Positions 1 to 64,000 of a stretch of DNA of 64,000 nt are shown here, piece by piece; positions within the stretch are counted from its first letter, which is position 1, and the number at the start of each line of letters is the position of its first letter. This DNA comes from Acholeplasmataceae bacterium. Lineage in GTDB: Bacteria > Bacillota_I > Bacilli_A > ML615J-28 > CAG-313. The translations under genes were made by a program, and so were the position numbers. Under the pieces are notes generated by a model. That model ran no database searches. It was not told the DNA's origin and saw only the letters and a program-made list of their open reading frames with translations. The stretch is taken from positions 1,225-65,224 of the forward strand of contig DUPC01000034.1 of assembly GCA_012838545.1 (NCBI GenBank). The letters are read 5' to 3'.

Positions 1-4
1 AGCC

Positions 5-1948
5 ATGACCGAAAAGGAAGTAAAACAAACTTTCATCGACATGTACAACTATATGTACCGGTATTACAATAACGGTGCGGAACCATTATTGAAAAACGGC
101 AGTCACTATGAAGTCGAAAGCGAAACTGTTGACGAAGAAACAATCGAAAACATCAATTTCCTTGATTTATCGAGCGATAACATCAACAAGTATTCGAAAT
201 TTATCTTCACAGCCAAAGAATTGGATGACTTAAACTCTCAATTCAAATCAACAATTATCGATTCTTTGAAACTTGAGGATTCCTTCTACAAGTCTTATAC
301 CAATAGTCCGGTTAAACTTGCCACCAGCAAAACAGAACAAAAAAATGCTTCCGGATATTTCCTAGCCCTTAAGATTGAAGAAACCCTCGCTCAAAAATAT
401 GTTTTTGATTTCGACGATGATACCGACGAAGAAAAAATCCCTAGCGATGAATTGTTCGCCGAAATTGAAGAAAAACTCATCGAAGAAAACTTTACCCCCG
501 ATGTTGTTAGCGAAAAAATGTTTAAACTGCGTCGCGAACACGAATTGGTAATTTATGATTCGATTATTGAAGCGCTATACAAAAACGCTTATGACAATTT
601 CTTCAAAAACACCCTTAAGCTTGAAGCGGATAAATACCCAGAATTCAAGCCAACCAAGGAAAAAAGCAAAGATACAATATTAAGCTTTACCCTTAACGGC
701 CAAAAAGTGACTTACAAAGTTGCTGACTTCTTCAAGAACTTAAGCAATCGTTATGGCGTTAACGCTTCTTTCAGCTTCATGAATACCCATCTTTTCCTTG
801 CCAATAAAGAATACAACGAAATTTACAATCCAGTAACCAAAGAAGTCTACGATAAAGCTCGTTTAAAGGAAATCATTGAGCAAGATGTCAAGATGTATTC
901 CTACTATTTCTCTATGAATTATTTCGAAACTCAAGGTTTCCCTCAATCATACGGTTGGAAACGCTTCTTGAAAGAATTCTTCCAAGTGGAAGATGAAAAC
1001 GAACTAGCGGTTCAAATCAATGTTTTATCGGATGCCCAAACAAAATTTGCTAAAACATTCTATACTTATGATTTAACAGAAACCAATAATGTTGCAATGA
1101 ATACCCTAAAAGCCCGGATGGAAAAGATTCGTGACGAATATTTCTCAGGTTCAGTTTTCAATTTAATTGCTTATGTGGATTATAATGCAGATGGATTAGT
1201 TGATATTAACGATAAAGACGAAGAATCCGATTGGACTAACGAACAAAAAACGCTTGCTCAACTACTTCTCGAAAAGATTTTCGAAGACACTTTGACCAGC
1301 ACAGGTACTACATTATATGAACAAGTCAACGAAATTGCCAACAAATATAAAGACAGCGTATATCCAAAAGAAGACAAAGACCCAAGCGAAATGACCATTT
1401 ACGAACGGGCTAAAAAAGCCGGTTTGCATGTTAAATTGGAATCGGCTCAAACCTACACCAATTCTTCTGGTATTGTCGATGAATTCAAAGCAGAAATGAA
1501 AGCCTTATACGACATAGCCAGAGAAGCAGGCAAAATCGATGGTCCGTTAAGAAGCGATCCGTTCACAACCATGTATGGTTACCATAAGATTGCGCTTGTT
1601 TCGTATACTGATTATGCCTATAAGAATGCGGAAAAAACCGAAACAATTCCTACTGAAGAAGAAATTGAACTTTACGAAGAAAGCTTATTGCAAGATGCAA
1701 ATACCCCAGAGGAAGAAAAAATCACCATCAGCGATGAACTTAAAGCTGCTTTAACGTTCTACTATGAACCGGTTAAGCAATACTTCACCTCTGAAGACCG
1801 GGTAAGCCTAGGTTTAATCGATTATCGTGGCGAAAAAGTTGCTTCCGGAGAAATTTCTTATGCTGATGCCAACTTCAAAACCAAATTTGAAGCCATCAAC
1901 GCTGCTTTAAGAAAATCAGCCCTTGAAACCCTCGAGGAAGGAGAATAA
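5..1948 (+). CDS. Large secreted/lipoprotein-family protein and paralog of the next gene. It is probably truncated at the 5' end by the window edge, because the frame stays open back to nt 2.
   Basis: Long ORF with clear paralogy to ORF 1954..4413, e.g. EVKQTFIDMYN vs EVKQLFIDMFN, YFLALKIEE vs FFLALKVAE, and KVTYKVADFFKNLSNRYGV..NEIYNP vs KKTLTPDEFFNILKNMHGV..AKIYNP. It contains SurA-N/PrsA-N-like segments. No signal peptide is visible, consistent with a missing N-terminus. Confidence 0.6.
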   Translation: MTEKEVKQTFIDMYNYMYRYYNNGAEPLLKNGSHYEVESETVDEETIENINFLDLSSDNINKYSKFIFTAKELDDLNSQFKSTIIDSLKLEDSFYKSYTNSPVKLATSKTEQKNASGYFLALKIEETLAQKYVFDFDDDTDEEKIPSDELFAEIEEKLIEENFTPDVVSEKMFKLRREHELVIYDSIIEALYKNAYDNFFKNTLKLEADKYPEFKPTKEKSKDTILSFTLNGQKVTYKVADFFKNLSNRYGVNASFSFMNTHLFLANKEYNEIYNPVTKEVYDKARLKEIIEQDVKMYSYYFSMNYFETQGFPQSYGWKRFLKEFFQVEDENELAVQINVLSDAQTKFAKTFYTYDLTETNNVAMNTLKARMEKIRDEYFSGSVFNLIAYVDYNADGLVDINDKDEESDWTNEQKTLAQLLLEKIFEDTLTSTGTTLYEQVNEIANKYKDSVYPKEDKDPSEMTIYERAKKAGLHVKLESAQTYTNSSGIVDEFKAEMKALYDIAREAGKIDGPLRSDPFTTMYGYHKIALVSYTDYAYKNAEKTETIPTEEEIELYEESLLQDANTPEEEKITISDELKAALTFYYEPVKQYFTSEDRVSLGLIDYRGEKVASGEISYADANFKTKFEAINAALRKSALETLEEGE

Positions 1949-1953
1949 AACCG

Positions 1954-4413
1954 ATGCGCAGTTACTTATTAAAACTATCGACAATCCTCGTTATAGCCCT
2001 AGCAATCCTAGGGCTAACGGGATGCAAAAAGGATAAATACCAATATCCTTCCCAAATACCTACCCTTTCCAATCCAAACGGTACTTATCTAACCATCGGT
2101 GAATCAACCATCACCAACGAACGGATTTACCGTCGGATGCTTGCCAACCAAGGTTTGGATCGTTTCAACGATTGGTTGGACGAACAAATTCTTTCCGAAA
2201 TCACCATTGATGATGAAGAATTCACTGCTTTTAAAAACCGTTTAATCTATGGCGTAAGTGATTTAAGTGAATTTACCGGCGACTTGGAAGAAACCCTAAC
2301 CCGTCACACCAACAATATGATTGCTTCTGGTTATTTTACGGAAGATGCACGCAATAAGTATTACGAGTTGGAATATCGCCGTTTTGCCTTTGCCAAAACA
2401 AAACTATTGGAAGAAATCGCCTCCCGCGATGAAGACGAACCATATTTCAGCGAAGCAACCATCAAATCAACCTACAACAGCACCTATCGCCCAACCGTAA
2501 CAACAATCATCCTTTCCTTTACCAGCATTGCAGAAGCGAAAAAGCTTCTTCAAAATCATGGCGTCGACATTTTCAGAACTTCACCGCTTGGTTGGTATAA
2601 ACAAGAAAGCAGTAACCTCTTTGAGGAAGAGGAAGTAAAACAACTCTTTATAGACATGTTTAACGAGCAATATGCCTATAAAAATAATGGCGATGACATT
2701 TTGACTTCAGGAAATGGTTACACCGTTGAAGACGGTAAAATAATCTTCAACCTAACTAATGACATCAATGAACATGTCCAATTCGTTTACACTTATAAAG
2801 AATTGTCAAGCGTCAGTTCAACCATCGCTACGAGAGTCTTTAATGAATTAAAACTTGGCGAAGGTTTCCACAAATCCTTCACAACTGACACATTCCTTTA
2901 CCTCAATAACTTCTTCTTGGCACTTAAGGTTGCGGAATCGACAGTTCCTACTTTAGAAGAAGTGCGCGACAAAATAGTCGATCAATTGGTTAATCAAACA
3001 TTATCGGAAGATTTAATCAGATATCACCTCTATGTTGAACGCGAAAAAGCCAATGTTCAAATATATGACGAAGCATTGGAATCATTGTTTGTTCAAAATT
3101 ATAATGATACATTTAATGCTCAACAAATCACCGATTACAAAAAGTACAATAAAACGACCGGTGAAAGCAAAAGTATTGTAGCTGAAATTACCGTTAACGG
3201 TACTAAGAAAACATTAACCCCCGATGAGTTCTTCAATATTTTGAAAAACATGCATGGCGTGCAAACTTCGATTGATTACATGAACCAATACATCGTGTTG
3301 TCAAATGAAGCCTATGCAAAAATATACAATCCTTTTACGGATACGATAGTTAATCAAGAAAAATATCAAGAATTATTCGATAAAAACGTTAAGAAATATC
3401 AAGACGAACTTTCTAAAGGCACATTTGTTTCAATCGGCATGCCTTCGAACTACGGTTGGAGTAACTTCCTTCGCGACTACTTTGGCATAATGAGCGATAA
3501 GGAGTTGTTAATCAATGCGGCTCTTTATTCCGAAGCTTTGAATCTTTTCACCAAAGACCAATACTCTCTTGACGATTCCGATCCAGAAAGAAGTATTACC
3601 GCGCAAATGGAAAAGATTTACCAAGAATTCTTCAATATTAAGTCGTTCTCGCTTCATGCTTTCTATGACTATAATTTAGATACCGTAGCGGACGATCCGG
3701 AAGAATGGACAACCGAACAAAACGAAAAAGCTGAAGCTTTCCTGGACAAAGTCTTTAAACAAGCAGCTCTAAGCACCAAGAAAACAATTAAAGAAAGACT
3801 AACTGAAGTTGTCACTGCTTACAAACTTGCAGGTCTTGATGACGAAACTTGGGGCGAATTCAAAAAAGCCGGTTTAAGACTCAACATTACAACCGAAGGG
3901 ACCTACACCGCTGCCAGCACCTTACATGAAAATTACAAATCGACCTTAAAGGCTATTTGGAATCAATTGAAGGAAGAAGAATTGGTTGGAGAACTATTGG
4001 ATACTTCCGCCAATCCGGCACGCGTGAGCGTTTCCTACAAGACTACCACCGGTTTGAACAGAGCGGTTATCTTGAATAGTAAGGATGCAGTATACATTGA
4101 TTCTTCCCCGGAGAACCTAAAGATTTACCCAGACGAAGACTTAATCGAACTATATACAGTATACAAAAAACCGGACGAGGAAAAAACCAACGAAGAATTG
4201 AACATGCGCAAACCTACTCCAAAAGAATTGGAAGCAATTGATACTTACTACCTACCTGCAATCAAAACTCTTGAAGCTGCTTCACGAATCGATAAGATTT
4301 TGGTTTCTATCAGAGCTCAAATGATTTCGGACAACCTATTGAAATTTGCCAGCGAAATTGATAACCAAAACTATCAAACTTTATTAGAGGCTTATCAAGC
4401 TCTCAATAAATAA
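1954..4413 (+). CDS. Large lipoprotein of 819 aa with SurA-N/PrsA-like chaperone-like segments and no recognisable parvulin domain
   Basis: N-terminus MRSYLLKLSTILVIALAILGLTGCKKD shows a signal peptide plus an LTGC lipobox. Residues from about 220 onward are paralogous to the upstream ORF. It starts 5 nt after the upstream stop. Confidence 0.65.
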   Translation: MRSYLLKLSTILVIALAILGLTGCKKDKYQYPSQIPTLSNPNGTYLTIGESTITNERIYRRMLANQGLDRFNDWLDEQILSEITIDDEEFTAFKNRLIYGVSDLSEFTGDLEETLTRHTNNMIASGYFTEDARNKYYELEYRRFAFAKTKLLEEIASRDEDEPYFSEATIKSTYNSTYRPTVTTIILSFTSIAEAKKLLQNHGVDIFRTSPLGWYKQESSNLFEEEEVKQLFIDMFNEQYAYKNNGDDILTSGNGYTVEDGKIIFNLTNDINEHVQFVYTYKELSSVSSTIATRVFNELKLGEGFHKSFTTDTFLYLNNFFLALKVAESTVPTLEEVRDKIVDQLVNQTLSEDLIRYHLYVEREKANVQIYDEALESLFVQNYNDTFNAQQITDYKKYNKTTGESKSIVAEITVNGTKKTLTPDEFFNILKNMHGVQTSIDYMNQYIVLSNEAYAKIYNPFTDTIVNQEKYQELFDKNVKKYQDELSKGTFVSIGMPSNYGWSNFLRDYFGIMSDKELLINAALYSEALNLFTKDQYSLDDSDPERSITAQMEKIYQEFFNIKSFSLHAFYDYNLDTVADDPEEWTTEQNEKAEAFLDKVFKQAALSTKKTIKERLTEVVTAYKLAGLDDETWGEFKKAGLRLNITTEGTYTAASTLHENYKSTLKAIWNQLKEEELVGELLDTSANPARVSVSYKTTTGLNRAVILNSKDAVYIDSSPENLKIYPDEDLIELYTVYKKPDEEKTNEELNMRKPTPKELEAIDTYYLPAIKTLEAASRIDKILVSIRAQMISDNLLKFASEIDNQNYQTLLEAYQALNK

Positions 4414-4450
4414 GCAGAAAAAGTTGCAACTTTACTCTCGCAATGAATCA

Positions 4451-4487
4451 AAAAGGACATATCATGCTCGATATGTCCTTTTCTTTT
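4451..4487. terminator. Bidirectional rho-independent terminator between the convergent lipoprotein gene and yhaM
   Basis: A perfect 13-bp stem aaaaggacatatc / gatatgtcctttt with the 6-nt loop atgctc is flanked by T/A runs. Confidence 0.6.
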
Positions 4488-4496
4488 GTTAAATAT

Positions 4497-5444
4497 TTAA
4501 TTTTCTTTTGTTTCGTTTTTGTCGCTTACGACATATAAAGGTTTTTTGCCCAAAGCGGAAATCGGATTGGTCCAAGTGCCTTTTTCGGTTTTCGCTACTT
4601 CATCCTCAATCGCACCCATCCGCGAATCCGTTAGGTCAATTAAATATAAAGCAACTGCTTCCATCATCAAGGGTTCCTTAGCGCTACCGTATTGAAGTTC
4701 GCCGTGATGGGCAATGACTAAGTGTAAAAGCGATTGAACTTCTTCGATTTCCAAGATATTTAGTTTCTCAGCTTCGACTGTAAGCATATTGAGACCGATA
4801 ATCAGGTGTCCAAGCAAATTGCCTTCCTTAGTGTATTGGGGTTGTTTGGCATCGGAGAATTCTTTGGTTTTTCCGATATCGTGCACCAAGACACCGGCAT
4901 ATAGCAAATCTTTATTAATACTCGGGTAGTTGGAAATGAATTGATCTGCTAAACGCAACATGGAGTAAGTATGGTAGGCCAAACCCGATAAATAGTTATG
5001 ATGCATGGAAACTCCGCCGGGAAAGGTGAAGAAATCCTCATAGACATTATCAATAACCTTTTTGACCAAGGTCTTTAGGTTTTCGTTTTGAATACTTTTA
5101 ATATATTCTTTAATTTTCTCTTCCAAAACTGTCCTTTCGAGCGGCGCAAACCGATAGAATTCGTTGATGTCAATTTCGCCTTCCTCGACGTCTTGAATGT
5201 TATTGATGACCGCTTGGATTTTACCCCCGAAATCGTTAATTTTTAACGACATTTTATAGACCACACCGCTCGCTAAGTCTTTTTTCAAATTAATATCCCA
5301 AAGACGCGCATCAAGCGTTGTCTCGCCATCGGAGATGAGTAAACCATAATAAGGCGTTTGGTTAACGGTGTAACGAATGCGAAAGTCTTGAACCAAGGCA
5401 TAGGCTTCTAAAAAATCGCCTGGTTTTAGATGTTTAAACTTCAT
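4497..5444 (-). CDS. yhaM: 3'-5' exoribonuclease YhaM (OB-fold plus HD domain)
   Basis: Its 315 aa match the B. subtilis YhaM length. It has an N-terminal OB-fold segment and an HD motif (LVHDIGKTKEF, AHHGELQYGSAKEP). Confidence 0.8.
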   Translation of the reverse strand: MKFKHLKPGDFLEAYALVQDFRIRYTVNQTPYYGLLISDGETTLDARLWDINLKKDLASGVVYKMSLKINDFGGKIQAVINNIQDVEEGEIDINEFYRFAPLERTVLEEKIKEYIKSIQNENLKTLVKKVIDNVYEDFFTFPGGVSMHHNYLSGLAYHTYSMLRLADQFISNYPSINKDLLYAGVLVHDIGKTKEFSDAKQPQYTKEGNLLGHLIIGLNMLTVEAEKLNILEIEEVQSLLHLVIAHHGELQYGSAKEPLMMEAVALYLIDLTDSRMGAIEDEVAKTEKGTWTNPISALGKKPLYVVSDKNETKEN

Positions 5445-5445
5445 T

Positions 5446-6870
5446 TTAATTTACCTCAAATTTCTTGTATTCCGGTTTTTGTTTCACCAGCAGCGAATGG
5501 ACGGCTTCGCGAACTTGTTTTTTAATTGCTTCTTGTTCGGCTTTGGTTTTTTTATCAAAATCATGAATCAAAGCAATATTTTCTTCATAGCGAAGCGCAA
5601 ATTCCCGTTTGTATTGATTATAGAGTTCTGTATCGAATTCAGCGGTTTTTTCTGTTCCTACCGGCGTGTACTTGACTTTTTCTTTAGATTTAGGTTTTTG
5701 TTTAATAATCTCATATTGGCGAAGCGCTTCCGCTTTTAAAACTTCAAACTCATTGGGAATTATTCCACTGATGATTTGTTCTTTTAAAGATTCAATGATT
5801 TCGCCCACAAACGGTCCGGTTGAACCGCCGGTTAGTTCGATTAAATGTTGCGCTTTAAAGGCCATTTGGCTGGTGGTGATAAATACGGTTTGTTTTTGAA
5901 CTTTGGCAATTTGTTTAGCTTTACTTTTGTAGCGTTTTAACAAAAGCACATTGATTAGGTCCGCTTGGCGGAGTTTATCCACGCCAAAGTGATAAATCAT
6001 TAACGGGGTGGCGTCACTCATTTCTAATTCGTTGGATAATGCGACTAAACTTTGCACATCCTTCATTTCTTGGTGGGTTAAGGCATGAATCGTCGGAAAA
6101 CTTCCGGAGCGCTTAAAACAAATAGCCATCTTTTCCAAGGTCGAAAGAGTCGCAAAACGCTTTATAAGATAGGAAATACCTTCCCCATAAGGTTTTAGAT
6201 TAGAAAGCAAGCCCATTTTTTTTATTTTCTTTAGCGTTTTTTTACCATAAGGTGCTTCAAAAATTTTCCTTAGTTCTGCCGATGCTTTATATTCGGATAT
6301 TTCAATCAAATATTTTTTGGTTTGTTTGATGCTTTTTTGGGTCGCTTTGGCCAGTTTAAAATTAAACCTGGCCATTAGAGAAAAGGCCCGCAAAATGCGC
6401 AAAGGATCCTCGCGAAAACTCTTTTTCGGTTTACCGATGGTGCGAATAATCCCCTTTTGCAAATCTTTCCGCCCTCCACAAAAATCAATAATGTTTTGGG
6501 AAGCCGACATTGCCATACCGTTTATGGTAAAATCCCGCCGCATAATATCGTCTTGCAATTTTTGCGAATAATGGATTTCCGTCGGTTTTCTGGATACGGT
6601 ATATACTTCGCTGCGAAAAGTGGCAATTTCAAATTTAAAGCCATCCAAGCGAACCGACATGGTTCCCATGGTCATATATTCGGTTGAAGCATCGGGGAAA
6701 ACTTCTAAGATTTGTTCCGGAGTTGCATTTGTGGCAATATCGATATCAGTAAATGGCATATGCATCAAATGATCGCGCACAATCCCACCCACTAAATAAG
6801 CTTCGTAGGTACATTCGTTTAAGCGACGAACAATCGCCAAACCTTTTTCAAAATAAGCGTTTTGATCCAT
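5446..6870 (-). CDS. cca: CCA-adding tRNA nucleotidyltransferase (PolyA-polymerase head domain family)
   Basis: The N-terminal motif GGIVRDHLMHMPFTDIDIAT carries the class II nucleotidyltransferase GG..D.D signature. The gene is 1 nt downstream of yhaM, which resembles the conserved Bacilli arrangement. Confidence 0.8.
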   Translation of the reverse strand: MDQNAYFEKGLAIVRRLNECTYEAYLVGGIVRDHLMHMPFTDIDIATNATPEQILEVFPDASTEYMTMGTMSVRLDGFKFEIATFRSEVYTVSRKPTEIHYSQKLQDDIMRRDFTINGMAMSASQNIIDFCGGRKDLQKGIIRTIGKPKKSFREDPLRILRAFSLMARFNFKLAKATQKSIKQTKKYLIEISEYKASAELRKIFEAPYGKKTLKKIKKMGLLSNLKPYGEGISYLIKRFATLSTLEKMAICFKRSGSFPTIHALTHQEMKDVQSLVALSNELEMSDATPLMIYHFGVDKLRQADLINVLLLKRYKSKAKQIAKVQKQTVFITTSQMAFKAQHLIELTGGSTGPFVGEIIESLKEQIISGIIPNEFEVLKAEALRQYEIIKQKPKSKEKVKYTPVGTEKTAEFDTELYNQYKREFALRYEENIALIHDFDKKTKAEQEAIKKQVREAVHSLLVKQKPEYKKFEVN

Positions 6871-6889
6871 TTAACCATCCCCTTAAAAA

Positions 6890-7987
6890 TTAAACATTAA
6901 AACGATAATAGATAATATCTCCGTCTTGAACTACGTAATCTTTGCCTTCAATTCGGTAACGTCCCGCTTCCTTGACTTTGGCAGGCGTCCCGTATTTCAT
7001 CAAATCATCAAAATGCATAATTTCCGCCCGGATAAATCCCCGTTCGAAATCGCTGTGAATGATGCCTGCACATTCCGGTGCTTTCATGCCGCGTTTAAAG
7101 GTCCAAGCTCGAACTTCTTTTTCGCCCCCGGTCAGAAAGGTCGATAATCCCAACAAATGATAAGATGTTTTAACCAAACGGTCGAGACCGCTTTCGCTTA
7201 AGCCCATCTCTTCTAAAAACATAACTTTATCTTCCGGATCCAATTCGGCTAATTCTTCTTCGATTTTCGCGCAGATTGTCAAGACTTCGCTTCCTTCTTG
7301 GAAAGCGATTTTCTTTACCTCCTCAACATAAGCATTGCCTTTAACCACATCCGTCTCACTGACATTGGCCACATAGACAACGGGTTTCATCGTGAGGAGT
7401 TGATAATGTTTGAGAATCGGCGTTTCCATATCATTAAATGTTAAACTGCGCGCCGGAAAACCCTGTAAAAGGTGGTCTTTTAACTTAAGCAACAAATCGT
7501 ATTCCTCAACTGCTTCCTCATCGACTTTCAGTTGAGCTTTCTTTTCGATTTTCGGTATCCGTTTTTCAATCATCTCAAGATCTGCAAAAATTAATTCCAA
7601 TTGAATTGTTTCGATGTCTCTTGCGGGGTTAACGGTTCCGTCTACATGGGTGATATTGGCATCGTCAAAGCAGCGAACCACATGGCAAATCGCATCGACA
7701 TTTCGGATATGGGATAAAAATTGGTTGCCCAAGCCTTCGCCGCGACTAGCCCCTTTAACCAAACCCGCTATATCCGTAAACGAAAAAGTAGTTCTTACGA
7801 CGATTTTGGGATTATAAATTTTCGCCAAGGCATCGACGCGGGGATCGTTGATTTCCACAATTCCCACATTCGGTTCAATGGTCGCAAATGGGTAGTTCTC
7901 TGCTAAAACTTTCGATTTGGTAATGGCATTGAAAAGCGTGGATTTTCCCACATTGGGTAAACCAACAATGCCGGCGGTTAAACTCAT
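6890..7987 (-). CDS. ychF: Ribosome-binding ATPase YchF (Obg-like ATPase)
   Basis: The P-loop GIVGLPNVGKSTLFNA is present. The 365-aa length and C-terminal TGS-like region are typical of YchF. Confidence 0.9.
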   Translation of the reverse strand: MSLTAGIVGLPNVGKSTLFNAITKSKVLAENYPFATIEPNVGIVEINDPRVDALAKIYNPKIVVRTTFSFTDIAGLVKGASRGEGLGNQFLSHIRNVDAICHVVRCFDDANITHVDGTVNPARDIETIQLELIFADLEMIEKRIPKIEKKAQLKVDEEAVEEYDLLLKLKDHLLQGFPARSLTFNDMETPILKHYQLLTMKPVVYVANVSETDVVKGNAYVEEVKKIAFQEGSEVLTICAKIEEELAELDPEDKVMFLEEMGLSESGLDRLVKTSYHLLGLSTFLTGGEKEVRAWTFKRGMKAPECAGIIHSDFERGFIRAEIMHFDDLMKYGTPAKVKEAGRYRIEGKDYVVQDGDIIYYRFNV

Positions 7988-8001
7988 AGTAATCTTGCTC
8001 C

Positions 8002-8862
8002 TTACAATATGATAAAGATTAGTGAAATTAACAATATTCTAAAAATAATATTAAAGATTAATTTGCGACGAAAGAAAACATATGTCGTCGATAAGAAGGT
8101 TTGTAACAAGAGGTTACCGATAATCATCGGCATATTAAAGCCAAACGCCAGCCAATCAAAGAACGCTCCGCTCAAAGCGATGATGATGACAACAAGTGTA
8201 TCCGGCAAAAGCGTTGCTTCATCCAAAATCTCTACCAAAGCAAACCTAAAGATTACTTCCTGGATAAAGGCATAACTAATTAAAGCAACAAAAATCTTGG
8301 CGTAAGCGCGAGGGGAAATAAAGTCTATCAATTCCCCGGGACTCTTTATTATTTGTTGAAAAAAAGACGGTAAAAAACTGATGGAGGTTTTTTGTGCCAA
8401 AAAGGCAAAAAACACTAAGCCAAAAATCCCAAACCATAAAGCATATAGGATTTCACCGGAATAAAAGAAACCAATGACTTTTTTAATTTTTTGGCGATAT
8501 ATTATAAGCAACATAGCCAAAAGCGCTATGGATGTTACTAAGATGGCATAAGTGTGGGAAAACAAAGTGATGGATGCAGGGAGACGTTCATCCAGTTCGC
8601 CAAAGGGAACATTGGGAAAAAAGCGGTCGAAAAGAATGCTGAAAACGACGATTAAAATACCGTTTAAAAAAAAGGCCACAAAAAAAGCTAAAAAAAGTTG
8701 TGTGATATATTGTTTGATTTGGGAAGGAGTGTCCTTCCCTTGCATTTTGGCCTGAACTTTGGGACTAAACTCCCCACAGCGAGTACAATAAACTTCGTTA
8801 TCGTTTAAGACTCGATAACATTTTTCGCACCTTATTTTCATTGTTTTCACCTTACTTAACAA
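8002..8862 (-). CDS. Polytopic membrane protein with an N-terminal C4 zinc ribbon and a CPBP (CAAX-protease-like) motif
   Basis: The N-terminus CEKCYRVLNDNEVYCTRCG follows a CxxC-x11-CxxC pattern. Multiple transmembrane helices follow, and the motif IQEVIFRFAL resembles the CPBP E-E-x3-R motif 1. Confidence 0.5.
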   Translation of the reverse strand: MLSKVKTMKIRCEKCYRVLNDNEVYCTRCGEFSPKVQAKMQGKDTPSQIKQYITQLFLAFFVAFFLNGILIVVFSILFDRFFPNVPFGELDERLPASITLFSHTYAILVTSIALLAMLLIIYRQKIKKVIGFFYSGEILYALWFGIFGLVFFAFLAQKTSISFLPSFFQQIIKSPGELIDFISPRAYAKIFVALISYAFIQEVIFRFALVEILDEATLLPDTLVVIIIALSGAFFDWLAFGFNMPMIIGNLLLQTFLSTTYVFFRRKLIFNIIFRILLISLIFIIL

Positions 8863-9031
8863 TTATACCATATAAAGGCGCATTTGAAAAGTTTTTCATA
8901 CTTTAACTTTTTTTACCCCAAAGCGACAAAAAATACCCTAAACTTCTTGACAAGCGTTTTTGGCCTATGTTAGAATAAAGACTAGGGGCATTCCCTATAA
9001 GAAATAAAAACCTATTAAAAAGGAGAATAAT

Positions 9032-9349
9032 ATGGACATTGTAATTTTAGGATCAATCAAGCAAACGATAAAACCGTTTGAAGGAATAGCAATCAAAGAA
9101 GTAAAGCAAACGGCCGTTTTAACCGATGACCATAACCTGCAAACCGAAAATAACCAAATCTTTTTCGACTACTTGATTATAGGCGATTTTTCGCTAATCA
9201 AAAGCGATAAGCAAAACTTGATGCTTCTGGAAATGGGTTTTCCGATTGTCAATTTTTATCGTCAAACATCTTGCGAAAATATCTATTATGTGGACGGTCC
9301 GGAAGCTTTAAACCAAGCATTGTTCCACATAGTGGATGGCGATTTGTAG
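9032..9349 (+). CDS. Hypothetical protein of 105 aa
   Basis: A strong RBS aaaggagaataatATG precedes it and a clean terminator follows. I recognised no domain. Confidence 0.4.
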   Translation: MDIVILGSIKQTIKPFEGIAIKEVKQTAVLTDDHNLQTENNQIFFDYLIIGDFSLIKSDKQNLMLLEMGFPIVNFYRQTSCENIYYVDGPEALNQALFHIVDGDL

Positions 9350-9352
9350 AGT

Positions 9353-9398
9353 GAACACTGATTACGAAATGGTCAGTGTTTTTTCTTTTTTTTCGCTT
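9353..9398 (+). terminator. Rho-independent terminator after ORF 9032..9349
   Basis: The stem gaacactga / tcagtgtt(t) has an 11-nt loop and is followed by TTTTTTCTTTTTTTT. Confidence 0.6.
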
Positions 9399-9468
9399 TG
9401 TATAGCAAAACCAATTTGACTAATAATAATTTGTGGATAGATTTGTCTTCGGAAAGGGTGAAGAAACC

Positions 9469-11403
9469 ATGCGTAAGTTATTAAAAGTCATGCTTTATGT
9501 TTTAATTGGGTTTGTTGGTATCTTTGCAGCAGCTATTATCAGTTTTTCGATTATCAATCACAATTTACAATACGAAATGCCGGTTATCTCCAATATCGAA
9601 CTGTACGATAACAGCGGCTCCAAATACCTATCCGTCTGCAACAACAAAAAACAATCCTATGTAACCCTTGATAATATTTCCACACCGATATTAAAAGCTT
9701 TCGTGACGGTTGAAGACAAACGTTTTTTTGAACACCAAGGGGTGGATTTCATTAGGATTGCGGGGGCGATGATTGCTAATATCAGAGATCGGGAGTTTTC
9801 GCAAGGTGCATCCACCATTACGCAACAATATATCAAGAATGTTTTTTTAAGCCATGAAAAAACCGTAAAACGAAAACTCTATGAAGCGATGATTGCCATT
9901 AATTTTGAAAACAAGTATTCCAAGGAAGAAATCTTGGAAGGTTATCTAAATACCATCTATTTCGATCACGGCATTTACGGAATTGAAGATGCAAGTCTAT
10001 TCTATTTCAACAAACATGCAAATGAAATAAATCTAATCGAAGCTTGCACGCTTGCTAGTATTCCCAAAAGCCCCGGGCATTACTCGCCGCTTAAAAACCC
10101 CGTTCAAAACAAAGTGCGTAGAAATCTTATCTTAGACGAACTATTGGAAGAACAGGTGATATCAAGCGAGGAACATTCTTCTTTTTATAATCAAGATATT
10201 ACCGTCGTCGGCATCAACCAAAACAATGAAAGCAACAATTCGCCTTATTTTCAGGATTTGGTTTTAAGAGAATTAAAACAAATGCCGTGGCTAAACGATT
10301 ATGCTTATAAAGGCTTAAAAGTATATACTACCCTGGACCGACGCCTTAACACGATTATCCATCAGAGTCTCAAAAACCGCTTGCCCGATTCCGATATCGA
10401 GGTAGCGATTTATGTGATGAATCCCAAAAACGGGCATGTTTTAAATGTTATTGGTGGAAAGGATTATTTAAAAGGCAGTTACAACCGCGCCACCGACAGC
10501 GTCAGGCAGCCCGGTTCAGCCATCAAACCGTTTTTATATTTATCCGCTTTAGAAAACGGATTTACCCAAAGCACAACCTTTTTAAGCGAACCAACTACTT
10601 TCTATTTAAAAAACAGTTCCTATTCCCCGAAAAACTTTCAAAGCATTTATCCCCATTCCCATATTTCCATGGTTTACGCCATCGCTACCAGCGATAATAT
10701 TTACGCAATGAAAACCCACCTATTTTTAGGAGAAGAAAAACTGGCTAATACTTTAAAACGATTGGGTTTTAGCGGCGACATTCCGGCTATTCCTTCTTTG
10801 GCTCTCGGAACGCATGAAGTAAGTCTTCAGGAACTCACCCAGGGCTACGCAACTTTAGCGAACTTAGGAGTACAAGTAAAACCAACCTTTATCACTAAAG
10901 TCACCACCTTTGATGATTTAATTCTATATGAAAAAGACACAGTGGAAGAGAAAAAAGTCGCTCATCCTTCCAATGTCTTTTTATTAAATCAAGCAATGAC
11001 TTCTACTTTCGACAACCGAATGACTTATAATATCCGCCCTACCGGAGGGAGAATAGCTTCCTTATTGGATCATAAAGTATCGGGAAAATCAGGAACAACC
11101 GATACCGACAACTGGATGATGGGTTTTAACCCCGATGTGGTGGTAGGGGTTTGGACTGGCTACGATGACAATCGCCCGATTGAATACTATTCGGATTTAA
11201 ACTTTGGAAAATACTTATGGGCAGACATTATCGAAGGTTACCTCGATATCATCGAAACCCAATGGTATGAAACGCCTGAGGATGTCATAGCGGTATATTT
11301 AAATCCGATGACCGGTTTTTATCCTGCAGAATTTGATTACAATAAACCGCTTTATTTTAGAAAATCCAATATTCCTTGGTATATTCGTTTATTGTACCAA
11401 TAA
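9469..11403 (+). CDS. Class A penicillin-binding protein (bifunctional GT51 transglycosylase / transpeptidase)
   Basis: An N-terminal transmembrane anchor is present. The GT51 motifs are EDKRFFEHQGVD and STITQQYIKN. The transpeptidase motifs are SxxK (SAIKPF) and K[ST]G (KSGTT). The ATG at 9469 has the RBS AAGGGTG 8 nt upstream. The ORF-track start at 9433 is a GTG with no RBS. Confidence 0.8.
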   Translation: MRKLLKVMLYVLIGFVGIFAAAIISFSIINHNLQYEMPVISNIELYDNSGSKYLSVCNNKKQSYVTLDNISTPILKAFVTVEDKRFFEHQGVDFIRIAGAMIANIRDREFSQGASTITQQYIKNVFLSHEKTVKRKLYEAMIAINFENKYSKEEILEGYLNTIYFDHGIYGIEDASLFYFNKHANEINLIEACTLASIPKSPGHYSPLKNPVQNKVRRNLILDELLEEQVISSEEHSSFYNQDITVVGINQNNESNNSPYFQDLVLRELKQMPWLNDYAYKGLKVYTTLDRRLNTIIHQSLKNRLPDSDIEVAIYVMNPKNGHVLNVIGGKDYLKGSYNRATDSVRQPGSAIKPFLYLSALENGFTQSTTFLSEPTTFYLKNSSYSPKNFQSIYPHSHISMVYAIATSDNIYAMKTHLFLGEEKLANTLKRLGFSGDIPAIPSLALGTHEVSLQELTQGYATLANLGVQVKPTFITKVTTFDDLILYEKDTVEEKKVAHPSNVFLLNQAMTSTFDNRMTYNIRPTGGRIASLLDHKVSGKSGTTDTDNWMMGFNPDVVVGVWTGYDDNRPIEYYSDLNFGKYLWADIIEGYLDIIETQWYETPEDVIAVYLNPMTGFYPAEFDYNKPLYFRKSNIPWYIRLLYQ

Positions 11404-11452
11404 AAAACAAGGCTTGACTTTGGTTTTCCCATTGTCAAGCCTTTTAAATGCT

Positions 11453-12298
11453 TTATGATTTATATTTAGCGATAATTTGTTTAACCGTTTCGCTGGGGAT
11501 GCTGAAGCCCATGTTTTCGATATCGTTTTCTTGTCCGATAATCTTCATCGTATTGATGCCGATTAGATTTCCATAGATGTCAAACAAACCGCCGCCGCTG
11601 TTTCCGGAATTGATAGCCACGTCATGTTGAATATAGACGTTTTCTTTGGTTGAAGAGCTTTCGAAAATGTCATCGGTTAAATAACGCAAAGGGTGACTGA
11701 CAATGCCGAAGGTGGCTGAGGAATAAAAACCTAAGTCATAGGGGTTTCCCAAAGCAATCGCAAAGGAACCCTTTTTTAAGGTCGTACTGTCGCCGATTGA
11801 TGCCACCGGCAAATACACGGTTGTTTTGAAGTTTACCAACGCCAAGTCGACATTCCGGTCATAATAGACGCAACTGCCATCAAGGCTTAAATCGACATTA
11901 CCCAAATAGGCTTTTAGGTTGCGAGCTAAACGATTCTTATACATCACCACATGGCGATTGGTTATAACCAAATAATCGTAATAATCGATATTCTCATCGG
12001 TTTCGGAGCCGTTTTTATCCTTTAGCACGGTACTGCGTTCAATGATAACTCCGCTGCCCAGGGAGGTTGTCTGAGGAAAAACCCCTTCGGTATAAGTAAT
12101 CGCAATAACCGTGTTTTCCACTTTGGCGATGGTTTCTTGGACAAGGGTTTGCAGATCTTCGACGGTAATAGCGCCAACATCGATTTTTTTGGTAATTACA
12201 GTATTTTCGGTGGTTGTATCGCGAAAGAAAAACGAACATCCTGAAAGCAAAACTAAGGTTAAAGAAATTATTGTTAGGTAAAGAAAGCGTCTTTTCAT
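11453..12298 (-). CDS. Trypsin-like (S1/HtrA-type) serine protease lipoprotein without a PDZ domain
   Basis: Signal peptide plus LSGC lipobox. The catalytic triad context is TNRHVV (His), DLALV (Asp) and GNSGGGLF (Ser). Confidence 0.7.
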   Translation of the reverse strand: MKRRFLYLTIISLTLVLLSGCSFFFRDTTTENTVITKKIDVGAITVEDLQTLVQETIAKVENTVIAITYTEGVFPQTTSLGSGVIIERSTVLKDKNGSETDENIDYYDYLVITNRHVVMYKNRLARNLKAYLGNVDLSLDGSCVYYDRNVDLALVNFKTTVYLPVASIGDSTTLKKGSFAIALGNPYDLGFYSSATFGIVSHPLRYLTDDIFESSSTKENVYIQHDVAINSGNSGGGLFDIYGNLIGINTMKIIGQENDIENMGFSIPSETVKQIIAKYKS

Positions 12299-12309
12299 TT
12301 CATTCCTCC

Positions 12310-13074
12310 TTAAAACTTAAATAACTTTCGCGCATTGTCCATAATTATTGTAGCCATCGTGGTTGGATCCATTCCCCTAAGTTCAGCCATCTTCGCCACG
12401 ATTAAAGGAATAAATTCTGGACGGTTTTCTTTCCCCCTAAAGGGGTGCGGAGCAAGATAAGGGGCATCGGTTTCCGATAATAAATAATTTAAATCGATAT
12501 TTGCCACAACTTCCTTGGGTGCTTTGGCATTTAAAAAAGTTACCGGTCCCCCAATGCCAATCATAAAGTTTTCTTTTATAAATAGGGGCACCATTTCTTT
12601 GCTTCCGGAATAAGCATGCATGACCCCGCCTACTTCACGGGCCTTTTGGTTGTTTAAAACATCAAGTGTAAGTTGCATGGCATCGCGACAATGGATAATT
12701 AATGGTTTGTTAATTTTCTTGGCTATCGCAATTTGCCGGATAAAAGCTTCATACTGTTCTTCTTTAGTTGTGGTTTGCCAATGGAAATCAAAACCGCACT
12801 CCCCGATGGCTACCACCTTTTCGTGTTTGGCCCTTTCTTCCAGCCAAAGGTAATCCTCTTCTTTAATGTCTTTTATTTCGGTGGGATGAAATCCTAAGGA
12901 TGCATAGACTTGGGGATATTCGATAGCGATTTTTAAGGCATCCGCTGAGGTTTTTAAATTGTAGCCTACGCAAACGAAACGGCTTACTCCAACCTTTTTA
13001 GCTTCTTCGATAACTTCTTTTAAGCGGTCATTAAATCTTGCGTCGTTTAAATGAACATGTGTGTCAATATACAT
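12310..13074 (-). CDS. tatD: TatD-family metal-dependent DNase/hydrolase
   Basis: MYIDTHVHL is the His-x-His metal site. A GAGG-type RBS lies 8 nt upstream of the ATG at 13074. The longer ORF-track start would overlap the upstream gene. Confidence 0.8.
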   Translation of the reverse strand: MYIDTHVHLNDARFNDRLKEVIEEAKKVGVSRFVCVGYNLKTSADALKIAIEYPQVYASLGFHPTEIKDIKEEDYLWLEERAKHEKVVAIGECGFDFHWQTTTKEEQYEAFIRQIAIAKKINKPLIIHCRDAMQLTLDVLNNQKAREVGGVMHAYSGSKEMVPLFIKENFMIGIGGPVTFLNAKAPKEVVANIDLNYLLSETDAPYLAPHPFRGKENRPEFIPLIVAKMAELRGMDPTTMATIIMDNARKLFKF

Positions 13075-13075
13075 T

Positions 13076-13843
13076 TTATTTACCTCGATATGGTTTTGGA
13101 CCAATGTGCACTTCTTCTCCCTGCTTTACAATACCGCACCATTCACTGATAACGGTTAAAATAAAGAGGGCAATCGCAATCAAAAGAAAGATGATTCCGA
13201 CATTGGTAGCATTAATTTCCACTACAACCACCGAAAGCACAAACCAAAGGGAGGCGCTCATTAATAGCGAACCCAACCTTGTGTGGTATATTTCCGCTAT
13301 AAATAAACCGGTGGCCAAAAACCCCATGGCGATAATCAGAGCGATGCTGGAGATGATAAAACCCACGCTTAGTTGTTGGATAACGACAATAGAACAAGAA
13401 ATTAAGGATGCTATCGTCAAAATAATCGTAAGAATGTTTTTGGGCGCACGCGTTCCTAAAACACGATTATCAAACTTTGTGCCGTTGATATCCGGGCGAT
13501 AGATATGCAATATGCCGGCCAGCCAAACAAAAGCGCAAAGCATTAAAAGCAATCCGTTTAGCCACAAAACTTGATAAAAATAAAACAACGAAGCGTAGGT
13601 GTTGAAGATTAACAAGGCAAAGTAATATAACAAGGTGCTGCCAAGCACAATTATACCTCCAAAACGGTCATGATGATAATAACCGATTAAGGATCCGCCT
13701 AGCGATAGGGAACCGGCGAAAATTAACGCAATTCCGCCGAAAAGCAGATAATTTTCAATTATCATGGAAGTTACCCCGATTACCATGGCAATAGCTGAAG
13801 CTATCACACCGATAAGCATTGTGGAATTAGATCTTCTTCTCAT
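13076..13843 (-). CDS. Polytopic integral membrane protein of unknown function
   Basis: It has 7 or more hydrophobic helices. Its stop lies 1 nt from the tatD start, suggesting coupling. Confidence 0.5.
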   Translation of the reverse strand: MRRRSNSTMLIGVIASAIAMVIGVTSMIIENYLLFGGIALIFAGSLSLGGSLIGYYHHDRFGGIIVLGSTLLYYFALLIFNTYASLFYFYQVLWLNGLLLMLCAFVWLAGILHIYRPDINGTKFDNRVLGTRAPKNILTIILTIASLISCSIVVIQQLSVGFIISSIALIIAMGFLATGLFIAEIYHTRLGSLLMSASLWFVLSVVVVEINATNVGIIFLLIAIALFILTVISEWCGIVKQGEEVHIGPKPYRGK

Positions 13844-13966
13844 ATTTTCTCCTCGTTAATTAACTCTATTATTTCCTAATCAGTAACATTATACCATTTT
13901 TGCTTAAAAATGGAGGAAAAATAGAAATAAAAGGTCAGACACTGCGGTCTAACCTCAAATATAATC

Positions 13967-15190
13967 TTATTTTTGGTAATATGGGATTTTTTCTTCAATT
14001 ACTCCGGTATGATATTCATTGATTAGGCGAATCAACAAATGATTCAAATATTCAACTACGGTTTCGCCCACGGTTGCCTCGAGATGGTCTTCACCAATTC
14101 CTGAATGATTTGTTAAAAAGACATAAGTGCCGCCAGTCATCATTGCTTCATTGCGGAGTAAGTATTCGGTATATTTATCAATTCCGCTGGAAGCCACGGG
14201 AATGATGCGAATTCCTTTTTCGCTAGCCGAATAAATCGCATTATAATAACGGAGCATTATATTTTGTTCATAGTGTGGTCGCGCATCAAGAACGTGGAAT
14301 AATAATTTGGTAGTATTATCGGTGCTCCATCCTTTGGTAACAGCTTCATCTAAGGCTACATCCACGGCTTCTTCAAAATCTCCGCCGCCTGCAGCGCTTT
14401 GAGCTGACAAATTAGCTTTTTGTTGATTAATATCTGTTGTGAAATCAAAATAACGGGTTACATATTCATCCCCAAAATCACGATAGAATAGCAATGCTAA
14501 TCTGATTGTGGAATTCGGATTGTCATTTTGGACTTCACTAATAACATAATCGATTTCCGATTTCAAATAACTAATTTCATCTCCCATTGAACCGGTGGTA
14601 TCTATAACAAACATCAATTCCAAAACTTCTTGATGATTATCTTCTGCTTCCAGGTCAATTTCAATTTGATCATTATCTGTTGAATACTCATACGGTACAT
14701 TTATTGTTTGGCCATTATATGTGACCTTAATGTTTGTAATCAAATCCAATTCCAATGTTTTAGGGAAAAGGTAAGTATAACCAAAAAGATTGGTAACTCC
14801 TGTATACACGGTCTTTTCCGATACATTTTGAAGAGCGACTTGGGCTCCGCTTAAGACTTGGTCGCCATTTTTAACCAATACAGTCACCATATTAAGTGTA
14901 TCAAAATATCCCTTTTGATAGTATGGCGTGAAAATACCCTGTTCCGATTCTTGAGAACTTTCAAAAAGCGATAAGTAAAAGTCGTAATTGTAAATATCGC
15001 TCCATTCGCTTGCAGTTAATTGTCCGGCTTGTGGTGCCTGATATTCTCCTTGGTTTCCTTCATCGGCCCATTCACTTCCATATTTTGATCCAGATAAATC
15101 GGAATCCTTTCGCAAACCATCCTTGGTTGAGCAACCCGCCAAACCAATCAAAAACAAGGATAAAAGGGATAATAACACAAATTTTTTCAT
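13967..15190 (-). CDS. von Willebrand factor A (vWA) domain lipoprotein
   Basis: Signal peptide plus LAGC lipobox. MIDAS motif DTTGSM (DxTxS) begins the vWA fold (VIDTTGSMGDEISYLK ... TKLLFHVLDARPH). Confidence 0.7.
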   Translation of the reverse strand: MKKFVLLSLLSLFLIGLAGCSTKDGLRKDSDLSGSKYGSEWADEGNQGEYQAPQAGQLTASEWSDIYNYDFYLSLFESSQESEQGIFTPYYQKGYFDTLNMVTVLVKNGDQVLSGAQVALQNVSEKTVYTGVTNLFGYTYLFPKTLELDLITNIKVTYNGQTINVPYEYSTDNDQIEIDLEAEDNHQEVLELMFVIDTTGSMGDEISYLKSEIDYVISEVQNDNPNSTIRLALLFYRDFGDEYVTRYFDFTTDINQQKANLSAQSAAGGGDFEEAVDVALDEAVTKGWSTDNTTKLLFHVLDARPHYEQNIMLRYYNAIYSASEKGIRIIPVASSGIDKYTEYLLRNEAMMTGGTYVFLTNHSGIGEDHLEATVGETVVEYLNHLLIRLINEYHTGVIEEKIPYYQK

Positions 15191-15317
15191 CGTTTTCTCC
15201 TATCTTTTATTATTCTTTCCTACTATGATTATATTAAACAATGGGCCAAAAGTCAACTGCTATTTTTCTTTCTCTCGCTTTTACCATAAATTCTACCAAA
15301 AACACTTTGCGACAAAA

Positions 15318-15360
15318 TAAAAAAGGATGCTTTAGGTTAACTCTAATTTGCATCCTTTTA
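15318..15360 (-). terminator. Rho-independent terminator downstream of tuf
   Basis: The stem aaaaggatgc / gcatcctttt is followed by a T-run when read on the minus strand. Confidence 0.55.
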
Positions 15361-15380
15361 CATTCCGTTTATAATTATTA

Positions 15381-16559
15381 TTAAATTTGTGTTACGGAAC
15401 CGGAACCAACTGTACGTCCGCCTTCACGAATAGAGAACTTAGTTCCTTTTTCAACGGCGATTGGGTGGATTAATGATACGTGCATTTGGGTGTTGTCGCC
15501 AGGCATAACCATTTCGATTCCTTCAGGAAGAGTGATGATACCAGTAACATCGGTTGTACGGAAATAGAATTGAGGACGATAGTTTGAGAAGAATGGAGTG
15601 TGACGTCCGCCTTCTTCTTTTGTTAATACGTAAACTTCGGCGTCAAATTCTGCATGAGGTGTAACTGATTTTGGTTTTGCAAGAACTTGACCGCGAACAA
15701 CTTCGTCACGGGAAATACCGCGAAGAAGTGCGCCGATGTTGTCACCTGCTTGAGCTTGGTCAAGTATTTTACGGAACATTTCAACACCGGTAACAACTGT
15801 TGATTTAGTTTCTCTAATACCGATAATTTCAACAGTTTCGCCAACTTTAACAGTACCGCGTTCAACACGGCCAGTAGCAACTGTTCCACGACCAGTGATT
15901 GTGAAGACGTCTTCAACCGGCATTAAGAATGGTTTGTCAACTTCGCGAACTGGTTCAGGGATGTATTCGTCTACGGTATTCATTAATTCAATGATTGCTT
16001 GTTTAGCTTTTGGATCGCCTTCAAGTGCTTGAAGAGCAGAACCGCGGATAATTGGTGTGTCATCGCCTGGGAAGTCGTATTCATTTAATAGATCGCGAAC
16101 TTCCATTTCGACAAGTTCCAATAATTCTTCGTCGTCAACCATATCGCATTTGTTCAAGAAGACAACAAGTTTTGGAACACCTACTTGACGGCTTAAAAGA
16201 ATGTGTTCACGAGTTTGTGGCATTGGTCCGTCTGCTGCTGAAACAACAAGAATGGCACCGTCCATTTGTGCAGCACCAGTAATCATGTTCTTAACATAGT
16301 CGGCATGTCCTGGGCAGTCAACGTGTGCATAGTGACGTTTTTCTGTTTCATATTCAGCATGGAATGTATTAATGGTAATACCACGTGCTTTTTCTTCTGG
16401 AGCTCCATCGATTTGGGAGTAATCCAATCTTTTAGTTAAACCTCTTTCTGCCAATACAAGAGTGATAGCAGATGTTAAGGTAGTTTTACCATGGTCAACG
16501 TGACCGATGGTTCCAATATTAACATGGGGTTTAGTTCGTTCAAATTTAGCCTTAGCCAT
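15381..16559 (-). CDS. tuf: Elongation factor Tu
   Basis: [29 protein letters not shown], 392 aa, full-length EF-Tu signature. Confidence 0.97.
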
Positions 16560-16665
16560 ATTTTCATTTTCCTTTCTTTACTTATTTTTTTATAATCGAA
16601 TATATTATAAGATATTTTGAGTATTTTTGCAAGAAGAACACTAAATAACTTTTTATCGTTTTGCT

Positions 16666-18738
16666 TTAGGCATTGCGTTTTTTAATGATTTCCTCTGCAA
16701 TATATTTTGGGCATTCTTCGTAATAATCGATTTGCATTGTGTAAGTGGCCCGACCTTGAGAGTTGGAGCGAAGAGCTGTCGAATAGCCGAACATTTCAGC
16801 AAGCGGCACCATCGCTTTGATGTTTTGAATGTATCCGTGACTGGATTGTCCTTCAATCCGTCCACGACGTCCAATCAAATCGCTGATGACATTTCCGAGA
16901 TAATCTTCGGGAACGGTTACTTCAACCGCCATAATCGGTTCAAGAAGCACCGGTTGACACTTTTCTTTCGAAGCTTTGAAAGCCATGCTTGCAGCAACCT
17001 CGAAAGCAATTTGACTGGAGTCAACTTCATGATACGATCCGAATACGAGTCTGGCTTTGATGTCAATAGTTGTATATCCGGCCAAATTACCGTTTGTTAA
17101 AGCATTCTCTAAACCTTTTTTAACCGCTGGGATGTATTCCTTCGGAACAACACCCCCAACAATTTCATCAACAAATTCAAAGCCTTTGCCCGGGTTCGGT
17201 TCAAATACAATCACAACATGGCCATATTGACCGCGGCCACCACTTTGGCGAACGAATTTTCCTTCCACTTCGCCACTTTTCTTAATCGTTTCGCGATAAG
17301 AAACTTGAGGGGCCCCGACATTGGCTTCAACTCTAAATTCGCGTTTTAAGCGATCGACAATAATTTCTAAGTGTAATTCACCCATTCCCGCAATAATCGT
17401 TTGACCGGTTTCTGGGTTAGTGTAAGTTTTAAATGTTGGGTCTTCTTCCGACAGTTTGTTCAAGGCCATTCCCATCCGGTCTTGGTCGGCTTTGGATTTT
17501 GGTTCAATCGCCACCGAAATAACCGGTTCAGGGAAACGCATTGATTCTAAAATTACCGGATGGTTGCTATCGCATAGCGTATCACCCGTTGTAGTGTCCT
17601 TTAGTCCGACAGCAGCTGCAATCTCACCCGACCAAGCTTCTTTAACTTCCGTCCGGTGATTGGCATGCATTAAGAGTAAACGGCCAATCCGTTCGCGTTT
17701 GTCTTTGGAAGCATTGTAAATGTATGAACCTGATTGCAGCTTTCCTGAATAAACTCTGAAGAAAGTCAATTTTCCGACAAATGGGTCAGTCATTACTTTA
17801 AAGGCCAAAGCCACAAATGGAGCATCGTCGGTTGACGGGACAGATATTTCATTGCCATGAAGATCGTGGCCTTTCATATCGATAACGTCATTTGGTGCCG
17901 GCAGATAATCGATAACCGCATCCAACACTTTCTTAACACCTTTGTTTTTAAAGGCTGTTCCGCACAAAACCGGAAAGAAACGGACAGTTAGAGTTGCTTT
18001 TCGGATGGCTTTTTTAAGCATTTCGACGGTGATTTCTTCGCCTTCCAAATAGGCGTTCATAATATCATCATCAAAATCGGCCAATGCACTAATCAACTCT
18101 TCCCGATAGTATTCCACTTCATCCTTCATGTTTTCCGGAATCGGGATTTCAACGTTGTTTTCTTCGGTTGAACCGTCTTGGTATTGGTAAGCTTTTTGGG
18201 TAACTAAATCGATTATACCGGTAAAATGGTTTTCGGCACCAATTGGTAATTGAATGGGGTGAGCATTTGCCCCCAAACGTGTGTGGAGCGATTCGCAACT
18301 GTATTTAAAATCTGCTCCCGTTTTATCCATTTTGTTAATGAAGACAAGTCTTGGAACCATATACTCGGTAGCTTGTCGCCACACAGTTTCGGTTTGTGGT
18401 TCAACCCCCGCTTGAGCATCCAATACGGTAACGGCACCATCAAGAACACGAAGCGAACGACTTACTTCAACCGTAAAGTCGACATGCCCTGGAGTATCGA
18501 TTAAATTAATCCGATAGCCACGCCAATAAGCCGTGGTAGCGGCTGAAGTAATTGTGATTCCTCTTTCTTGTTCTTGTTCCATCCAGTCCATTTGCGCAGC
18601 ACCATCGTGGGTTTCGCCGACTTTATAGATTTTGCCGGTATGGTATAAAACCCGTTCGGAAAAGGTGGTTTTCCCCGCATCAATATGGGCCATTATTCCG
18701 ATATTACGCGTATTTTCTATTGATACATCACGAGGCAT
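16666..18738 (-). CDS. fusA: Elongation factor G
   Basis: [15 protein letters not shown]-loop and full EF-G length. The start is taken at ATG 18738 (MPRDVS...) with an AGGTGA RBS. The ORF-track start at 18747 is a GTG. Confidence 0.95.
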
Positions 18739-18751
18739 TGTCTTCACCTAA

Positions 18752-19222
18752 TTACCATTGATAATGAGCGAAGGCCTTATTAGCTTCAGCCATCCGGTGC
18801 GTATCTTCGCGTTTTTTGACGGCGGCACCAACACCATTGGCTGCATCAATAATTTCTTTTGCTAATCTTTCTTCCATTGTTTTTTCGTGGCGTAAACGCG
18901 CATAATTGGTTAACCATCTTAGACCTAGGGTATAGCGTCTTTCTGGACGTACTTCTACTGGAACTTGGTAGTTCGCGCCTCCAACACGACGAGAGCGAAC
19001 TTCTAATTGAGGCATAATGTTTTGAAGTGCTTGTTCAAACACTTCGAGCGGGTCGCGTCCCGTAGTTTTAGCAACCCTTTCAAACGCGCCGTATAAAATT
19101 TGTTGTGCGACCCCCTTCTTACCATCGTGCATAATGTTGTTGATTAATCTGGTAACGAGCTTCGAATTGTAGATTGGGTCTGGTAGCACTTTTCGTCTTG
19201 GTACATGACCTTTACGAGGCAT
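18752..19222 (-). CDS. rpsG: 30S ribosomal protein S7
   Basis: [28 protein letters not shown], 156 aa. Confidence 0.95.
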
Positions 19223-19255
19223 GTTGATTCCTCCTTTCTATCCATCAATAAATTA

Positions 19256-19681
19256 TTATTTGGTTGTTGTAGCTTTAGGGCGTTTCGCACCGTATTTGGA
19301 GCGAGCTTGTTTGCGTTTTTCAACACCGGTGGAATCGAGCGTACCGCGAATAATGTGATAACGCACACCTGGTAAGTCCTTAACACGACCACCCCTAATT
19401 AAAACCACGCTGTGTTCTTGCAAGCGATGTCCAATTCCCGGAATATAAGCAGTTACTTCAATGCCATTGGATAAGCGAACCCGAGCCATTTTACGAATTG
19501 CTGAATTAGGTTTCTTAGGTGTCATTGTGGTAACACGTGTACATACACCGCGCTTTTGAGGAGAGTTAAGCGTCGTATGTATCTTTTTTAGGGAATTCCA
19601 TCCGATTCCTAAATGAGGAGACTTGGATTTTCTGACCTTATCTTCACGTGATTTCCGAATTAGTTGATTAATTGTTGGCAT
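19256..19681 (-). CDS. rpsL: 30S ribosomal protein S12
   Basis: [10 protein letters not shown]...KRGVCTRV...PKKPNSA(L/I)RK. The real start is at 19681 and is preceded by GGAG. The 72-codon N-terminal extension in the ORF track is leader sequence, not protein. Confidence 0.95.
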
Positions 19682-19813
19682 TCTTATTTCTCCTTTCTGT
19701 ACTATCACTGTACTATTTGTTCCCGCTACATTCTCCACATGTCCGGGTGTTTCATTAATCAATAAAATATAGTTTTGACTCGCGCCAAAACCTATATTTA
19801 TTTTACCTTGTAA

Positions 19814-19842
19814 ATTATACATGTATTTTTCTTTTTTGTCTA
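19814..19842 (-). promoter_or_regulatory. Candidate sigma-A promoter of the str operon, implying an S12 leader of about 125 nt
   Basis: Read on the minus strand the sequence is TAGACA-17 nt-TATAAT. On the plus strand these are tgtcta at 19837-42 and attata at 19814-19. Confidence 0.4.
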
Positions 19843-19930
19843 TTGATTTGATAAGAAAGTTTTTTATTACATGCACTATTTTTACTGTTTTAAGCAATTT
19901 TATGCATCAAATTTTATAAACAAAACATTT

Positions 19931-21676
19931 TTATTGATCCAATAATAATTGATAATATACGCCTTGCTTAACAATTAATTGATCATGATTTCCCCGTTCG
20001 ATAATTCCCTCTTTGCCCAAAACGATGATTTCGTCGCAGTGGCGAATTGTCGATAAACGGTGGGCAATTATGATGCTCGTTTTGTCGATAGTAAGTTTGT
20101 CAAAAGATGCTTGGATGTAACGCTCAGTGGCATTATCCAAGGAACTGGTCGCCTCATCCAAAATGACAATTTGAGGTTTCTTGAGGAAAAGCCTGGCTAT
20201 CGCAATTCTTTGCTTTTGTCCGCCACTTAATTTTACGCCCCGTTCGCCGGTTATGGTATCATATCCTTCTTCCAAACTCATGATAAAGTCGTGGATGTTG
20301 GCGCGTTTTGCGGCTTCGATGATTTCTTCCATCGTTGCGTCCGGTTTACCGTATAAAATATTATCTTTTATCGTACCGTAAAAAATGAAGACATCTTGTT
20401 GGACGTGGCCAATGGTCCGTCTTAAACTTGATAGCTCATATTGTTTTATCGGAACATCGTCAATTAGGATTTCACCTTCATTTACTTCATAAAAACGGGG
20501 AATCAAACGGGAAATCGTTGACTTTCCCACCCCTGTTTCGCCGATAATGGCAATCTTCTTTCCGGGTTCGATGATGAGATTGAAATTGCTCAAAACATGT
20601 TGAAGGCTTTCTCCTTCTTCGGTATCTTCTTGATAACTAAAAGAGACATTGCGAAACTCGATTTTTCCTTTCGGGTTCACTAAAGGTCTGGCATCAGGCG
20701 TGTTCTTGATTGAAGGAACAATATCAATAATCGAAATGAACTTTTCAAATCCCGAAAAACCTTGTTGAATTTGTTGCGTCATCGCAACCAAGCGATTGAC
20801 CGGACGGGTCAAAAAGCTGATATATAGGAAATAAGCAAGCAAGTCGTTACTATCGATATCGCCTGCAGAAACAAAAATGGCCCCGACTACCAAAAGGATT
20901 AAATTGATAACCGCATTAAATAACTCATTTCCCGAAGAAAAGATGGCCATTTGGCGATATGCTTCGGTCCAACTCGAAGCATAAATTTCATTAATGTTTT
21001 CAAACTTTTCTACTTCAAATTGTTCATTATTATAGGCCTTTGTCAAGCGAATTCCTGCAAGACTGCTCTCAATTCGGCTGTTTAGCTCCCCGTGGGTAGT
21101 TCTGACACTACGGAAACTGTCACGCATTTTCTTTCTGCGTTTCATGGCAAAATAAGCTTGACCCATGAGGACCGCAAAAATAATCAAAGTTAACGGAACA
21201 TTGATAAAGCAAAGAATGGTAAAACTTCCAATCAACATAATAACCGAAATAAATAAGTCTTCGGGAACATGGTGACTCATTTCCGATATGTCGTGCAAGT
21301 GATTGGTTAGATTGCTCATCAAAACACCGGTCTTGTTTTCGTCAAAGAACTTATCGTCCATTTGTTCCAAATGATAAAACAAATCTTTTCTCATGTCGCG
21401 TTCAATCCGCGCTCCCATCATGTGTCCCCAATAATTGATGATATAGGAAAAGACGGTTCTAAGGATATAGAAGATAAGCAATACTATTCCGATTAAATAG
21501 ACCGCTTTTAAATTGTTTTTCGGGATATAGACATTGAGGATGTTACGCGTAGCGCTGGGGAAAATCAAGTCGATTCCCGCCACCAACAGCGCACTGAGTA
21601 AATCCAGAATCAAAAGTCCTAAGTGAGGACGATAATATCTCACAAACCGTTTAAACATGGCTTTATCTCCTTTCAT
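19931..21676 (-). CDS. ABC exporter, fused permease plus ATPase (MsbA/multidrug type)
   Basis: The N-terminal half has 6 transmembrane helices. The C-terminal NBD carries Walker A GETGVGKST, signature LSGGQKQRIAIAR and Walker B IVILDEATSSLD. Confidence 0.85.
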   Translation of the reverse strand: MKGDKAMFKRFVRYYRPHLGLLILDLLSALLVAGIDLIFPSATRNILNVYIPKNNLKAVYLIGIVLLIFYILRTVFSYIINYWGHMMGARIERDMRKDLFYHLEQMDDKFFDENKTGVLMSNLTNHLHDISEMSHHVPEDLFISVIMLIGSFTILCFINVPLTLIIFAVLMGQAYFAMKRRKKMRDSFRSVRTTHGELNSRIESSLAGIRLTKAYNNEQFEVEKFENINEIYASSWTEAYRQMAIFSSGNELFNAVINLILLVVGAIFVSAGDIDSNDLLAYFLYISFLTRPVNRLVAMTQQIQQGFSGFEKFISIIDIVPSIKNTPDARPLVNPKGKIEFRNVSFSYQEDTEEGESLQHVLSNFNLIIEPGKKIAIIGETGVGKSTISRLIPRFYEVNEGEILIDDVPIKQYELSSLRRTIGHVQQDVFIFYGTIKDNILYGKPDATMEEIIEAAKRANIHDFIMSLEEGYDTITGERGVKLSGGQKQRIAIARLFLKKPQIVILDEATSSLDNATERYIQASFDKLTIDKTSIIIAHRLSTIRHCDEIIVLGKEGIIERGNHDQLIVKQGVYYQLLLDQ

Positions 21677-21689
21677 TAAGTGTTAAATA

Positions 21690-21724
21690 AATAAGATAAA
21701 ACCGTATGACAAGATACGGTTTTG
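21690..21724 (-). terminator. Rho-independent terminator after the M32 carboxypeptidase gene
   Basis: Stem aaaaccgtat / atacggtttt with loop gacaag. It is T-rich downstream on the minus strand. Confidence 0.5.
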
Positions 21725-21730
21725 TCCAAT

Positions 21731-23236
21731 TTATCGATAAATTGATTGGTATTTGGTTTTTAAGTATTCGATATAATATTGAGGGTTAAATGGTTCGTTG
21801 GTTGCTTCCAAAAGAAGTTGTTTTGCGGTTTTGGTCGAACCGTGCCAATGAATCTTTTGTTTTAACCACTCGTTGATTGCTTGAGTGTTTCCGCTCGCAA
21901 GCGAATCCTCAACATCGAAATCGCGTTTCATCGCATAATAGATTTGCGCAGCATAGGCGCTTCCCAAAGCATAAGTTGGGAAATATCCAAACATACCGCT
22001 CGACCAATGGACATCTTGTAAAATACCTTCTCTATCGCTTGGAACATCGATATCCAAGTAAGCCTTCATCAAGCGATTCCATTCTTGCGGAAGTTCTTCC
22101 ACGGTAAGTTCTTGTTTCATAATCGCGCGTTCTATATCATAACGAACCATGATATGAAGCGGATAAGTAAGTTCGTCGGCTTCGGTGCGAATTAACGAAT
22201 TTTCCACTTGATTTACCGCTTTTACCCATTCTTCCACCGTAACATCTTTGAGTTGACTTGGGAACAAGGCTTGAACTTTAGGAAAATGAACATTCCAAAA
22301 AGCAAAGCTGCGGCCAACAATGTTTTCGTAGAAGCGCGATTGCGATTCATGCATCGCCATGCTTGTGCCGCCCCCCAGATTCGTTTTATCCAAATCAGGG
22401 TTGCATTGTTGTTCGTAAGTGGCATGACCAAGTTCGTGGATGGCGGAAAAGATGCTTGATGTAATCAGTTTTTCGTGGAAGTGGTTGGTCCACCGAACAT
22501 CTTGGCTGGTCATTCCAGAAGTATAGGGATGTTCGCTTTCTTTCATTAAACCGCGGGTGCGGTCAAACATCAAGACATCCATAATGTAATGAGAAAAAGC
22601 TTTTTGTTTATCGATATCATAAGATTGATTCAAGAAAGAAAATTCTTGTTTTGGAAGGGAGGTGATTCCTTTGACAAATGGTACCAAATCCTTCTTTAAG
22701 GCGACAAAGAATTCGTCGTATTCCGTGGAAGTCATCCCTTCTTCAAATTGGTCAAGCAAGACATCATAGCCTTGTAAGGTATCTGTTTGCCAATAAGACA
22801 TCATCTTTTGTTTAAAGAAAATAATCTTTTCCAAATAAGGTTTAAAAGCATTGTAATCATTGTTGTTTTTCGCATCTGCCCAGATGGTTTGCGTTTTGGA
22901 TAAAAGCATTTGGTATTCGACATATTCGTCAACCGGAACTTTTAACTGACGCATCAAATACTTATGGGTTTTTTTGATTTCTGTATGCATTAGGGAATCC
23001 AATTCGTCTTTTCGGTCGAATAATTCCTGCACAAGGTCAATCATTTCTTGGGAAGTTGAGAAATTATGCAATTCTCGGGAAAGTGTTCCCACATGGATGC
23101 TTCTTTCTTCTAAAGCTCCTCTTGGGGCTTCCGTTTCGGTATCCCAACCTATCATCCATAAAGCATACCGAAAAGCCCGGGCAAATTGCATTTTATCCTG
23201 ATAATTCTTAATTAACTCGCTAATTGGTCTTTTCAT
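21731..23236 (-). CDS. M32 family carboxypeptidase (Taq-type)
   Basis: HEXXH zinc motif AIHELGHATYEQ plus the M32-typical motif HESQSRFYEN. About 500 aa. Confidence 0.85.
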   Translation of the reverse strand: MKRPISELIKNYQDKMQFARAFRYALWMIGWDTETEAPRGALEERSIHVGTLSRELHNFSTSQEMIDLVQELFDRKDELDSLMHTEIKKTHKYLMRQLKVPVDEYVEYQMLLSKTQTIWADAKNNNDYNAFKPYLEKIIFFKQKMMSYWQTDTLQGYDVLLDQFEEGMTSTEYDEFFVALKKDLVPFVKGITSLPKQEFSFLNQSYDIDKQKAFSHYIMDVLMFDRTRGLMKESEHPYTSGMTSQDVRWTNHFHEKLITSSIFSAIHELGHATYEQQCNPDLDKTNLGGGTSMAMHESQSRFYENIVGRSFAFWNVHFPKVQALFPSQLKDVTVEEWVKAVNQVENSLIRTEADELTYPLHIMVRYDIERAIMKQELTVEELPQEWNRLMKAYLDIDVPSDREGILQDVHWSSGMFGYFPTYALGSAYAAQIYYAMKRDFDVEDSLASGNTQAINEWLKQKIHWHGSTKTAKQLLLEATNEPFNPQYYIEYLKTKYQSIYR

Positions 23237-23462
23237 TGTCTTCCCTTGATTTAATCACGATTTTGTCATGATAAATTTCTTCCAAAGCAATTCCGATGCT
23301 TTTTTTGTTTTGGGTCTTTTCAAGGTAAGTCTTTTTTGTTTTTTCAATCTCTTTTGCCCGTTCCGCCACCGCAATCACCAATTTGTATTTGGATGGGGAT
23401 TTGGCAATGAGCTGATCAATAGAAGGGTAACGCATTCCTTCATTTTGTTTATTCCTGTTCAT
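23220..23462 (-). CDS. rpoZ: RNA polymerase omega subunit
   Basis: The core MRYPSIDQLIAKSPSKYKLVIAVAERAKE matches RpoZ. It lies immediately downstream of gmk, the conserved gmk-rpoZ pair. The start is taken at ATG 23462, which is 6 nt after GGAGG. Confidence 0.8.
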   Translation of the reverse strand: MNRNKQNEGMRYPSIDQLIAKSPSKYKLVIAVAERAKEIEKTKKTYLEKTQNKKSIGIALEEIYHDKIVIKSREDNEKTN

Positions 23463-24081
23463 CTTCTTCCTCCAATAATCTAAAATATCCTTCAAGACTG
23501 CGGCTACACTTGGCGTGTTCTGCCCGAATAATCGCCATTATCCGGTCCGCAGCATTATTTACTTCATCGTTTACAACGATATAATCGTAAGCGGGGGCAA
23601 AATCCAACTCCCGGCGCGCTTTGGCAAGTCGCTTCTGAATGTTTTCATCGTCTTCAGTTCCCCGTAACAATAAGCGGTTTTTTAAATCTTGGAAAGAAGG
23701 CGGAGCAATAAAAATAAACACCGCATCCGGCATTTTTGCTTTTACTTGGAGTGCGCCTTGAACATCGATTTCCAATACTACTTCTTTTCCGTCTTGCAAG
23801 TTTTGTTCAATAATATCCGCAGGCGTTCCATACATATTGCCCACAAATTCCGCATATTCCAAAAACTTATTGTTTTTAATTCGCTCTTTAAATTCCTCTG
23901 GCGAGATAAAGAAATATTCTCTGCCATGGACTTCCCCTTCTCTTGGCAGTCTGGTTGTCATCGAAACGGAATAGAGAAGATCATGGCTTTTTTGGCGAAA
24001 CAATGCTTCGCGCACGGTTCCCTTTCCAACACCTGATGGCCCAGATAGTACGATTAAGAGTCCTTTCTGGTTTAACTTCAT
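23449..24081 (-). CDS. gmk: Guanylate kinase
   Basis: GPSGVGKGTV P-loop and the VSMTTRLPREGE motif. Confidence 0.9.
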   Translation of the reverse strand: MKLNQKGLLIVLSGPSGVGKGTVREALFRQKSHDLLYSVSMTTRLPREGEVHGREYFFISPEEFKERIKNNKFLEYAEFVGNMYGTPADIIEQNLQDGKEVVLEIDVQGALQVKAKMPDAVFIFIAPPSFQDLKNRLLLRGTEDDENIQKRLAKARRELDFAPAYDYIVVNDEVNNAADRIMAIIRAEHAKCSRSLEGYFRLLEEEDEQE

Positions 24082-24202
24082 TTTGCAACCTCCTAAAGTC
24101 GCTTGTCAATCTAGAAATAAAAAATTGTTTTGACCTATTCTATCACAATAAGACTTTTTTTTCAAGGAAATATACATATTGATTTTATTTTGAAGCCTCT
24201 TT

Positions 24203-24211
24203 TGATATAAT
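24203..24211 (+). promoter_or_regulatory. Candidate extended -10 element (TGaTATAAT) upstream of rqcH
   Basis: tgatataat lies 22 nt upstream of ATG 24233. I could not identify a clear -35. Confidence 0.3.
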
Positions 24212-24232
24212 ATACATTAAGGCGGTGATGTC

Positions 24233-25855
24233 ATGGCTATCGACGGCGTATTTATTCATCATTTAGTCAAAGAACTAAACGATTGCTTACAGGGCGGAAG
24301 AATCAATAAAATTAACCAACCAAGTACCTTGGAACTTATTTTGCATATTAGGTCCCATCACCAAAATTGGCAATTTTTAATTTCCTCCGAACTGAACTTT
24401 CCCTCTTGTTTTCTTACAACACAAAAACGCGTCAATCCCGATACACCTTATTCCTTTTGCATGAACTTAAGGAAATACTTAGAACGCGGAATCATCGAAA
24501 AAATTTGGCAAGTTGATAATGACCGAATTGTCGTAATCAACATTAAAGCTTTCAATGAATTGGGCGATGAATGCTTGTATCATTTGTTTTTCGAAATCAT
24601 GGGTCGCAATGCTAATTTGATTTTGACATCCTCCGACCTGACGATTATCGATTCCATCCGCAAACTCAGTCCCGGACTCCAAGAACTAAGAACCATCGTT
24701 CCCAAAGCAACATATCGCTACCCAGACAAACAAGGAACAATAAATCCTTTTTCGCCTGATTTAACCGACTGGCAAAAAATGGAAATGTTAAACCAATTGG
24801 AAGGAATTTCCCCGCTACTTAAAAATGCGTTTAATTATTTAGGTTCCGTCGACCAATTAATTTTTAAACAAGTCAATCCGGTACTAATCAAAGCTCATCC
24901 AAAACCGGCTTTTTATGTATTTGATCTTCCTCATTTGGAAGGGAAACGTATCTTTTACTCAACGATTTCTTCCCTTATTGAGGAGGTAAAAACAACCCTT
25001 TTTAAAGGCGCAAACCAACTTTCAACCCTTTTGTCGAAAATAGTAAGACGGGAACTTGCTCATCAAAAGTCCAAGCTAGCCAACCTTAAAGATGACTTGA
25101 TCGAGGCCGAAAAAAGACTAAAAACCAAAAATATCGCTCTGCTTTTGCAAGCCAATCTTTATCGGATCAAACCGGGGGAAAGCGAAATCATGGTGGAAGA
25201 TTTTTATCATAACGGATCATTAATTGCGATTAAACTGAATCCCCAACTTACTCCAAGTCAAAACTTAAACAACTACTTTACAAAAATTAAAAAGAGCGAA
25301 AAAGCTCTCAAACACTTAAATCGCGAAATCGCCAAAAACGAAAATGAAATAATATATCTCGAAAGTTTAATCGATCAAATCAATAAAGCAAGCGATTCCG
25401 ACTTGCAGGAGATTAAGGCCGAACTATTAAACGAACAATTGCTTAAAGGTGCAAAAGTAAAAGTAAAACCGCCAAAATCTTACTTAACTTATCAAGGGGA
25501 CGGAGCAACAATTTGGGTAGGAAAAAACAACTTGCAAAACAACTATCTAACCCATACTTTAGCTCAAAAAAGTGATTACTGGTTCCATGTTCAAAAAGCC
25601 CCCAGCGCTCACGTTATCTTAAGGACCAACGAATTAACCGAAAAGTTAATTAGGATTTGCGCACAGCTTGCTGCTTTACACTCTTCCTTTTCGCAATCTT
25701 CCAGCGTTCCGGTCGATTATACTTTAGTAAAAAACGTCAAAAAAGTTTCCGGTCAAAAGGGTTCCTTTGTAACCTACACCAACCAAAAAACCATCTATAT
25801 CGATCCCGATTGGGACACTTTAAAAAAACTTCTTGGCCCCGGAGTCCAAAGTTAG
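24233..25855 (+). CDS. rqcH: Ribosome quality control protein RqcH (NFACT / FbpA family)
   Basis: The NFACT-N N-terminus (MAIDGVFIHHLVKEL) and the C-terminal NFACT-R/DUF814 (SDYWFHVQKAPSAHVIL) are both present. It lies opposite gmk, as yloA does in B. subtilis. Confidence 0.8.
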   Translation: MAIDGVFIHHLVKELNDCLQGGRINKINQPSTLELILHIRSHHQNWQFLISSELNFPSCFLTTQKRVNPDTPYSFCMNLRKYLERGIIEKIWQVDNDRIVVINIKAFNELGDECLYHLFFEIMGRNANLILTSSDLTIIDSIRKLSPGLQELRTIVPKATYRYPDKQGTINPFSPDLTDWQKMEMLNQLEGISPLLKNAFNYLGSVDQLIFKQVNPVLIKAHPKPAFYVFDLPHLEGKRIFYSTISSLIEEVKTTLFKGANQLSTLLSKIVRRELAHQKSKLANLKDDLIEAEKRLKTKNIALLLQANLYRIKPGESEIMVEDFYHNGSLIAIKLNPQLTPSQNLNNYFTKIKKSEKALKHLNREIAKNENEIIYLESLIDQINKASDSDLQEIKAELLNEQLLKGAKVKVKPPKSYLTYQGDGATIWVGKNNLQNNYLTHTLAQKSDYWFHVQKAPSAHVILRTNELTEKLIRICAQLAALHSSFSQSSSVPVDYTLVKNVKKVSGQKGSFVTYTNQKTIYIDPDWDTLKKLLGPGVQS

Positions 25856-26035
25856 TTTACTTTCATGATAAAAAATCAAACAGCTGAAACAATAGATTTG
25901 CTCGCGTTCGTCGTATAAAACGGCCACCTGGTATTGTAAATCAATCAATTGTTCCGGAGTCAATTTTTTAAGAAATTCATTAACTTTGCTTTCCAAATCT
26001 TGTTCATGGCTTTCGTCGAAAATTTTAACACGCAT
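25820..26035 (-). CDS. cse60: Small sporulation protein of the Cse60 family (71 aa)
   Basis: MRVKIFDESHEQDLESKVNEFL...EQIYCFSCLIFY matches the remembered Cse60/YteV pattern (M.KVK.FDE.HE.DLE...QIYCFSA). I take the start at ATG 26035, preceded by GGGTGG. The ORF-track start is a GTG. Confidence 0.5.
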   Translation of the reverse strand: MRVKIFDESHEQDLESKVNEFLKKLTPEQLIDLQYQVAVLYDEREQIYCFSCLIFYHESKLTLDSGAKKFF

Positions 26036-26088
26036 ATAAAAAACCACCCTTTGTCAATGATTTTAGCATAACCAAGGGGTGGTTTTTG

Positions 26089-26766
26089 TCATTTTTTATT
26101 ATGAATCATTTGACAATATTCTTCCCGGAACGGACATAAGGAACATAGGGGCTTTCTTGCCAAACATAAATAACGTCCCATAAAAATCAATTGATGATGA
26201 ACTTCATGCCATTTTTCCGGCGGCAATAAGCGTTTCAATTTCATTTCCACTTGAAAACTGTTGTCGTTGGGATTAACCAAACCAAGGCGTTTGCTGACGC
26301 GTTCCACATGGGTGTCCACCGCCAGCCCAGGCAGCCCAAACCCTTCCGAAACAATCACATTGGCGGTTTTGCGACCAACTCCGGGCAAAAGAATCAATTC
26401 TTCAATGGTGGAGGGTATTACACCGTCAAAATCCGCTTGGACGGTTTTTGCAAACTGTATGATATGGTTTGCTTTGTTTTTATATAAACCTATTTTCTTA
26501 ATATATGGAATAACCTTTTCTACGGTTGCTTCAGCCAATGCTTCAATACGCGGGTATTTACGAAAAAGGGCAGGGGTCACTTCGTTCACCGCTTTATCCG
26601 TCGATTGTGCGCTTAAGATAACGCTGATAGCCAATTCGTAAATATTCCGATAGTTTAATTCGCAGCGCGCATTGGGAAAGGTTTCCTTTAACGGTTGCCA
26701 AAACTTTTCGTCATGTTTAATTGTTTTTATTTGATAATTATCTTCTCTTAACATATACTTGTTCAA
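26089..26766 (-). CDS. nth: Endonuclease III
   Basis: The helix-hairpin-helix is LPGVGRKTANVI, the catalytic Asp lies in AVDTHVERV, and the [4Fe-4S] ligands are C-x6-C-x2-C-x5-C (CLARKPLCSLCPF). Confidence 0.9.
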   Translation of the reverse strand: MNKYMLREDNYQIKTIKHDEKFWQPLKETFPNARCELNYRNIYELAISVILSAQSTDKAVNEVTPALFRKYPRIEALAEATVEKVIPYIKKIGLYKNKANHIIQFAKTVQADFDGVIPSTIEELILLPGVGRKTANVIVSEGFGLPGLAVDTHVERVSKRLGLVNPNDNSFQVEMKLKRLLPPEKWHEVHHQLIFMGRYLCLARKPLCSLCPFREEYCQMIHNKK

Positions 26767-27358
26767 GCATCTCCTTTATCGACGGGTCAACGGGTACTTC
26801 ATTGCGTTTTTGATTGCGACTAATCAAAATCGCATCCGCATATCTTAAATGCATTTTTTTCGCTTTTAAACTATCAAAGATGGCGTTAGTCATTTGTTCG
26901 TAAGAATACCCTTCATCAACCCAACCGTTGATGATTTCTAAATCCGTCGGCGATAAGGTTTTTTGATAGCTTGTTTCGGTATATTCGACAATTCTCTGAA
27001 CCAATTCTTTGCGTTCTTGTTGCTCGTCCACTTCATCATTTTCTTCAAAACAAAGGCCAAGCTTTTCTATGGTCGGATTTAAACTGAATTGTTCCTTTTT
27101 ACCATCCTCAATAAAGAGATCGATAAAGCCCTGTTCCACCAATTTGAAAATCCGTTCGGATAAACGCTTTTGATCGATTGTCATCTTTAATCGCAAGGAA
27201 CGAATCGAAAGAAAATCGTCGCGATCGCGTTTTTGGTGATACAAATGCAAAATGATGATGGCATCAATTTCATCTAATCCTAACTTTTTATAGTTCGTAA
27301 GGAGTGCCGTATTAAATGAAATCAGATTTGCTTTAATTAATTTTCCGTAGTTATTCAT
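26738..27358 (-). CDS. dnaD: DnaD-domain replication initiation / membrane attachment protein
   Basis: The DnaD-like C-terminal domain is DLEIINGWVDEGYSYEQMTNAIFDSLK. It lies immediately upstream of nth as in B. subtilis. The start is ATG 27358 with the RBS GAAGGAGGG. Confidence 0.7.
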   Translation of the reverse strand: MNNYGKLIKANLISFNTALLTNYKKLGLDEIDAIIILHLYHQKRDRDDFLSIRSLRLKMTIDQKRLSERIFKLVEQGFIDLFIEDGKKEQFSLNPTIEKLGLCFEENDEVDEQQERKELVQRIVEYTETSYQKTLSPTDLEIINGWVDEGYSYEQMTNAIFDSLKAKKMHLRYADAILISRNQKRNEVPVDPSIKEMLEQVYVKRR

Positions 27359-27383
27359 TTTTAGCCCTCCTTCTGTTATGACA

Positions 27384-27413
27384 ATTATAACATAAACCAA
27401 CTTTATTTGACAA
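27384..27413 (-). promoter_or_regulatory. Candidate sigma-A promoter for dnaD-nth
   Basis: The minus strand reads TTGTCA-18 nt-TATAAT and ends about 19 nt before the dnaD ATG. Confidence 0.4.
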
Positions 27414-27477
27414 TTTTAATGTTAATCTTTTTTTACGGCGCTTTGGGGACTTTTTTACACCCATTTTCGAAAAAATA

Positions 27478-28248
27478 TTAGGCTTCGTCAATTCCGTTTA
27501 CTTGAATAACAAACTGGTTTGAGGCGCGTTCTAAGGCTTGGAAAATACGGTCCAGATAGGCGCTACGGTCAAATACTTCATGGGTTATTATGATGCGCTC
27601 GCCTTGTTTTGACAGTTCTACCGTATGTCGCGGCGAAAAGTCGTCGTAACGCGTAACTTCGATATCCTGACTATTAACCTCCAATAGTAAAGAGAGGAGT
27701 TTTGCGGTACCGGAAGGAGCGTCTTTTTTGGATTTGTGATGGGCTTCCTTTAGTTTAATGGAATAATTGCTTTTCACTTTTGATAAAAACTCCATGATAT
27801 CGGAAATGCCCCTGGAAAAATTTGCATTCAAGATTAAGGAAGTTCGTTGTTTTTTTGCCAACAACACCAACTCTTCGATTTCTTTTTCCGTAAAACCGGT
27901 TGAACCGCTTACCACAGGCAGTTGGAAAAGTAAGGCTTTGCGGATGTTATCAATTCCTTTTGCCCCCGCAAAATCCAGCATTATATCCGGAATCTCCTCC
28001 AAAGCCTGGGTTATATCCGAAAAGCATGGCCATTTAGTGCTTCTTCCTTGGGGATCAAGACCGATAATATGAAACCGAGCAGTTAAACTTTCCGCCAAAA
28101 AAGCTCCCATCTTACCATTAATCCCACATATCAACACCGTAAACTTCTGGTCATCAAAAGATTCGGTTTTTTGCTTTTTAAATAAAAAGAGCACAAGCGT
28201 AAGTATTGTCGCTCCCATAATTAATACTGCCATTTGCCAAGTCGACAT
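27478..28248 (-). CDS. dapB: 4-hydroxy-tetrahydrodipicolinate reductase carrying an N-terminal transmembrane segment
   Basis: The Rossmann motif is ICGINGKMG and the DapB signature is EAHHKSKKDAPSGTA. The first ~25 residues (AVLIMGATILTLVLFLF) are hydrophobic. Confidence 0.75.
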   Translation of the reverse strand: MSTWQMAVLIMGATILTLVLFLFKKQKTESFDDQKFTVLICGINGKMGAFLAESLTARFHIIGLDPQGRSTKWPCFSDITQALEEIPDIMLDFAGAKGIDNIRKALLFQLPVVSGSTGFTEKEIEELVLLAKKQRTSLILNANFSRGISDIMEFLSKVKSNYSIKLKEAHHKSKKDAPSGTAKLLSLLLEVNSQDIEVTRYDDFSPRHTVELSKQGERIIITHEVFDRSAYLDRIFQALERASNQFVIQVNGIDEA

Positions 28249-28293
28249 AAATCGTCCCCCCTTTTAGCGTATGAAAAGGAGGGGTTTTTGGTG

Positions 28294-28983
28294 TTATTTA
28301 ATTATCGCCATTGTTTTTAAGGCTTCTCGCGCGGCATCTTGCGTTGCTTCTTTTTTGGTCCGGCCAACTCCTGTTCCGAGTTTTACACCGTCAAGTACGG
28401 CACTCATCGTAAAGAGGCGGTTATGAGGAGGCCCTTCCACGTTGTCCAATCGATAAACCAGACGAGTTGGACCATCTGCTTGAAGCGCTTCTTGCAACCG
28501 GCTTTTGTAATCGATAAACGGTTTGACATCATTGGCCAAAAGGTGGGGAAACACCACTTGATCCAAAATTTTCTTAACTTCGTCAATACCGTATTCTAAA
28601 TACACGGCTCCAAGGAAAGCTTCAAAGAGATCCGATAACGTCGAAGATCGACGTCTGGCACCGCTTAGTTCTTCCCCTTTGCCAAGGAGTATCATTTTAT
28701 CCAATCCCATTTCTTTGGCATATTGGCTATTGGCGTCCTCGCAAACATATGTTGCCCGCATCTTCGTCATTTCCCCTTCATTGAAGTGGGGAAAATGCCG
28801 ATATAGGTAAGTAGCGACAAGCATGCCTAAAACAGAGTCGCCTAAAAATTCGAGACGTTCATTGCTTTCCTGCTCGCCAAAAGAGGAATGGGTAAAGGCT
28901 TTGACTATCAATGGTTTTGGTTCAATGTTTAGACTATATTTACGGTTTAATTCCGCCAATAACTCAAGATTAATCACTTTCAT
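28294..28983 (-). CDS. rnc: Ribonuclease III
   Basis: The RNase III signature ERLEFLGDSVL and a C-terminal dsRBD are present. The start is ATG 28983 (MKVINLE...). Confidence 0.9.
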   Translation of the reverse strand: MKVINLELLAELNRKYSLNIEPKPLIVKAFTHSSFGEQESNERLEFLGDSVLGMLVATYLYRHFPHFNEGEMTKMRATYVCEDANSQYAKEMGLDKMILLGKGEELSGARRRSSTLSDLFEAFLGAVYLEYGIDEVKKILDQVVFPHLLANDVKPFIDYKSRLQEALQADGPTRLVYRLDNVEGPPHNRLFTMSAVLDGVKLGTGVGRTKKEATQDAAREALKTMAIIK

Positions 28984-29986
28984 TCGGCCTTTCAAATGGA
29001 TGTTCGTGAAGGTAGTCGCGCATCTTGTCAATAACTTTTCCGGCTACCATTCTTCTTGCTAACCGAATCGCATTTTTGAAAGCATATGCGCTGCTTGCGC
29101 CATGAGCTTTAATGACGACTCCGTCAACACCAAATAGCGTTGCACCGCCGACTTCATCGGCGCTGAAACGTTCTTTGAAACGGTTCAGGTTCTTGCGCAT
29201 GAATAGATAACCTATTTTGCCAAAAAAGCTGGAACCGATTTCTTCTTTCAAGGCATGGCCAAAAGCTTTAGCCGTTCCCTCAAAAGTTTTCATCGCTATA
29301 TTGCCGGTATAACCATCTGTCAAAATAATGTCCGCATCACTCATCAACAATTCTTTTGGTTCAAGATTGCCTTGAAAGTTTAGCCCCGACGATTGCAAAA
29401 GGCGATATGTTTCTTTTTCCAATTCCCGTCCTTTGCCAGGTTCAGTACCGATATTGAGTAAATAAATAAGCGGATTTTCAATACCTTTAACTTCTTTGAC
29501 ATAGATATTGGCAAATTGGGCAAATTGAACCAAATGATCGGGATCGATTGCTGTATTTGCGCCCACATCAAGCATGATGGCACCGGTTTTCTTAAACGAT
29601 GGCACATTCGGGCAAATAGCCACGCGCTTCATGCCTTTGATTCGGCGAATCACAATATGCGCAGCCACAATCGTGCCTTGCGTTGGACCGGCGGTAACCA
29701 CACCGTCGGCTTCTTTTTCCTTCACCGCAGTAAATGCCATAACCATGGAAGTATCGCGGTTGCGACGAATCTCGCTGATAGGGTCTTTTTCGCCCATTTC
29801 AATCATCCTTGGCGCATGAACAATAGTAATCCGTTCCGAATTAGTCAAATAAGTTTTAATTATCGCTTCGTCACCGTACAAAACAAGCTCCAAATCAGGA
29901 AATTCTTGCACAGCATCCATTGCACCTTTTACGGTAATTTCCGGTGCAAAATCTCCACCCATGGCATCAATTGCTAACTTAATCAT
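28970..29986 (-). CDS. plsX: Phosphate acyltransferase PlsX
   Basis: MIKLAIDAMGGDFAP is the N-terminal signature. 338 aa. Confidence 0.9.
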   Translation of the reverse strand: MIKLAIDAMGGDFAPEITVKGAMDAVQEFPDLELVLYGDEAIIKTYLTNSERITIVHAPRMIEMGEKDPISEIRRNRDTSMVMAFTAVKEKEADGVVTAGPTQGTIVAAHIVIRRIKGMKRVAICPNVPSFKKTGAIMLDVGANTAIDPDHLVQFAQFANIYVKEVKGIENPLIYLLNIGTEPGKGRELEKETYRLLQSSGLNFQGNLEPKELLMSDADIILTDGYTGNIAMKTFEGTAKAFGHALKEEIGSSFFGKIGYLFMRKNLNRFKERFSADEVGGATLFGVDGVVIKAHGASSAYAFKNAIRLARRMVAGKVIDKMRDYLHEHPFERPNESD

Positions 29987-30002
29987 TTAATTTCCTCCTT
30001 AA

Positions 30003-32036
30003 TCAATCTAATTCTTGATTCTTAATGAAATAATTCTTCTGAGCCTCTTCAAATAATGCACGATATTCTTTACCTGAAAAGAATAACGGATTATTAATTA
30101 TCGCTTCCGAATCGCGGTTTGCAGATTCGGATATTTCACTGTCGGTTTTTAAATCAGCAAATTGGAAGTTAAGGGTTCCCGATTGTTTTTCGCCGAAAAA
30201 TTCCCCTGGGCCCCGATTGCGCAAATCATATTCTGCCAAGACAAAACCATCCGTGGTATTTTCCACCATCCTTAGGCGTTCTTCGGTTTTTTCGTTGGTT
30301 GTTTCCGCAAACAAGAAACAATATGGCACCGCATCACTGCGCATAACTCGTCCGCGCAATTGATGCAAAGTGGCAACCCCGAAGCGTTCCGCTCCCAAAA
30401 TGACTATCGAGGTGGCATTGATGACATTCACGCCTACTTCGATAATGCTGGTGGCGACAAGAATGCCGATTTCTTTATTTAAAAAACGTTGCATGATGTC
30501 TTCTTTTTCGCTTGCTTTTAATCTGCCGTGGAGAAGCCCAACTTCAGTAATGCCCGCAAAATATTTCCTCATGTTTTCGTAAATTTCGGTAGCGTTAGCA
30601 CTCGCCAAGGTTTCCGATTCCTCGATTAATGGCGTGACGACATAAATTTGATGGCCGGCTTTCAGTTCGTTTTTCATATGATTGATAACCAGCTTCTTTT
30701 CGCTCGGCGCCACATATTTGGTAATAACCTGTTTCCGATTTACCGGCATCGTTTTGATGATGGAAATATCGGTGTCACCATAAGCGGTTATCGCCAAAGT
30801 TCTCGGAATTGGCGTTGCGCTCATCTTGAGGTAGTTGACTTCTTGACCTTTGTTTTTAATGGAAACTCTTTGACGCACGCCAAAGCGATGTTCTTCATCA
30901 GCAATAACAATTCCCAAAGAAGCATATTCGACGTCTTTTTGGAACAAGGCATGGGTTCCCACAACAATATCGATTTCGCCCTCTATTAAGCCTTTTAAGA
31001 TTTGCGTGCGAACTTTCGCGGGCGTAGAACCGGTAAGCAGCGCAATTTCCAAATTAAACTCTTTTAAAGTATTGGATATCGTAACAAAATGTTGTTGGGA
31101 TAAGATTTCCGTTGGGCACATAAAAGCCGCTTGATAGCCGTCGCTCACCACCGCAAGCATTGCCATCATCGCTACAATGGTTTTCCCGCTTCCGACTTCT
31201 CCTTGCAATAAGCGATTCATCGGATACGGAGCTTTTAAATCCTGCAATATTTCCTGGATGGCTTTCTTTTGATCGGGCGTAAGTTCGTATGGCAAATTGT
31301 TTTCCAAAATATGCAACTTATCATAATGAACATTGATAGGTTCGCAATAATGATTTTTCCTGCGCATGTATTGCAGGTACTTCATCGATAATTGGTATTT
31401 CAATAATTCTTCGTATTTAAAGCGTTGATAAGCTTTTTCCAATTCTTGAAGAGAGGAGGGATAATGAAGGATTTTCACCGCTTCTTTTATTCCGATTAAT
31501 CGATGTTTCTGCAAAAGTTCTTCCGGCAATGTTTCTTCAATATCATCCTTGTATTTGTGGAACACCTTATCAACAATTTCTAAATATTTGCTATCGCTGA
31601 TATCTTTAATGCGATAAACCGGAACGATATCTCGGTTTATTTCGTCGCACAAAATCAACGAATTTACGGTAAAGTTGTAAAAAGATTGATAAAACCTACC
31701 ACTTACACGAATAAGGGTTCCATAATCAAGTTTGTTTTTTAAGTAGGTCCGATTGAAAATGGTAGCACGAATGATTTTTCCCTCAACCTCAAATAAAAAC
31801 GATAAAGTCGTCAATTTGGTTTTTAAGTAAGTAACCGTAACCTTACTGACCACGCTTCCTTCCAAAACTACGATTTCGTCGAGTTTGGCATCCTTTAAAG
31901 GCGTGACGGTAAAGTTTTCGTACCGAACGGGAAACTCAAACAATAAAGCGGCAATTGTTTCAACCCCTTGTTTTTTTAATGTTGTTTTATGTCGTGCTAA
32001 TATGTAATCCTCGGATGCTAATTTAATATTTTGCAA
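30003..32036 (-). CDS. recG: ATP-dependent DNA helicase RecG
   Basis: A wedge/OB N-terminal domain is followed by SF2 motifs: GEVGSGKT (I), DEEHRFGV (II) and QLRGRVMR (VI). Confidence 0.9.
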   Translation of the reverse strand: MQNIKLASEDYILARHKTTLKKQGVETIAALLFEFPVRYENFTVTPLKDAKLDEIVVLEGSVVSKVTVTYLKTKLTTLSFLFEVEGKIIRATIFNRTYLKNKLDYGTLIRVSGRFYQSFYNFTVNSLILCDEINRDIVPVYRIKDISDSKYLEIVDKVFHKYKDDIEETLPEELLQKHRLIGIKEAVKILHYPSSLQELEKAYQRFKYEELLKYQLSMKYLQYMRRKNHYCEPINVHYDKLHILENNLPYELTPDQKKAIQEILQDLKAPYPMNRLLQGEVGSGKTIVAMMAMLAVVSDGYQAAFMCPTEILSQQHFVTISNTLKEFNLEIALLTGSTPAKVRTQILKGLIEGEIDIVVGTHALFQKDVEYASLGIVIADEEHRFGVRQRVSIKNKGQEVNYLKMSATPIPRTLAITAYGDTDISIIKTMPVNRKQVITKYVAPSEKKLVINHMKNELKAGHQIYVVTPLIEESETLASANATEIYENMRKYFAGITEVGLLHGRLKASEKEDIMQRFLNKEIGILVATSIIEVGVNVINATSIVILGAERFGVATLHQLRGRVMRSDAVPYCFLFAETTNEKTEERLRMVENTTDGFVLAEYDLRNRGPGEFFGEKQSGTLNFQFADLKTDSEISESANRDSEAIINNPLFFSGKEYRALFEEAQKNYFIKNQELD

Positions 32037-32080
32037 AATTTACCCCCTCTGTTTGGAAAAAGGAAGTGGTTTACCTTCCC

Positions 32081-33748
32081 TTACTCAATTGCCAAAATGT
32101 AACTGTAGATTTCTTGCTTCCCATTAATTACATCGATTTCCAAATCTTCGTAATTAGTTTCAATAAAATTGCGAATTTGCGTTAAGTCGCCATTGGTAAC
32201 GTCTGCGCCATAAATAATTGTGATAATTTCTTTTTGGCAAAGATCGACTTTTTCCAATAACTTAATGCAAGCCTCTTCCTTTGATTTAGCCGAACAAACA
32301 ATTTTGCCGTTGCATATGCCGATAAAATCGCCTTTGGCGATATGAATGCCGTCAAAATCAGCATCACGGACCGAGTAAGTCACAAGTCCGGTTGTGACGT
32401 TTTCGATAACGCCTTGTATTTCCGAAAGTATGGTATTGATATCGCCGCTTGAGAATTCAAGCATCGTTAATGCGGCGTAGCCTTGGGAAAGCGATTTGCT
32501 TGGAACAACATAGACATTGGCTTTGTCGTAGTATTTTCCGGCTTGCTCGGCTGTCATGATAATATTAGAGTTATTGGGGAAAACAATAATGTTTTCTGCG
32601 TTCACTGCGTCAAACCCCTTAACAAAATCATCGGATGACGGGTTCATGCTTTGACCGCCCTTTACGACATAGTCAACGCCCATTTCTTTGAAAGTAGTTG
32701 TCAACCCTTCACCGGATGCCACCGCTACAACCCCAAATTTCTTTGGTGCAGCTTTTCGCATTTCTAAGCAATCTTCACATTCACAGTCTTCTTGTTTGTC
32801 AGCAGGACTTTCGGTATGTTGAACTTGCATATTTTCAATCTTTAAGGTTACAAATTCGCCGTATTGTTGAAAATGATTCAAAACGCTACCCGGAGAAATG
32901 GTATGAACATGGACTTTTAACAAGTCTTCATCCTTAACCGCTACAATCGAATCACCGACTGATTCCAAGAAACCCATAACCTCTTGAGTGGAAAAACTGG
33001 CAATATTGACTTTTTTGTGTTGTAGTTGAAGAATGAATTCGGTACAGTAACCGTAAGTCAATTCGCTGTGGGCATCAAAATCCGACTTGATGCTTAAGGC
33101 AGGTTTATCGGTTGACGATACTTCAATTACTTCGCCCTTTAAGGCTTTAGCCATTCCTTCGATAATATAAATGAATCCGGCACCGCCTGAATCAATTACC
33201 CCCGCTTCTTTTAAAACATCAAGCAACTCGGGGGTGCGTTCAAGCGATTCTTTGGCTTCTTTAAGATACAGGTCAAAGAATTCGTCAATGCTGGTCTTTT
33301 TTCTCACCTTGGATCCGGCGTATTCGCTGGCTTCCCGGGCGACAGTTAGAATCGTACCTTCCACAGGTTTCATAACCGCTTTGTAAGCTTGGGCTACTCC
33401 TGATTTGAAAGCGCGACTTAACTCCAAAGCACCGATTTCCTTGTATTCGGCTAATCCTTTATAAATGCCCCGGAATAATTGGGATAAAATAACACCAGAA
33501 TTACCCCGGGCCCCCATTAACATGCCTCGCGACAAACGTTTTGCCATTTCATAAATCGATTGTTCTTCACAAGTGCTGATTTCGTTTACACCTGCTTCGA
33601 TTGTCATCTTCATATTCGTTCCTGTATCGCCATCTGGTACAGGGAAAACATTCAAAGCATCAACTTCACGATAATTGGCCCGTAAATTATTTGCACCATT
33701 AACAACTAGTTGTCGAAACAATGGACCATCTATTTTCATCGTTTGCAT
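32081..33748 (-). CDS. yloV: DAK2-domain fusion protein YloV (Dak phosphatase-like plus DegV-like C-terminus)
   Basis: It lies next to rpmB as in B. subtilis. The Dak2 N-terminus is present. The start is ATG 33748, 6 nt after GGAGG. The 27-codon ORF-track extension is hydrophobic leader sequence. Confidence 0.8.
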   Translation of the reverse strand: MQTMKIDGPLFRQLVVNGANNLRANYREVDALNVFPVPDGDTGTNMKMTIEAGVNEISTCEEQSIYEMAKRLSRGMLMGARGNSGVILSQLFRGIYKGLAEYKEIGALELSRAFKSGVAQAYKAVMKPVEGTILTVAREASEYAGSKVRKKTSIDEFFDLYLKEAKESLERTPELLDVLKEAGVIDSGGAGFIYIIEGMAKALKGEVIEVSSTDKPALSIKSDFDAHSELTYGYCTEFILQLQHKKVNIASFSTQEVMGFLESVGDSIVAVKDEDLLKVHVHTISPGSVLNHFQQYGEFVTLKIENMQVQHTESPADKQEDCECEDCLEMRKAAPKKFGVVAVASGEGLTTTFKEMGVDYVVKGGQSMNPSSDDFVKGFDAVNAENIIVFPNNSNIIMTAEQAGKYYDKANVYVVPSKSLSQGYAALTMLEFSSGDINTILSEIQGVIENVTTGLVTYSVRDADFDGIHIAKGDFIGICNGKIVCSAKSKEEACIKLLEKVDLCQKEIITIIYGADVTNGDLTQIRNFIETNYEDLEIDVINGKQEIYSYILAIE

Positions 33749-34134
33749 AAATTTCCTCCATTTAGTAAGATACTTTTTTTTATTTCTAAGTAAAGTAATT
33801 ATCATCATTATTAAAATGCTATATAATATTACCATATTTTCTATTAAAATGCAAGTAAAAGAGCCTTAGCCATCCTTTTGACTAAAGGCAAAAAATACCC
33901 GATGAATTGCTAATTTTTGAAAATAAACCTACCCAAACTTAAAACTTTTAATCTGCTTTTATCAAATTATCGCAAGTTTTTAGAAAATAATTTGTCGCTT
34001 AATCCCCCAAATAATGCAAAATTTACTAGAAACAAGGTAATAATAACGATAGGCAAAAAGAATAAGGTGTGTTTAGCCCACTTCAAAAGTTTATAAAAAA
34101 AAATAGTAAATGGAAAAACCTTTTTTCGTTTTGC

Positions 34135-34163
34135 TTGCATTTTTTTTATCAATATGCTATAAT
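34135..34163 (+). promoter_or_regulatory. Sigma-A promoter of rpmB
   Basis: TTGCAT-17 nt-TATAAT, followed by the RBS aaggaggag and ATG 34190. Confidence 0.5.
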
Positions 34164-34189
34164 AACATGGATTTTAAGGAGGAGACATT

Positions 34190-34381
34190 ATGGCTCGTAA
34201 ATGCTACTATACCGGAATCGGTACTAAAGCAGGTAATAATCGTTCCCACTCATTACACGCTACCCGTCGGAAATGGAAAGCAAACCTTCAAAAGGTTCGC
34301 ATCGTCGACGAAAAAGGTCGCATTAAAAGAGTATACGTTTCTACTCGCGCAATGCGTGCAGGACTCGTTACCCGTGCATAA
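34190..34381 (+). CDS. rpmB: 50S ribosomal protein L28
   Basis: [29 protein letters not shown], 63 aa. Confidence 0.9.
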
Positions 34382-34382
34382 A

Positions 34383-34415
34383 AAAATGGCATATTAAATT
34401 ATGCCAATTTTTTTT
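34383..34415. terminator. Bidirectional terminator after rpmB
   Basis: The stem tggcata / tatgcca is flanked by A-run and T-run (aaaaaatggcatattaaattatgccaatttttttt). Confidence 0.55.
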
Positions 34416-34487
34416 ACTCTTTTTTGCGAAACAAATTAATAAAAAAGCGTATGATAGCGGAAATACATTTAGGAATTCGGATAACAT

Positions 34488-34537
34488 AAAAACGCATATA
34501 TTTAGCCCCCATTGCTACATTATATGCGTTTTTTTGT
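34488..34537 (-). terminator. Rho-independent terminator after rpe
   Basis: A 12-13 bp stem aaaaacgcatata / tatatgcgttttt with a 20-nt loop. A T-run follows on the minus strand. Confidence 0.55.
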
Positions 34538-34561
34538 ATTAATATGCAATATATCCATTGC

Positions 34562-35200
34562 TCATTCCAGATTGGCCAACGCTTCTTTGATGTTGGGATG
34601 GCTGAAGACATATGTTCCCGCAACCACGATATCGCAGCCGGCTTCTTTTACCAATAAAACAGTTTGGTTGTTGATTCCGCCGTCAACTTGGATTAAATAA
34701 TTGTAATTGTGTTGGTCTTTTAAAGCCTTTAGTTGTTTGATTTTCGGCACTGCGCCCATCATGAAAGTTTGGCCGCCAAAGCCTGGTTCCACACTCATGA
34801 CCAATACCAAATCCAAAAAAGGCAAGAACGGTTCCAAAACCGAAACCGGCGTGTTGGGTTTTATCGAAATACCCGCTTTTATTCCAAAAGCTTTAATGGC
34901 TTTGATTATGCGGAAGGGGTTATCGACGGCTTCGTAATGAAAGGTAATATAATCCGCCCCCGCATGAACGAAATCGGTTAAATATTTCAATGGATCGCTA
35001 ATCATTAAATGGACATCAAAAACCATCTTTGTCAAAGGACGAAGGGTTTTTACTATCGAGCTGCCAAACGAAATATTCGGAACAAAATGTCCGTCCATAA
35101 TGTCAAGATGAAGCATTTGACAACCTGCTTCGTTTAATCTATCTATATCGCGCGCCAGATGAGCAAAATTGGCAGATAAAAGCGAAGGTGCAACAATCAT
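34562..35200 (-). CDS. rpe: Ribulose-phosphate 3-epimerase
   Basis: MIVAPSLLSANFAHLARDIDRL...LHLDIMDGHFVPNISFG. Confidence 0.9.
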   Translation of the reverse strand: MIVAPSLLSANFAHLARDIDRLNEAGCQMLHLDIMDGHFVPNISFGSSIVKTLRPLTKMVFDVHLMISDPLKYLTDFVHAGADYITFHYEAVDNPFRIIKAIKAFGIKAGISIKPNTPVSVLEPFLPFLDLVLVMSVEPGFGGQTFMMGAVPKIKQLKALKDQHNYNYLIQVDGGINNQTVLLVKEAGCDIVVAGTYVFSHPNIKEALANLE

Positions 35201-35204
35201 ACTT

Positions 35205-36089
35205 TCACCACTTCCTTAATTTACTGATTTCTTCCAAGAAAAGCAAATAGTTTTCATAGCGGCTTGGCAAAATCGAGGTACCGACTTTTTCCTTAACCGC
35301 ACAGCCAGGCTCGTCTTGATGCAAACAACTATTGAAACGACAATTTGCGCTGGCTTCAAAAAATTCCACAAAGCTATGCGCTAAATCCATTTCATTCATC
35401 GAATCAAAGTCCACAATTCCAAACCCCGGGGTATCCGCTACCCAACCGTTATACATCGGGATCAACTCGACATGCCGGGTGGTGTGTTTGCCACGCCCCA
35501 AAGCATAGGAGATTTCCGCAGTTTTGATATTCAAGTGGGGAACCAAGCAATTGATTAAACTGCTTTTGCCAACCCCGCTTTGCCCGGTAATAACGGATAT
35601 TTTCCCCTTGATGACGACTTTGATGTCCTCAATGGTATGAGGAGACGGGGCTTTGGTGGAATATGCCAAGTAAGGATAGCCAATAGATTGATAGTACTCG
35701 CAAATTTTTTGCATGGCTTTTGCTTCTTCTTCATTTAATAAATCCCATTTAGTATAAATTATTACACAAGGGATGTTGTTAAATGTCCTTATGGCCAAAA
35801 AACGATCCAGTAAATTGGTATTAAAATCCGGATGTTTGACACTGAAAAGCAGCAGCGCCTGATCGACATTGGCAATATTAGGTCGAATCAAATCGTTGTG
35901 CCGTTCTTCCACATCAACAATATAGGCGGTATTATCATCCATCATCCGGTATTCCACATAATCCCCAACTTTGGGATTGGTGCCGATTAAACGGAATTTC
36001 CCACGGGCTTTTGCGGGGACGGTTTCTTTGGTTTCCAGATTATATAGATAATACAATTCTTTTTGATGAGAAATAATGAGTGCCCTCAT
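35205..36089 (-). CDS. rsgA: Ribosome small-subunit-dependent GTPase A
   Basis: N-terminal OB domain, GTPase motif GQSGVGKSSLIN and the C-terminal zinc knuckle CRFNSCLHQDEPGC. Confidence 0.9.
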   Translation of the reverse strand: MRALIISHQKELYYLYNLETKETVPAKARGKFRLIGTNPKVGDYVEYRMMDDNTAYIVDVEERHNDLIRPNIANVDQALLLFSVKHPDFNTNLLDRFLAIRTFNNIPCVIIYTKWDLLNEEEAKAMQKICEYYQSIGYPYLAYSTKAPSPHTIEDIKVVIKGKISVITGQSGVGKSSLINCLVPHLNIKTAEISYALGRGKHTTRHVELIPMYNGWVADTPGFGIVDFDSMNEMDLAHSFVEFFEASANCRFNSCLHQDEPGCAVKEKVGTSILPSRYENYLLFLEEISKLRKW

Positions 36090-37138
36090 CGTTTTTTCTC
36101 CTTCATCGTTTGGGCTCTAAGCTGCCCACAAGCCGCCCTAATGTCATCGCCGTGTTCGGTACGGAAGGTAACATTGATGCCCGCCTGGTGCAAAACATTG
36201 AAGAAAACTTGGGCAGATTCGGGAAGCGTTCTTTTATATTCTTTGGTCAAGACTTCGTTATAAGGGATTAAGTTGACATAACAATTGATACCTCGCAGTA
36301 AATTAACCAATTGATGGGCATGACTGGTGGTGTCGTTGATATCTTTAAGTAAAATGTATTCAAAAGTGACGCGGCGATTGGTTTTCGCCAAATACGCTTT
36401 TACGGCTTCCATAACTTCATGCAAAGGATAAGAACGGTTGATTTTCATTATTTTACTGCGCAATTCGTCATTTGGCGCATGAAGACTGATAGCCAAATTA
36501 ACTTGCAGCTTAAACTCTGCAAACTCAAAAATCTTTGGCACAATCCCGCATGTGGAAATCGTAATGTGACGAGCTCCGATTTCCAACCCTTTGGCAAAAT
36601 TGACAGTTCGGCAAAAATCCAAAACGGTTTGGAAATTGTCAAACGGTTCGCCAATTCCCATTACCACAATATTGGTTACCCGTTCGTTTGTGGCGTCGAG
36701 TTCGCTTTGGACATGAAGCACCTGAAGCACCATTTCCGCATGCGTTAGGTTCCGAATGCGTCCGAGTTCGCCGCTCGCGCAGAAACTGCAACCCATATTG
36801 CATCCTACTTGGGAGGTCACGCACACGCTGTTTCCATAAGAATGACGCATCAACACCGTTTCAATCAAATGACCGTCATGAAGCCGAAACAAGTATTTCG
36901 TTGTTCCGTCGCTGGACACAATCTTCTTTTCCACGTTTAAACGTTCAATCGCAAAGTGTTCATGCAGATGTTCCAAAGCTTTTTTGGAAAGATTTGTCAT
37001 TTTCTCGAATAAGGTAACCCGATGGCGATAAAGCCATTCAAAGATTTGCGTGGCACGAAATTTTTTATCATTTTGCGCAATAAAATATTCTTCCAACGCT
37101 TTTAGGGAGAAATTGTAAATATTGTTTTTCACATGCAA
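36086..37138 (-). CDS. rlmN: 23S rRNA/tRNA m2A methyltransferase RlmN (radical SAM)
   Basis: CNMGCSFCASG is the radical-SAM CxxxCxxC motif. 350 aa. The stop overlaps the rsgA start. Confidence 0.9.
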   Translation of the reverse strand: MHVKNNIYNFSLKALEEYFIAQNDKKFRATQIFEWLYRHRVTLFEKMTNLSKKALEHLHEHFAIERLNVEKKIVSSDGTTKYLFRLHDGHLIETVLMRHSYGNSVCVTSQVGCNMGCSFCASGELGRIRNLTHAEMVLQVLHVQSELDATNERVTNIVVMGIGEPFDNFQTVLDFCRTVNFAKGLEIGARHITISTCGIVPKIFEFAEFKLQVNLAISLHAPNDELRSKIMKINRSYPLHEVMEAVKAYLAKTNRRVTFEYILLKDINDTTSHAHQLVNLLRGINCYVNLIPYNEVLTKEYKRTLPESAQVFFNVLHQAGINVTFRTEHGDDIRAACGQLRAQTMKEKKR

Positions 37139-38376
37139 TCCTTTCTAATCATTTTGCAAATATAAAAACCGTCGCCGGCACTTCCTGGCATCATTAATTC
37201 TTCATAAACTTTTTCAAAATCTGGGTGGTTGCTTAAAAAATATTCGATTTGTTCTTCGTTTTCGCTTTTATTAATGGTACAAGTGCTATAAGTGAGCGTT
37301 CCGTGACATTTCACAAAAAGAGAAGCATTTTCAAGAATGCGTTTTTGAAGTTCGATTAATTCATTAATTTTTTCTTGCGTCATTTGATATTTTAAATCGA
37401 CTTTATGCGCGATAACACCAAGACCCGAACACGGGGCATCGACCAAAACGTGATCGAACAGCCGATTAAATTGATAAACTGTGGCATCCGCCAAAACCGT
37501 TTGGATAATTTTAACGTTTAGTTTTGTGGCACTATCTTCTACCATTCGTAGTTTGTGGGGGTAAATGTCGCAAGCGACGATTTCGCCCTGATTATCCATC
37601 AAACCGGCAAGGTGCATCGACTTTGTTCCCAAACCACAACAGATATCCAAAACCGCTTCCTTTGGTTGGGGATTTACAGTTTTGGCCACCTTGATGCTTG
37701 AAGGGTTTTGGGCGATTATTTTTCCTTCTTCAAAAAGAGCATGATTGATTAAACTCGTTTGGGAAATTAGACAATCTTCCAAAACTTGAAATTCGCTTTT
37801 TTCGGTTTGAAGAATTTTCGCTACTTCTTCGGGTTTTATTTTTAAGGTATTGATTCGGTAATAATTAGGAGTGGGTTTTTGCATTTCCGCCAAAATGGCT
37901 TCAACCTGGTCAGGGTATTCCCGCATCAAAAGATTAAGCAAATCCCGCGGAAAACTGTATTTGAGATGCAAGTATTCCTTTTGGGGCAATTTTGTTAAAT
38001 CCGGTTTAGGCAATTGTTGATATGTTCGCAAAACACCGTTTACCAATCTCGAACCCTTAAAGTCTTGCTTCTTAATCATTTGCACCAAAGCATTAACCAC
38101 ATAATGAGGTGCAAGACGCATCTCGTCTAACATATAAACACCCATCCGCAGGGTGTTTTTTAGGTATGGTTTAATTCTTTTGCCTTTAATCAAAGGCGCT
38201 AAATAATAATCGATTCGTATTTTATTTTCTACCGTCCCCAAGACTATATGCGTGAAAAGCCTTTTTTCATGATCGGATAGTTGGTTTTTTTGCAATACCT
38301 CATTGATGGCGATATTGCAATAGGCTCCTTCATTGATAATTCTGGTGATGGCTTGCAAGGCGTAATTCATTATCAT
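37129..38376 (-). CDS. rsmB: 16S rRNA m5C967 methyltransferase RsmB/Sun
   Basis: NusB-like N-terminus, SAM-binding DICCGLG and the catalytic DAPCSGLG. Confidence 0.85.
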   Translation of the reverse strand: MIMNYALQAITRIINEGAYCNIAINEVLQKNQLSDHEKRLFTHIVLGTVENKIRIDYYLAPLIKGKRIKPYLKNTLRMGVYMLDEMRLAPHYVVNALVQMIKKQDFKGSRLVNGVLRTYQQLPKPDLTKLPQKEYLHLKYSFPRDLLNLLMREYPDQVEAILAEMQKPTPNYYRINTLKIKPEEVAKILQTEKSEFQVLEDCLISQTSLINHALFEEGKIIAQNPSSIKVAKTVNPQPKEAVLDICCGLGTKSMHLAGLMDNQGEIVACDIYPHKLRMVEDSATKLNVKIIQTVLADATVYQFNRLFDHVLVDAPCSGLGVIAHKVDLKYQMTQEKINELIELQKRILENASLFVKCHGTLTYSTCTINKSENEEQIEYFLSNHPDFEKVYEELMMPGSAGDGFYICKMIRKDCM

Positions 38377-39104
38377 TTATTCTCGACCACAATCGGACTG
38401 GAACTGTGACTGGTAATAATGATAAAATAGAATACTTCCAATTTTCGGTATTGTTCCATTAAAGCTTGATATTTGGTTTTTTCCAAATTACCGACATATT
38501 TTAAGGTAAAGCGAATATTGTTGAATATTTGTACCCAGTCGACAAAGGACAACGTGATTATAGTTTGTTTGCTTTCAAAGTAAGCAATCGGAATCAACCG
38601 TAAAAGGCGTTCCGGTGCATAAGCCTTAATGTAAGCAAGCAAATCGGTGATAAAATTGGAAAGCATATCACCGGTATGATAATACAAATAATCGCAAGCT
38701 TCGTCAATGTTATTAAAGTCGCTTAAAACACGCTTTAATTCTTCATAAAAATTTTCCAGCGTTTCGTTGTTCATGTTATCGATAATAATCATACTGGCAA
38801 GCTTAAAGCGCGGAAAAATATCTTCTTTAATTTCCGCGAGCATGTTTAAAATCGTTTCGCAGTCATTGGCGCTTTGATTATATAAAGCATTGATTTCCGT
38901 TTCGTCTTGATTGATTTCGTTTAACTTTAATTCATAAAGCATTAAAGTCGATTGTAAATCTTGGTACTTACGTTCGATATAATCAAGTTTTCGTTGGTTC
39001 TCTGGGTCGCTAGAAAAAAGGAGCAAAACTTTGATTAACAGTAAACTGTGTTTGATATTTTTTTCTGCTTTTAATATTCGTTCAACAATTTCCATATGTT
39101 TCAC
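38373..39104 (-). CDS. Hypothetical 243-aa protein translationally coupled (ATGA) to rsmB
   Basis: It has an open frame, a 4-nt overlap with rsmB and sits where fmt is in Bacillus. No Fmt motifs are present. Confidence 0.5.
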   Translation of the reverse strand: MKHMEIVERILKAEKNIKHSLLLIKVLLLFSSDPENQRKLDYIERKYQDLQSTLMLYELKLNEINQDETEINALYNQSANDCETILNMLAEIKEDIFPRFKLASMIIIDNMNNETLENFYEELKRVLSDFNNIDEACDYLYYHTGDMLSNFITDLLAYIKAYAPERLLRLIPIAYFESKQTIITLSFVDWVQIFNNIRFTLKYVGNLEKTKYQALMEQYRKLEVFYFIIITSHSSSPIVVENK

Positions 39105-39274
39105 CTACTTTCATTATACTATAAAGGAAGCAATTTATCAAGCATTTATCACACCTTGGACATTAAAAAATCCCATTTTTTTCGCTTTTTTCCATTAATT
39201 GCAAAGTATCTATTGATTAAAATGAGTCATTTTATGGTATAATTAGTCATAATGTTAGAAAGTGTGAGGTCATC

Positions 39275-40048
39275 ATGTTATATCAATATGAGTTTTTATT
39301 CCCGTTAATGATTACAATTGGCGTTGTTGCCATGGTTGCTTACTTAATGCGGGTTGCCAAGAAATTTCAACTTCCCGATAAAACCATTGACCGCTTGATA
39401 ATTATTATGTCTATATCGGGTGCAGGCATGCTTTTCTTTGCCACCTTCTTCAATGGCTTATTCCATTATATCGAAAACCCAAGCGAAGGTTTCCGGATGC
39501 AAGGAATAACCTATTTAGGCGGCTTTATCGGTGGCATAATTGTCATTATTCCATTGTTATACTTCTTCTTGCCTTCCGAGCGAAAACATTTGCTTACCTA
39601 CTTAAATCATATTATCATCGGCGTCGTTTTAGCCCATGCTTTTGGCCGTATCGGATGTTTTTTGGCAGGGTGTTGCCACGGGGGAGAAACCGAAGCTTGG
39701 TATGGCATAACCTTTCCCAAGGGATCGATTCCAAGTTTTACCTTTAAAGGCGGTTTGGAAGCGGTAAAAGTAGTTCCAACGCAATTAATCGAATCAATCT
39801 TCTGTTTTGGTTTGTTCTTTGTTTTGCATTTTATCAAAAAACACCAACTCGCCATTTATTTAATGAGTTACGGCACTTTCCGCTTTTTGATTGAATTCGC
39901 CCGGGAAGATGATCGCGGTGCATTTATCGGCAATTTATCCCCATCACAAACATTGAGTTTATTAGCGATAATTGCGGGGGTGGTTTTGTTGTTTTTGCCA
40001 ACCATTATTCGAAAGCAAAAGAATAAACCAGAATTAACATCATCATAA
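39275..40048 (+). CDS. lgt: Prolipoprotein diacylglyceryl transferase
   Basis: The Lgt signature is HAFGRIGCFLAGCCHG. It is polytopic. Confidence 0.85.
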   Translation: MLYQYEFLFPLMITIGVVAMVAYLMRVAKKFQLPDKTIDRLIIIMSISGAGMLFFATFFNGLFHYIENPSEGFRMQGITYLGGFIGGIIVIIPLLYFFLPSERKHLLTYLNHIIIGVVLAHAFGRIGCFLAGCCHGGETEAWYGITFPKGSIPSFTFKGGLEAVKVVPTQLIESIFCFGLFFVLHFIKKHQLAIYLMSYGTFRFLIEFAREDDRGAFIGNLSPSQTLSLLAIIAGVVLLFLPTIIRKQKNKPELTSS

Positions 40049-40054
40049 TTAAAG

Positions 40055-40101
40055 AAAAGGTATTGAACCGTTGATAGAGACTGATTCAATACCTTTTTTT
40101 T
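40055..40101. terminator. Bidirectional terminator between lgt and eno
   Basis: A 13-bp stem aaaaggtattgaa / ttcaataccttttt followed by a T-run. Confidence 0.6.
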
Positions 40102-40103
40102 CC

Positions 40104-41423
<1,320 letters not shown>

Positions 41424-41493
41424 TCAATTATATATAGTATACCACATCTTGGAAAGTTTTAAAAGGGAAATATCTCTGTAATCGGTTGCATTT

Positions 41494-44364
41494 TTAATCG
41501 TCTTGATAACTGTCAATCGGGTAGACGTTGTTGCAACCTTTTCCGTTTTTCAAATAATTGGTGCAGCCAAAGATAAAGCGATCGGAATCTTTGACGGGTT
41601 TTACTACCATGAACCCATCACACTTGTCGCACAAATGAATATTGCCTTTTCCTCGCATATCGTTAGTCATAAAATCGCATATTTCCGGTTCGTTGGTACA
41701 AATATATAGTTTTTGTCCTAAAGCAAAGTTTTTGCGCGCTTGAAGGGGATAATGGCATTTTGGGCAACGCAAGCGGTTTTCGCGTAGGTCCCTAACGGTC
41801 TCTGCAATATTACCATGAACGACGACGCCTTGATCTCGGTAATCGTTAATTAATTCAATCACAAACTTCGACGGTCGAATTTCCGAGGTTACAATAAACA
41901 CGCGGTTTTTCGTTCTGGTCAAAGCAACGTAAAATAACCGTCGTTCTTCGGAAAATTCATATGATTGGTCATCAAAGGTGACAAACTTCATTATCGGATC
42001 ATCTTCAATTTGGGAAGGGAAACCATAAACACTGTGTTCTGCATTCACAACTATCACATTGTCATAACCAAGACCCTTAGCGCGATGCACGGTCATAAAG
42101 GCAAGTTTTGCTTTGGGGAACTTTTTGGAATAAATCCTTTCTTTTCTTCCCTCGGAGAAAAGTCCGGTTTTAATCAAATTGTTTTTTTCAAAGTTATATC
42201 TGGCAAGAAGCAATATCGATTTTTCAGTTCCTTCGACTTGAATAATCTTCCCGATAATTTCTTCTACTTTTTTGGCGCGGTTTTTGAGAATGGCCGTATA
42301 CCCTTTTTTGTTGTTTTCTTTGTCAACTTCGCTATAAGTATAAATTACAATCGGTTTTTTAATATGTTTCGGAGATTTTAATTGCTTTTGTATTTGGGTG
42401 GTGTTTTTTTGGATAAATCCCCCGGCAATATTTATCAATTCCTGGGCGTTCCGATAAGTATAAGTTAAAGGTAATTCTTTGGCATAACCCATGAACTCTT
42501 TGAACTTGGTGAAAAGACTAATCTCCGCCCCCGCAAACGCAAAGATTGATTGCCAGTCGTCCCCCACTGCGACAATCTTGGCATCCGTAAGTTGCGACAA
42601 CTTTTCCACCAAGTTAAAGCGTTGTCGGGAGATATCTTGGTACTCATCCACAAAAACATACTTAAACCGGATTTTGTCTTTCATTTTGGTGAAATCTTCC
42701 AGCATAAGGGCCGATTCGTTAATCATATCCTGAAAATCAATGGCATTGTTGGCTTTTAAAAAACCTTGATAGTGTAAATAGATTTGCTCGACAATATCGA
42801 AAAAAAGCAAGGTCCGCACATTGTTGGTCATTTGGCGAAGGTGGGCAAAATCGCGTTCGGTATAAGCCCTGGTTTTAAAGTTGTTGATAAAGTTTTGAGC
42901 AAATAAAGTAAACTTGTTAAAATATTTTTCTTTATCATTAGCTACGATTTGGTTATATACTTCCCTATCATCTTTTCTTTTAAGTTCGAAACCTTTTTTA
43001 AGGAGTTCTTCTTCTAAATGGGCAATTAAGTCTCTTCCATCGAGATAAGTGGAATAGGTTGTAATCAAATCGGTACCGAACGTTTTGTGATGCATGATCT
43101 TATATTTCATGCGAATCATATAATTTTCCAATTCTTCTTTGGTAAAGCGGTCATTTTTTCCATCTTCGGAAATACCGAAATGCTCAATGTAACATTCTTT
43201 TTCGTTTTGAGTTATATAAAAATCCGGAGTATAGAGTTTTTTGGCATTCGGGATTTTATGCTTATACGGTTTTTCATATATATAATCAATATTATGCAAA
43301 TACAAAAAGTTGGCTATTTGCACTTCTTCAATTGAACGCAAAAATTCATTTTTGATGGTGTATTTTTTCTTGGTACGGGCATGAATTAGCTGTAAATTCA
43401 CTTCTCCCAAATTATCTTTTAAAGTTGAATAGTCTTTGCGCTCAATTAAATTGAAAAATTGTTCCTGATTTTGCGTCGCATAGGCATGTTCTGGAATTTC
43501 CAAATAATACCCAAAAAACGTAATCAACTTTTTAACCAATTCCTTGTCGCCAAGAATTGTTTTCGATAAAAATTGATTAATGATTAGAAACTGCTGTTTT
43601 TCGGTAACAATATTGGTGTGTAAGACATTGCGTTCTTTGTTGATAATGGCGTAACCTGATTTATGGAAAGTGGCAATCGGACAATCGATTTTGAATTTAT
43701 GATTTATCCGCTCTTTTAATTCATTAACCGCTTTGTTGGTGAAGGAAATGAATAATATGTCTTTGGGGTCAATTTGTTTTTTTTCCACCAAATACTTAAC
43801 CTTCCCCGCAATCGTCGTGGTTTTCCCAGAGCCTGCCCCAGCAATCAACAAGCAATAATCTTCATCGGTTAAAATGGCTATGCGTTGTTCCTCATCCAAA
43901 ACTATTGATTCATCTACCGCTTTAAACAACTCGTCAAAATAAGCTTTCTCACTTTCTAGGTGTCTTTTGACATAATCATGGTTTATTTCCTCGATGAGTG
44001 TGGGGAAATTGGCAAATAATTCAAGGTAAAAATCCACGTTTTTGCTTGCAAATTGTTCTTCTCGGCAAAAAGTCTCCAACAAACGGTTTGACTTCAAATT
44101 TTGAAAAAACCGGACGTTTTCTTCTTCCTCCTTCAATCTTTGGATATATGCTTTCCTGGAAATATAATCGTCAGACGTTTTTAACCGCCAAAAGAAACGC
44201 AAAAAATCCATTAAGCGAATTATCGACTCGTTTTGGTAAGTTATCTCTGTTTGTTTTTCTTTAAAAAGGCGACTTAAAAAACCCATTTTAGGGGTTTCGT
44301 AAACTATATAGCCGCACTTTGGGCAAAGGGATGTAATCTCAAAAGCGCAAATTGGACATTTCAT
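41494..44364 (-). CDS. UvrD/Rep-type SF1 helicase (956 aa) with an N-terminal zinc ribbon, an embedded PD-(D/E)xK/NERD-like nuclease-like insert and a C-terminal topoisomerase-type zinc-ribbon module
   Basis: SF1 motifs present are I AGAGSGKTTT, II VFVDEYQD, III VGDDWQSIFAFAGA, V TVHRAKGLGYDNVIV and VI YVALTRTKNRVFIV. The N-terminus is CPICAFEITSLCPKCG. The insert KLYTPDFYITQNEKECYIEHFG resembles a PD..(D/E)xK core. The C-terminus is CPKCHYPL...CDKCDGFM...GCTNYLKNGKGC. Confidence 0.8.
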   Translation of the reverse strand: MKCPICAFEITSLCPKCGYIVYETPKMGFLSRLFKEKQTEITYQNESIIRLMDFLRFFWRLKTSDDYISRKAYIQRLKEEEENVRFFQNLKSNRLLETFCREEQFASKNVDFYLELFANFPTLIEEINHDYVKRHLESEKAYFDELFKAVDESIVLDEEQRIAILTDEDYCLLIAGAGSGKTTTIAGKVKYLVEKKQIDPKDILFISFTNKAVNELKERINHKFKIDCPIATFHKSGYAIINKERNVLHTNIVTEKQQFLIINQFLSKTILGDKELVKKLITFFGYYLEIPEHAYATQNQEQFFNLIERKDYSTLKDNLGEVNLQLIHARTKKKYTIKNEFLRSIEEVQIANFLYLHNIDYIYEKPYKHKIPNAKKLYTPDFYITQNEKECYIEHFGISEDGKNDRFTKEELENYMIRMKYKIMHHKTFGTDLITTYSTYLDGRDLIAHLEEELLKKGFELKRKDDREVYNQIVANDKEKYFNKFTLFAQNFINNFKTRAYTERDFAHLRQMTNNVRTLLFFDIVEQIYLHYQGFLKANNAIDFQDMINESALMLEDFTKMKDKIRFKYVFVDEYQDISRQRFNLVEKLSQLTDAKIVAVGDDWQSIFAFAGAEISLFTKFKEFMGYAKELPLTYTYRNAQELINIAGGFIQKNTTQIQKQLKSPKHIKKPIVIYTYSEVDKENNKKGYTAILKNRAKKVEEIIGKIIQVEGTEKSILLLARYNFEKNNLIKTGLFSEGRKERIYSKKFPKAKLAFMTVHRAKGLGYDNVIVVNAEHSVYGFPSQIEDDPIMKFVTFDDQSYEFSEERRLFYVALTRTKNRVFIVTSEIRPSKFVIELINDYRDQGVVVHGNIAETVRDLRENRLRCPKCHYPLQARKNFALGQKLYICTNEPEICDFMTNDMRGKGNIHLCDKCDGFMVVKPVKDSDRFIFGCTNYLKNGKGCNNVYPIDSYQDD

Positions 44365-44481
44365 GTTTAATCACCATTTTTCGAAAAATCGCTTTTTTCA
44401 TTTTTATTATAGCATATATATGGATATTTTTGGGAAAATATAAAAACCCCTTTTTTGGTTTTCCAAAAAAGAGGTTAGTAA

Positions 44482-44904
44482 TTATAATTTTCCACGATAT
44501 TCCAAATACATATAAGCGCTAATCGGCATGAGAATGAGAATTAACCAATCGAAAATCCCCATATTATTCAAAAAGATTTCCCAAATAAAACCAATTGGCA
44601 AACTGAAAATAGCGCTTGGTTCCAAGTGAAAAACGTTTATCAAGAACAAAAAGATTAAAATACCCATATAACTTAAATAGCAAAGCAATGCATAAATACC
44701 GGCCAGGATTTTATGAAAAGTCGTATAGTAACTTAAGTATTTCAACATGAAGCGTCCGATTAAATAAGAACCAAAGAAGATAAAAATGCTAAAGAATGAT
44801 GATAAGGCATATACTATTGCCCCAATAAACAAGCCGTATAAAACTGCAATCAGCCCGACAAACAGAATGTTGAGCACCGAGTTCTTTTCTTTCACTTTTT
44901 CCAT
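44482..44904 (-). CDS. Small 4-TM membrane protein of unknown function, with its start overlapping the gpmI 3' end
   Basis: It is hydrophobic throughout and overlaps gpmI by 13 nt. It lies between gpmI and the helicase. Confidence 0.45.
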   Translation of the reverse strand: MEKVKEKNSVLNILFVGLIAVLYGLFIGAIVYALSSFFSIFIFFGSYLIGRFMLKYLSYYTTFHKILAGIYALLCYLSYMGILIFLFLINVFHLEPSAIFSLPIGFIWEIFLNNMGIFDWLILILMPISAYMYLEYRGKL

Positions 44905-46412
44905 CCTTTTATCATGCTTTTTCCGGTCATTTCTTTTGGCTGTTCAATACCGAGCAGTTCCAACATGGTCGGCGCAATATCGGCCAGGATTCCAACTTCT
45001 CGCAATTCCACGTTTTTATTGGCCACGCAAAACGGAACATCAAAGGTGGTATGCGAGGAATATAAATTGCCCTCTTCGTCAAAGACCTGCTCCGCATTCC
45101 CGTGGTCGGCGGTTATTATCAGGGTTCCGCCCACTTGTTCTACCGCTTGATGGATTTCGCCAATGCATTTATCGACGGTTTCCACCGCTTTGACAACGGC
45201 GTCAAAAACCGTTGTATGGCCTACCATATCGCAATTGGCAAAGTTTAGTATAATGGTATCGTATTCTTCGGATTTTATCGCTTCGAGTACACGCTTGGTA
45301 ACTTCGGGAGCGCTCATTTCTGGAAGCAAATCGTAAGTGGCAACCTTTGGCGAAGGAACCAGGATTCTGGTTGCGCCTTCGATTTCTTTATCGACTCCGC
45401 CGTCAAAGAAATAAGTGACGTGGGCATATTTTTCCGTTTCCGCAATCCTCAATTGCTTTAATCCCAATTTTGCGATGACATCGCCATATAGGTTATCAAG
45501 GGTTTGCAAATCAAAGTTGATTAACCCTTTGACCTTTTCGCTGTAAAGCATCATGCACACAAAGCATAAATCGGTAAAATTAACAGTGTTATCCAACTTG
45601 GTTTCGCTTGGATTAGTTAATCCCAAACTGATTTGAATAGCGCGGTCAGGACGGAAATTGGCAAAAATAACGCTATCGTGTTCTTTGATTACCGCTCCTT
45701 CGCTTACTATAAACGGAACCACAAATTCATCGGTTATTCCAGCTTCATATGAATCGAGAATACCGGTCCGGTAATCTTTCACCGGCGCTTTGCCGAAAAC
45801 AAGGGCATCGTAAGCTTTTTGGGTACGGGCATAATTCTTATCGCGGTCCATCGCATAATAGCGACCTGAAACCACACCCAACTTAATGCCGGGTTCCAAA
45901 TGTTTTTGAAGTTCATCGAGATAGGTTAGGGCTGATTTTGGCAAAACGTCACGTCCATCCAAAAAGGCATGGACAAATACTTCCTTTATGCCATAAGATT
46001 TGGCTTTATTTATTAAATAAAAGATATGATCCTGGTGCGAATGAACACCGCCGTCAGATAGTAATCCCATCACATGTAAAGCGGAATTGTTTTTTAAAGC
46101 ATGTTCGAATGCAGTATGAATGGCGGGCATGTCGGCAAGGGTGTCCTCCTTTACCGCTATATTCACTCTTGTCAAGGATTGGTAAACTATTCTTCCCGCG
46201 CCGATGTTCAAGTGTCCGACTTCGCTATTTCCCATTTGACCTTCGGGAAGGCCGACCGCTTCACCGCTGGTTTTTAAGCTGACAGTCGGATATTCGGAAA
46301 ACAAATAATCCAAATTAGGCTTTTTCGCATGATATACCGCATTCCCATAATGTTTTGGATTTTTGCCAAAACCATCGAGAATGGCTAACATTACTAAATT
46401 TTTTTGACTCAT
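44892..46412 (-). CDS. gpmI: 2,3-bisphosphoglycerate-independent phosphoglycerate mutase
   Basis: LDGFG..., the catalytic Ser region GNSEVGHLNIGAGR and the 506-aa length are typical of iPGM. Confidence 0.95.
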   Translation of the reverse strand: MSQKNLVMLAILDGFGKNPKHYGNAVYHAKKPNLDYLFSEYPTVSLKTSGEAVGLPEGQMGNSEVGHLNIGAGRIVYQSLTRVNIAVKEDTLADMPAIHTAFEHALKNNSALHVMGLLSDGGVHSHQDHIFYLINKAKSYGIKEVFVHAFLDGRDVLPKSALTYLDELQKHLEPGIKLGVVSGRYYAMDRDKNYARTQKAYDALVFGKAPVKDYRTGILDSYEAGITDEFVVPFIVSEGAVIKEHDSVIFANFRPDRAIQISLGLTNPSETKLDNTVNFTDLCFVCMMLYSEKVKGLINFDLQTLDNLYGDVIAKLGLKQLRIAETEKYAHVTYFFDGGVDKEIEGATRILVPSPKVATYDLLPEMSAPEVTKRVLEAIKSEEYDTIILNFANCDMVGHTTVFDAVVKAVETVDKCIGEIHQAVEQVGGTLIITADHGNAEQVFDEEGNLYSSHTTFDVPFCVANKNVELREVGILADIAPTMLELLGIEQPKEMTGKSMIKGWKK

Positions 46413-46430
46413 ATAATACCTCTGGTTTCG

Positions 46431-47003
46431 TTACTTAAATGAAGTTGCTTTTTTTACTTTTGAACTGTTTAGTTTTTGACTTACAATAAATTGATAGATT
46501 AAACGTTCATCTAGGATTTTGATGGATGCAACAATGAAAGGCCATTTTACAAACAAGGTGATTATCCTTAGCGGCAAATCGGCAAAAGCAACGGATGCGC
46601 CGTAGAACAAATACATTCCCAACGTATTAATCGATGTTTCCAATAGCGACATAAAGAGAACCATTATCGTCATAGCCAAAATATTGACTTTTCCCCCTTG
46701 TTTGCGTGGAAGGAATCCGCCAACAACACCCCAAAGCGTCATGGAGATGGCAAAAAACGGGTTATAGGCAAAACTTGAGAAAACCAAACCGTAAACGCAA
46801 TCAGCTAAAAAACCGGCTAGTCCTCCCAATGCCGGCCCGGCAATCATCCCCGCAACCAAAATAGGAATGGCAAAAAAACTTATACGCATTGATATTGTTG
46901 TAAAACTGTATACTTTTAAAGCTATTGCGAAAGCTACAAGAATGGAAAGCAAAACCATTGTTGTGATATCAATGGAGCGGTTTCTTTTTGGCATTGTTTG
47001 CAC
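46431..47003 (-). CDS. ECF-transporter substrate-specific (S) component, resembling the folate family (FolT)
   Basis: It is about 190 aa with 5-6 transmembrane helices. The glycine-rich region ADCVYGLVFSSFAYNPFF...GVVGGFL resembles FolT-type S components. Confidence 0.45.
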   Translation of the reverse strand: MQTMPKRNRSIDITTMVLLSILVAFAIALKVYSFTTISMRISFFAIPILVAGMIAGPALGGLAGFLADCVYGLVFSSFAYNPFFAISMTLWGVVGGFLPRKQGGKVNILAMTIMVLFMSLLETSINTLGMYLFYGASVAFADLPLRIITLFVKWPFIVASIKILDERLIYQFIVSQKLNSSKVKKATSFK

Positions 47004-47079
47004 CTCCTAGAATCCTATTTATTATACCACATTTTTTACTATTTTAGTTGTTTTTGCATATTTCGGCACTAACATCTGA

Positions 47080-47113
47080 TAAAAAAAAAGAAATGCATGT
47101 TGATGCAACATGC
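47080..47113 (-). terminator. Rho-independent terminator after sigG
   Basis: Palindrome gcatgttg-atg-caacatgc followed on the minus strand by TTTTTTTTT. Confidence 0.5.
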
Positions 47114-47117
47114 AATA

Positions 47118-47888
47118 TTAGTCTTTACCAAAAATAATTTTTAACGCACTTTTTTCCAAACGGGAAACTTGGGCTTGGGAGATTCCGATTTCCTCCGCTA
47201 TTTCCATTTGTGTTTTGCCCAGATAATAACGATCGTAGATTATGTTTTTTAGCCGGTCGTTTAGCCTTGCTATTCCTTCTTCGATAATCATTTGGTTGAG
47301 TTTCTTTTCTTCGCTGTTGCTGGTGTCCGCAATCTGATCGATTAACATTATTTCATCGCCCCCGTTATTGAAAATCGGGGTAAAAATCGAAACCGGTTCT
47401 TGAATTGCTTCGAGTGCGATGACGATATCCAGCGAATCGACTCCCATTCCCGCGGCTATCTCTTCAATGCTTGGTTCGCGAAAATGTTCGCCGATAAATT
47501 TTTCTTTGAATTGCAACGCTTTGTAAGCCGTATCTTTCAAAGATCTGGAAACCCGTATTTTGGAATTATCGCGCAGATACCTGCGAATCTCCCCAATGAT
47601 CATCGGCACCGCATAAGTCGAGAATTTGACATTATGGGAAAAATCGAAATTATCAATTGCTTTTAACAGCCCCATAGCACCGACCTGAAACAAATCGTCA
47701 ACGTTTTCGCCCCGATTATTGAATTTTTTGATTACGCTTAAAACCAATTTGATATTGCCATGTACCAATTCGTCACGCGCTTCATAATCCCCAGCTTGAC
47801 TGCGCTTAATTAAATCCATGACTTGTTCGGAAGGAATCACCGTTAGTTCCGAGGTATTGATTCCCGTAATTTCCACTTTCGTGCGCAT
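47118..47888 (-). CDS. sigG: Sporulation sigma factor sigma-G
   Basis: It is nearly collinear with B. subtilis SigG: VDDLFQVG..GL.K.IDNFD.SHNVKFSTYAVPMIIGEIRRYLRDN. The C-terminus is EIAEEIGISQAQVSRLEK. It is the last gene of the spoIIGA-sigE-sigG cluster. The start is ATG 47888. Confidence 0.85.
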   Translation of the reverse strand: MRTKVEITGINTSELTVIPSEQVMDLIKRSQAGDYEARDELVHGNIKLVLSVIKKFNNRGENVDDLFQVGAMGLLKAIDNFDFSHNVKFSTYAVPMIIGEIRRYLRDNSKIRVSRSLKDTAYKALQFKEKFIGEHFREPSIEEIAAGMGVDSLDIVIALEAIQEPVSIFTPIFNNGGDEIMLIDQIADTSNSEEKKLNQMIIEEGIARLNDRLKNIIYDRYYLGKTQMEIAEEIGISQAQVSRLEKSALKIIFGKD

Positions 47889-47958
47889 CAAAAAACACAC
47901 CTCCTATAAGGAGTATGTGTCTATTTTATGCATCTTATGCGTTTAGAAATTTTTTTCT

Positions 47959-48669
47959 TTAGGCAGGGCGGACAAAAGCCTCAATTTCTTGACGCATTTT
48001 ATCAATTATGCGTTTTTCCAACCGAGATATGTAAGATTGTGAGATTCCCAGCATATCAGCCACCTCTTTTTGGGTCATGATTTCATGGCCAAAAAGACCA
48101 AAGCGCATTGTGATGATTTCTTTTTCCCGTTTGCTTAAGTGTTCGATGGCTTGATAAAGCCGTTCCTTTTTTTCTTCTTCGGTTAATTTGGTTAAAGACG
48201 ATACAGCCGAATCGCCCAAGACATCGGAAAGAACCATTTCGTTTCCTTCAGAATCGACGCTTAACACTTCGTCCAACGAAATCTCTTGACGCATTCGGTA
48301 AGTTTTGCGCAAATGCATCAATATTTCGTTTTCGATACAACGAGAGGCATAGGTGGCCAGTTTGATGTTTTTCTCTAACTTAAAGGTTTGCACGCCTTTG
48401 ATTAAACCCATGGAGCCGATACTGATTAGATCTTCCAAATTGATCTTGGTTCCCTCAAATTTTTTGGCAATAAACACCACCAAACGCAAATTGTGGATAA
48501 TCAAGGTATTGCGCGCTTCGATATCTCCTTCCTTCACCCTAAGCAAAAGCGCCATTTCCTCTTTTTCCGGAAGCGGCGCCGGTAAAATATTGGTGCTATT
48601 GATATAATAAACTCCGCCCTGCTTTACCGTCAAAATCCGAGCGATTAACTTTATTATAAATTTAATCAT
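47959..48669 (-). CDS. sigE: Pro-sigma-E (mother-cell sporulation sigma factor with an N-terminal pro-sequence)
   Basis: VYYI...LP.PL..EE, RNLRLVV.IA.KFE.TGINIEDLISIG..GLIK and KLATYASRCIENEILM are present. The C-terminus is MLGISQSYISRLEKRII. Confidence 0.85.
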   Translation of the reverse strand: MIKFIIKLIARILTVKQGGVYYINSTNILPAPLPEKEEMALLLRVKEGDIEARNTLIIHNLRLVVFIAKKFEGTKINLEDLISIGSMGLIKGVQTFKLEKNIKLATYASRCIENEILMHLRKTYRMRQEISLDEVLSVDSEGNEMVLSDVLGDSAVSSLTKLTEEEKKERLYQAIEHLSKREKEIITMRFGLFGHEIMTQKEVADMLGISQSYISRLEKRIIDKMRQEIEAFVRPA

Positions 48670-49357
48670 GACTAACCCCCATTAAATAATTAAGCAAGAC
48701 ATCATAAGCTTCCAATTTGGCAAAACAATAATAAACATCATAGGTTTTTTTGCCAATTTGCAAAAACGGTCCTTGGTAAACATTTACCTCCAACAATCCG
48801 TTTATGGAACTGATTTGTGTCGAACCAATTTGGTTAAAGCAAGTGTTTTTAAACCTTTCATCCAGAAAAACAATTGGTTTTCCCTCATATGAAGAAAGAT
48901 TGCCCGTATCCAAATAAGCTTTCAAATTCTTTAGAGGCAGGATAATAACATCATATGTAAGAACGGCTTGGTTTATGCCTATTTTAAAATTAATAATTAA
49001 ATACAAAACGACAATGTAAAAAAGCGAAATAAGAATCCATAAAATAGATTGAATATTAAAAACAACCAAACTTCCGATAAAAGCATAATTCAAGATATAC
49101 AACCCCGCAATCTGTATTATTTTTGTTTTTATTTTGCTTGGGAAGGCAACAAGTCCCATCCATATCCCAACCGTATAACGCAAAAACAAGAGTTCTCCCG
49201 GAAAAAAATAAATAAAAAGCGAAACCAAACTAATGGTTAAGGTGAGTAGGACTCGCCACCAAATGGTTCTTTCTTTAAACAAAACAAGCAGCGTTTTGAT
49301 AAAAGAGTAATTGACGAGTATAGTTGAAGCCACAATTAAATCCCAATAAAGTACCAC
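48662..49357 (-). CDS. spoIIGA: SpoIIGA-like sigma-E processing aspartic protease, short form of 231 aa
   Basis: Five N-terminal transmembrane helices are followed by AYLDTGNLS (compare B. subtilis GLIDSGNQL). It lies directly upstream of sigE with an 8-nt overlap. Confidence 0.6.
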   Translation of the reverse strand: MVLYWDLIVASTILVNYSFIKTLLVLFKERTIWWRVLLTLTISLVSLFIYFFPGELLFLRYTVGIWMGLVAFPSKIKTKIIQIAGLYILNYAFIGSLVVFNIQSILWILISLFYIVVLYLIINFKIGINQAVLTYDVIILPLKNLKAYLDTGNLSSYEGKPIVFLDERFKNTCFNQIGSTQISSINGLLEVNVYQGPFLQIGKKTYDVYYCFAKLEAYDVLLNYLMGVSHD

Positions 49358-49436
49358 TCTATCACTCCCTTATTGCCACTACAGTATAACAAAACCAAAA
49401 AAGAAAATTTGTCGAGTTATAACCCGTTTTATAAAG

Positions 49437-49505
49437 AAAAGACTAAGAAACTCTTAGTCCTTCTTTGGCAGGATTTCAACAAAAAAATCCCCAAAAGGGG
49501 ATTTA
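49437..49505 (-). terminator. Tandem hairpins (candidate terminators) between the small ORF 49519..49722 and spoIIGA
   Basis: gactaaga-aact-cttagtc and aaatcccc-aaaa-ggggattt are each followed by T-runs on the minus strand. Confidence 0.45.
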
Positions 49506-49518
49506 AGAAAAGGAAATT

Positions 49519-49722
49519 TTAAAGATCATCGTTTTCCAACTGATGTAGAAGTTCAATCAAAGTCATCTCATAACTGTTTTCGTCATCGACGACCTTAACT
49601 TCGGTGCTTAAGGTATAATCAACAAAACGGTTGTTTTTGTAAATTGCCATAATAGGGTAATTTCCCCCTAAACGATTAATGTCGCTTCTGATTTGAGCCA
49701 TCAATTGTTTTTTGTTATTCAT
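49519..49722 (-). CDS. Hypothetical small protein of 67 aa
   Basis: An AGAGGGAA RBS-like element lies upstream. I recognised no domain. Confidence 0.35.
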   Translation of the reverse strand: MNNKKQLMAQIRSDINRLGGNYPIMAIYKNNRFVDYTLSTEVKVVDDENSYEMTLIELLHQLENDDL

Positions 49723-49767
49723 AATTCATCATTCCCTCTAAGATTATTATTGCCCTTTTGGACAAAA

Positions 49768-51210
49768 TTAATCTTTTTTCAAGAATGACATTTTGATATC
49801 CCATAATTTTTTTGATAAATCTACGATATAAACATGAGGATTGTCAAAACGTTTTACCTCGTCCCAAAAGGAAGATAATTCGTTTTGGCAATAAGCGCGA
49901 ATGCTATCAAGCTCAGGTTCCGCGTAAACCTTGTTTCCGTTTAAAAAAATGGGTTCATGTAGTTTCCTTGCCCAAAAATTCGTAACCGTCTTTTTCTTCC
50001 AAGGGTGTTCTGGATGGAAAAGCAAGTACTCTTTTTCTTCGTCAATCGTTTCATCATGAACGCAAATGACATCTCCAATCGCTTTTTGGGTTATTTTGTC
50101 ATATAAACGGTAAACGCATTTGAAATGCGGGGTGGTTATTTTGGCAACATTTTCGCTGATTTTTATTTTTGGAACTATTTCGCCGTCCTTTTCCACCGCT
50201 ACCAATTTATAAACACCGCCAAAAACCGGATCGCTTTTGGAAGTAATCAGTTTTTCGCCAACCCCAAAGGCATCGATGGATGCGCCTTGGTTCAATAAAT
50301 CAAGAATCAACTTTTCGTCCAAGGAATTGGAAACCACGATTTTGCAATCAAATAGTCCCTCCTCGTCAAGCATTTTTCTGGCTTCTTTGGATAGATAGGT
50401 TAAATCACCCGAATCAATCCGAATATTACATTTGGTTAACCCCTTGGGCCATAAAACTTCCTTGACGACTTTAATGACATTGGGTACGCCGCTTTGCAAC
50501 ACATTGTACGTGTCAACCAAAAAGGTAGGATTGTCGGGATAAAGCGTTGCGTAGGTGTGAAAAGCTTCGTACTCGGAATCAAAAATCTGAACCCACGAAT
50601 GAGCCATGGTCCCGGAAGCGGGAACACCGTATAGTTTATCCGTCAAAGTGCATGATGTGCCGTTCACTCCGGCAATATAGGCTGCTCTGGCTCCCAAAAT
50701 AGCGCTGCTTGGTCCGTGAGCCCTACGCGTTCCAAATTCAAAAACGATTCTTTCTCCTGCCGAACGCATGATTCGGCTGGCTTTTGTGGCAATCAAAGAT
50801 TGGTGGTTAACAGTGAGAAGCAAGAATGTTTCAATCAATTGAGCTTCGATTGCTTTAGCCCGCACTATGATTAAAGGTTCATTGGGGAATACCACGGTGC
50901 CTTCCGGTACCGAATAAATATCCCCCGTAAAACAAAATTCCTTTATGTAACTCAAAAAAGCTTCATCAAAACGGTTTTTGGTGCGCAAGTAGTTTATATC
51001 CTCTTCGGTAAAACGAAGGTTTTCGATATATTCGATTATTTGCGACAACCCCGCAAAAATCGCATATCCCCCTTTATCGGGAACAGTGCGAAAGAATAAA
51101 TCAAAATAAACTATTTCCTCTTTTTTATTGCTTAAGAAATAACCATTGGCCATGGTTAGTTCATAAAAGTCAACCAGCAAGGCATAACTGTCGTTATTTA
51201 TCGTTTTCAT
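49768..51210 (-). CDS. pncB: Nicotinate phosphoribosyltransferase
   Basis: LLVDFYELTMANGYF N-terminus. 480-aa NAPRTase. Confidence 0.85.
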   Translation of the reverse strand: MKTINNDSYALLVDFYELTMANGYFLSNKKEEIVYFDLFFRTVPDKGGYAIFAGLSQIIEYIENLRFTEEDINYLRTKNRFDEAFLSYIKEFCFTGDIYSVPEGTVVFPNEPLIIVRAKAIEAQLIETFLLLTVNHQSLIATKASRIMRSAGERIVFEFGTRRAHGPSSAILGARAAYIAGVNGTSCTLTDKLYGVPASGTMAHSWVQIFDSEYEAFHTYATLYPDNPTFLVDTYNVLQSGVPNVIKVVKEVLWPKGLTKCNIRIDSGDLTYLSKEARKMLDEEGLFDCKIVVSNSLDEKLILDLLNQGASIDAFGVGEKLITSKSDPVFGGVYKLVAVEKDGEIVPKIKISENVAKITTPHFKCVYRLYDKITQKAIGDVICVHDETIDEEKEYLLFHPEHPWKKKTVTNFWARKLHEPIFLNGNKVYAEPELDSIRAYCQNELSSFWDEVKRFDNPHVYIVDLSKKLWDIKMSFLKKD

Positions 51211-51733
51211 AATTGATTACTTCCATTAATAAACCTTTCATGACATCAAGGCTGGCTTTGTGCAATTGGGAATCATAACTTTGGGTGGCTTTCGCATCAA
51301 TAATTATTTGGGCATCTGGGCAGGCCGCTTTCGCTATCACCGCATTCGACAACACGCAAATATTGGAAACAAGTCCGCAAACTTCGATTTCATCAAAATC
51401 TTTGCCTCTTAAATAGTTGCCTAAATCCAATGATGGGAAGGTTTCCTTGATGAAAACTTGATCGATTGGTATTACAAGGTCTTTAACTTTCCCGTATAAC
51501 TCATGCCCTTTGGTTCCCTCTAGACAATGAGGAACAGGAAGTTTTCTTCCTTCTTCGGTTTCCAGGTAATTTGGTTGGTGCGTATCCAAGGTGAAGACTA
51601 CTTCATAGTTGTTTTGGCGATAGCTTTGGATCTTTTCCACGATGATTTCTTCCAACTTTTCCGCGCCGGGAAAACCCAAGGCCCCATCCACAAAATCATT
51701 CTGAAAATCAACCACGATTAATAATTTTTTCAT
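51194..51733 (-). CDS. pncA: Nicotinamidase / isochorismatase-family hydrolase
   Basis: LLIVVDFQNDFVDG plus the catalytic Cys context GLVSNICV. The start is ATG 51733 after GAGGA. The ORF-track extension has no RBS. Confidence 0.8.
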   Translation of the reverse strand: MKKLLIVVDFQNDFVDGALGFPGAEKLEEIIVEKIQSYRQNNYEVVFTLDTHQPNYLETEEGRKLPVPHCLEGTKGHELYGKVKDLVIPIDQVFIKETFPSLDLGNYLRGKDFDEIEVCGLVSNICVLSNAVIAKAACPDAQIIIDAKATQSYDSQLHKASLDVMKGLLMEVINYENDK

Positions 51734-51807
51734 GCTTTTTCCTCTTTTCTTTTTTATACCTTTATAATTATACTTATAATGCCTTTGTTTTGCAATTTTA
51801 ATGTATC

Positions 51808-51862
51808 TAAAAAAAAACAAAAAGCGTGATAATCGATAATCATCGAAAATTTTCACGCTTTT
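51808..51862 (-). terminator. Rho-independent terminator after the beta-helix lipoprotein gene
   Basis: Stem aaaagcgtga / tcacgctttt preceded on the plus strand by aaaaaaaaacaa, which is a T-run on the minus strand. Confidence 0.5.
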
Positions 51863-51873
51863 TTGTCAATCAA

Positions 51874-53964
51874 TTAATTTTTGTTTTGCATTTCCACAAT
51901 AGCAATCGCTTTAAAGTCGACACCCGCAACCACGACGTCCGGATGGAGTTCTAGGTATTTGTCATTGTGGGTAAATGTTCCTTCAATTACCGCTTCCGCA
52001 AACAACGCCATGATAACTTCTTCTTTTTGTTGCGCGGTTCCGTTTTGGAGTACATATTGATATGTTGGGTTTTCGGCTAGTTTTTGTGCCATAGCAGTTG
52101 CCAAATCATAACCAAACGGTGTAAAGACCGCACCTTGCGAAGCGATGGCGCCAATCAATTCATTTGAATGTTTGTACGGTTCTTCGGTTTCGCTGAAAGT
52201 CCGATACGATTCCACACCGTCAATGATCAAACGCACTTGGAATTTATCATCAAAATTGGTGATAGGGTTGCTGTTTTGAAGGAGGAAGGTGAAATTGAAA
52301 CTGGAATCCTCTGGATTGGTCTCCGGTGTAACAATAATCGACTTGTCGAACGGAATGCCTTGGCTTAAAGCAAAGTCGTTGATGGCTTGCATAGCGCCTT
52401 CGATTTGACTGACCAATAAACCAATAGTTTTTAATTGATAGGCTTCAAACCACGGACTGTTACGGGAAACGATATTGTTGATTACCGTATTGTTTACATA
52501 GACAACCGGGTCGTTGATTCCTCCGCCTTCATCTTTATCGTCAATAACGGTGATTGCGGCGGAACCTGATTTTTCCAAATAGGAATCGTTAATGATGATT
52601 TCTTCGGTTCCCCAAAGAAGGATACTGGCAGCCCAAGAATTGGTGATGTAAACATAATTAATTTCCGCTTTCGTGCCGGTATGGGTGGTGAAAATACCAT
52701 CGGTGGTAAAGTTGATGCGGACATTGTCGACAATCATCGTATCGCGGGTATTGCGTAAACCGATGTAACCACCAGAGATTGTATCATCCTCAGAATCAGG
52801 CAAGTTGGAATTGCCGATAATGTACATGTTTTCGTATTTTACAAAACCGCCATCTGGCCCCGCAGTGCCTACTCCGCTTCTAAAAATACTGGATTGGGTG
52901 GCGACGATTGTGTCGTCAACATCAACAAAACCGCCTTGTTGGCTGATGTCGTTGCCGAAATCGTCAACAGTTGCATCCAAACCTTTTAGTAATGGGAGTT
53001 TACTTCCGTCAATTGTGAAGTAATTTCCGTGAACGGTTAACTCACCGATTGATGTTGCATGGTAACGACGATAAGCATTGCCATGAACGCCGCGTAGTTC
53101 TTCGGTCGAAATATCACTGAAATTGTACGGAATCTTTTCGCCATTTAAAGTGTAGTATTGGCTTTCATCAAGTTGGGCTTCGATATTGCGATGAATATGA
53201 ATGTCATGAACATCGAGGTTTGCAAAAACCGCTTTCAATTCTGCGTCAGTATAAACATTGACGCCTTCTTGAACCAATACAGTATGAGAAAGAGGTGCCA
53301 AATTGTTCCAGTTGTAACGAAGCGAAACCACGATTTCGATTTCTTTTCCTAAAGCTGCTTCTTTAAATTTTAGTCCTACTTCTTCGTTTAAGGTAGCGTA
53401 GGTGTCAAAATCAACTGCTTCCCCGTCAATTTTTAATTGATATTCAAGTCGGTCATTGGTTAAATTAAGCGGACTAATGACCGGATTAACTTGTTCATCA
53501 AATACGACACTCGATGAAGTAATATCGATAATGTAAGGTGAATCGATTCCAACCGTGTACGGCTTAACTTCATCACGCAAGAATTTGGAGAAAACCCCAC
53601 TTGGAAGGTGACCATTTAAATAACCGGTAAGGTTTTCGCCGAAGCCAAAGCTGGTAATTTGTTTAATGATTTCTATTTCATGAATTGTTACTTTAGTTTT
53701 TTCTCTGATTTTTATTTTCGCATTTCCGGGTTGCAAAAACGCAACTTTGGTTAACCCATCTTGGGTAATGACTTTTACAACATCCGCACCTTCTTCGATA
53801 GTTACGATGGACTTTTCCGGAGCATTGATGGTAACGCCGGAATAACGAACAGATTTAATTGTTTCTGGTTCTGTCAATTCCACATCGCAACTTACCAAAA
53901 AGACGGCGAATAAGCTTATAATAAGCACAACACCAAACTTGGTAAATTTTTTAAATAAATTCAT
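51874..53964 (-). CDS. Large lipoprotein (696 aa) with a predicted parallel beta-helix region
   Basis: Signal peptide plus LVSC lipobox. The repetitive segments (NVRINFTTDGIFTTHTG, VYVNNTVINNIVS...) are typical of right-handed beta-helix proteins. Confidence 0.6.
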   Translation of the reverse strand: MNLFKKFTKFGVVLIISLFAVFLVSCDVELTEPETIKSVRYSGVTINAPEKSIVTIEEGADVVKVITQDGLTKVAFLQPGNAKIKIREKTKVTIHEIEIIKQITSFGFGENLTGYLNGHLPSGVFSKFLRDEVKPYTVGIDSPYIIDITSSSVVFDEQVNPVISPLNLTNDRLEYQLKIDGEAVDFDTYATLNEEVGLKFKEAALGKEIEIVVSLRYNWNNLAPLSHTVLVQEGVNVYTDAELKAVFANLDVHDIHIHRNIEAQLDESQYYTLNGEKIPYNFSDISTEELRGVHGNAYRRYHATSIGELTVHGNYFTIDGSKLPLLKGLDATVDDFGNDISQQGGFVDVDDTIVATQSSIFRSGVGTAGPDGGFVKYENMYIIGNSNLPDSEDDTISGGYIGLRNTRDTMIVDNVRINFTTDGIFTTHTGTKAEINYVYITNSWAASILLWGTEEIIINDSYLEKSGSAAITVIDDKDEGGGINDPVVYVNNTVINNIVSRNSPWFEAYQLKTIGLLVSQIEGAMQAINDFALSQGIPFDKSIIVTPETNPEDSSFNFTFLLQNSNPITNFDDKFQVRLIIDGVESYRTFSETEEPYKHSNELIGAIASQGAVFTPFGYDLATAMAQKLAENPTYQYVLQNGTAQQKEEVIMALFAEAVIEGTFTHNDKYLELHPDVVVAGVDFKAIAIVEMQNKN

Positions 53965-54060
53965 AACCTTTTCTCCTTTTAATCTCTTAAAAATTTAATT
54001 TTTTTATTATCAATTTTTATTTTACACAAATATCTTGTGTAATTACCAGGGTTTATTATT

Positions 54061-54477
54061 TTACCATTCATCTTCACCATTGTATTTTACAAAATTAATA
54101 TAGGTCTTACGGCTGTATTCAAAACACTCTAACATTATTTTGACATCAACATCATTTACAAATGTGATTATAATCTGTTCGCCGTCCAATTTGACATTTA
54201 CGTCATCCGGCTTATTGCTTTCCACTATGATGTCGGTAATATCCACATCTGCATTATCCGGCGCATAACCCCATTTAAGAATCACTTCGTCTTGACCTTG
54301 AGGTTTCACCACAATGGCATTGTTATCATATGGCGTGCCATCGTTTTTCAGAAAGAAAATGGAATCCATTTTAATTTTGTGATATTTGCCAAAAGATTCG
54401 CTGCCGAATACGGCCACAAACGCAATCGATATGACAACCACAAGGGTAACAATAAAGATAACTAATTTTTTATTCAT
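54061..54477 (-). CDS. Small N-terminally anchored extracytoplasmic protein of 138 aa
   Basis: N-terminal transmembrane anchor. A GGAGG RBS sits 8 nt upstream and overlaps the permease stop. Confidence 0.45.
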   Translation of the reverse strand: MNKKLVIFIVTLVVVISIAFVAVFGSESFGKYHKIKMDSIFFLKNDGTPYDNNAIVVKPQGQDEVILKWGYAPDNADVDITDIIVESNKPDDVNVKLDGEQIIITFVNDVDVKIMLECFEYSRKTYINFVKYNGEDEW

Positions 54478-54480
54478 TCT

Positions 54481-56124
54481 TTATTCCTCCCCGATTTCAT
54501 TAAAGTAAAGTTTGCTTTTGCTTAAAAGCATATAAAGTCTGATGCCAAAGAAAACCAAGGAAAGCAAAAGCAATCTAATCCAACCGGTCGCCACATTTTC
54601 AAACAACATGGCAATCGCAATCCCGCAGAGCCCCAATGATATCACCGTTCCAATTAAAATGGACTTTGTGGCATTGGGATTATCGTCAATGGATTGGGAA
54701 TTGGCATATTCCAAAAACCTCGGATTCATTAAATCAAGTTCATAAGACCAAAGAATGTGTCCGGAATTGATCAATAGAAAGATTAAACCAATCATTAAAG
54801 TGATGCCACTACTAAACACATGAACTTTCAGCAGCGCAATGACGGTCGCCAAAATCATCAAAATCGAAGCGGCGAAATTAATCGTCAGTTTTGCCCAAGT
54901 GATGCTTTTCAAGTTGGTTGGCGTGGTTTTCAATAAATAAAACTCCGTTCCTTCTCTAGTTAAGGCCGTAGCACTGTTGGTGTTTGCGGTTGTGAGGAGA
55001 AGGAGTCCGATACAAAGGTTAACCCCGACAACAATTTTTTCCCCAAATGGACTGATTTTAAAACTTAAGAAAATCAGATTCAAAATATAAAGTAAAAAGG
55101 GGAGCAACAGAAGCGAAAAGAATTGGGCAATTAATTGATCGCTACTGCGTAGAAGCGATTTAATTTCTTTTTTCAGAAAGGTAAAGTAGGTATTGGAAGT
55201 TTGCTTCATTTGGGAGCGGTAGCGATTGGTTTTGGCTTGTTCGAAGGTAAAAACCGTTAAACGGAAGTAAGTCCAAATCGATACGGTAAAAACCAAAACA
55301 AGCAGTCCGGCAATTACCGCCAAGACAATGCCCAAATTGCCAAAGAGGACAGAAAAATTGTTTCCGCTAAAAATGAAATTATTAATGTTGTTGTAAAAGA
55401 GCGACAATTTGTTAAAACGCGGTATTCCTTCACTTACTCCAGTTACCAGAATATCGATAAAAGTGTCTAGCCGCAAATGTTCTTTTTGGGTGACAATGCT
55501 GACCAAAGAACTAATACCCAAAAAGGCCAAAAACATCAATATACCGACCACCACAGCATTTAAGAAAGGATGGCGTTTTAGATAGTTCACAATAAAAACA
55601 AGCGGAATCGAAAGCAGTGCTCCAATCAACACCGGAAATAACGGAATCACCACAGCCATTAAAAAGACTTTAGAGATGAAGGCAAAATCAAAACCATACA
55701 ATTGGCGAAAATGATAACCGTATCCCAGGAAGAGCGGTAGCAACAATAAGAGGTTTTTGCGGAATTCGAAGTAATAAAAAACTATTAGCTTCGACACAAA
55801 AATTTCGCTATGATGAGCGGGAAGCGCCAAAAGAATGGCATTATCCTTGCTCGTATACAAAGTATTCATCAAACCAATAGTACAAGCGATTAAAGCAAAA
55901 ATTTGCGTGAAAAAGAGAATCGCTTGCAAAAGGGTAGTGTTTACGGTAATGTAAGTTAAACCCTGAAACGTAGGGATAATCATCGCAATTAGAAATATCA
56001 ACCCAAAGAAAAGCGTAACCTTTACAGATATCCCCGCAATCACTCTGCCCTTATTGCGTTTGATCGAAAAGGCCAAGCGATTGGCTAGTTGCATGGCAAC
56101 GAGGGTTTTTAACCTATGAAACAT
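54481..56124 (-). CDS. Large polytopic permease (547 aa, about 12 TM) resembling the putative ABC-exporter membrane proteins
   Basis: It is hydrophobic throughout and overlaps the ABC ATPase gene by 11 nt. Confidence 0.6.
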   Translation of the reverse strand: MFHRLKTLVAMQLANRLAFSIKRNKGRVIAGISVKVTLFFGLIFLIAMIIPTFQGLTYITVNTTLLQAILFFTQIFALIACTIGLMNTLYTSKDNAILLALPAHHSEIFVSKLIVFYYFEFRKNLLLLLPLFLGYGYHFRQLYGFDFAFISKVFLMAVVIPLFPVLIGALLSIPLVFIVNYLKRHPFLNAVVVGILMFLAFLGISSLVSIVTQKEHLRLDTFIDILVTGVSEGIPRFNKLSLFYNNINNFIFSGNNFSVLFGNLGIVLAVIAGLLVLVFTVSIWTYFRLTVFTFEQAKTNRYRSQMKQTSNTYFTFLKKEIKSLLRSSDQLIAQFFSLLLLPFLLYILNLIFLSFKISPFGEKIVVGVNLCIGLLLLTTANTNSATALTREGTEFYLLKTTPTNLKSITWAKLTINFAASILMILATVIALLKVHVFSSGITLMIGLIFLLINSGHILWSYELDLMNPRFLEYANSQSIDDNPNATKSILIGTVISLGLCGIAIAMLFENVATGWIRLLLLSLVFFGIRLYMLLSKSKLYFNEIGEE

Positions 56125-58288
56125 TTAGTTCACCTTCTAAAAGGTTAATATCACCGACATATTTCAGGTATATTGACTCGAGCGAGATTCCTTTTTCTTT
56201 AAGATTGTGAAGGTTTTCAATCGTAACAAGTTTTCCTTTATTGATAACCGCTATCCTATCGCAAATTACTTCTACTACCTCAATAATGTGGCTGGAGAAG
56301 AAAACGATATTTCCCGCTTTCGCATGATCTTTCATGCATTCTTTGATCTGAAAAGCGCTCGTAGGATCAAGTCCGGTCAACGGTTCATCGAGCACCCAAA
56401 CTTTCGGGTTATGAATCAGCGAAGCGATTACCGATATTTTTTGTTTCATGCCATGGGAATAAGTTTTAATTTGCTTATCAATGGCATCTTCCAAACCAAA
56501 CATTTTGACGTATTTATCAAGTCGGTTCCTCCGGTCTTCGGTAGAGACCAAAAACAAATCGGCTATATAACTTACATATTCTCTTCCGGTGAGCCGTTCG
56601 TACACCGCATGATTATCCGGGACATACCCAATCATGAGTTTGGCTTGAAGTGGGTTTTTTTGAATATCAAAACCGCACACTTCAATCGTTCCTTCGGTAA
56701 TCGATTGGATACCGACCAAACTCTTGATGACAGTGCTTTTTCCGGCTCCGTTGTGGCCTAAGAAACCAAAAATCTCGCCTTGATGAACTTCTAGACTAAA
56801 GTCATCTACCGCTTTGGTTTTATTTTTTCCATAGATTTTTGAAAAATTACTTATTTTGATTGAACTGTTTACTCCCTGCATGGCATTAATCTCCTCGATG
56901 CTTAAACTTGTTGTACCCCCACCTAAAAGTTTATGGCGTACTTTTCTAACATGCCAATCATAATGATGATCGCTTACTTTATATAAAGCGTCATAAACAA
57001 ACCAGGTGGCGAAGGTCAAAAAGATAAAGCCAAAATATATACCCAGCCAATACCATGGATAAACCCTAAACGTTAAATTCCCCACCGGAATATCGAAAAT
57101 TCCGTTAAACCTTAAAGTTTTTAAGAAACCAAACTTTTTGGCTAAAAAGTCATCGTTTAGGAAAAAGTAATTGACACCTGTATCGTAATTGTAAAACCAA
57201 CTGTTGATAAAAGCAACAACGATGAAATAGATACTGAAGACACCGATAGAGGCGGTAATCAATTTAAAGTTCGGTCTTGGGAAAATATGCAAGGCAACCC
57301 CTAAAAGCGGAAGCATAAAGGCATAAAAGTGGTTAATCCAATAATGCATGCTGGTGATGGAAAAGAAGTCGCTTGATATGCTGGGGATAACAAGCGCAAT
57401 CAAGGCCCCGACCACATTGATAAAATAGTTAAAATAAAAGAAAGTTTTGCTGCGGAAGATAAAGGCGATAAACATCAAAATCATTGCCGTATTGCATAAA
57501 TGCAAGGGCCACTTGGTTAAAACTGTAAAACTGTTAAAATCATAGTTGTTAAAATAAGTGAATATCCCCGCAACCGCAAGCAACACCGTTAGCAAATAAC
57601 GGCTTTCGTACGTTTTGGAACGGAAAAGAATATACAAAACCGCCGGAACCAAAAAGCAAAGGTAAAGTATTATCCGATGCAGAGGATTGAAATCCTTAGG
57701 TGTTTGGCCCAGCGGACCAAAAATACCTCTAAAGGTATAAAGCGGCATTACAAGGAGAGTTGCAAAACTAAAAATCCCGAATGCTTGGGCTATTCTTTTA
57801 ACCGTTAAGTCTTCTTGCTCAAACTTTTTGGTTAGAAACGCTAAACACCCCATGCTTAAGAGTAAGCCTTGTTCCAATCCGAATTGAAACATCCTTAGGG
57901 TCGACCAACTAAAACTCGGACCTAAAAAGGCTTGTCCATTTAGTTTTATTAAAATAAAGTTGACAATGGCAACTATCGGGACAAAGCGGCTAAGGATGAG
58001 GGAAAAGTGTTTATTATTGAAAAAGGGGGTGACAAGGGTGACAAGAATCGCTCCCGAAGTGTAAGCCCTTAGAAGGACAAACAAGATGCGGAAAAAAGAA
58101 AAAGGTATTAGGTTTTGGGAATTGGACAATTCTTCAAAATAATCCAGCGAAAATAAACGAAAAAAATAAATAATCGCAAGGATTACTGCGCCAATTTTTA
58201 AGCTGAGTGAAGCGTAGTTTTTTTTCTTAAGTCCTATATAAATACTGGCAAGAAGAAAAAGGGGTATTATCATTAGTGCAAAAATCAT
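56114..58288 (-). CDS. ABC transporter ATP-binding protein fused to a 440-aa N-terminal integral membrane domain
   Basis: The C-terminus carries Walker A GHNGAGKST, signature YSHGMKQKISV and Walker B VWVLDEPLTGLD. The N-terminal ~440 aa hold more than 10 transmembrane helices, including the motif KWPLHLCNTAMI. Confidence 0.75.
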   Translation of the reverse strand: MIFALMIIPLFLLASIYIGLKKKNYASLSLKIGAVILAIIYFFRLFSLDYFEELSNSQNLIPFSFFRILFVLLRAYTSGAILVTLVTPFFNNKHFSLILSRFVPIVAIVNFILIKLNGQAFLGPSFSWSTLRMFQFGLEQGLLLSMGCLAFLTKKFEQEDLTVKRIAQAFGIFSFATLLVMPLYTFRGIFGPLGQTPKDFNPLHRIILYLCFLVPAVLYILFRSKTYESRYLLTVLLAVAGIFTYFNNYDFNSFTVLTKWPLHLCNTAMILMFIAFIFRSKTFFYFNYFINVVGALIALVIPSISSDFFSITSMHYWINHFYAFMLPLLGVALHIFPRPNFKLITASIGVFSIYFIVVAFINSWFYNYDTGVNYFFLNDDFLAKKFGFLKTLRFNGIFDIPVGNLTFRVYPWYWLGIYFGFIFLTFATWFVYDALYKVSDHHYDWHVRKVRHKLLGGGTTSLSIEEINAMQGVNSSIKISNFSKIYGKNKTKAVDDFSLEVHQGEIFGFLGHNGAGKSTVIKSLVGIQSITEGTIEVCGFDIQKNPLQAKLMIGYVPDNHAVYERLTGREYVSYIADLFLVSTEDRRNRLDKYVKMFGLEDAIDKQIKTYSHGMKQKISVIASLIHNPKVWVLDEPLTGLDPTSAFQIKECMKDHAKAGNIVFFSSHIIEVVEVICDRIAVINKGKLVTIENLHNLKEKGISLESIYLKYVGDINLLEGELNVS

Positions 58289-58465
58289 CGGGCATCAACC
58301 CTCCTTCTAATAAAACAACAAAAAAGCCTTTTTTATTGGCGCTATTCACATTATTATAACAAAATCGACCCCTTAATGCAATACAAATTCTAGTAAGGGG
58401 CATAAAACCTGCCTTAAAAAGCATAAGAACCCTCGGAAATTGAGGGTTCAATTTGTTTGTTTAAG

Positions 58466-59620
58466 TTATTTAAATCTGTTTTTTAACCAAATTGGGATTT
58501 TCGGATCAGTCTTGCGACTGTCTTCTTTGCGCCCCGGAATCGTTGTTTCGCCGCCACCGAATTCAAATTCCCGTTGAACCGTTTTCGGACGGGCTGAATT
58601 AACCAAGTCATCAACATTGCTTGTTTCCCGTTTTTCTTTTGCTTTGCTGTTGGTGGTATCAAAACCGGTCGCAATTACTGTTACAACAACTTCTCCTTGT
58701 AAATCCATATTAAATCCTGTACCGTGGATAATATCGATTTCGGTTGAAGAAGCACTTCTTATTTCCGAAATGACATCTTCAATTTCTTTCATGGTAATAT
58801 CCACGTCGCTGGTGATTTGAACAATTGCATCGGTTGCGCCGTTAATGTCAATTTCCAACAAAGGACTGCTGATGGCAATTCGCGCCGCATCAACCGCCCG
58901 GTTGGGACCGCTGGCAGCACCGATTCCCATTAGCGCCGTACCTTTACCTTGCAAAACTGTCCGCACGTCCGCAAAATCCACGTTAATCAATCCCGGCAGG
59001 GAAATGATTTCCGATATACCTTGGACGCCGCGACGCAAAACATTATCGGCTTCACGGAACGCTTCTAGGTATGTGGTATTATTGCCAATGACTTCCAATA
59101 GTTTATCATTTGGTACAATAATCAAAGTATCAACATAAGGACGCATTTCTTCAATGCCTTGAAGGGCTTGTTGCATCCGACGTTTACCTTCAAAACCAAA
59201 TGGTTTGGTAACAATGCCGACAACCAAAGCACCCATTTCCTTGGCATAACGCGCAATTACCGGAGCAGCACCGGTCCCGGTTCCGCCACCCATACCGGCG
59301 GTAATAAACACCATATCGGCATCCTTCAAAGCTTCGCGAATTTCCGCTTCCGATTCTTCGCAAGCCCGACGGCCGATTTCCGGATTTGCGCCGGCACCTA
59401 AGCCTTTGGTTATTTGTTTACCAATTTGGATTCGCACTTCTGCTTTCGATAATCTTAAAACTTGCGCATCGGTATTGATGGCAATATATTCGACGCCCCG
59501 GACATCATTTTCAATCATCCGATTAATCGCGTTACCGCCACCGCCGCCAATGCCAACCACTTTTAAGATTGGTCTCGAACTGAACATTTCTTCATCGCGT
59601 TGGTTCACTTGAGAATTCAT
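58466..59620 (-). CDS. ftsZ: Cell division protein FtsZ
   Basis: Tubulin signature [10 protein letters not shown]. 384 aa. Confidence 0.97.
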
Positions 59621-59846
59621 AGCATTGCTCCTTCCAATTAGGTAATAAACACACTACACTAATTTAGTATATTATATCATTATCAGTAGGGTTTTTCAAA
59701 TAAATAAACAGAAAAAATAAAAAATATGGTTTTTTAGTCCCAAAAAAGGTATCATAACAGCTTCTGGTCAACATGATTATATGTTAATTCCTAAAATTTG
59801 TCAATTGTTTTTGAAATTTGGGGTTTATTTTTGTTATGCCTTCAAA

Positions 59847-59875
59847 TTAAAAAAGGACTGAGTGTCCTTTTTTAA
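59847..59875 (-). terminator. Rho-independent terminator after cotJC
   Basis: aaaaaaggac-tgagt-gtcctttttt. Confidence 0.55.
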
Positions 59876-59879
59876 TGAA

Positions 59880-60440
59880 CTACTTGAGCCCCATTTCTTG
59901 ATACCTTTGCAACAATTCTGCAAACCTGTGATAATGGATAATCTCCCTTTGACGAAGGAAGAGCAGCGGTTGAATGACTTCGTCGCTTGTGGCGAGGTTG
60001 ATTAGATTTTCATAAACCGCCCGCGCTTTTTGTTCGGCTGCCATGTTTTCCTCAATATTGGCAATCGGATCCCCTACCGCGGAAATATAAGCGGTTGTGA
60101 ACGGTTCACCGCTACTGTTTTCCGGGAACAAATCCAGTCCGTGGTTGGAATAATACGGACCAAGTCCAGCTGCAATAATTTCTTCTTTTGTCGCACCTTT
60201 GGTTAGTTGGTAAACCATGGCGGCAATTACTTCCACGTGAGCCAATTCTTCGGTTCCAATATCGGTCAACAGAGCTTTTCCGTAATCGTCCGGCATCGTG
60301 TAGCGTTGATTGAGATAACGGATTGCGGCGGCAAGTTCGCCTTGCGGTCCACCGTATTGGGTTAAAATGTTTTTTGCCATGGGTAAATCGCGTTTGGTGA
60401 TATTAACAGGGTATTGCAATTTCTTCTCATAAATCCACAT
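59880..60440 (-). CDS. cotJC: Spore coat protein CotJC (manganese-catalase family)
   Basis: MWIYEKKLQYPV...LAAA(I/L)RYLNQRYT...LLTDIGTEE.AH.E is collinear with B. subtilis CotJC. The start overlaps the cotJB stop (TAATG). Confidence 0.85.
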   Translation of the reverse strand: MWIYEKKLQYPVNITKRDLPMAKNILTQYGGPQGELAAAIRYLNQRYTMPDDYGKALLTDIGTEELAHVEVIAAMVYQLTKGATKEEIIAAGLGPYYSNHGLDLFPENSSGEPFTTAYISAVGDPIANIEENMAAEQKARAVYENLINLATSDEVIQPLLFLRQREIIHYHRFAELLQRYQEMGLK

Positions 60441-60865
60441 TATCTTCTTCCCCCTTCCCACGGCCATCCTTGGGTCCAACTCCATGGAGTTTCAGTACCG
60501 GTTGCATTAAAGACTACCAATGGACCGAAGCGTTCTTCATAGCGCTTTTTAGCTTCGTTTAGGGCAATTTGGTTTTGCGCAAACAAATTGATGGCATGGA
60601 CGTCATCGGGGTGCGTATCCAAATACAGATTCAATTCCACCCTCATAAAATCCAGGGCTTGAACCGGCAAAAGCAATTGGTCTTTTTCTGTGAATGGCCT
60701 TGGTTCTTTCGGTACATAATTGAAATATGGCGCATAGAGTTCATTGACAAGGTTGCCACGAATAAATCCTTCCCACGCATTCGTGAAAGTTTCCTTTTCG
60801 CCTTGGAAACATTCGCGATGTTGTGAAAAAGGATTTAAAAAATAATTGACAAATTGATTGTGCAT
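60440..60865 (-). CDS. cotJB: CotJB spore coat protein with an N-terminal extension bearing a CotJA-like motif, a probable CotJA-CotJB fusion
   Basis: The C-terminal ~85 aa are VQALDFMRVELNLYLDTHP...ERFGPL...PWSWTQGWPW, matching CotJB LQAVDFVLVELTLYLDTHP...PWPW. The N-terminal ~55 aa contain GNLVNELYAPY, matching the CotJA hallmark G-T-L-F-P-x-L-Y-x-P-Y. The RBS GGAGG lies 8 nt upstream. Confidence 0.65.
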   Translation of the reverse strand: MHNQFVNYFLNPFSQHRECFQGEKETFTNAWEGFIRGNLVNELYAPYFNYVPKEPRPFTEKDQLLLPVQALDFMRVELNLYLDTHPDDVHAINLFAQNQIALNEAKKRYEERFGPLVVFNATGTETPWSWTQGWPWEGGRR

Positions 60866-60892
60866 TATTTTACCTCCTACTCATAGGGTATG

Positions 60893-60922
60893 AGGAAAAA
60901 ACCCCAATGCATGGGGTTTTAT
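60893..60922 (-). terminator. Rho-independent terminator after murB
   Basis: aaaacccca-atgca-tggggtttt followed by a T-run on the minus strand. Confidence 0.5.
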
Positions 60923-61827
60923 CCTTCTTTATTTAAAATTTTCCATTCGCACTTTAAATCGATATTGAAATATTTTTTGGCATCAGTTTGAATTAACTTC
61001 ACCAAGCGATACATTTCCTCAAAAGTGGCATTGCCCTTATTGACCAAAAAGTTGGCATGTTTCATGCTCACCCCGGCATCCCCAATCGAAAACCCTCTAT
61101 ACCCTAATGAATCGATAATTTCCCAAGCATGGATGTTTGCTGGATTGCGAAAGACGCTTCCGGCGTTCTTTTCATTTAAAGGTTGCGTATTTCTTTTTAA
61201 CTCTTTATAACGAATAATCGTTTGATATGGGTCTTCTCCCTTTGGGGCAAGCGGGAAACGAAAATACCCCCTAATAATCAAACAATCGATTTCTTGAAAA
61301 ATGCTGTGGCGATAGCTGAAATTAAAGCCGTCTGTCAGGGAAACCAAATTGCCCAAACCGTCCAAATAGTCACATTGATATAAAAAGTCCCCCGTTTCTT
61401 TTTTGTAAGCACCGCTATTCATGTAGATTAATCCCCCGATTGTTCCGGGGATTATAGCCATAAAAGCGGATCCGCTAAACCCCAATTTGGCAATAATGCG
61501 TCCGACGGTTGCGCTTTGGCATCCCGCTTCAACCATGAACTCTCCGCCTAAAAGCGGTTTGAACCCGTTGCATTTGGTCAGTTTAATTAATACTAAGTCA
61601 AAATGGTCGTCACTAACCAACAAATTGGTGCCGTTTCCAATCACATATGTGGGGATCTGATGGGATTTTAAATACTTATAGGCTATCATTAAACTATCAA
61701 GCGAATCAGGCTCGTATAAATAACGGGCAACACCGCCGATTTTTAAAGAAGTCAAATGTTGAAAACTGACATTTTCACTTATTTTGCCCAGACTAAAGTC
61801 AGTGACTAGTTCCCTGAATCCTTTCAC
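60919..61827 (-). CDS. murB: UDP-N-acetylenolpyruvoylglucosamine reductase
   Basis: It has the FAD-binding N-terminus (KIGGVARYL) and the MurB C-terminal domain. 302 aa. Confidence 0.9.
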   Translation of the reverse strand: MKGFRELVTDFSLGKISENVSFQHLTSLKIGGVARYLYEPDSLDSLMIAYKYLKSHQIPTYVIGNGTNLLVSDDHFDLVLIKLTKCNGFKPLLGGEFMVEAGCQSATVGRIIAKLGFSGSAFMAIIPGTIGGLIYMNSGAYKKETGDFLYQCDYLDGLGNLVSLTDGFNFSYRHSIFQEIDCLIIRGYFRFPLAPKGEDPYQTIIRYKELKRNTQPLNEKNAGSVFRNPANIHAWEIIDSLGYRGFSIGDAGVSMKHANFLVNKGNATFEEMYRLVKLIQTDAKKYFNIDLKCEWKILNKEG

Positions 61828-62882
61828 CTTTTAAGCACCTTCTCAATTATTGCGATAAAATCTTCAGTTGCCTTAAGAGATAAATAAGGGTTAGAAGGAT
61901 CTTTTTTCAAACCCCAGGTTCTGTTTAAACAAGAAAGAAAGGTTTCTAAAGTTAAATTCTTTTCATCAATAACAAAGGCTAAGTTTTCCTTGGCAAAACA
62001 TAAAGCATTAGATAATTGATGACCATCGCTTACATTGTCCGAAGGAATTAAAATCATGGGTTTGTTTAGTCCCAAGATTTCAAACATTGTCGTTCCTCCT
62101 GCTCGGCTCACAATTACATTTGCTTCCTTCATTAGTTCTAACAAGTTATCCGAAAAAGGAATTATTTGATAATGAGGTTTGCTGGGGGGGCCTACCGCTT
62201 GGACACACTCATCATAATAACGGTTTCCGGTAATTAAGGTTGTGGAATAACCTAGGCTTTGAGGGCACTTAAGAAACGCAATGGCTGTTTTATTTATGAT
62301 TTTGGCACCTAGGGAACCCGAAACAATCAAGATATGAGAATAACCGATGGGTTTACTTGCTTTGTTTGAAAGCTTTTTAGCCTCATCAAATCGGGGATTG
62401 CCTATCCATTTTTGCCTAGGATGAACCGGAGGAAGCGAAAAAGCAGTTAGAAAGTAATCCACCCATTTTAGCGACCATTTGTTGGCTTTGCCAATTAAAG
62501 TGTTTTGTTCGTGAATAATAATCGGACATTTTTCTTTATGGCTTAACCTCAAAAACAATCCGCTGATGGATCCGCCCATGCCAACCACTAAGGCCGGTTT
62601 ATGGAGTTTGATAATTTTTCGCATTTTGATATTATCTTTGACAATGCAAGCCAAAACTTTGGCCTTTTTAATGAGATTTTTTCCGGCTAAACCCCGAAGG
62701 GGAAAGAAATAACATTGGTCGATTTCTTTAATTAATGAAAGCAGTTTTTGTTCCGGTGATTTCTTGCATGCAATATAAATTAAAAAATCGTTTGGATGCT
62801 TTTCTTTCCATGCTTTAATAACCGGTATTGCCGGGTATATATGCCCAAGCGTTCCTCCGCCGACAAAAATAATTGTTGCCAT
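61824..62882 (-). CDS. murG: Undecaprenyl-PP-MurNAc-pentapeptide-UDP-GlcNAc GlcNAc transferase
   Basis: IIFVGGGTLGHIYPAIPV is the GT28 N-terminus. It overlaps murB by ATGA. Confidence 0.9.
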   Translation of the reverse strand: MATIIFVGGGTLGHIYPAIPVIKAWKEKHPNDFLIYIACKKSPEQKLLSLIKEIDQCYFFPLRGLAGKNLIKKAKVLACIVKDNIKMRKIIKLHKPALVVGMGGSISGLFLRLSHKEKCPIIIHEQNTLIGKANKWSLKWVDYFLTAFSLPPVHPRQKWIGNPRFDEAKKLSNKASKPIGYSHILIVSGSLGAKIINKTAIAFLKCPQSLGYSTTLITGNRYYDECVQAVGPPSKPHYQIIPFSDNLLELMKEANVIVSRAGGTTMFEILGLNKPMILIPSDNVSDGHQLSNALCFAKENLAFVIDEKNLTLETFLSCLNRTWGLKKDPSNPYLSLKATEDFIAIIEKVLKR

Positions 62883-63992
62883 TTAAATCACCTCTTGATA
62901 TTGGCTGACATTTAACAAAATACCGAGGGATATTAAGGTAAAAATCAAACTGGATCCCCCGTAACTGATAATCGGCAAGGTTATTCCGGTTACCGGAAGC
63001 AATCCCACCACCACCGCAATATTCACAAACACCTGCACAAACAACGACAGTCCCATCCCCAAAGCCACATACATTAAATAACTGTCTTTTACCCTCACGC
63101 TTATTTTGATAGTTTTATAAAAAAGCAAAAAATACAAACCAATCACAAATGCTCCGCCGATTAAACCCAGTTCCTCAACAATAATGGCAAAAATAAAATC
63201 GTTTTGAGGTTCGGGCAAAAAGAAATGCTTTTGCATACTGTTGTTATATCCTAAACCGAAAAGCCCGGAAGGGGCGATTGCAAAAAGCGATTGAATCCCC
63301 TGAAAGCCACTGCCAAGAGGATCTTGCCAGGGATTGACAAATGCTAAAATCCGTTCGATGCGATAGGGAGCACTGATAATTAAAGCGACTATCCCTAACA
63401 AACCGACAACCAACAAAAGTATAAAATACTTTAAAGGTGCTCCGCTTAAAAACAAAAGCAGAATGGTTGATGCGACAATTACCAATCCGGTTCCAAAATC
63501 GGGTTGCAGGATTATCAAAGCAAAAATTAGGCCAACAATTAGAAGGAGCACCAAAAAAGGGAAAAACTTTTCCAGTTCCAAAGCATGTTCGCTTAAGAAC
63601 TTGGCCAAAAGAAGCATAATGGTTAATTTCATGACTTCAGCGGGTTGGATGCTGAAATTGCCAAAACCGATCCAACTTCGAGCACCACCCCTTACAATAC
63701 CGATTCCAGGAATTAAAACCAAAATTAACAATAACAAGGCAATAAAAAAATACCATGAGGTATATTTTTTAATTGTCATGATATTAATGCGCATTGCCAG
63801 ATGCATACCGATTAGACCAAGGCAGGCAAACAATAATTGTCTTTTGAAATAATACGTTGCATCATGAAACTTGAACTTAGCAACTACATTGCTGGCGCTG
63901 TAAACCATTAACAATCCGGTCGCAACCAGAATCAAGATATTGATATATAATAGTTTATCTATGCGCTTGTTCATATTTTTACCCCATATCAT
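62883..63992 (-). CDS. ftsW: SEDS-family peptidoglycan glycosyltransferase of the FtsW/SpoVE type
   Basis: It has 10 transmembrane helices and carries motifs FFLPEPQNDFIFA and PLPFISYGGSS-like (LPIISYGGSSL). It is adjacent to murG as spoVE/ftsW is in the dcw cluster. The start is either 63992 or 63974. Confidence 0.85.
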   Translation of the reverse strand: MIWGKNMNKRIDKLLYINILILVATGLLMVYSASNVVAKFKFHDATYYFKRQLLFACLGLIGMHLAMRINIMTIKKYTSWYFFIALLLLILVLIPGIGIVRGGARSWIGFGNFSIQPAEVMKLTIMLLLAKFLSEHALELEKFFPFLVLLLIVGLIFALIILQPDFGTGLVIVASTILLLFLSGAPLKYFILLLVVGLLGIVALIISAPYRIERILAFVNPWQDPLGSGFQGIQSLFAIAPSGLFGLGYNNSMQKHFFLPEPQNDFIFAIIVEELGLIGGAFVIGLYFLLFYKTIKISVRVKDSYLMYVALGMGLSLFVQVFVNIAVVVGLLPVTGITLPIISYGGSSLIFTLISLGILLNVSQYQEVI

Positions 63993-64000
63993 TTTATCGA

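Follow-up and report, generated by a model that had tools for sequence, protein, structure and literature searches.

We sought to determine what kind of system is encoded by four genes that separate ftsZ from a spoIIGA-like gene in the 64,000-nucleotide stretch of DNA analysed here (the window). The genes, which we call A (56114-58288, 724 aa), B (54481-56124, 547 aa), C (54061-54477, 138 aa) and D (51874-53964, 696 aa), all lie on the minus strand. They are the tightly packed, overlapping open reading frames of the initial annotation, and we located each of them exactly where it had been placed. A and B overlap by 11 nt, while gaps of 3 nt and 96 nt separate B from C and C from D, respectively.

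Organization and conservation of the four-gene module

The module is flanked on one side by ftsZ (58466-59620) and on the other by pncA/pncB (49768-51733), followed by the spoIIGA-like gene, sigE and sigG. The initial annotation described an ftsA-ftsZ and spoIIGA-sigE-sigG order interrupted by about 9 kb that includes pncB-pncA. The interruption is present (the ftsZ-to-spoIIGA gap is ~9.1 kb), but there is no ftsA beside ftsZ, whose upstream neighbours are cotJB and a cotJC-like gene. The sequence directly after ftsZ forms a putative terminator hairpin (58449-58427). Between this hairpin and the translation start signals of A (an AGGAGG ribosome-binding site and an ATG) lies a promoter-like site (58353..58381, minus strand), which matches the consensus with TTGCAT, a 17-nt spacer and TATAAT preceded by TGn (extended -10). 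RNA folding predicted a terminator-like hairpin with a U-tract 3' of D (51809..51860, minus strand; dG -18 kcal/mol, z-score -3.4). Because the upstream terminator, the promoter-like site and the 3' hairpin flank A–D, the four genes are probably read as one unit.

Homologues of all four genes occur together, in the same arrangement, in ~100 other loci from uncultured Bacilli, which indicates that A–D are not a chance set of open reading frames and that their association extends beyond the source genome. Among metagenomic loci with room for the next gene, B follows A in 68 of 69 and C follows B in 56 of 56. The region 3' of C holds the D core in 35 loci, a lipoprotein reading frame ended by the contig end in 15 and a C-D fusion in four (L038, L085, L095 and L098, from two lineages); no locus with room lacked D. 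The order is permuted to D-A-B-C in L006-L012, and A is split in L021, where the TMEM164 gene overlaps the ATPase gene by 4 nt. A search started from D recovered the same module, and A, B, C and D diverge in parallel. We thus regard the strict four-gene linkage, with its fusions and one split, as established. The hosts are gut and digester Bacilli, and some of their records are labelled Mollicutes or Acholeplasmatales. The cell-division/sporulation setting that had been proposed for the system is present here but not conserved beyond the closest lineage: the ftsZ/spoIIGA site is lineage-specific and is not conserved in L016-L018, L021 and L022. This neighbourhood is therefore uninformative on function.

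Domain architecture and candidate active site of A

An AF2 model of A (pLDDT 83) contains 13 membrane helices, a flexible linker (residues 455-470) and an ABC ATPase domain. From the N-terminus, A consists of a six-helix membrane extension (residues 1-200; 57689..58288, minus strand), a TMEM164/YwaF-type core (residues 201-445; 56954..57688, minus strand) and the ATPase (residues 472-712; 56153..56875, minus strand), and the same fusion was found in ~35 protein clusters. The core belongs to the ATGY superfamily (AIG1, TMEM164, GPC1, YwaF and YpjA/LhaT), as it passes both PF14808 (residues 201-430; 85.6 bits vs a cut-off of 25, E=4.5e-24 in Pfam) and TIGR02206 (81.2 bits vs a cut-off of 75). 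The ATPase matches ABC_tran (E=1.1e-26 in Pfam) and falls in the ABC-2/DrrA-like group. Thus, the fusion of a membrane domain to an ABC ATPase, and the YwaF/TMEM164 kinship suggested initially by the motif KWPLHLC, were both borne out. The extension has no recognisable family (no match in Pfam or NCBIfam) and gave a probability of 0.5% against the core in hhalign; other members of the fusion family keep it, as does the split protein of L021. Known TMEM164/YwaF members, in contrast, are stand-alone proteins of ~220-300 aa, to which A adds the extension, the ATPase and a fixed four-gene module.

Public records name A "DrrA" or "ABC-2 ATP-binding protein" (and D "hypothetical"), and the top NCBIfam matches of its ATPase are drrA, GldA and galliderm_ABC. 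These names would fit an ordinary ABC-2 drug or peptide exporter of the bacitracin, lantibiotic or daunorubicin type, in which the membrane domain of A would be a divergent permease and C and D would be unrelated. However, all three matches fall under the curated cut-offs (for TIGR01188 drrA, 215.8 bits vs 312). In a test set beforehand, no ABC-2 permease model matched the membrane domain of A at E<=1 (Pfam) or E<=10 (NCBIfam). Furthermore, the cytoplasmic loops of this domain, at 1-8 residues, cannot accommodate coupling helices, every locus with room links C and D to A and B, in some cases through gene fusions, and the module comes with no regulator, immunity gene or biosynthetic gene. The TMEM164/TIGR02206 match, the lack of a permease model and the four-gene linkage largely refute an ordinary exporter, which we consider highly improbable. 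Because the loops of A are so short, it is likely that B, rather than A, couples to the ATPase domains.

The ATPase motifs of A (Walker A GHNGAGKS, signature YSHGMKQK, Walker B LDEP with E635, and H667) are invariant in sets of 31 and 92 sequences. Core helix 2 of A retains the nucleophile Cys, within PLHLC, and core helix 4 retains the invariant His. C265 (codon 57494-57496), H263 and H320 (codon 57329-57331) are invariant in 31/31 and 92/92 sequences, although PLHLC served as a search pattern for the 80 metagenomic loci, so that its conservation there is partly a retrieval effect; H320 was in neither pattern. C265 and H320 are 55 residues apart, vs 58 for C123/H181 of TMEM164. We regard the domain identities and the conserved catalytic and ATPase residues as established, and likewise the topology as a prediction that draws on the AF2 monomer model, loop-charge bias and the position of the ATPase. 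Loop charges over 31 sequences alternate as for an N-out, C-in orientation. In this predicted topology, C265 would lie where helix 264-278 begins on the outer side and H320 would lie nine residues inside helix 311-332, so that the Cys-His pair would occupy the outer membrane half, given that the ATPase must be cytoplasmic. The predicted cavity of human TMEM164 opens toward the cytosol, so an outward-facing site is no family rule, which counts against an outer-leaflet reading. A precedent for acyl transfer outside the membrane is provided within the superfamily by the integral membrane enzyme LhaT (YpjA), the Bacillus subtilis lipoprotein N-acetyltransferase (PMC12345273). LhaT belongs to another branch (DUF1405) that A does not match, and it lacks an ATPase and such fixed partner genes; its donor-lipid flippase is unknown, whereas in A a transporter is physically attached. 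For bacterial YwaF-family proteins, the searchable literature yielded no experiment or reported activity.

Partner proteins and possible substrates

As anticipated, B is a permease of ~12 helices by hydropathy and belongs to the PF16949/PF09847 family (PF16949 E=1.3e-13, 51.2 bits vs a cut-off of 25.7), with 12TM_1 matches in its orthologues. C is N-anchored, also as predicted, by a single membrane helix (motif ..FVAVFGS..) that is kept across loci, followed by a small extracytoplasmic domain; its counterparts in L002 and L005 have Big_2 Ig-like matches. The proposal that D is a lipoprotein with a parallel beta-helix agrees with its lipobox (LVSC, Cys26 codon 53887-53889) and with an AF2 model (pLDDT 86, pTM 0.85) of two Ig-like domains, a right-handed beta-helix (~residues 235-500) and a C-terminal alpha/beta domain. 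D matches 187 representatives in 1.84 billion proteins, with a conserved core at residues ~95-570. In 60 non-redundant sequences, D conserves just Gly, Asn and aromatic residues plus Y298 and R300, and no conserved catalytic-type residues were found; its beta-helix is thus best read as a non-enzymatic scaffold.

If D itself were the acceptor, the Cys-His domain would N-acylate or transacylate its diacylglyceryl-cysteine, as Lnt, Lit or LhaT do, and the ABC part would supply the donor lipid, remove the lyso-lipid by-product or extract the modified lipoprotein like Lol. The D lipobox is present in 16/16 loci and in 34/34 complete unfused copies, lipoprotein N-termini are located at the outer leaflet, to which the topology prediction also assigns the active site, and Lnt too uses an acyl-Cys intermediate. 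In addition, LhaT, of the same superfamily, N-acetylates lipoproteins (PMC12345273), lipoprotein N-modifying enzymes such as LnsAB, Lit and Lnb are lineage-specific (PMC11573676), and lipoprotein N-acylation occurs in Firmicutes and mollicutes without an Lnt homologue (PMC3850990). However, in the four C-D fusion loci D lacks a lipobox and is anchored by the C membrane helix, yet the catalytic residues of A are retained. Moreover, the conserved part of D is its distal core, whereas the region after the lipobox Cys is variable, and a private acyltransferase and ABC engine for one lipoprotein would be without precedent. The rarity of the A family also rules out a role as general N-acyltransferase in these bacteria. 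We therefore consider remodelling of the lipoprotein anchor unlikely.

The substrate could instead be a membrane lipid, glycolipid or lipoglycan that an ABC-2-like transporter flips or extrudes, with the fused domain acylating or deacylating this cargo at the outer leaflet and a C-D arm binding or receiving the product, by a logic like that of Lpt, Mla or ABCA1. The structures closest to the A ATPase are EcsA, TM0544, LptB and ABCA1/4/7; by analogy, EcsA, LptB and ABCA1/4/7, as lipid or hydrophobic-substrate systems, would count toward a lipid-linked role for A. TMEM164 is a lipid-to-lysolipid transacylase, and glycan binding is common for beta-helix domains, which fits the Pectate_lyase_5 (12/37) and Beta_helix (8/37) matches among D relatives. 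According to record names, the module occurs both in walled spore-formers (such as the window host) and in Acholeplasmatales- or Mollicutes-labelled genomes, which would point to a substrate in the membrane rather than to a wall polymer. In L021, the split module follows LPG_synthase_TM and GT4 genes of the same orientation and is close to a PAP2 gene; in L022, a GT4 gene lies near the module. On the other hand, no conserved glycosyltransferase or lipid-synthesis gene adjoins the module, whose neighbours are unrelated in the window, L015-L018, L105 and L106, the module holds no conserved biosynthetic enzyme that hints at a substrate, and no known lipid-carrier fold or lipid-binding domain is recognisable in D. 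Export of this kind is, in our estimate, improbable.

Alternatively, D, as a long surface protein, could capture lipid material from the host or environment, the outward transacylase building the cell's own lipids from it and the ABC part importing the products. In favour of this reading, the module is carried by gut and digester Bacilli, among them records labelled Mollicutes or Acholeplasmatales, and such lineages have reduced genomes and depend on external fatty acids. CoA-independent transacylation would suit the cell exterior, the stalk of D varies widely in length (650 to >3,000 aa), and DegV, PlsC-like and PAP2 genes lie close to some loci. However, these lipid genes are sporadic, the ATPase group of A consists mostly of exporters, D has no recognisable lipid-binding domain, and the window host is a spore-former with ordinary envelope genes. 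We consider scavenging very unlikely.

Relation to known systems and proposed mechanism

The best structural match of the A ATPase is EcsA, in the EcsA-RasP model 9a6w_B. Like A, the Bacillus subtilis EcsAB-RasP system places an ABC-2-type ATPase beside an intramembrane enzyme; however, RasP is a separate, unfused metalloprotease, EcsB is another permease and there is no beta-helix partner. In NosDFY, an ABC-2-like ATPase, a permease and the extracytoplasmic right-handed beta-helix protein NosD are encoded together, along with an associated lipoprotein. A, B and D share this combination of ATPase, permease and beta-helix partner, but D lacks a NosD match (1/37 relatives, weakly, E=0.0043), B is a 12-helix PF16949 protein and not NosY, the module has no copper/N2O-reductase context, and NosF carries no membrane enzyme. 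LptB2FGC and LolCDE are ABC engines for the extraction of lipid-anchored molecules and work with a single-pass or periplasmic acceptor. The A ATPase is structurally near LptB, the single-pass C with its beta-sandwich domain recalls LptC, and the Lnt-then-Lol logic couples N-acylation to ABC extraction. B, however, is unrelated in sequence to LptF/G or LolC/E, and the acyltransferase is fused in A but separate there. Unlike the hosts of LptB2FGC and LolCDE, the Bacilli that carry the module presumably have no outer membrane.

We propose that two A ATPase domains dock in the cytoplasm onto a single 12-helix B, which would create an A2-B ABC engine like those of ABC-2, LptB and ABCA systems. Each A would contribute a YwaF/TMEM164-type domain with a Cys265-His320 active site in the outer membrane half. 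The conserved helix of C may insert into the A-B assembly while its Ig-like domain holds the conserved core of D, which would be tethered by its lipid anchor or, in some lineages, by fusion to C. We infer the A2-B stoichiometry, the physical contact with C and D, which way transport runs and what serves as donor and acceptor, the evidence for contacts among the four proteins being gene linkage and fusions. This membrane-complex architecture is very probably correct. At the outer leaflet, the ATPase cycle would then move or position a lipid, or a molecule linked to one, and the Cys-His domain would transfer an acyl chain without CoA, forming an acyl-Cys intermediate like that of TMEM164. The chain would go from a membrane lipid to an acceptor that the C-D arm presents, or the other way. 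Because phospholipid donors are already in the outer leaflet, the need for ATP is unexplained, which counts against this scheme. We thus hold ATP-linked outer-leaflet acyl transfer as a whole only tentatively, with somewhat more doubt than confidence.

An envelope-modifying or export system, as first suggested for this locus, is consistent with all of these results. Together, these data suggest that A–D encode an undescribed cell-envelope machine, in which a transporter ATPase is fused to a membrane domain of the lipid acyltransferase type that is predicted to face outward.

Organization, surroundings and distribution of the four-gene module

Four ORFs occupy the minus strand at 51874-58288 of the window, as the initial annotation had listed them: A (56114-58288; 724 aa), which joins a TMEM164/YwaF-type membrane domain to an ABC ATPase; B (54481-56124; 547 aa), a permease; C (54061-54477; 138 aa), a single-pass protein; and D (51874-53964; 696 aa), a putative beta-helix lipoprotein. 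A and B overlap by 11 nt, 3 nt separate B from C, and 96 nt separate C from D. A terminator-like hairpin read from the sequence marks the ftsZ end (58449-58427), a promoter-like site (TTGCAT-17-TGnTATAAT; 58381-58353) and then an AGGAGG ribosome-binding site stand ahead of A, and a hairpin with a U-tract follows D (51860-51809; dG -18 kcal/mol, z -3.4). These predicted transcription signals frame A-D as a unit. GC content is even over the module region (0.35-0.44), and a search for known RNAs and riboswitches found no Rfam family in 49000-60000 at E<=0.1.

Upstream of A, the module is flanked by ftsZ (58466-59620), and downstream of it lie pncA, pncB, a spoIIGA-like ORF, sigE and sigG. The ftsA gene that heads the Bacillus order cited in the initial annotation is not present beside ftsZ. 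Over 59880-63992 the order is spoVE/ftsW, murG, murB, cotJB, a cotJC-like Mn catalase gene and then ftsZ, without ftsA or divIB, and the spore-coat pair (cotJB and the cotJC-like gene) occupies the position next to ftsZ that ftsA has in Bacillus. The pncA-like ORF as listed (51194-51856) begins too far upstream, at GTG 51856; translation of pncA probably starts from the ATG at 51733, which has a ribosome-binding site, and a promoter-like site (TTGCAA-17-TATAAT; 51795-51767) lies ahead of the gene. This arrangement fits pncA-pncB as a separate unit, closed by a terminator-like hairpin (49504-49485) ahead of the spoIIGA-like gene. That ORF (48662-49357) has no Pfam match at E<=0.1; it is 79% identical to its counterpart in L001, a relative locus from another genome, and its positional equivalent in the relative locus L015 matches Peptidase_U4. 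Elsewhere, the window encodes a 956-aa UvrD/REP-type helicase with C-terminal zinc-ribbon matches (41494-44364). Near-identical proteins (the clusters of proteins P0002 and P0051) have been deposited as 'Tenericutes bacterium', 'Acholeplasmataceae bacterium' and 'Bacilli bacterium'. The window holds both sporulation genes (spoIIGA-like, sigE, sigG, cotJB/JC, spoVE) and peptidoglycan genes (murB, murG), and it may derive from a walled, spore-forming host related to the wall-less lineages.

The same A fusion was found in about 35 clusters among 5.8 billion proteins (word-indexed search). Twelve loci lie on genome contigs, with MAG labels of Bacillales UBA1427, Acholeplasmatales, Mollicutes, Bacilli and Ca. 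Enteromonas, taxonomy being that of the record names. L001, at 88% identity, is fully syntenic with the window. Gene order is A-B-C-D in L002 and L004 and D-A-B-C in L006-L012, a permutation that keeps all four genes together; L015-L018, which carry more distant A homologues and a D of 691-1,919 aa, again have A-B-C-D. Starting from D, searches arrived at the same module in L020, L021, L022, L105, L106 and, up to the limit of its contig, L019; the contigs of two further D-side loci were too short to show a context. Among L015-L018, only L015 retains the spoIIGA-sigE-sigG neighbor, and among the relative loci only L001 and L015 have the module beside spoIIGA. Because the modules of other lineages have unrelated neighbors, we reject a functional tie to cell division or sporulation drawn from position.

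A metagenome scan yielded 275 stretches encoding relatives, and the best 80 loci were annotated with purpose-built profiles. A consists of the fused core and ATPase in 75 of these 80 loci (the remainder are cut or frameshifted), B follows A in 68 of the 69 loci with room, and C follows B in 56 of 56. After C comes a D core in 35 loci, a lipoprotein ORF cut by the contig end in 15 and a C-D fusion in 4; there is no room after C in 4 loci, and in none is there room yet D missing. The sole exception for B is L026 (9763-14738), where a 503-aa A homologue is truncated after Walker A and an unrelated FtsX-type system (an ABC ATPase and two FtsX-type permeases) replaces B-C-D; this looks like a decayed copy. 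Divergence is parallel across all four proteins and follows the order A > B > C ~ D. Some loci may hold tandem or second modules: L052 has a second A-type gene directly after D (13313-14053), L035 a 3,299-aa D-like ORF ending 30 nt before A (2-9898), and L017 a further 1,525-aa Flg_new protein at the locus edge (1-1394).

In L021 (1770-11535), A is split into a membrane-domain gene (4654-6072; 472 aa) and an ATPase gene (6069-6797; 242 aa) that overlap by 4 nt and are followed by B, C and D. Along its entire length the membrane protein is 34% identical, and it retains PLHLC and NH. The two proteins joined by fusion in the window thus also work as partners when encoded apart. Upstream in L021, on the same strand, are LPG_synthase_TM and GT4 genes, and a PAP2 gene is nearby. 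Co-occurrence of the four genes outside this genome, a check that the initial annotation had named, was clearly found. The comparisons establish strict A-B-C-D linkage through fusion, fission and permutation, and we hold the four-gene architecture with high confidence.

Protein A: membrane domain, ATPase domain and predicted topology

Residues 201-430 of A match TMEM164 (PF14808; 85.6 bits vs a cut-off of 25, E=4.5e-24; Pfam), and residues 1-462 match TIGR02206, "TMEM164-related integral membrane acyltransferase" (81.2 bits vs a cut-off of 75; NCBIfam). Both curated cut-offs are thus passed, and the TMEM164/YwaF relationship guessed earlier from a motif was right. The membrane domain matched no permease family, ABC-2 or other (Pfam, E<=1; NCBIfam with residues 1-462, E<=10). 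ABC_tran (PF00005) covers residues 495-637 (E=1.1e-26; Pfam). By these profile matches A belongs to two groups, the TMEM164/YwaF family and the ABC ATPases. None of the lipoprotein N-acyl/N-acetyl transferase families (Lnt, Lit, LhaT, LnsAB, Lnb) is among its Pfam or NCBIfam matches.

The ATGY superfamily comprises AIG1, TMEM164, GPC1, YwaF and YpjA, and its fold is a six-helix core in which helix 2 bears a Cys/Ser/Thr nucleophile and helix 4 an invariant His (Reed et al.). In TMEM164, a CoA-independent phospholipid-to-lysolipid transacylase, this pair is C123 and H181 (Reed et al.). A has the elements of this definition, with C265 at the start of helix 264-278 and H320 within helix 311-332, 55 residues apart. 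In the membrane part, the residues that never vary among 31 aligned fusion proteins (35-89% identity) include P261, H263 and C265, which belong to the PLHLC motif, together with N291, G294, H320, P327, R338 and H204. C265 and H320 stay invariant in 92 sequences, where conservation of PLHLC is partly ascertainment, this motif being one retrieval pattern for the 80 metagenomic loci, and where H320 is in neither pattern. For the six-helix extension (residues 1-200), no relationship to any family was detected; we rejected an internal duplication of the ATGY fold as its origin (hhalign against the core, probability 0.5%).

The ATPase motifs are likewise invariant in the 31 and 92 sequences (Walker A GHNGAGKS, signature YSHGMKQK, Walker B LDEP with E635, and the H-loop H667), and with these motifs intact the domain should hydrolyze ATP. 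Domain identities and the conservation of active-site and ATPase residues are established by these profiles and alignments. Public records call the proteins "DrrA", "ABC-2 type transport system ATP-binding protein", "YwaF family protein, partial" and "hypothetical protein". Every named NCBIfam equivalog scores under its curated cut-off on A, including TIGR01188 (drrA; 215.8 vs 312.45), TIGR03522 (GldA; 202.8 vs 402.6) and TIGR03740 (lantibiotic protection; 139.6 vs 309.75), and A was rejected as a DrrA, GldA or lantibiotic-type ATPase. That the module is an ordinary drug exporter is hardly credible. PADLOC gave generic ATPase-domain similarity only for A and nothing for B, C or D, and we rejected an anti-phage defense system. 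Foldseek of A against the PDB was dominated by the ATPase domain, which is structurally closest to EcsA (RasP-EcsA model), TM0544, LptB and ABCA1/4/7 (TM-scores <=0.90, target-normalised).

AlphaFold modeling, which the initial annotation had proposed, gave for A an AF2 model (31-sequence alignment; pLDDT 83 overall, 85-95 in the membrane part) in which 13 membrane helices and a long helix reaching residue 455 are connected to the ATPase domain by a linker of low confidence (455-470). C265 is predicted where helix 264-278 begins on the outer side, and H320 nine residues inside helix 311-332, counting from outside. We assigned the Cys-His pair to the outer side because the ATPase is necessarily cytoplasmic and the helices alternate; its outward-facing position is a prediction of the model. 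Over the 31 sequences, net charge is positive in the predicted inner loops (+0.4 to +2.8) and, with one exception, negative in the predicted outer loops, which agrees with the topology of the model. At 1-8 residues, the inner loops are too short for coupling elements that engage an ABC ATPase. On this ground, and with no permease family matching, we rejected A as an ordinary permease-ATPase fusion.

The permease B and the extracytoplasmic proteins C and D

B scores 51.2 bits against PF16949 (ABC_tran_2; cut-off 25.7), which places it by sequence among the PF16949 permeases; PF09847 (12TM_1) matches B orthologues, and distant orthologues fall under the PF16949 cut-off. Its hydropathy profile has about 12 hydrophobic segments with short loops. 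ABC2_membrane models did not match the B halves or the distant orthologues, BLAST of one half against the other detected no repeat, and the B sequence gave nothing significant against solved structures. Both halves open with a basic stretch and carry a loop (SKDNAILLALP at ~92 and TREGTEFYLLKTTP at ~389), and we take these loops, as a lead only, to recall the cytoplasmic coupling loop of ABC-2 permeases. A single B with two such loops and a single ATPase gene suggests an A2-B complex. In L105 (6895-8501), B was called as two ORFs of 187 and 351 aa, either a frameshift or a natural split into halves.

C has a single N-terminal helix ending in a conserved ..V(A/G)(I/V)(F/W)G.. and about 110 extracytoplasmic residues; its counterparts in L002 and L005 match the Big_2 Ig-like domain. 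D carries a lipoprotein signal peptide with the lipobox LVSC (Cys26), and the lipobox recurs in 16 of 16 and in 34 of 34 unfused copies among its relatives. In the AF2 model of D, also foreseen in the initial annotation (37 sequences; pLDDT 86, pTM 0.85), two Ig-like domains precede a right-handed beta-helix (~235-500, a short-strand stack), a long helix and a C-terminal alpha/beta domain. By its signal peptide and model, D is a putative bacterial lipoprotein with a beta-helix fold, and it shows no enzyme signatures. In Pfam, 12 of 37 D relatives match Pectate_lyase_5 and 8 of 37 match Beta_helix. Foldseek of D (PDB and viral models) returned mostly Ig-domain proteins, with isopullulanase and pectin-lyase-fold proteins present and nothing function-specific, and the D profile found nothing significant among solved-structure sequences.

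The word-indexed search returned only 2 clusters for D, and an exhaustive HMMER search was used instead, which found 187 representatives among 1.84 billion proteins. The conserved D core (~95-570) lies near the C-terminus of 650-2,470-aa proteins, behind variable Flg_new and Big repeats. Among 60 non-redundant D sequences, conservation of 80% or more is confined to Gly, Asn, Phe, Trp, Tyr298 and Arg300, and no Asp, Glu, His or Lys attains it. Lacking conserved residues of the catalytic type, D as a lyase or hydrolase is unsupported, and the protein therefore looks more like a scaffold or binding module.

NosDFY is an ABC-2 system with a beta-helix partner, and the likeness to our module is functional only. 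NosD (PF05048) does not match the window D and matches 1 of 37 relatives weakly (E=0.0043), so D as a NosD homologue is unsupported; B differs as well, matching PF16949 only and not a NosY-type family. Functional likeness alone also links the module to LptB2FGC and to Lnt with LolCDE (lipid-anchored cargo, a single-pass accessory protein) and to EcsAB-RasP (an ABC ATPase beside an intramembrane enzyme).

The C-D fusions (L038, 11301-13031; L085, 5813-8932; L095, 4692-7829; L098, 3599-6346) encode, in one protein without a lipobox, the membrane helix and Ig-like domain of C and then the beta-helix core of D. From these fusion proteins we conclude that C and D form one predicted extracytoplasmic arm. 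At the same loci, where the anchor of D is a membrane helix, A keeps its catalytic residues, which argues against the N-terminal Cys of D as an obligatory acyl acceptor. Remodeling of the D lipid anchor by the module is improbable in view of these lipobox-less fusions.

Proposed mechanism and significance

The module is best described from its sequences as a putative ABC system that carries an added membrane acyltransferase and has its own surface arm. We propose that A2-B would form an ABC engine in which ATP turnover would move or position a lipidic substrate at the outer leaflet, that the two tethered YwaF-type domains would carry out CoA-independent acyl transfer through acyl-Cys265, and that the C-D arm would present or receive the partner molecule. 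Proteins most closely related to the ATPase domain act on lipids or hydrophobic substrates, an analogy that supports this mechanism as context. LhaT, which is related to A at the superfamily level only, transfers acetyl groups to lipoproteins outside the membrane, and its donor-lipid flippase is unknown (PMC12345273); lipoprotein N-modifying enzymes are lineage-specific inventions (PMC11573676; PMC3850990).

ATP-linked acyl transfer at the outer leaflet is a plausible reading that we hold tentatively. That the module is the first ATP-coupled acylation machine outside the cytoplasm, in which an ABC engine feeds a fused Cys-His acyltransferase whose target is on the beta-helix arm, is rather doubtful. 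Acylation and export of a lipid or glycolipid would suit the lipid and glycosyltransferase genes that adjoin the module in L021 and L022; however, no biosynthetic neighbor is conserved, and we consider this reading unlikely. Scavenging of external lipid is very unlikely.

How acyl transfer outside the cytoplasm is powered and supplied is an open question, as the donor-lipid flippase of LhaT illustrates, and joining an acyltransferase to an ABC engine may be one way to solve that energy and supply problem. The bacterial YwaF/TMEM164 family is widespread, and in the searchable literature we met neither a tested function for it nor a description of bacterial YwaF function or of the A fusion. The fusion offers an entry point: the cytoplasmic ATPase pins the topology and the Cys-His site is predicted in the outer leaflet. 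The module also names obligatory partners of the YwaF domain (B, C and D), and the complex it predicts is specific enough to express and assay. It further corrects annotation, A now being called a daunorubicin-resistance/ABC-2 ATPase and D hypothetical. ATP-coupled extracytoplasmic acylation, if true, would give the bacterial YwaF family its first function and first topology, and would be a new coupling of ATP hydrolysis to outer-leaflet chemistry. The hosts are uncultured gut and digester Bacilli, in which these fast-evolving, length-variable surface proteins likely matter for interactions with the surroundings.
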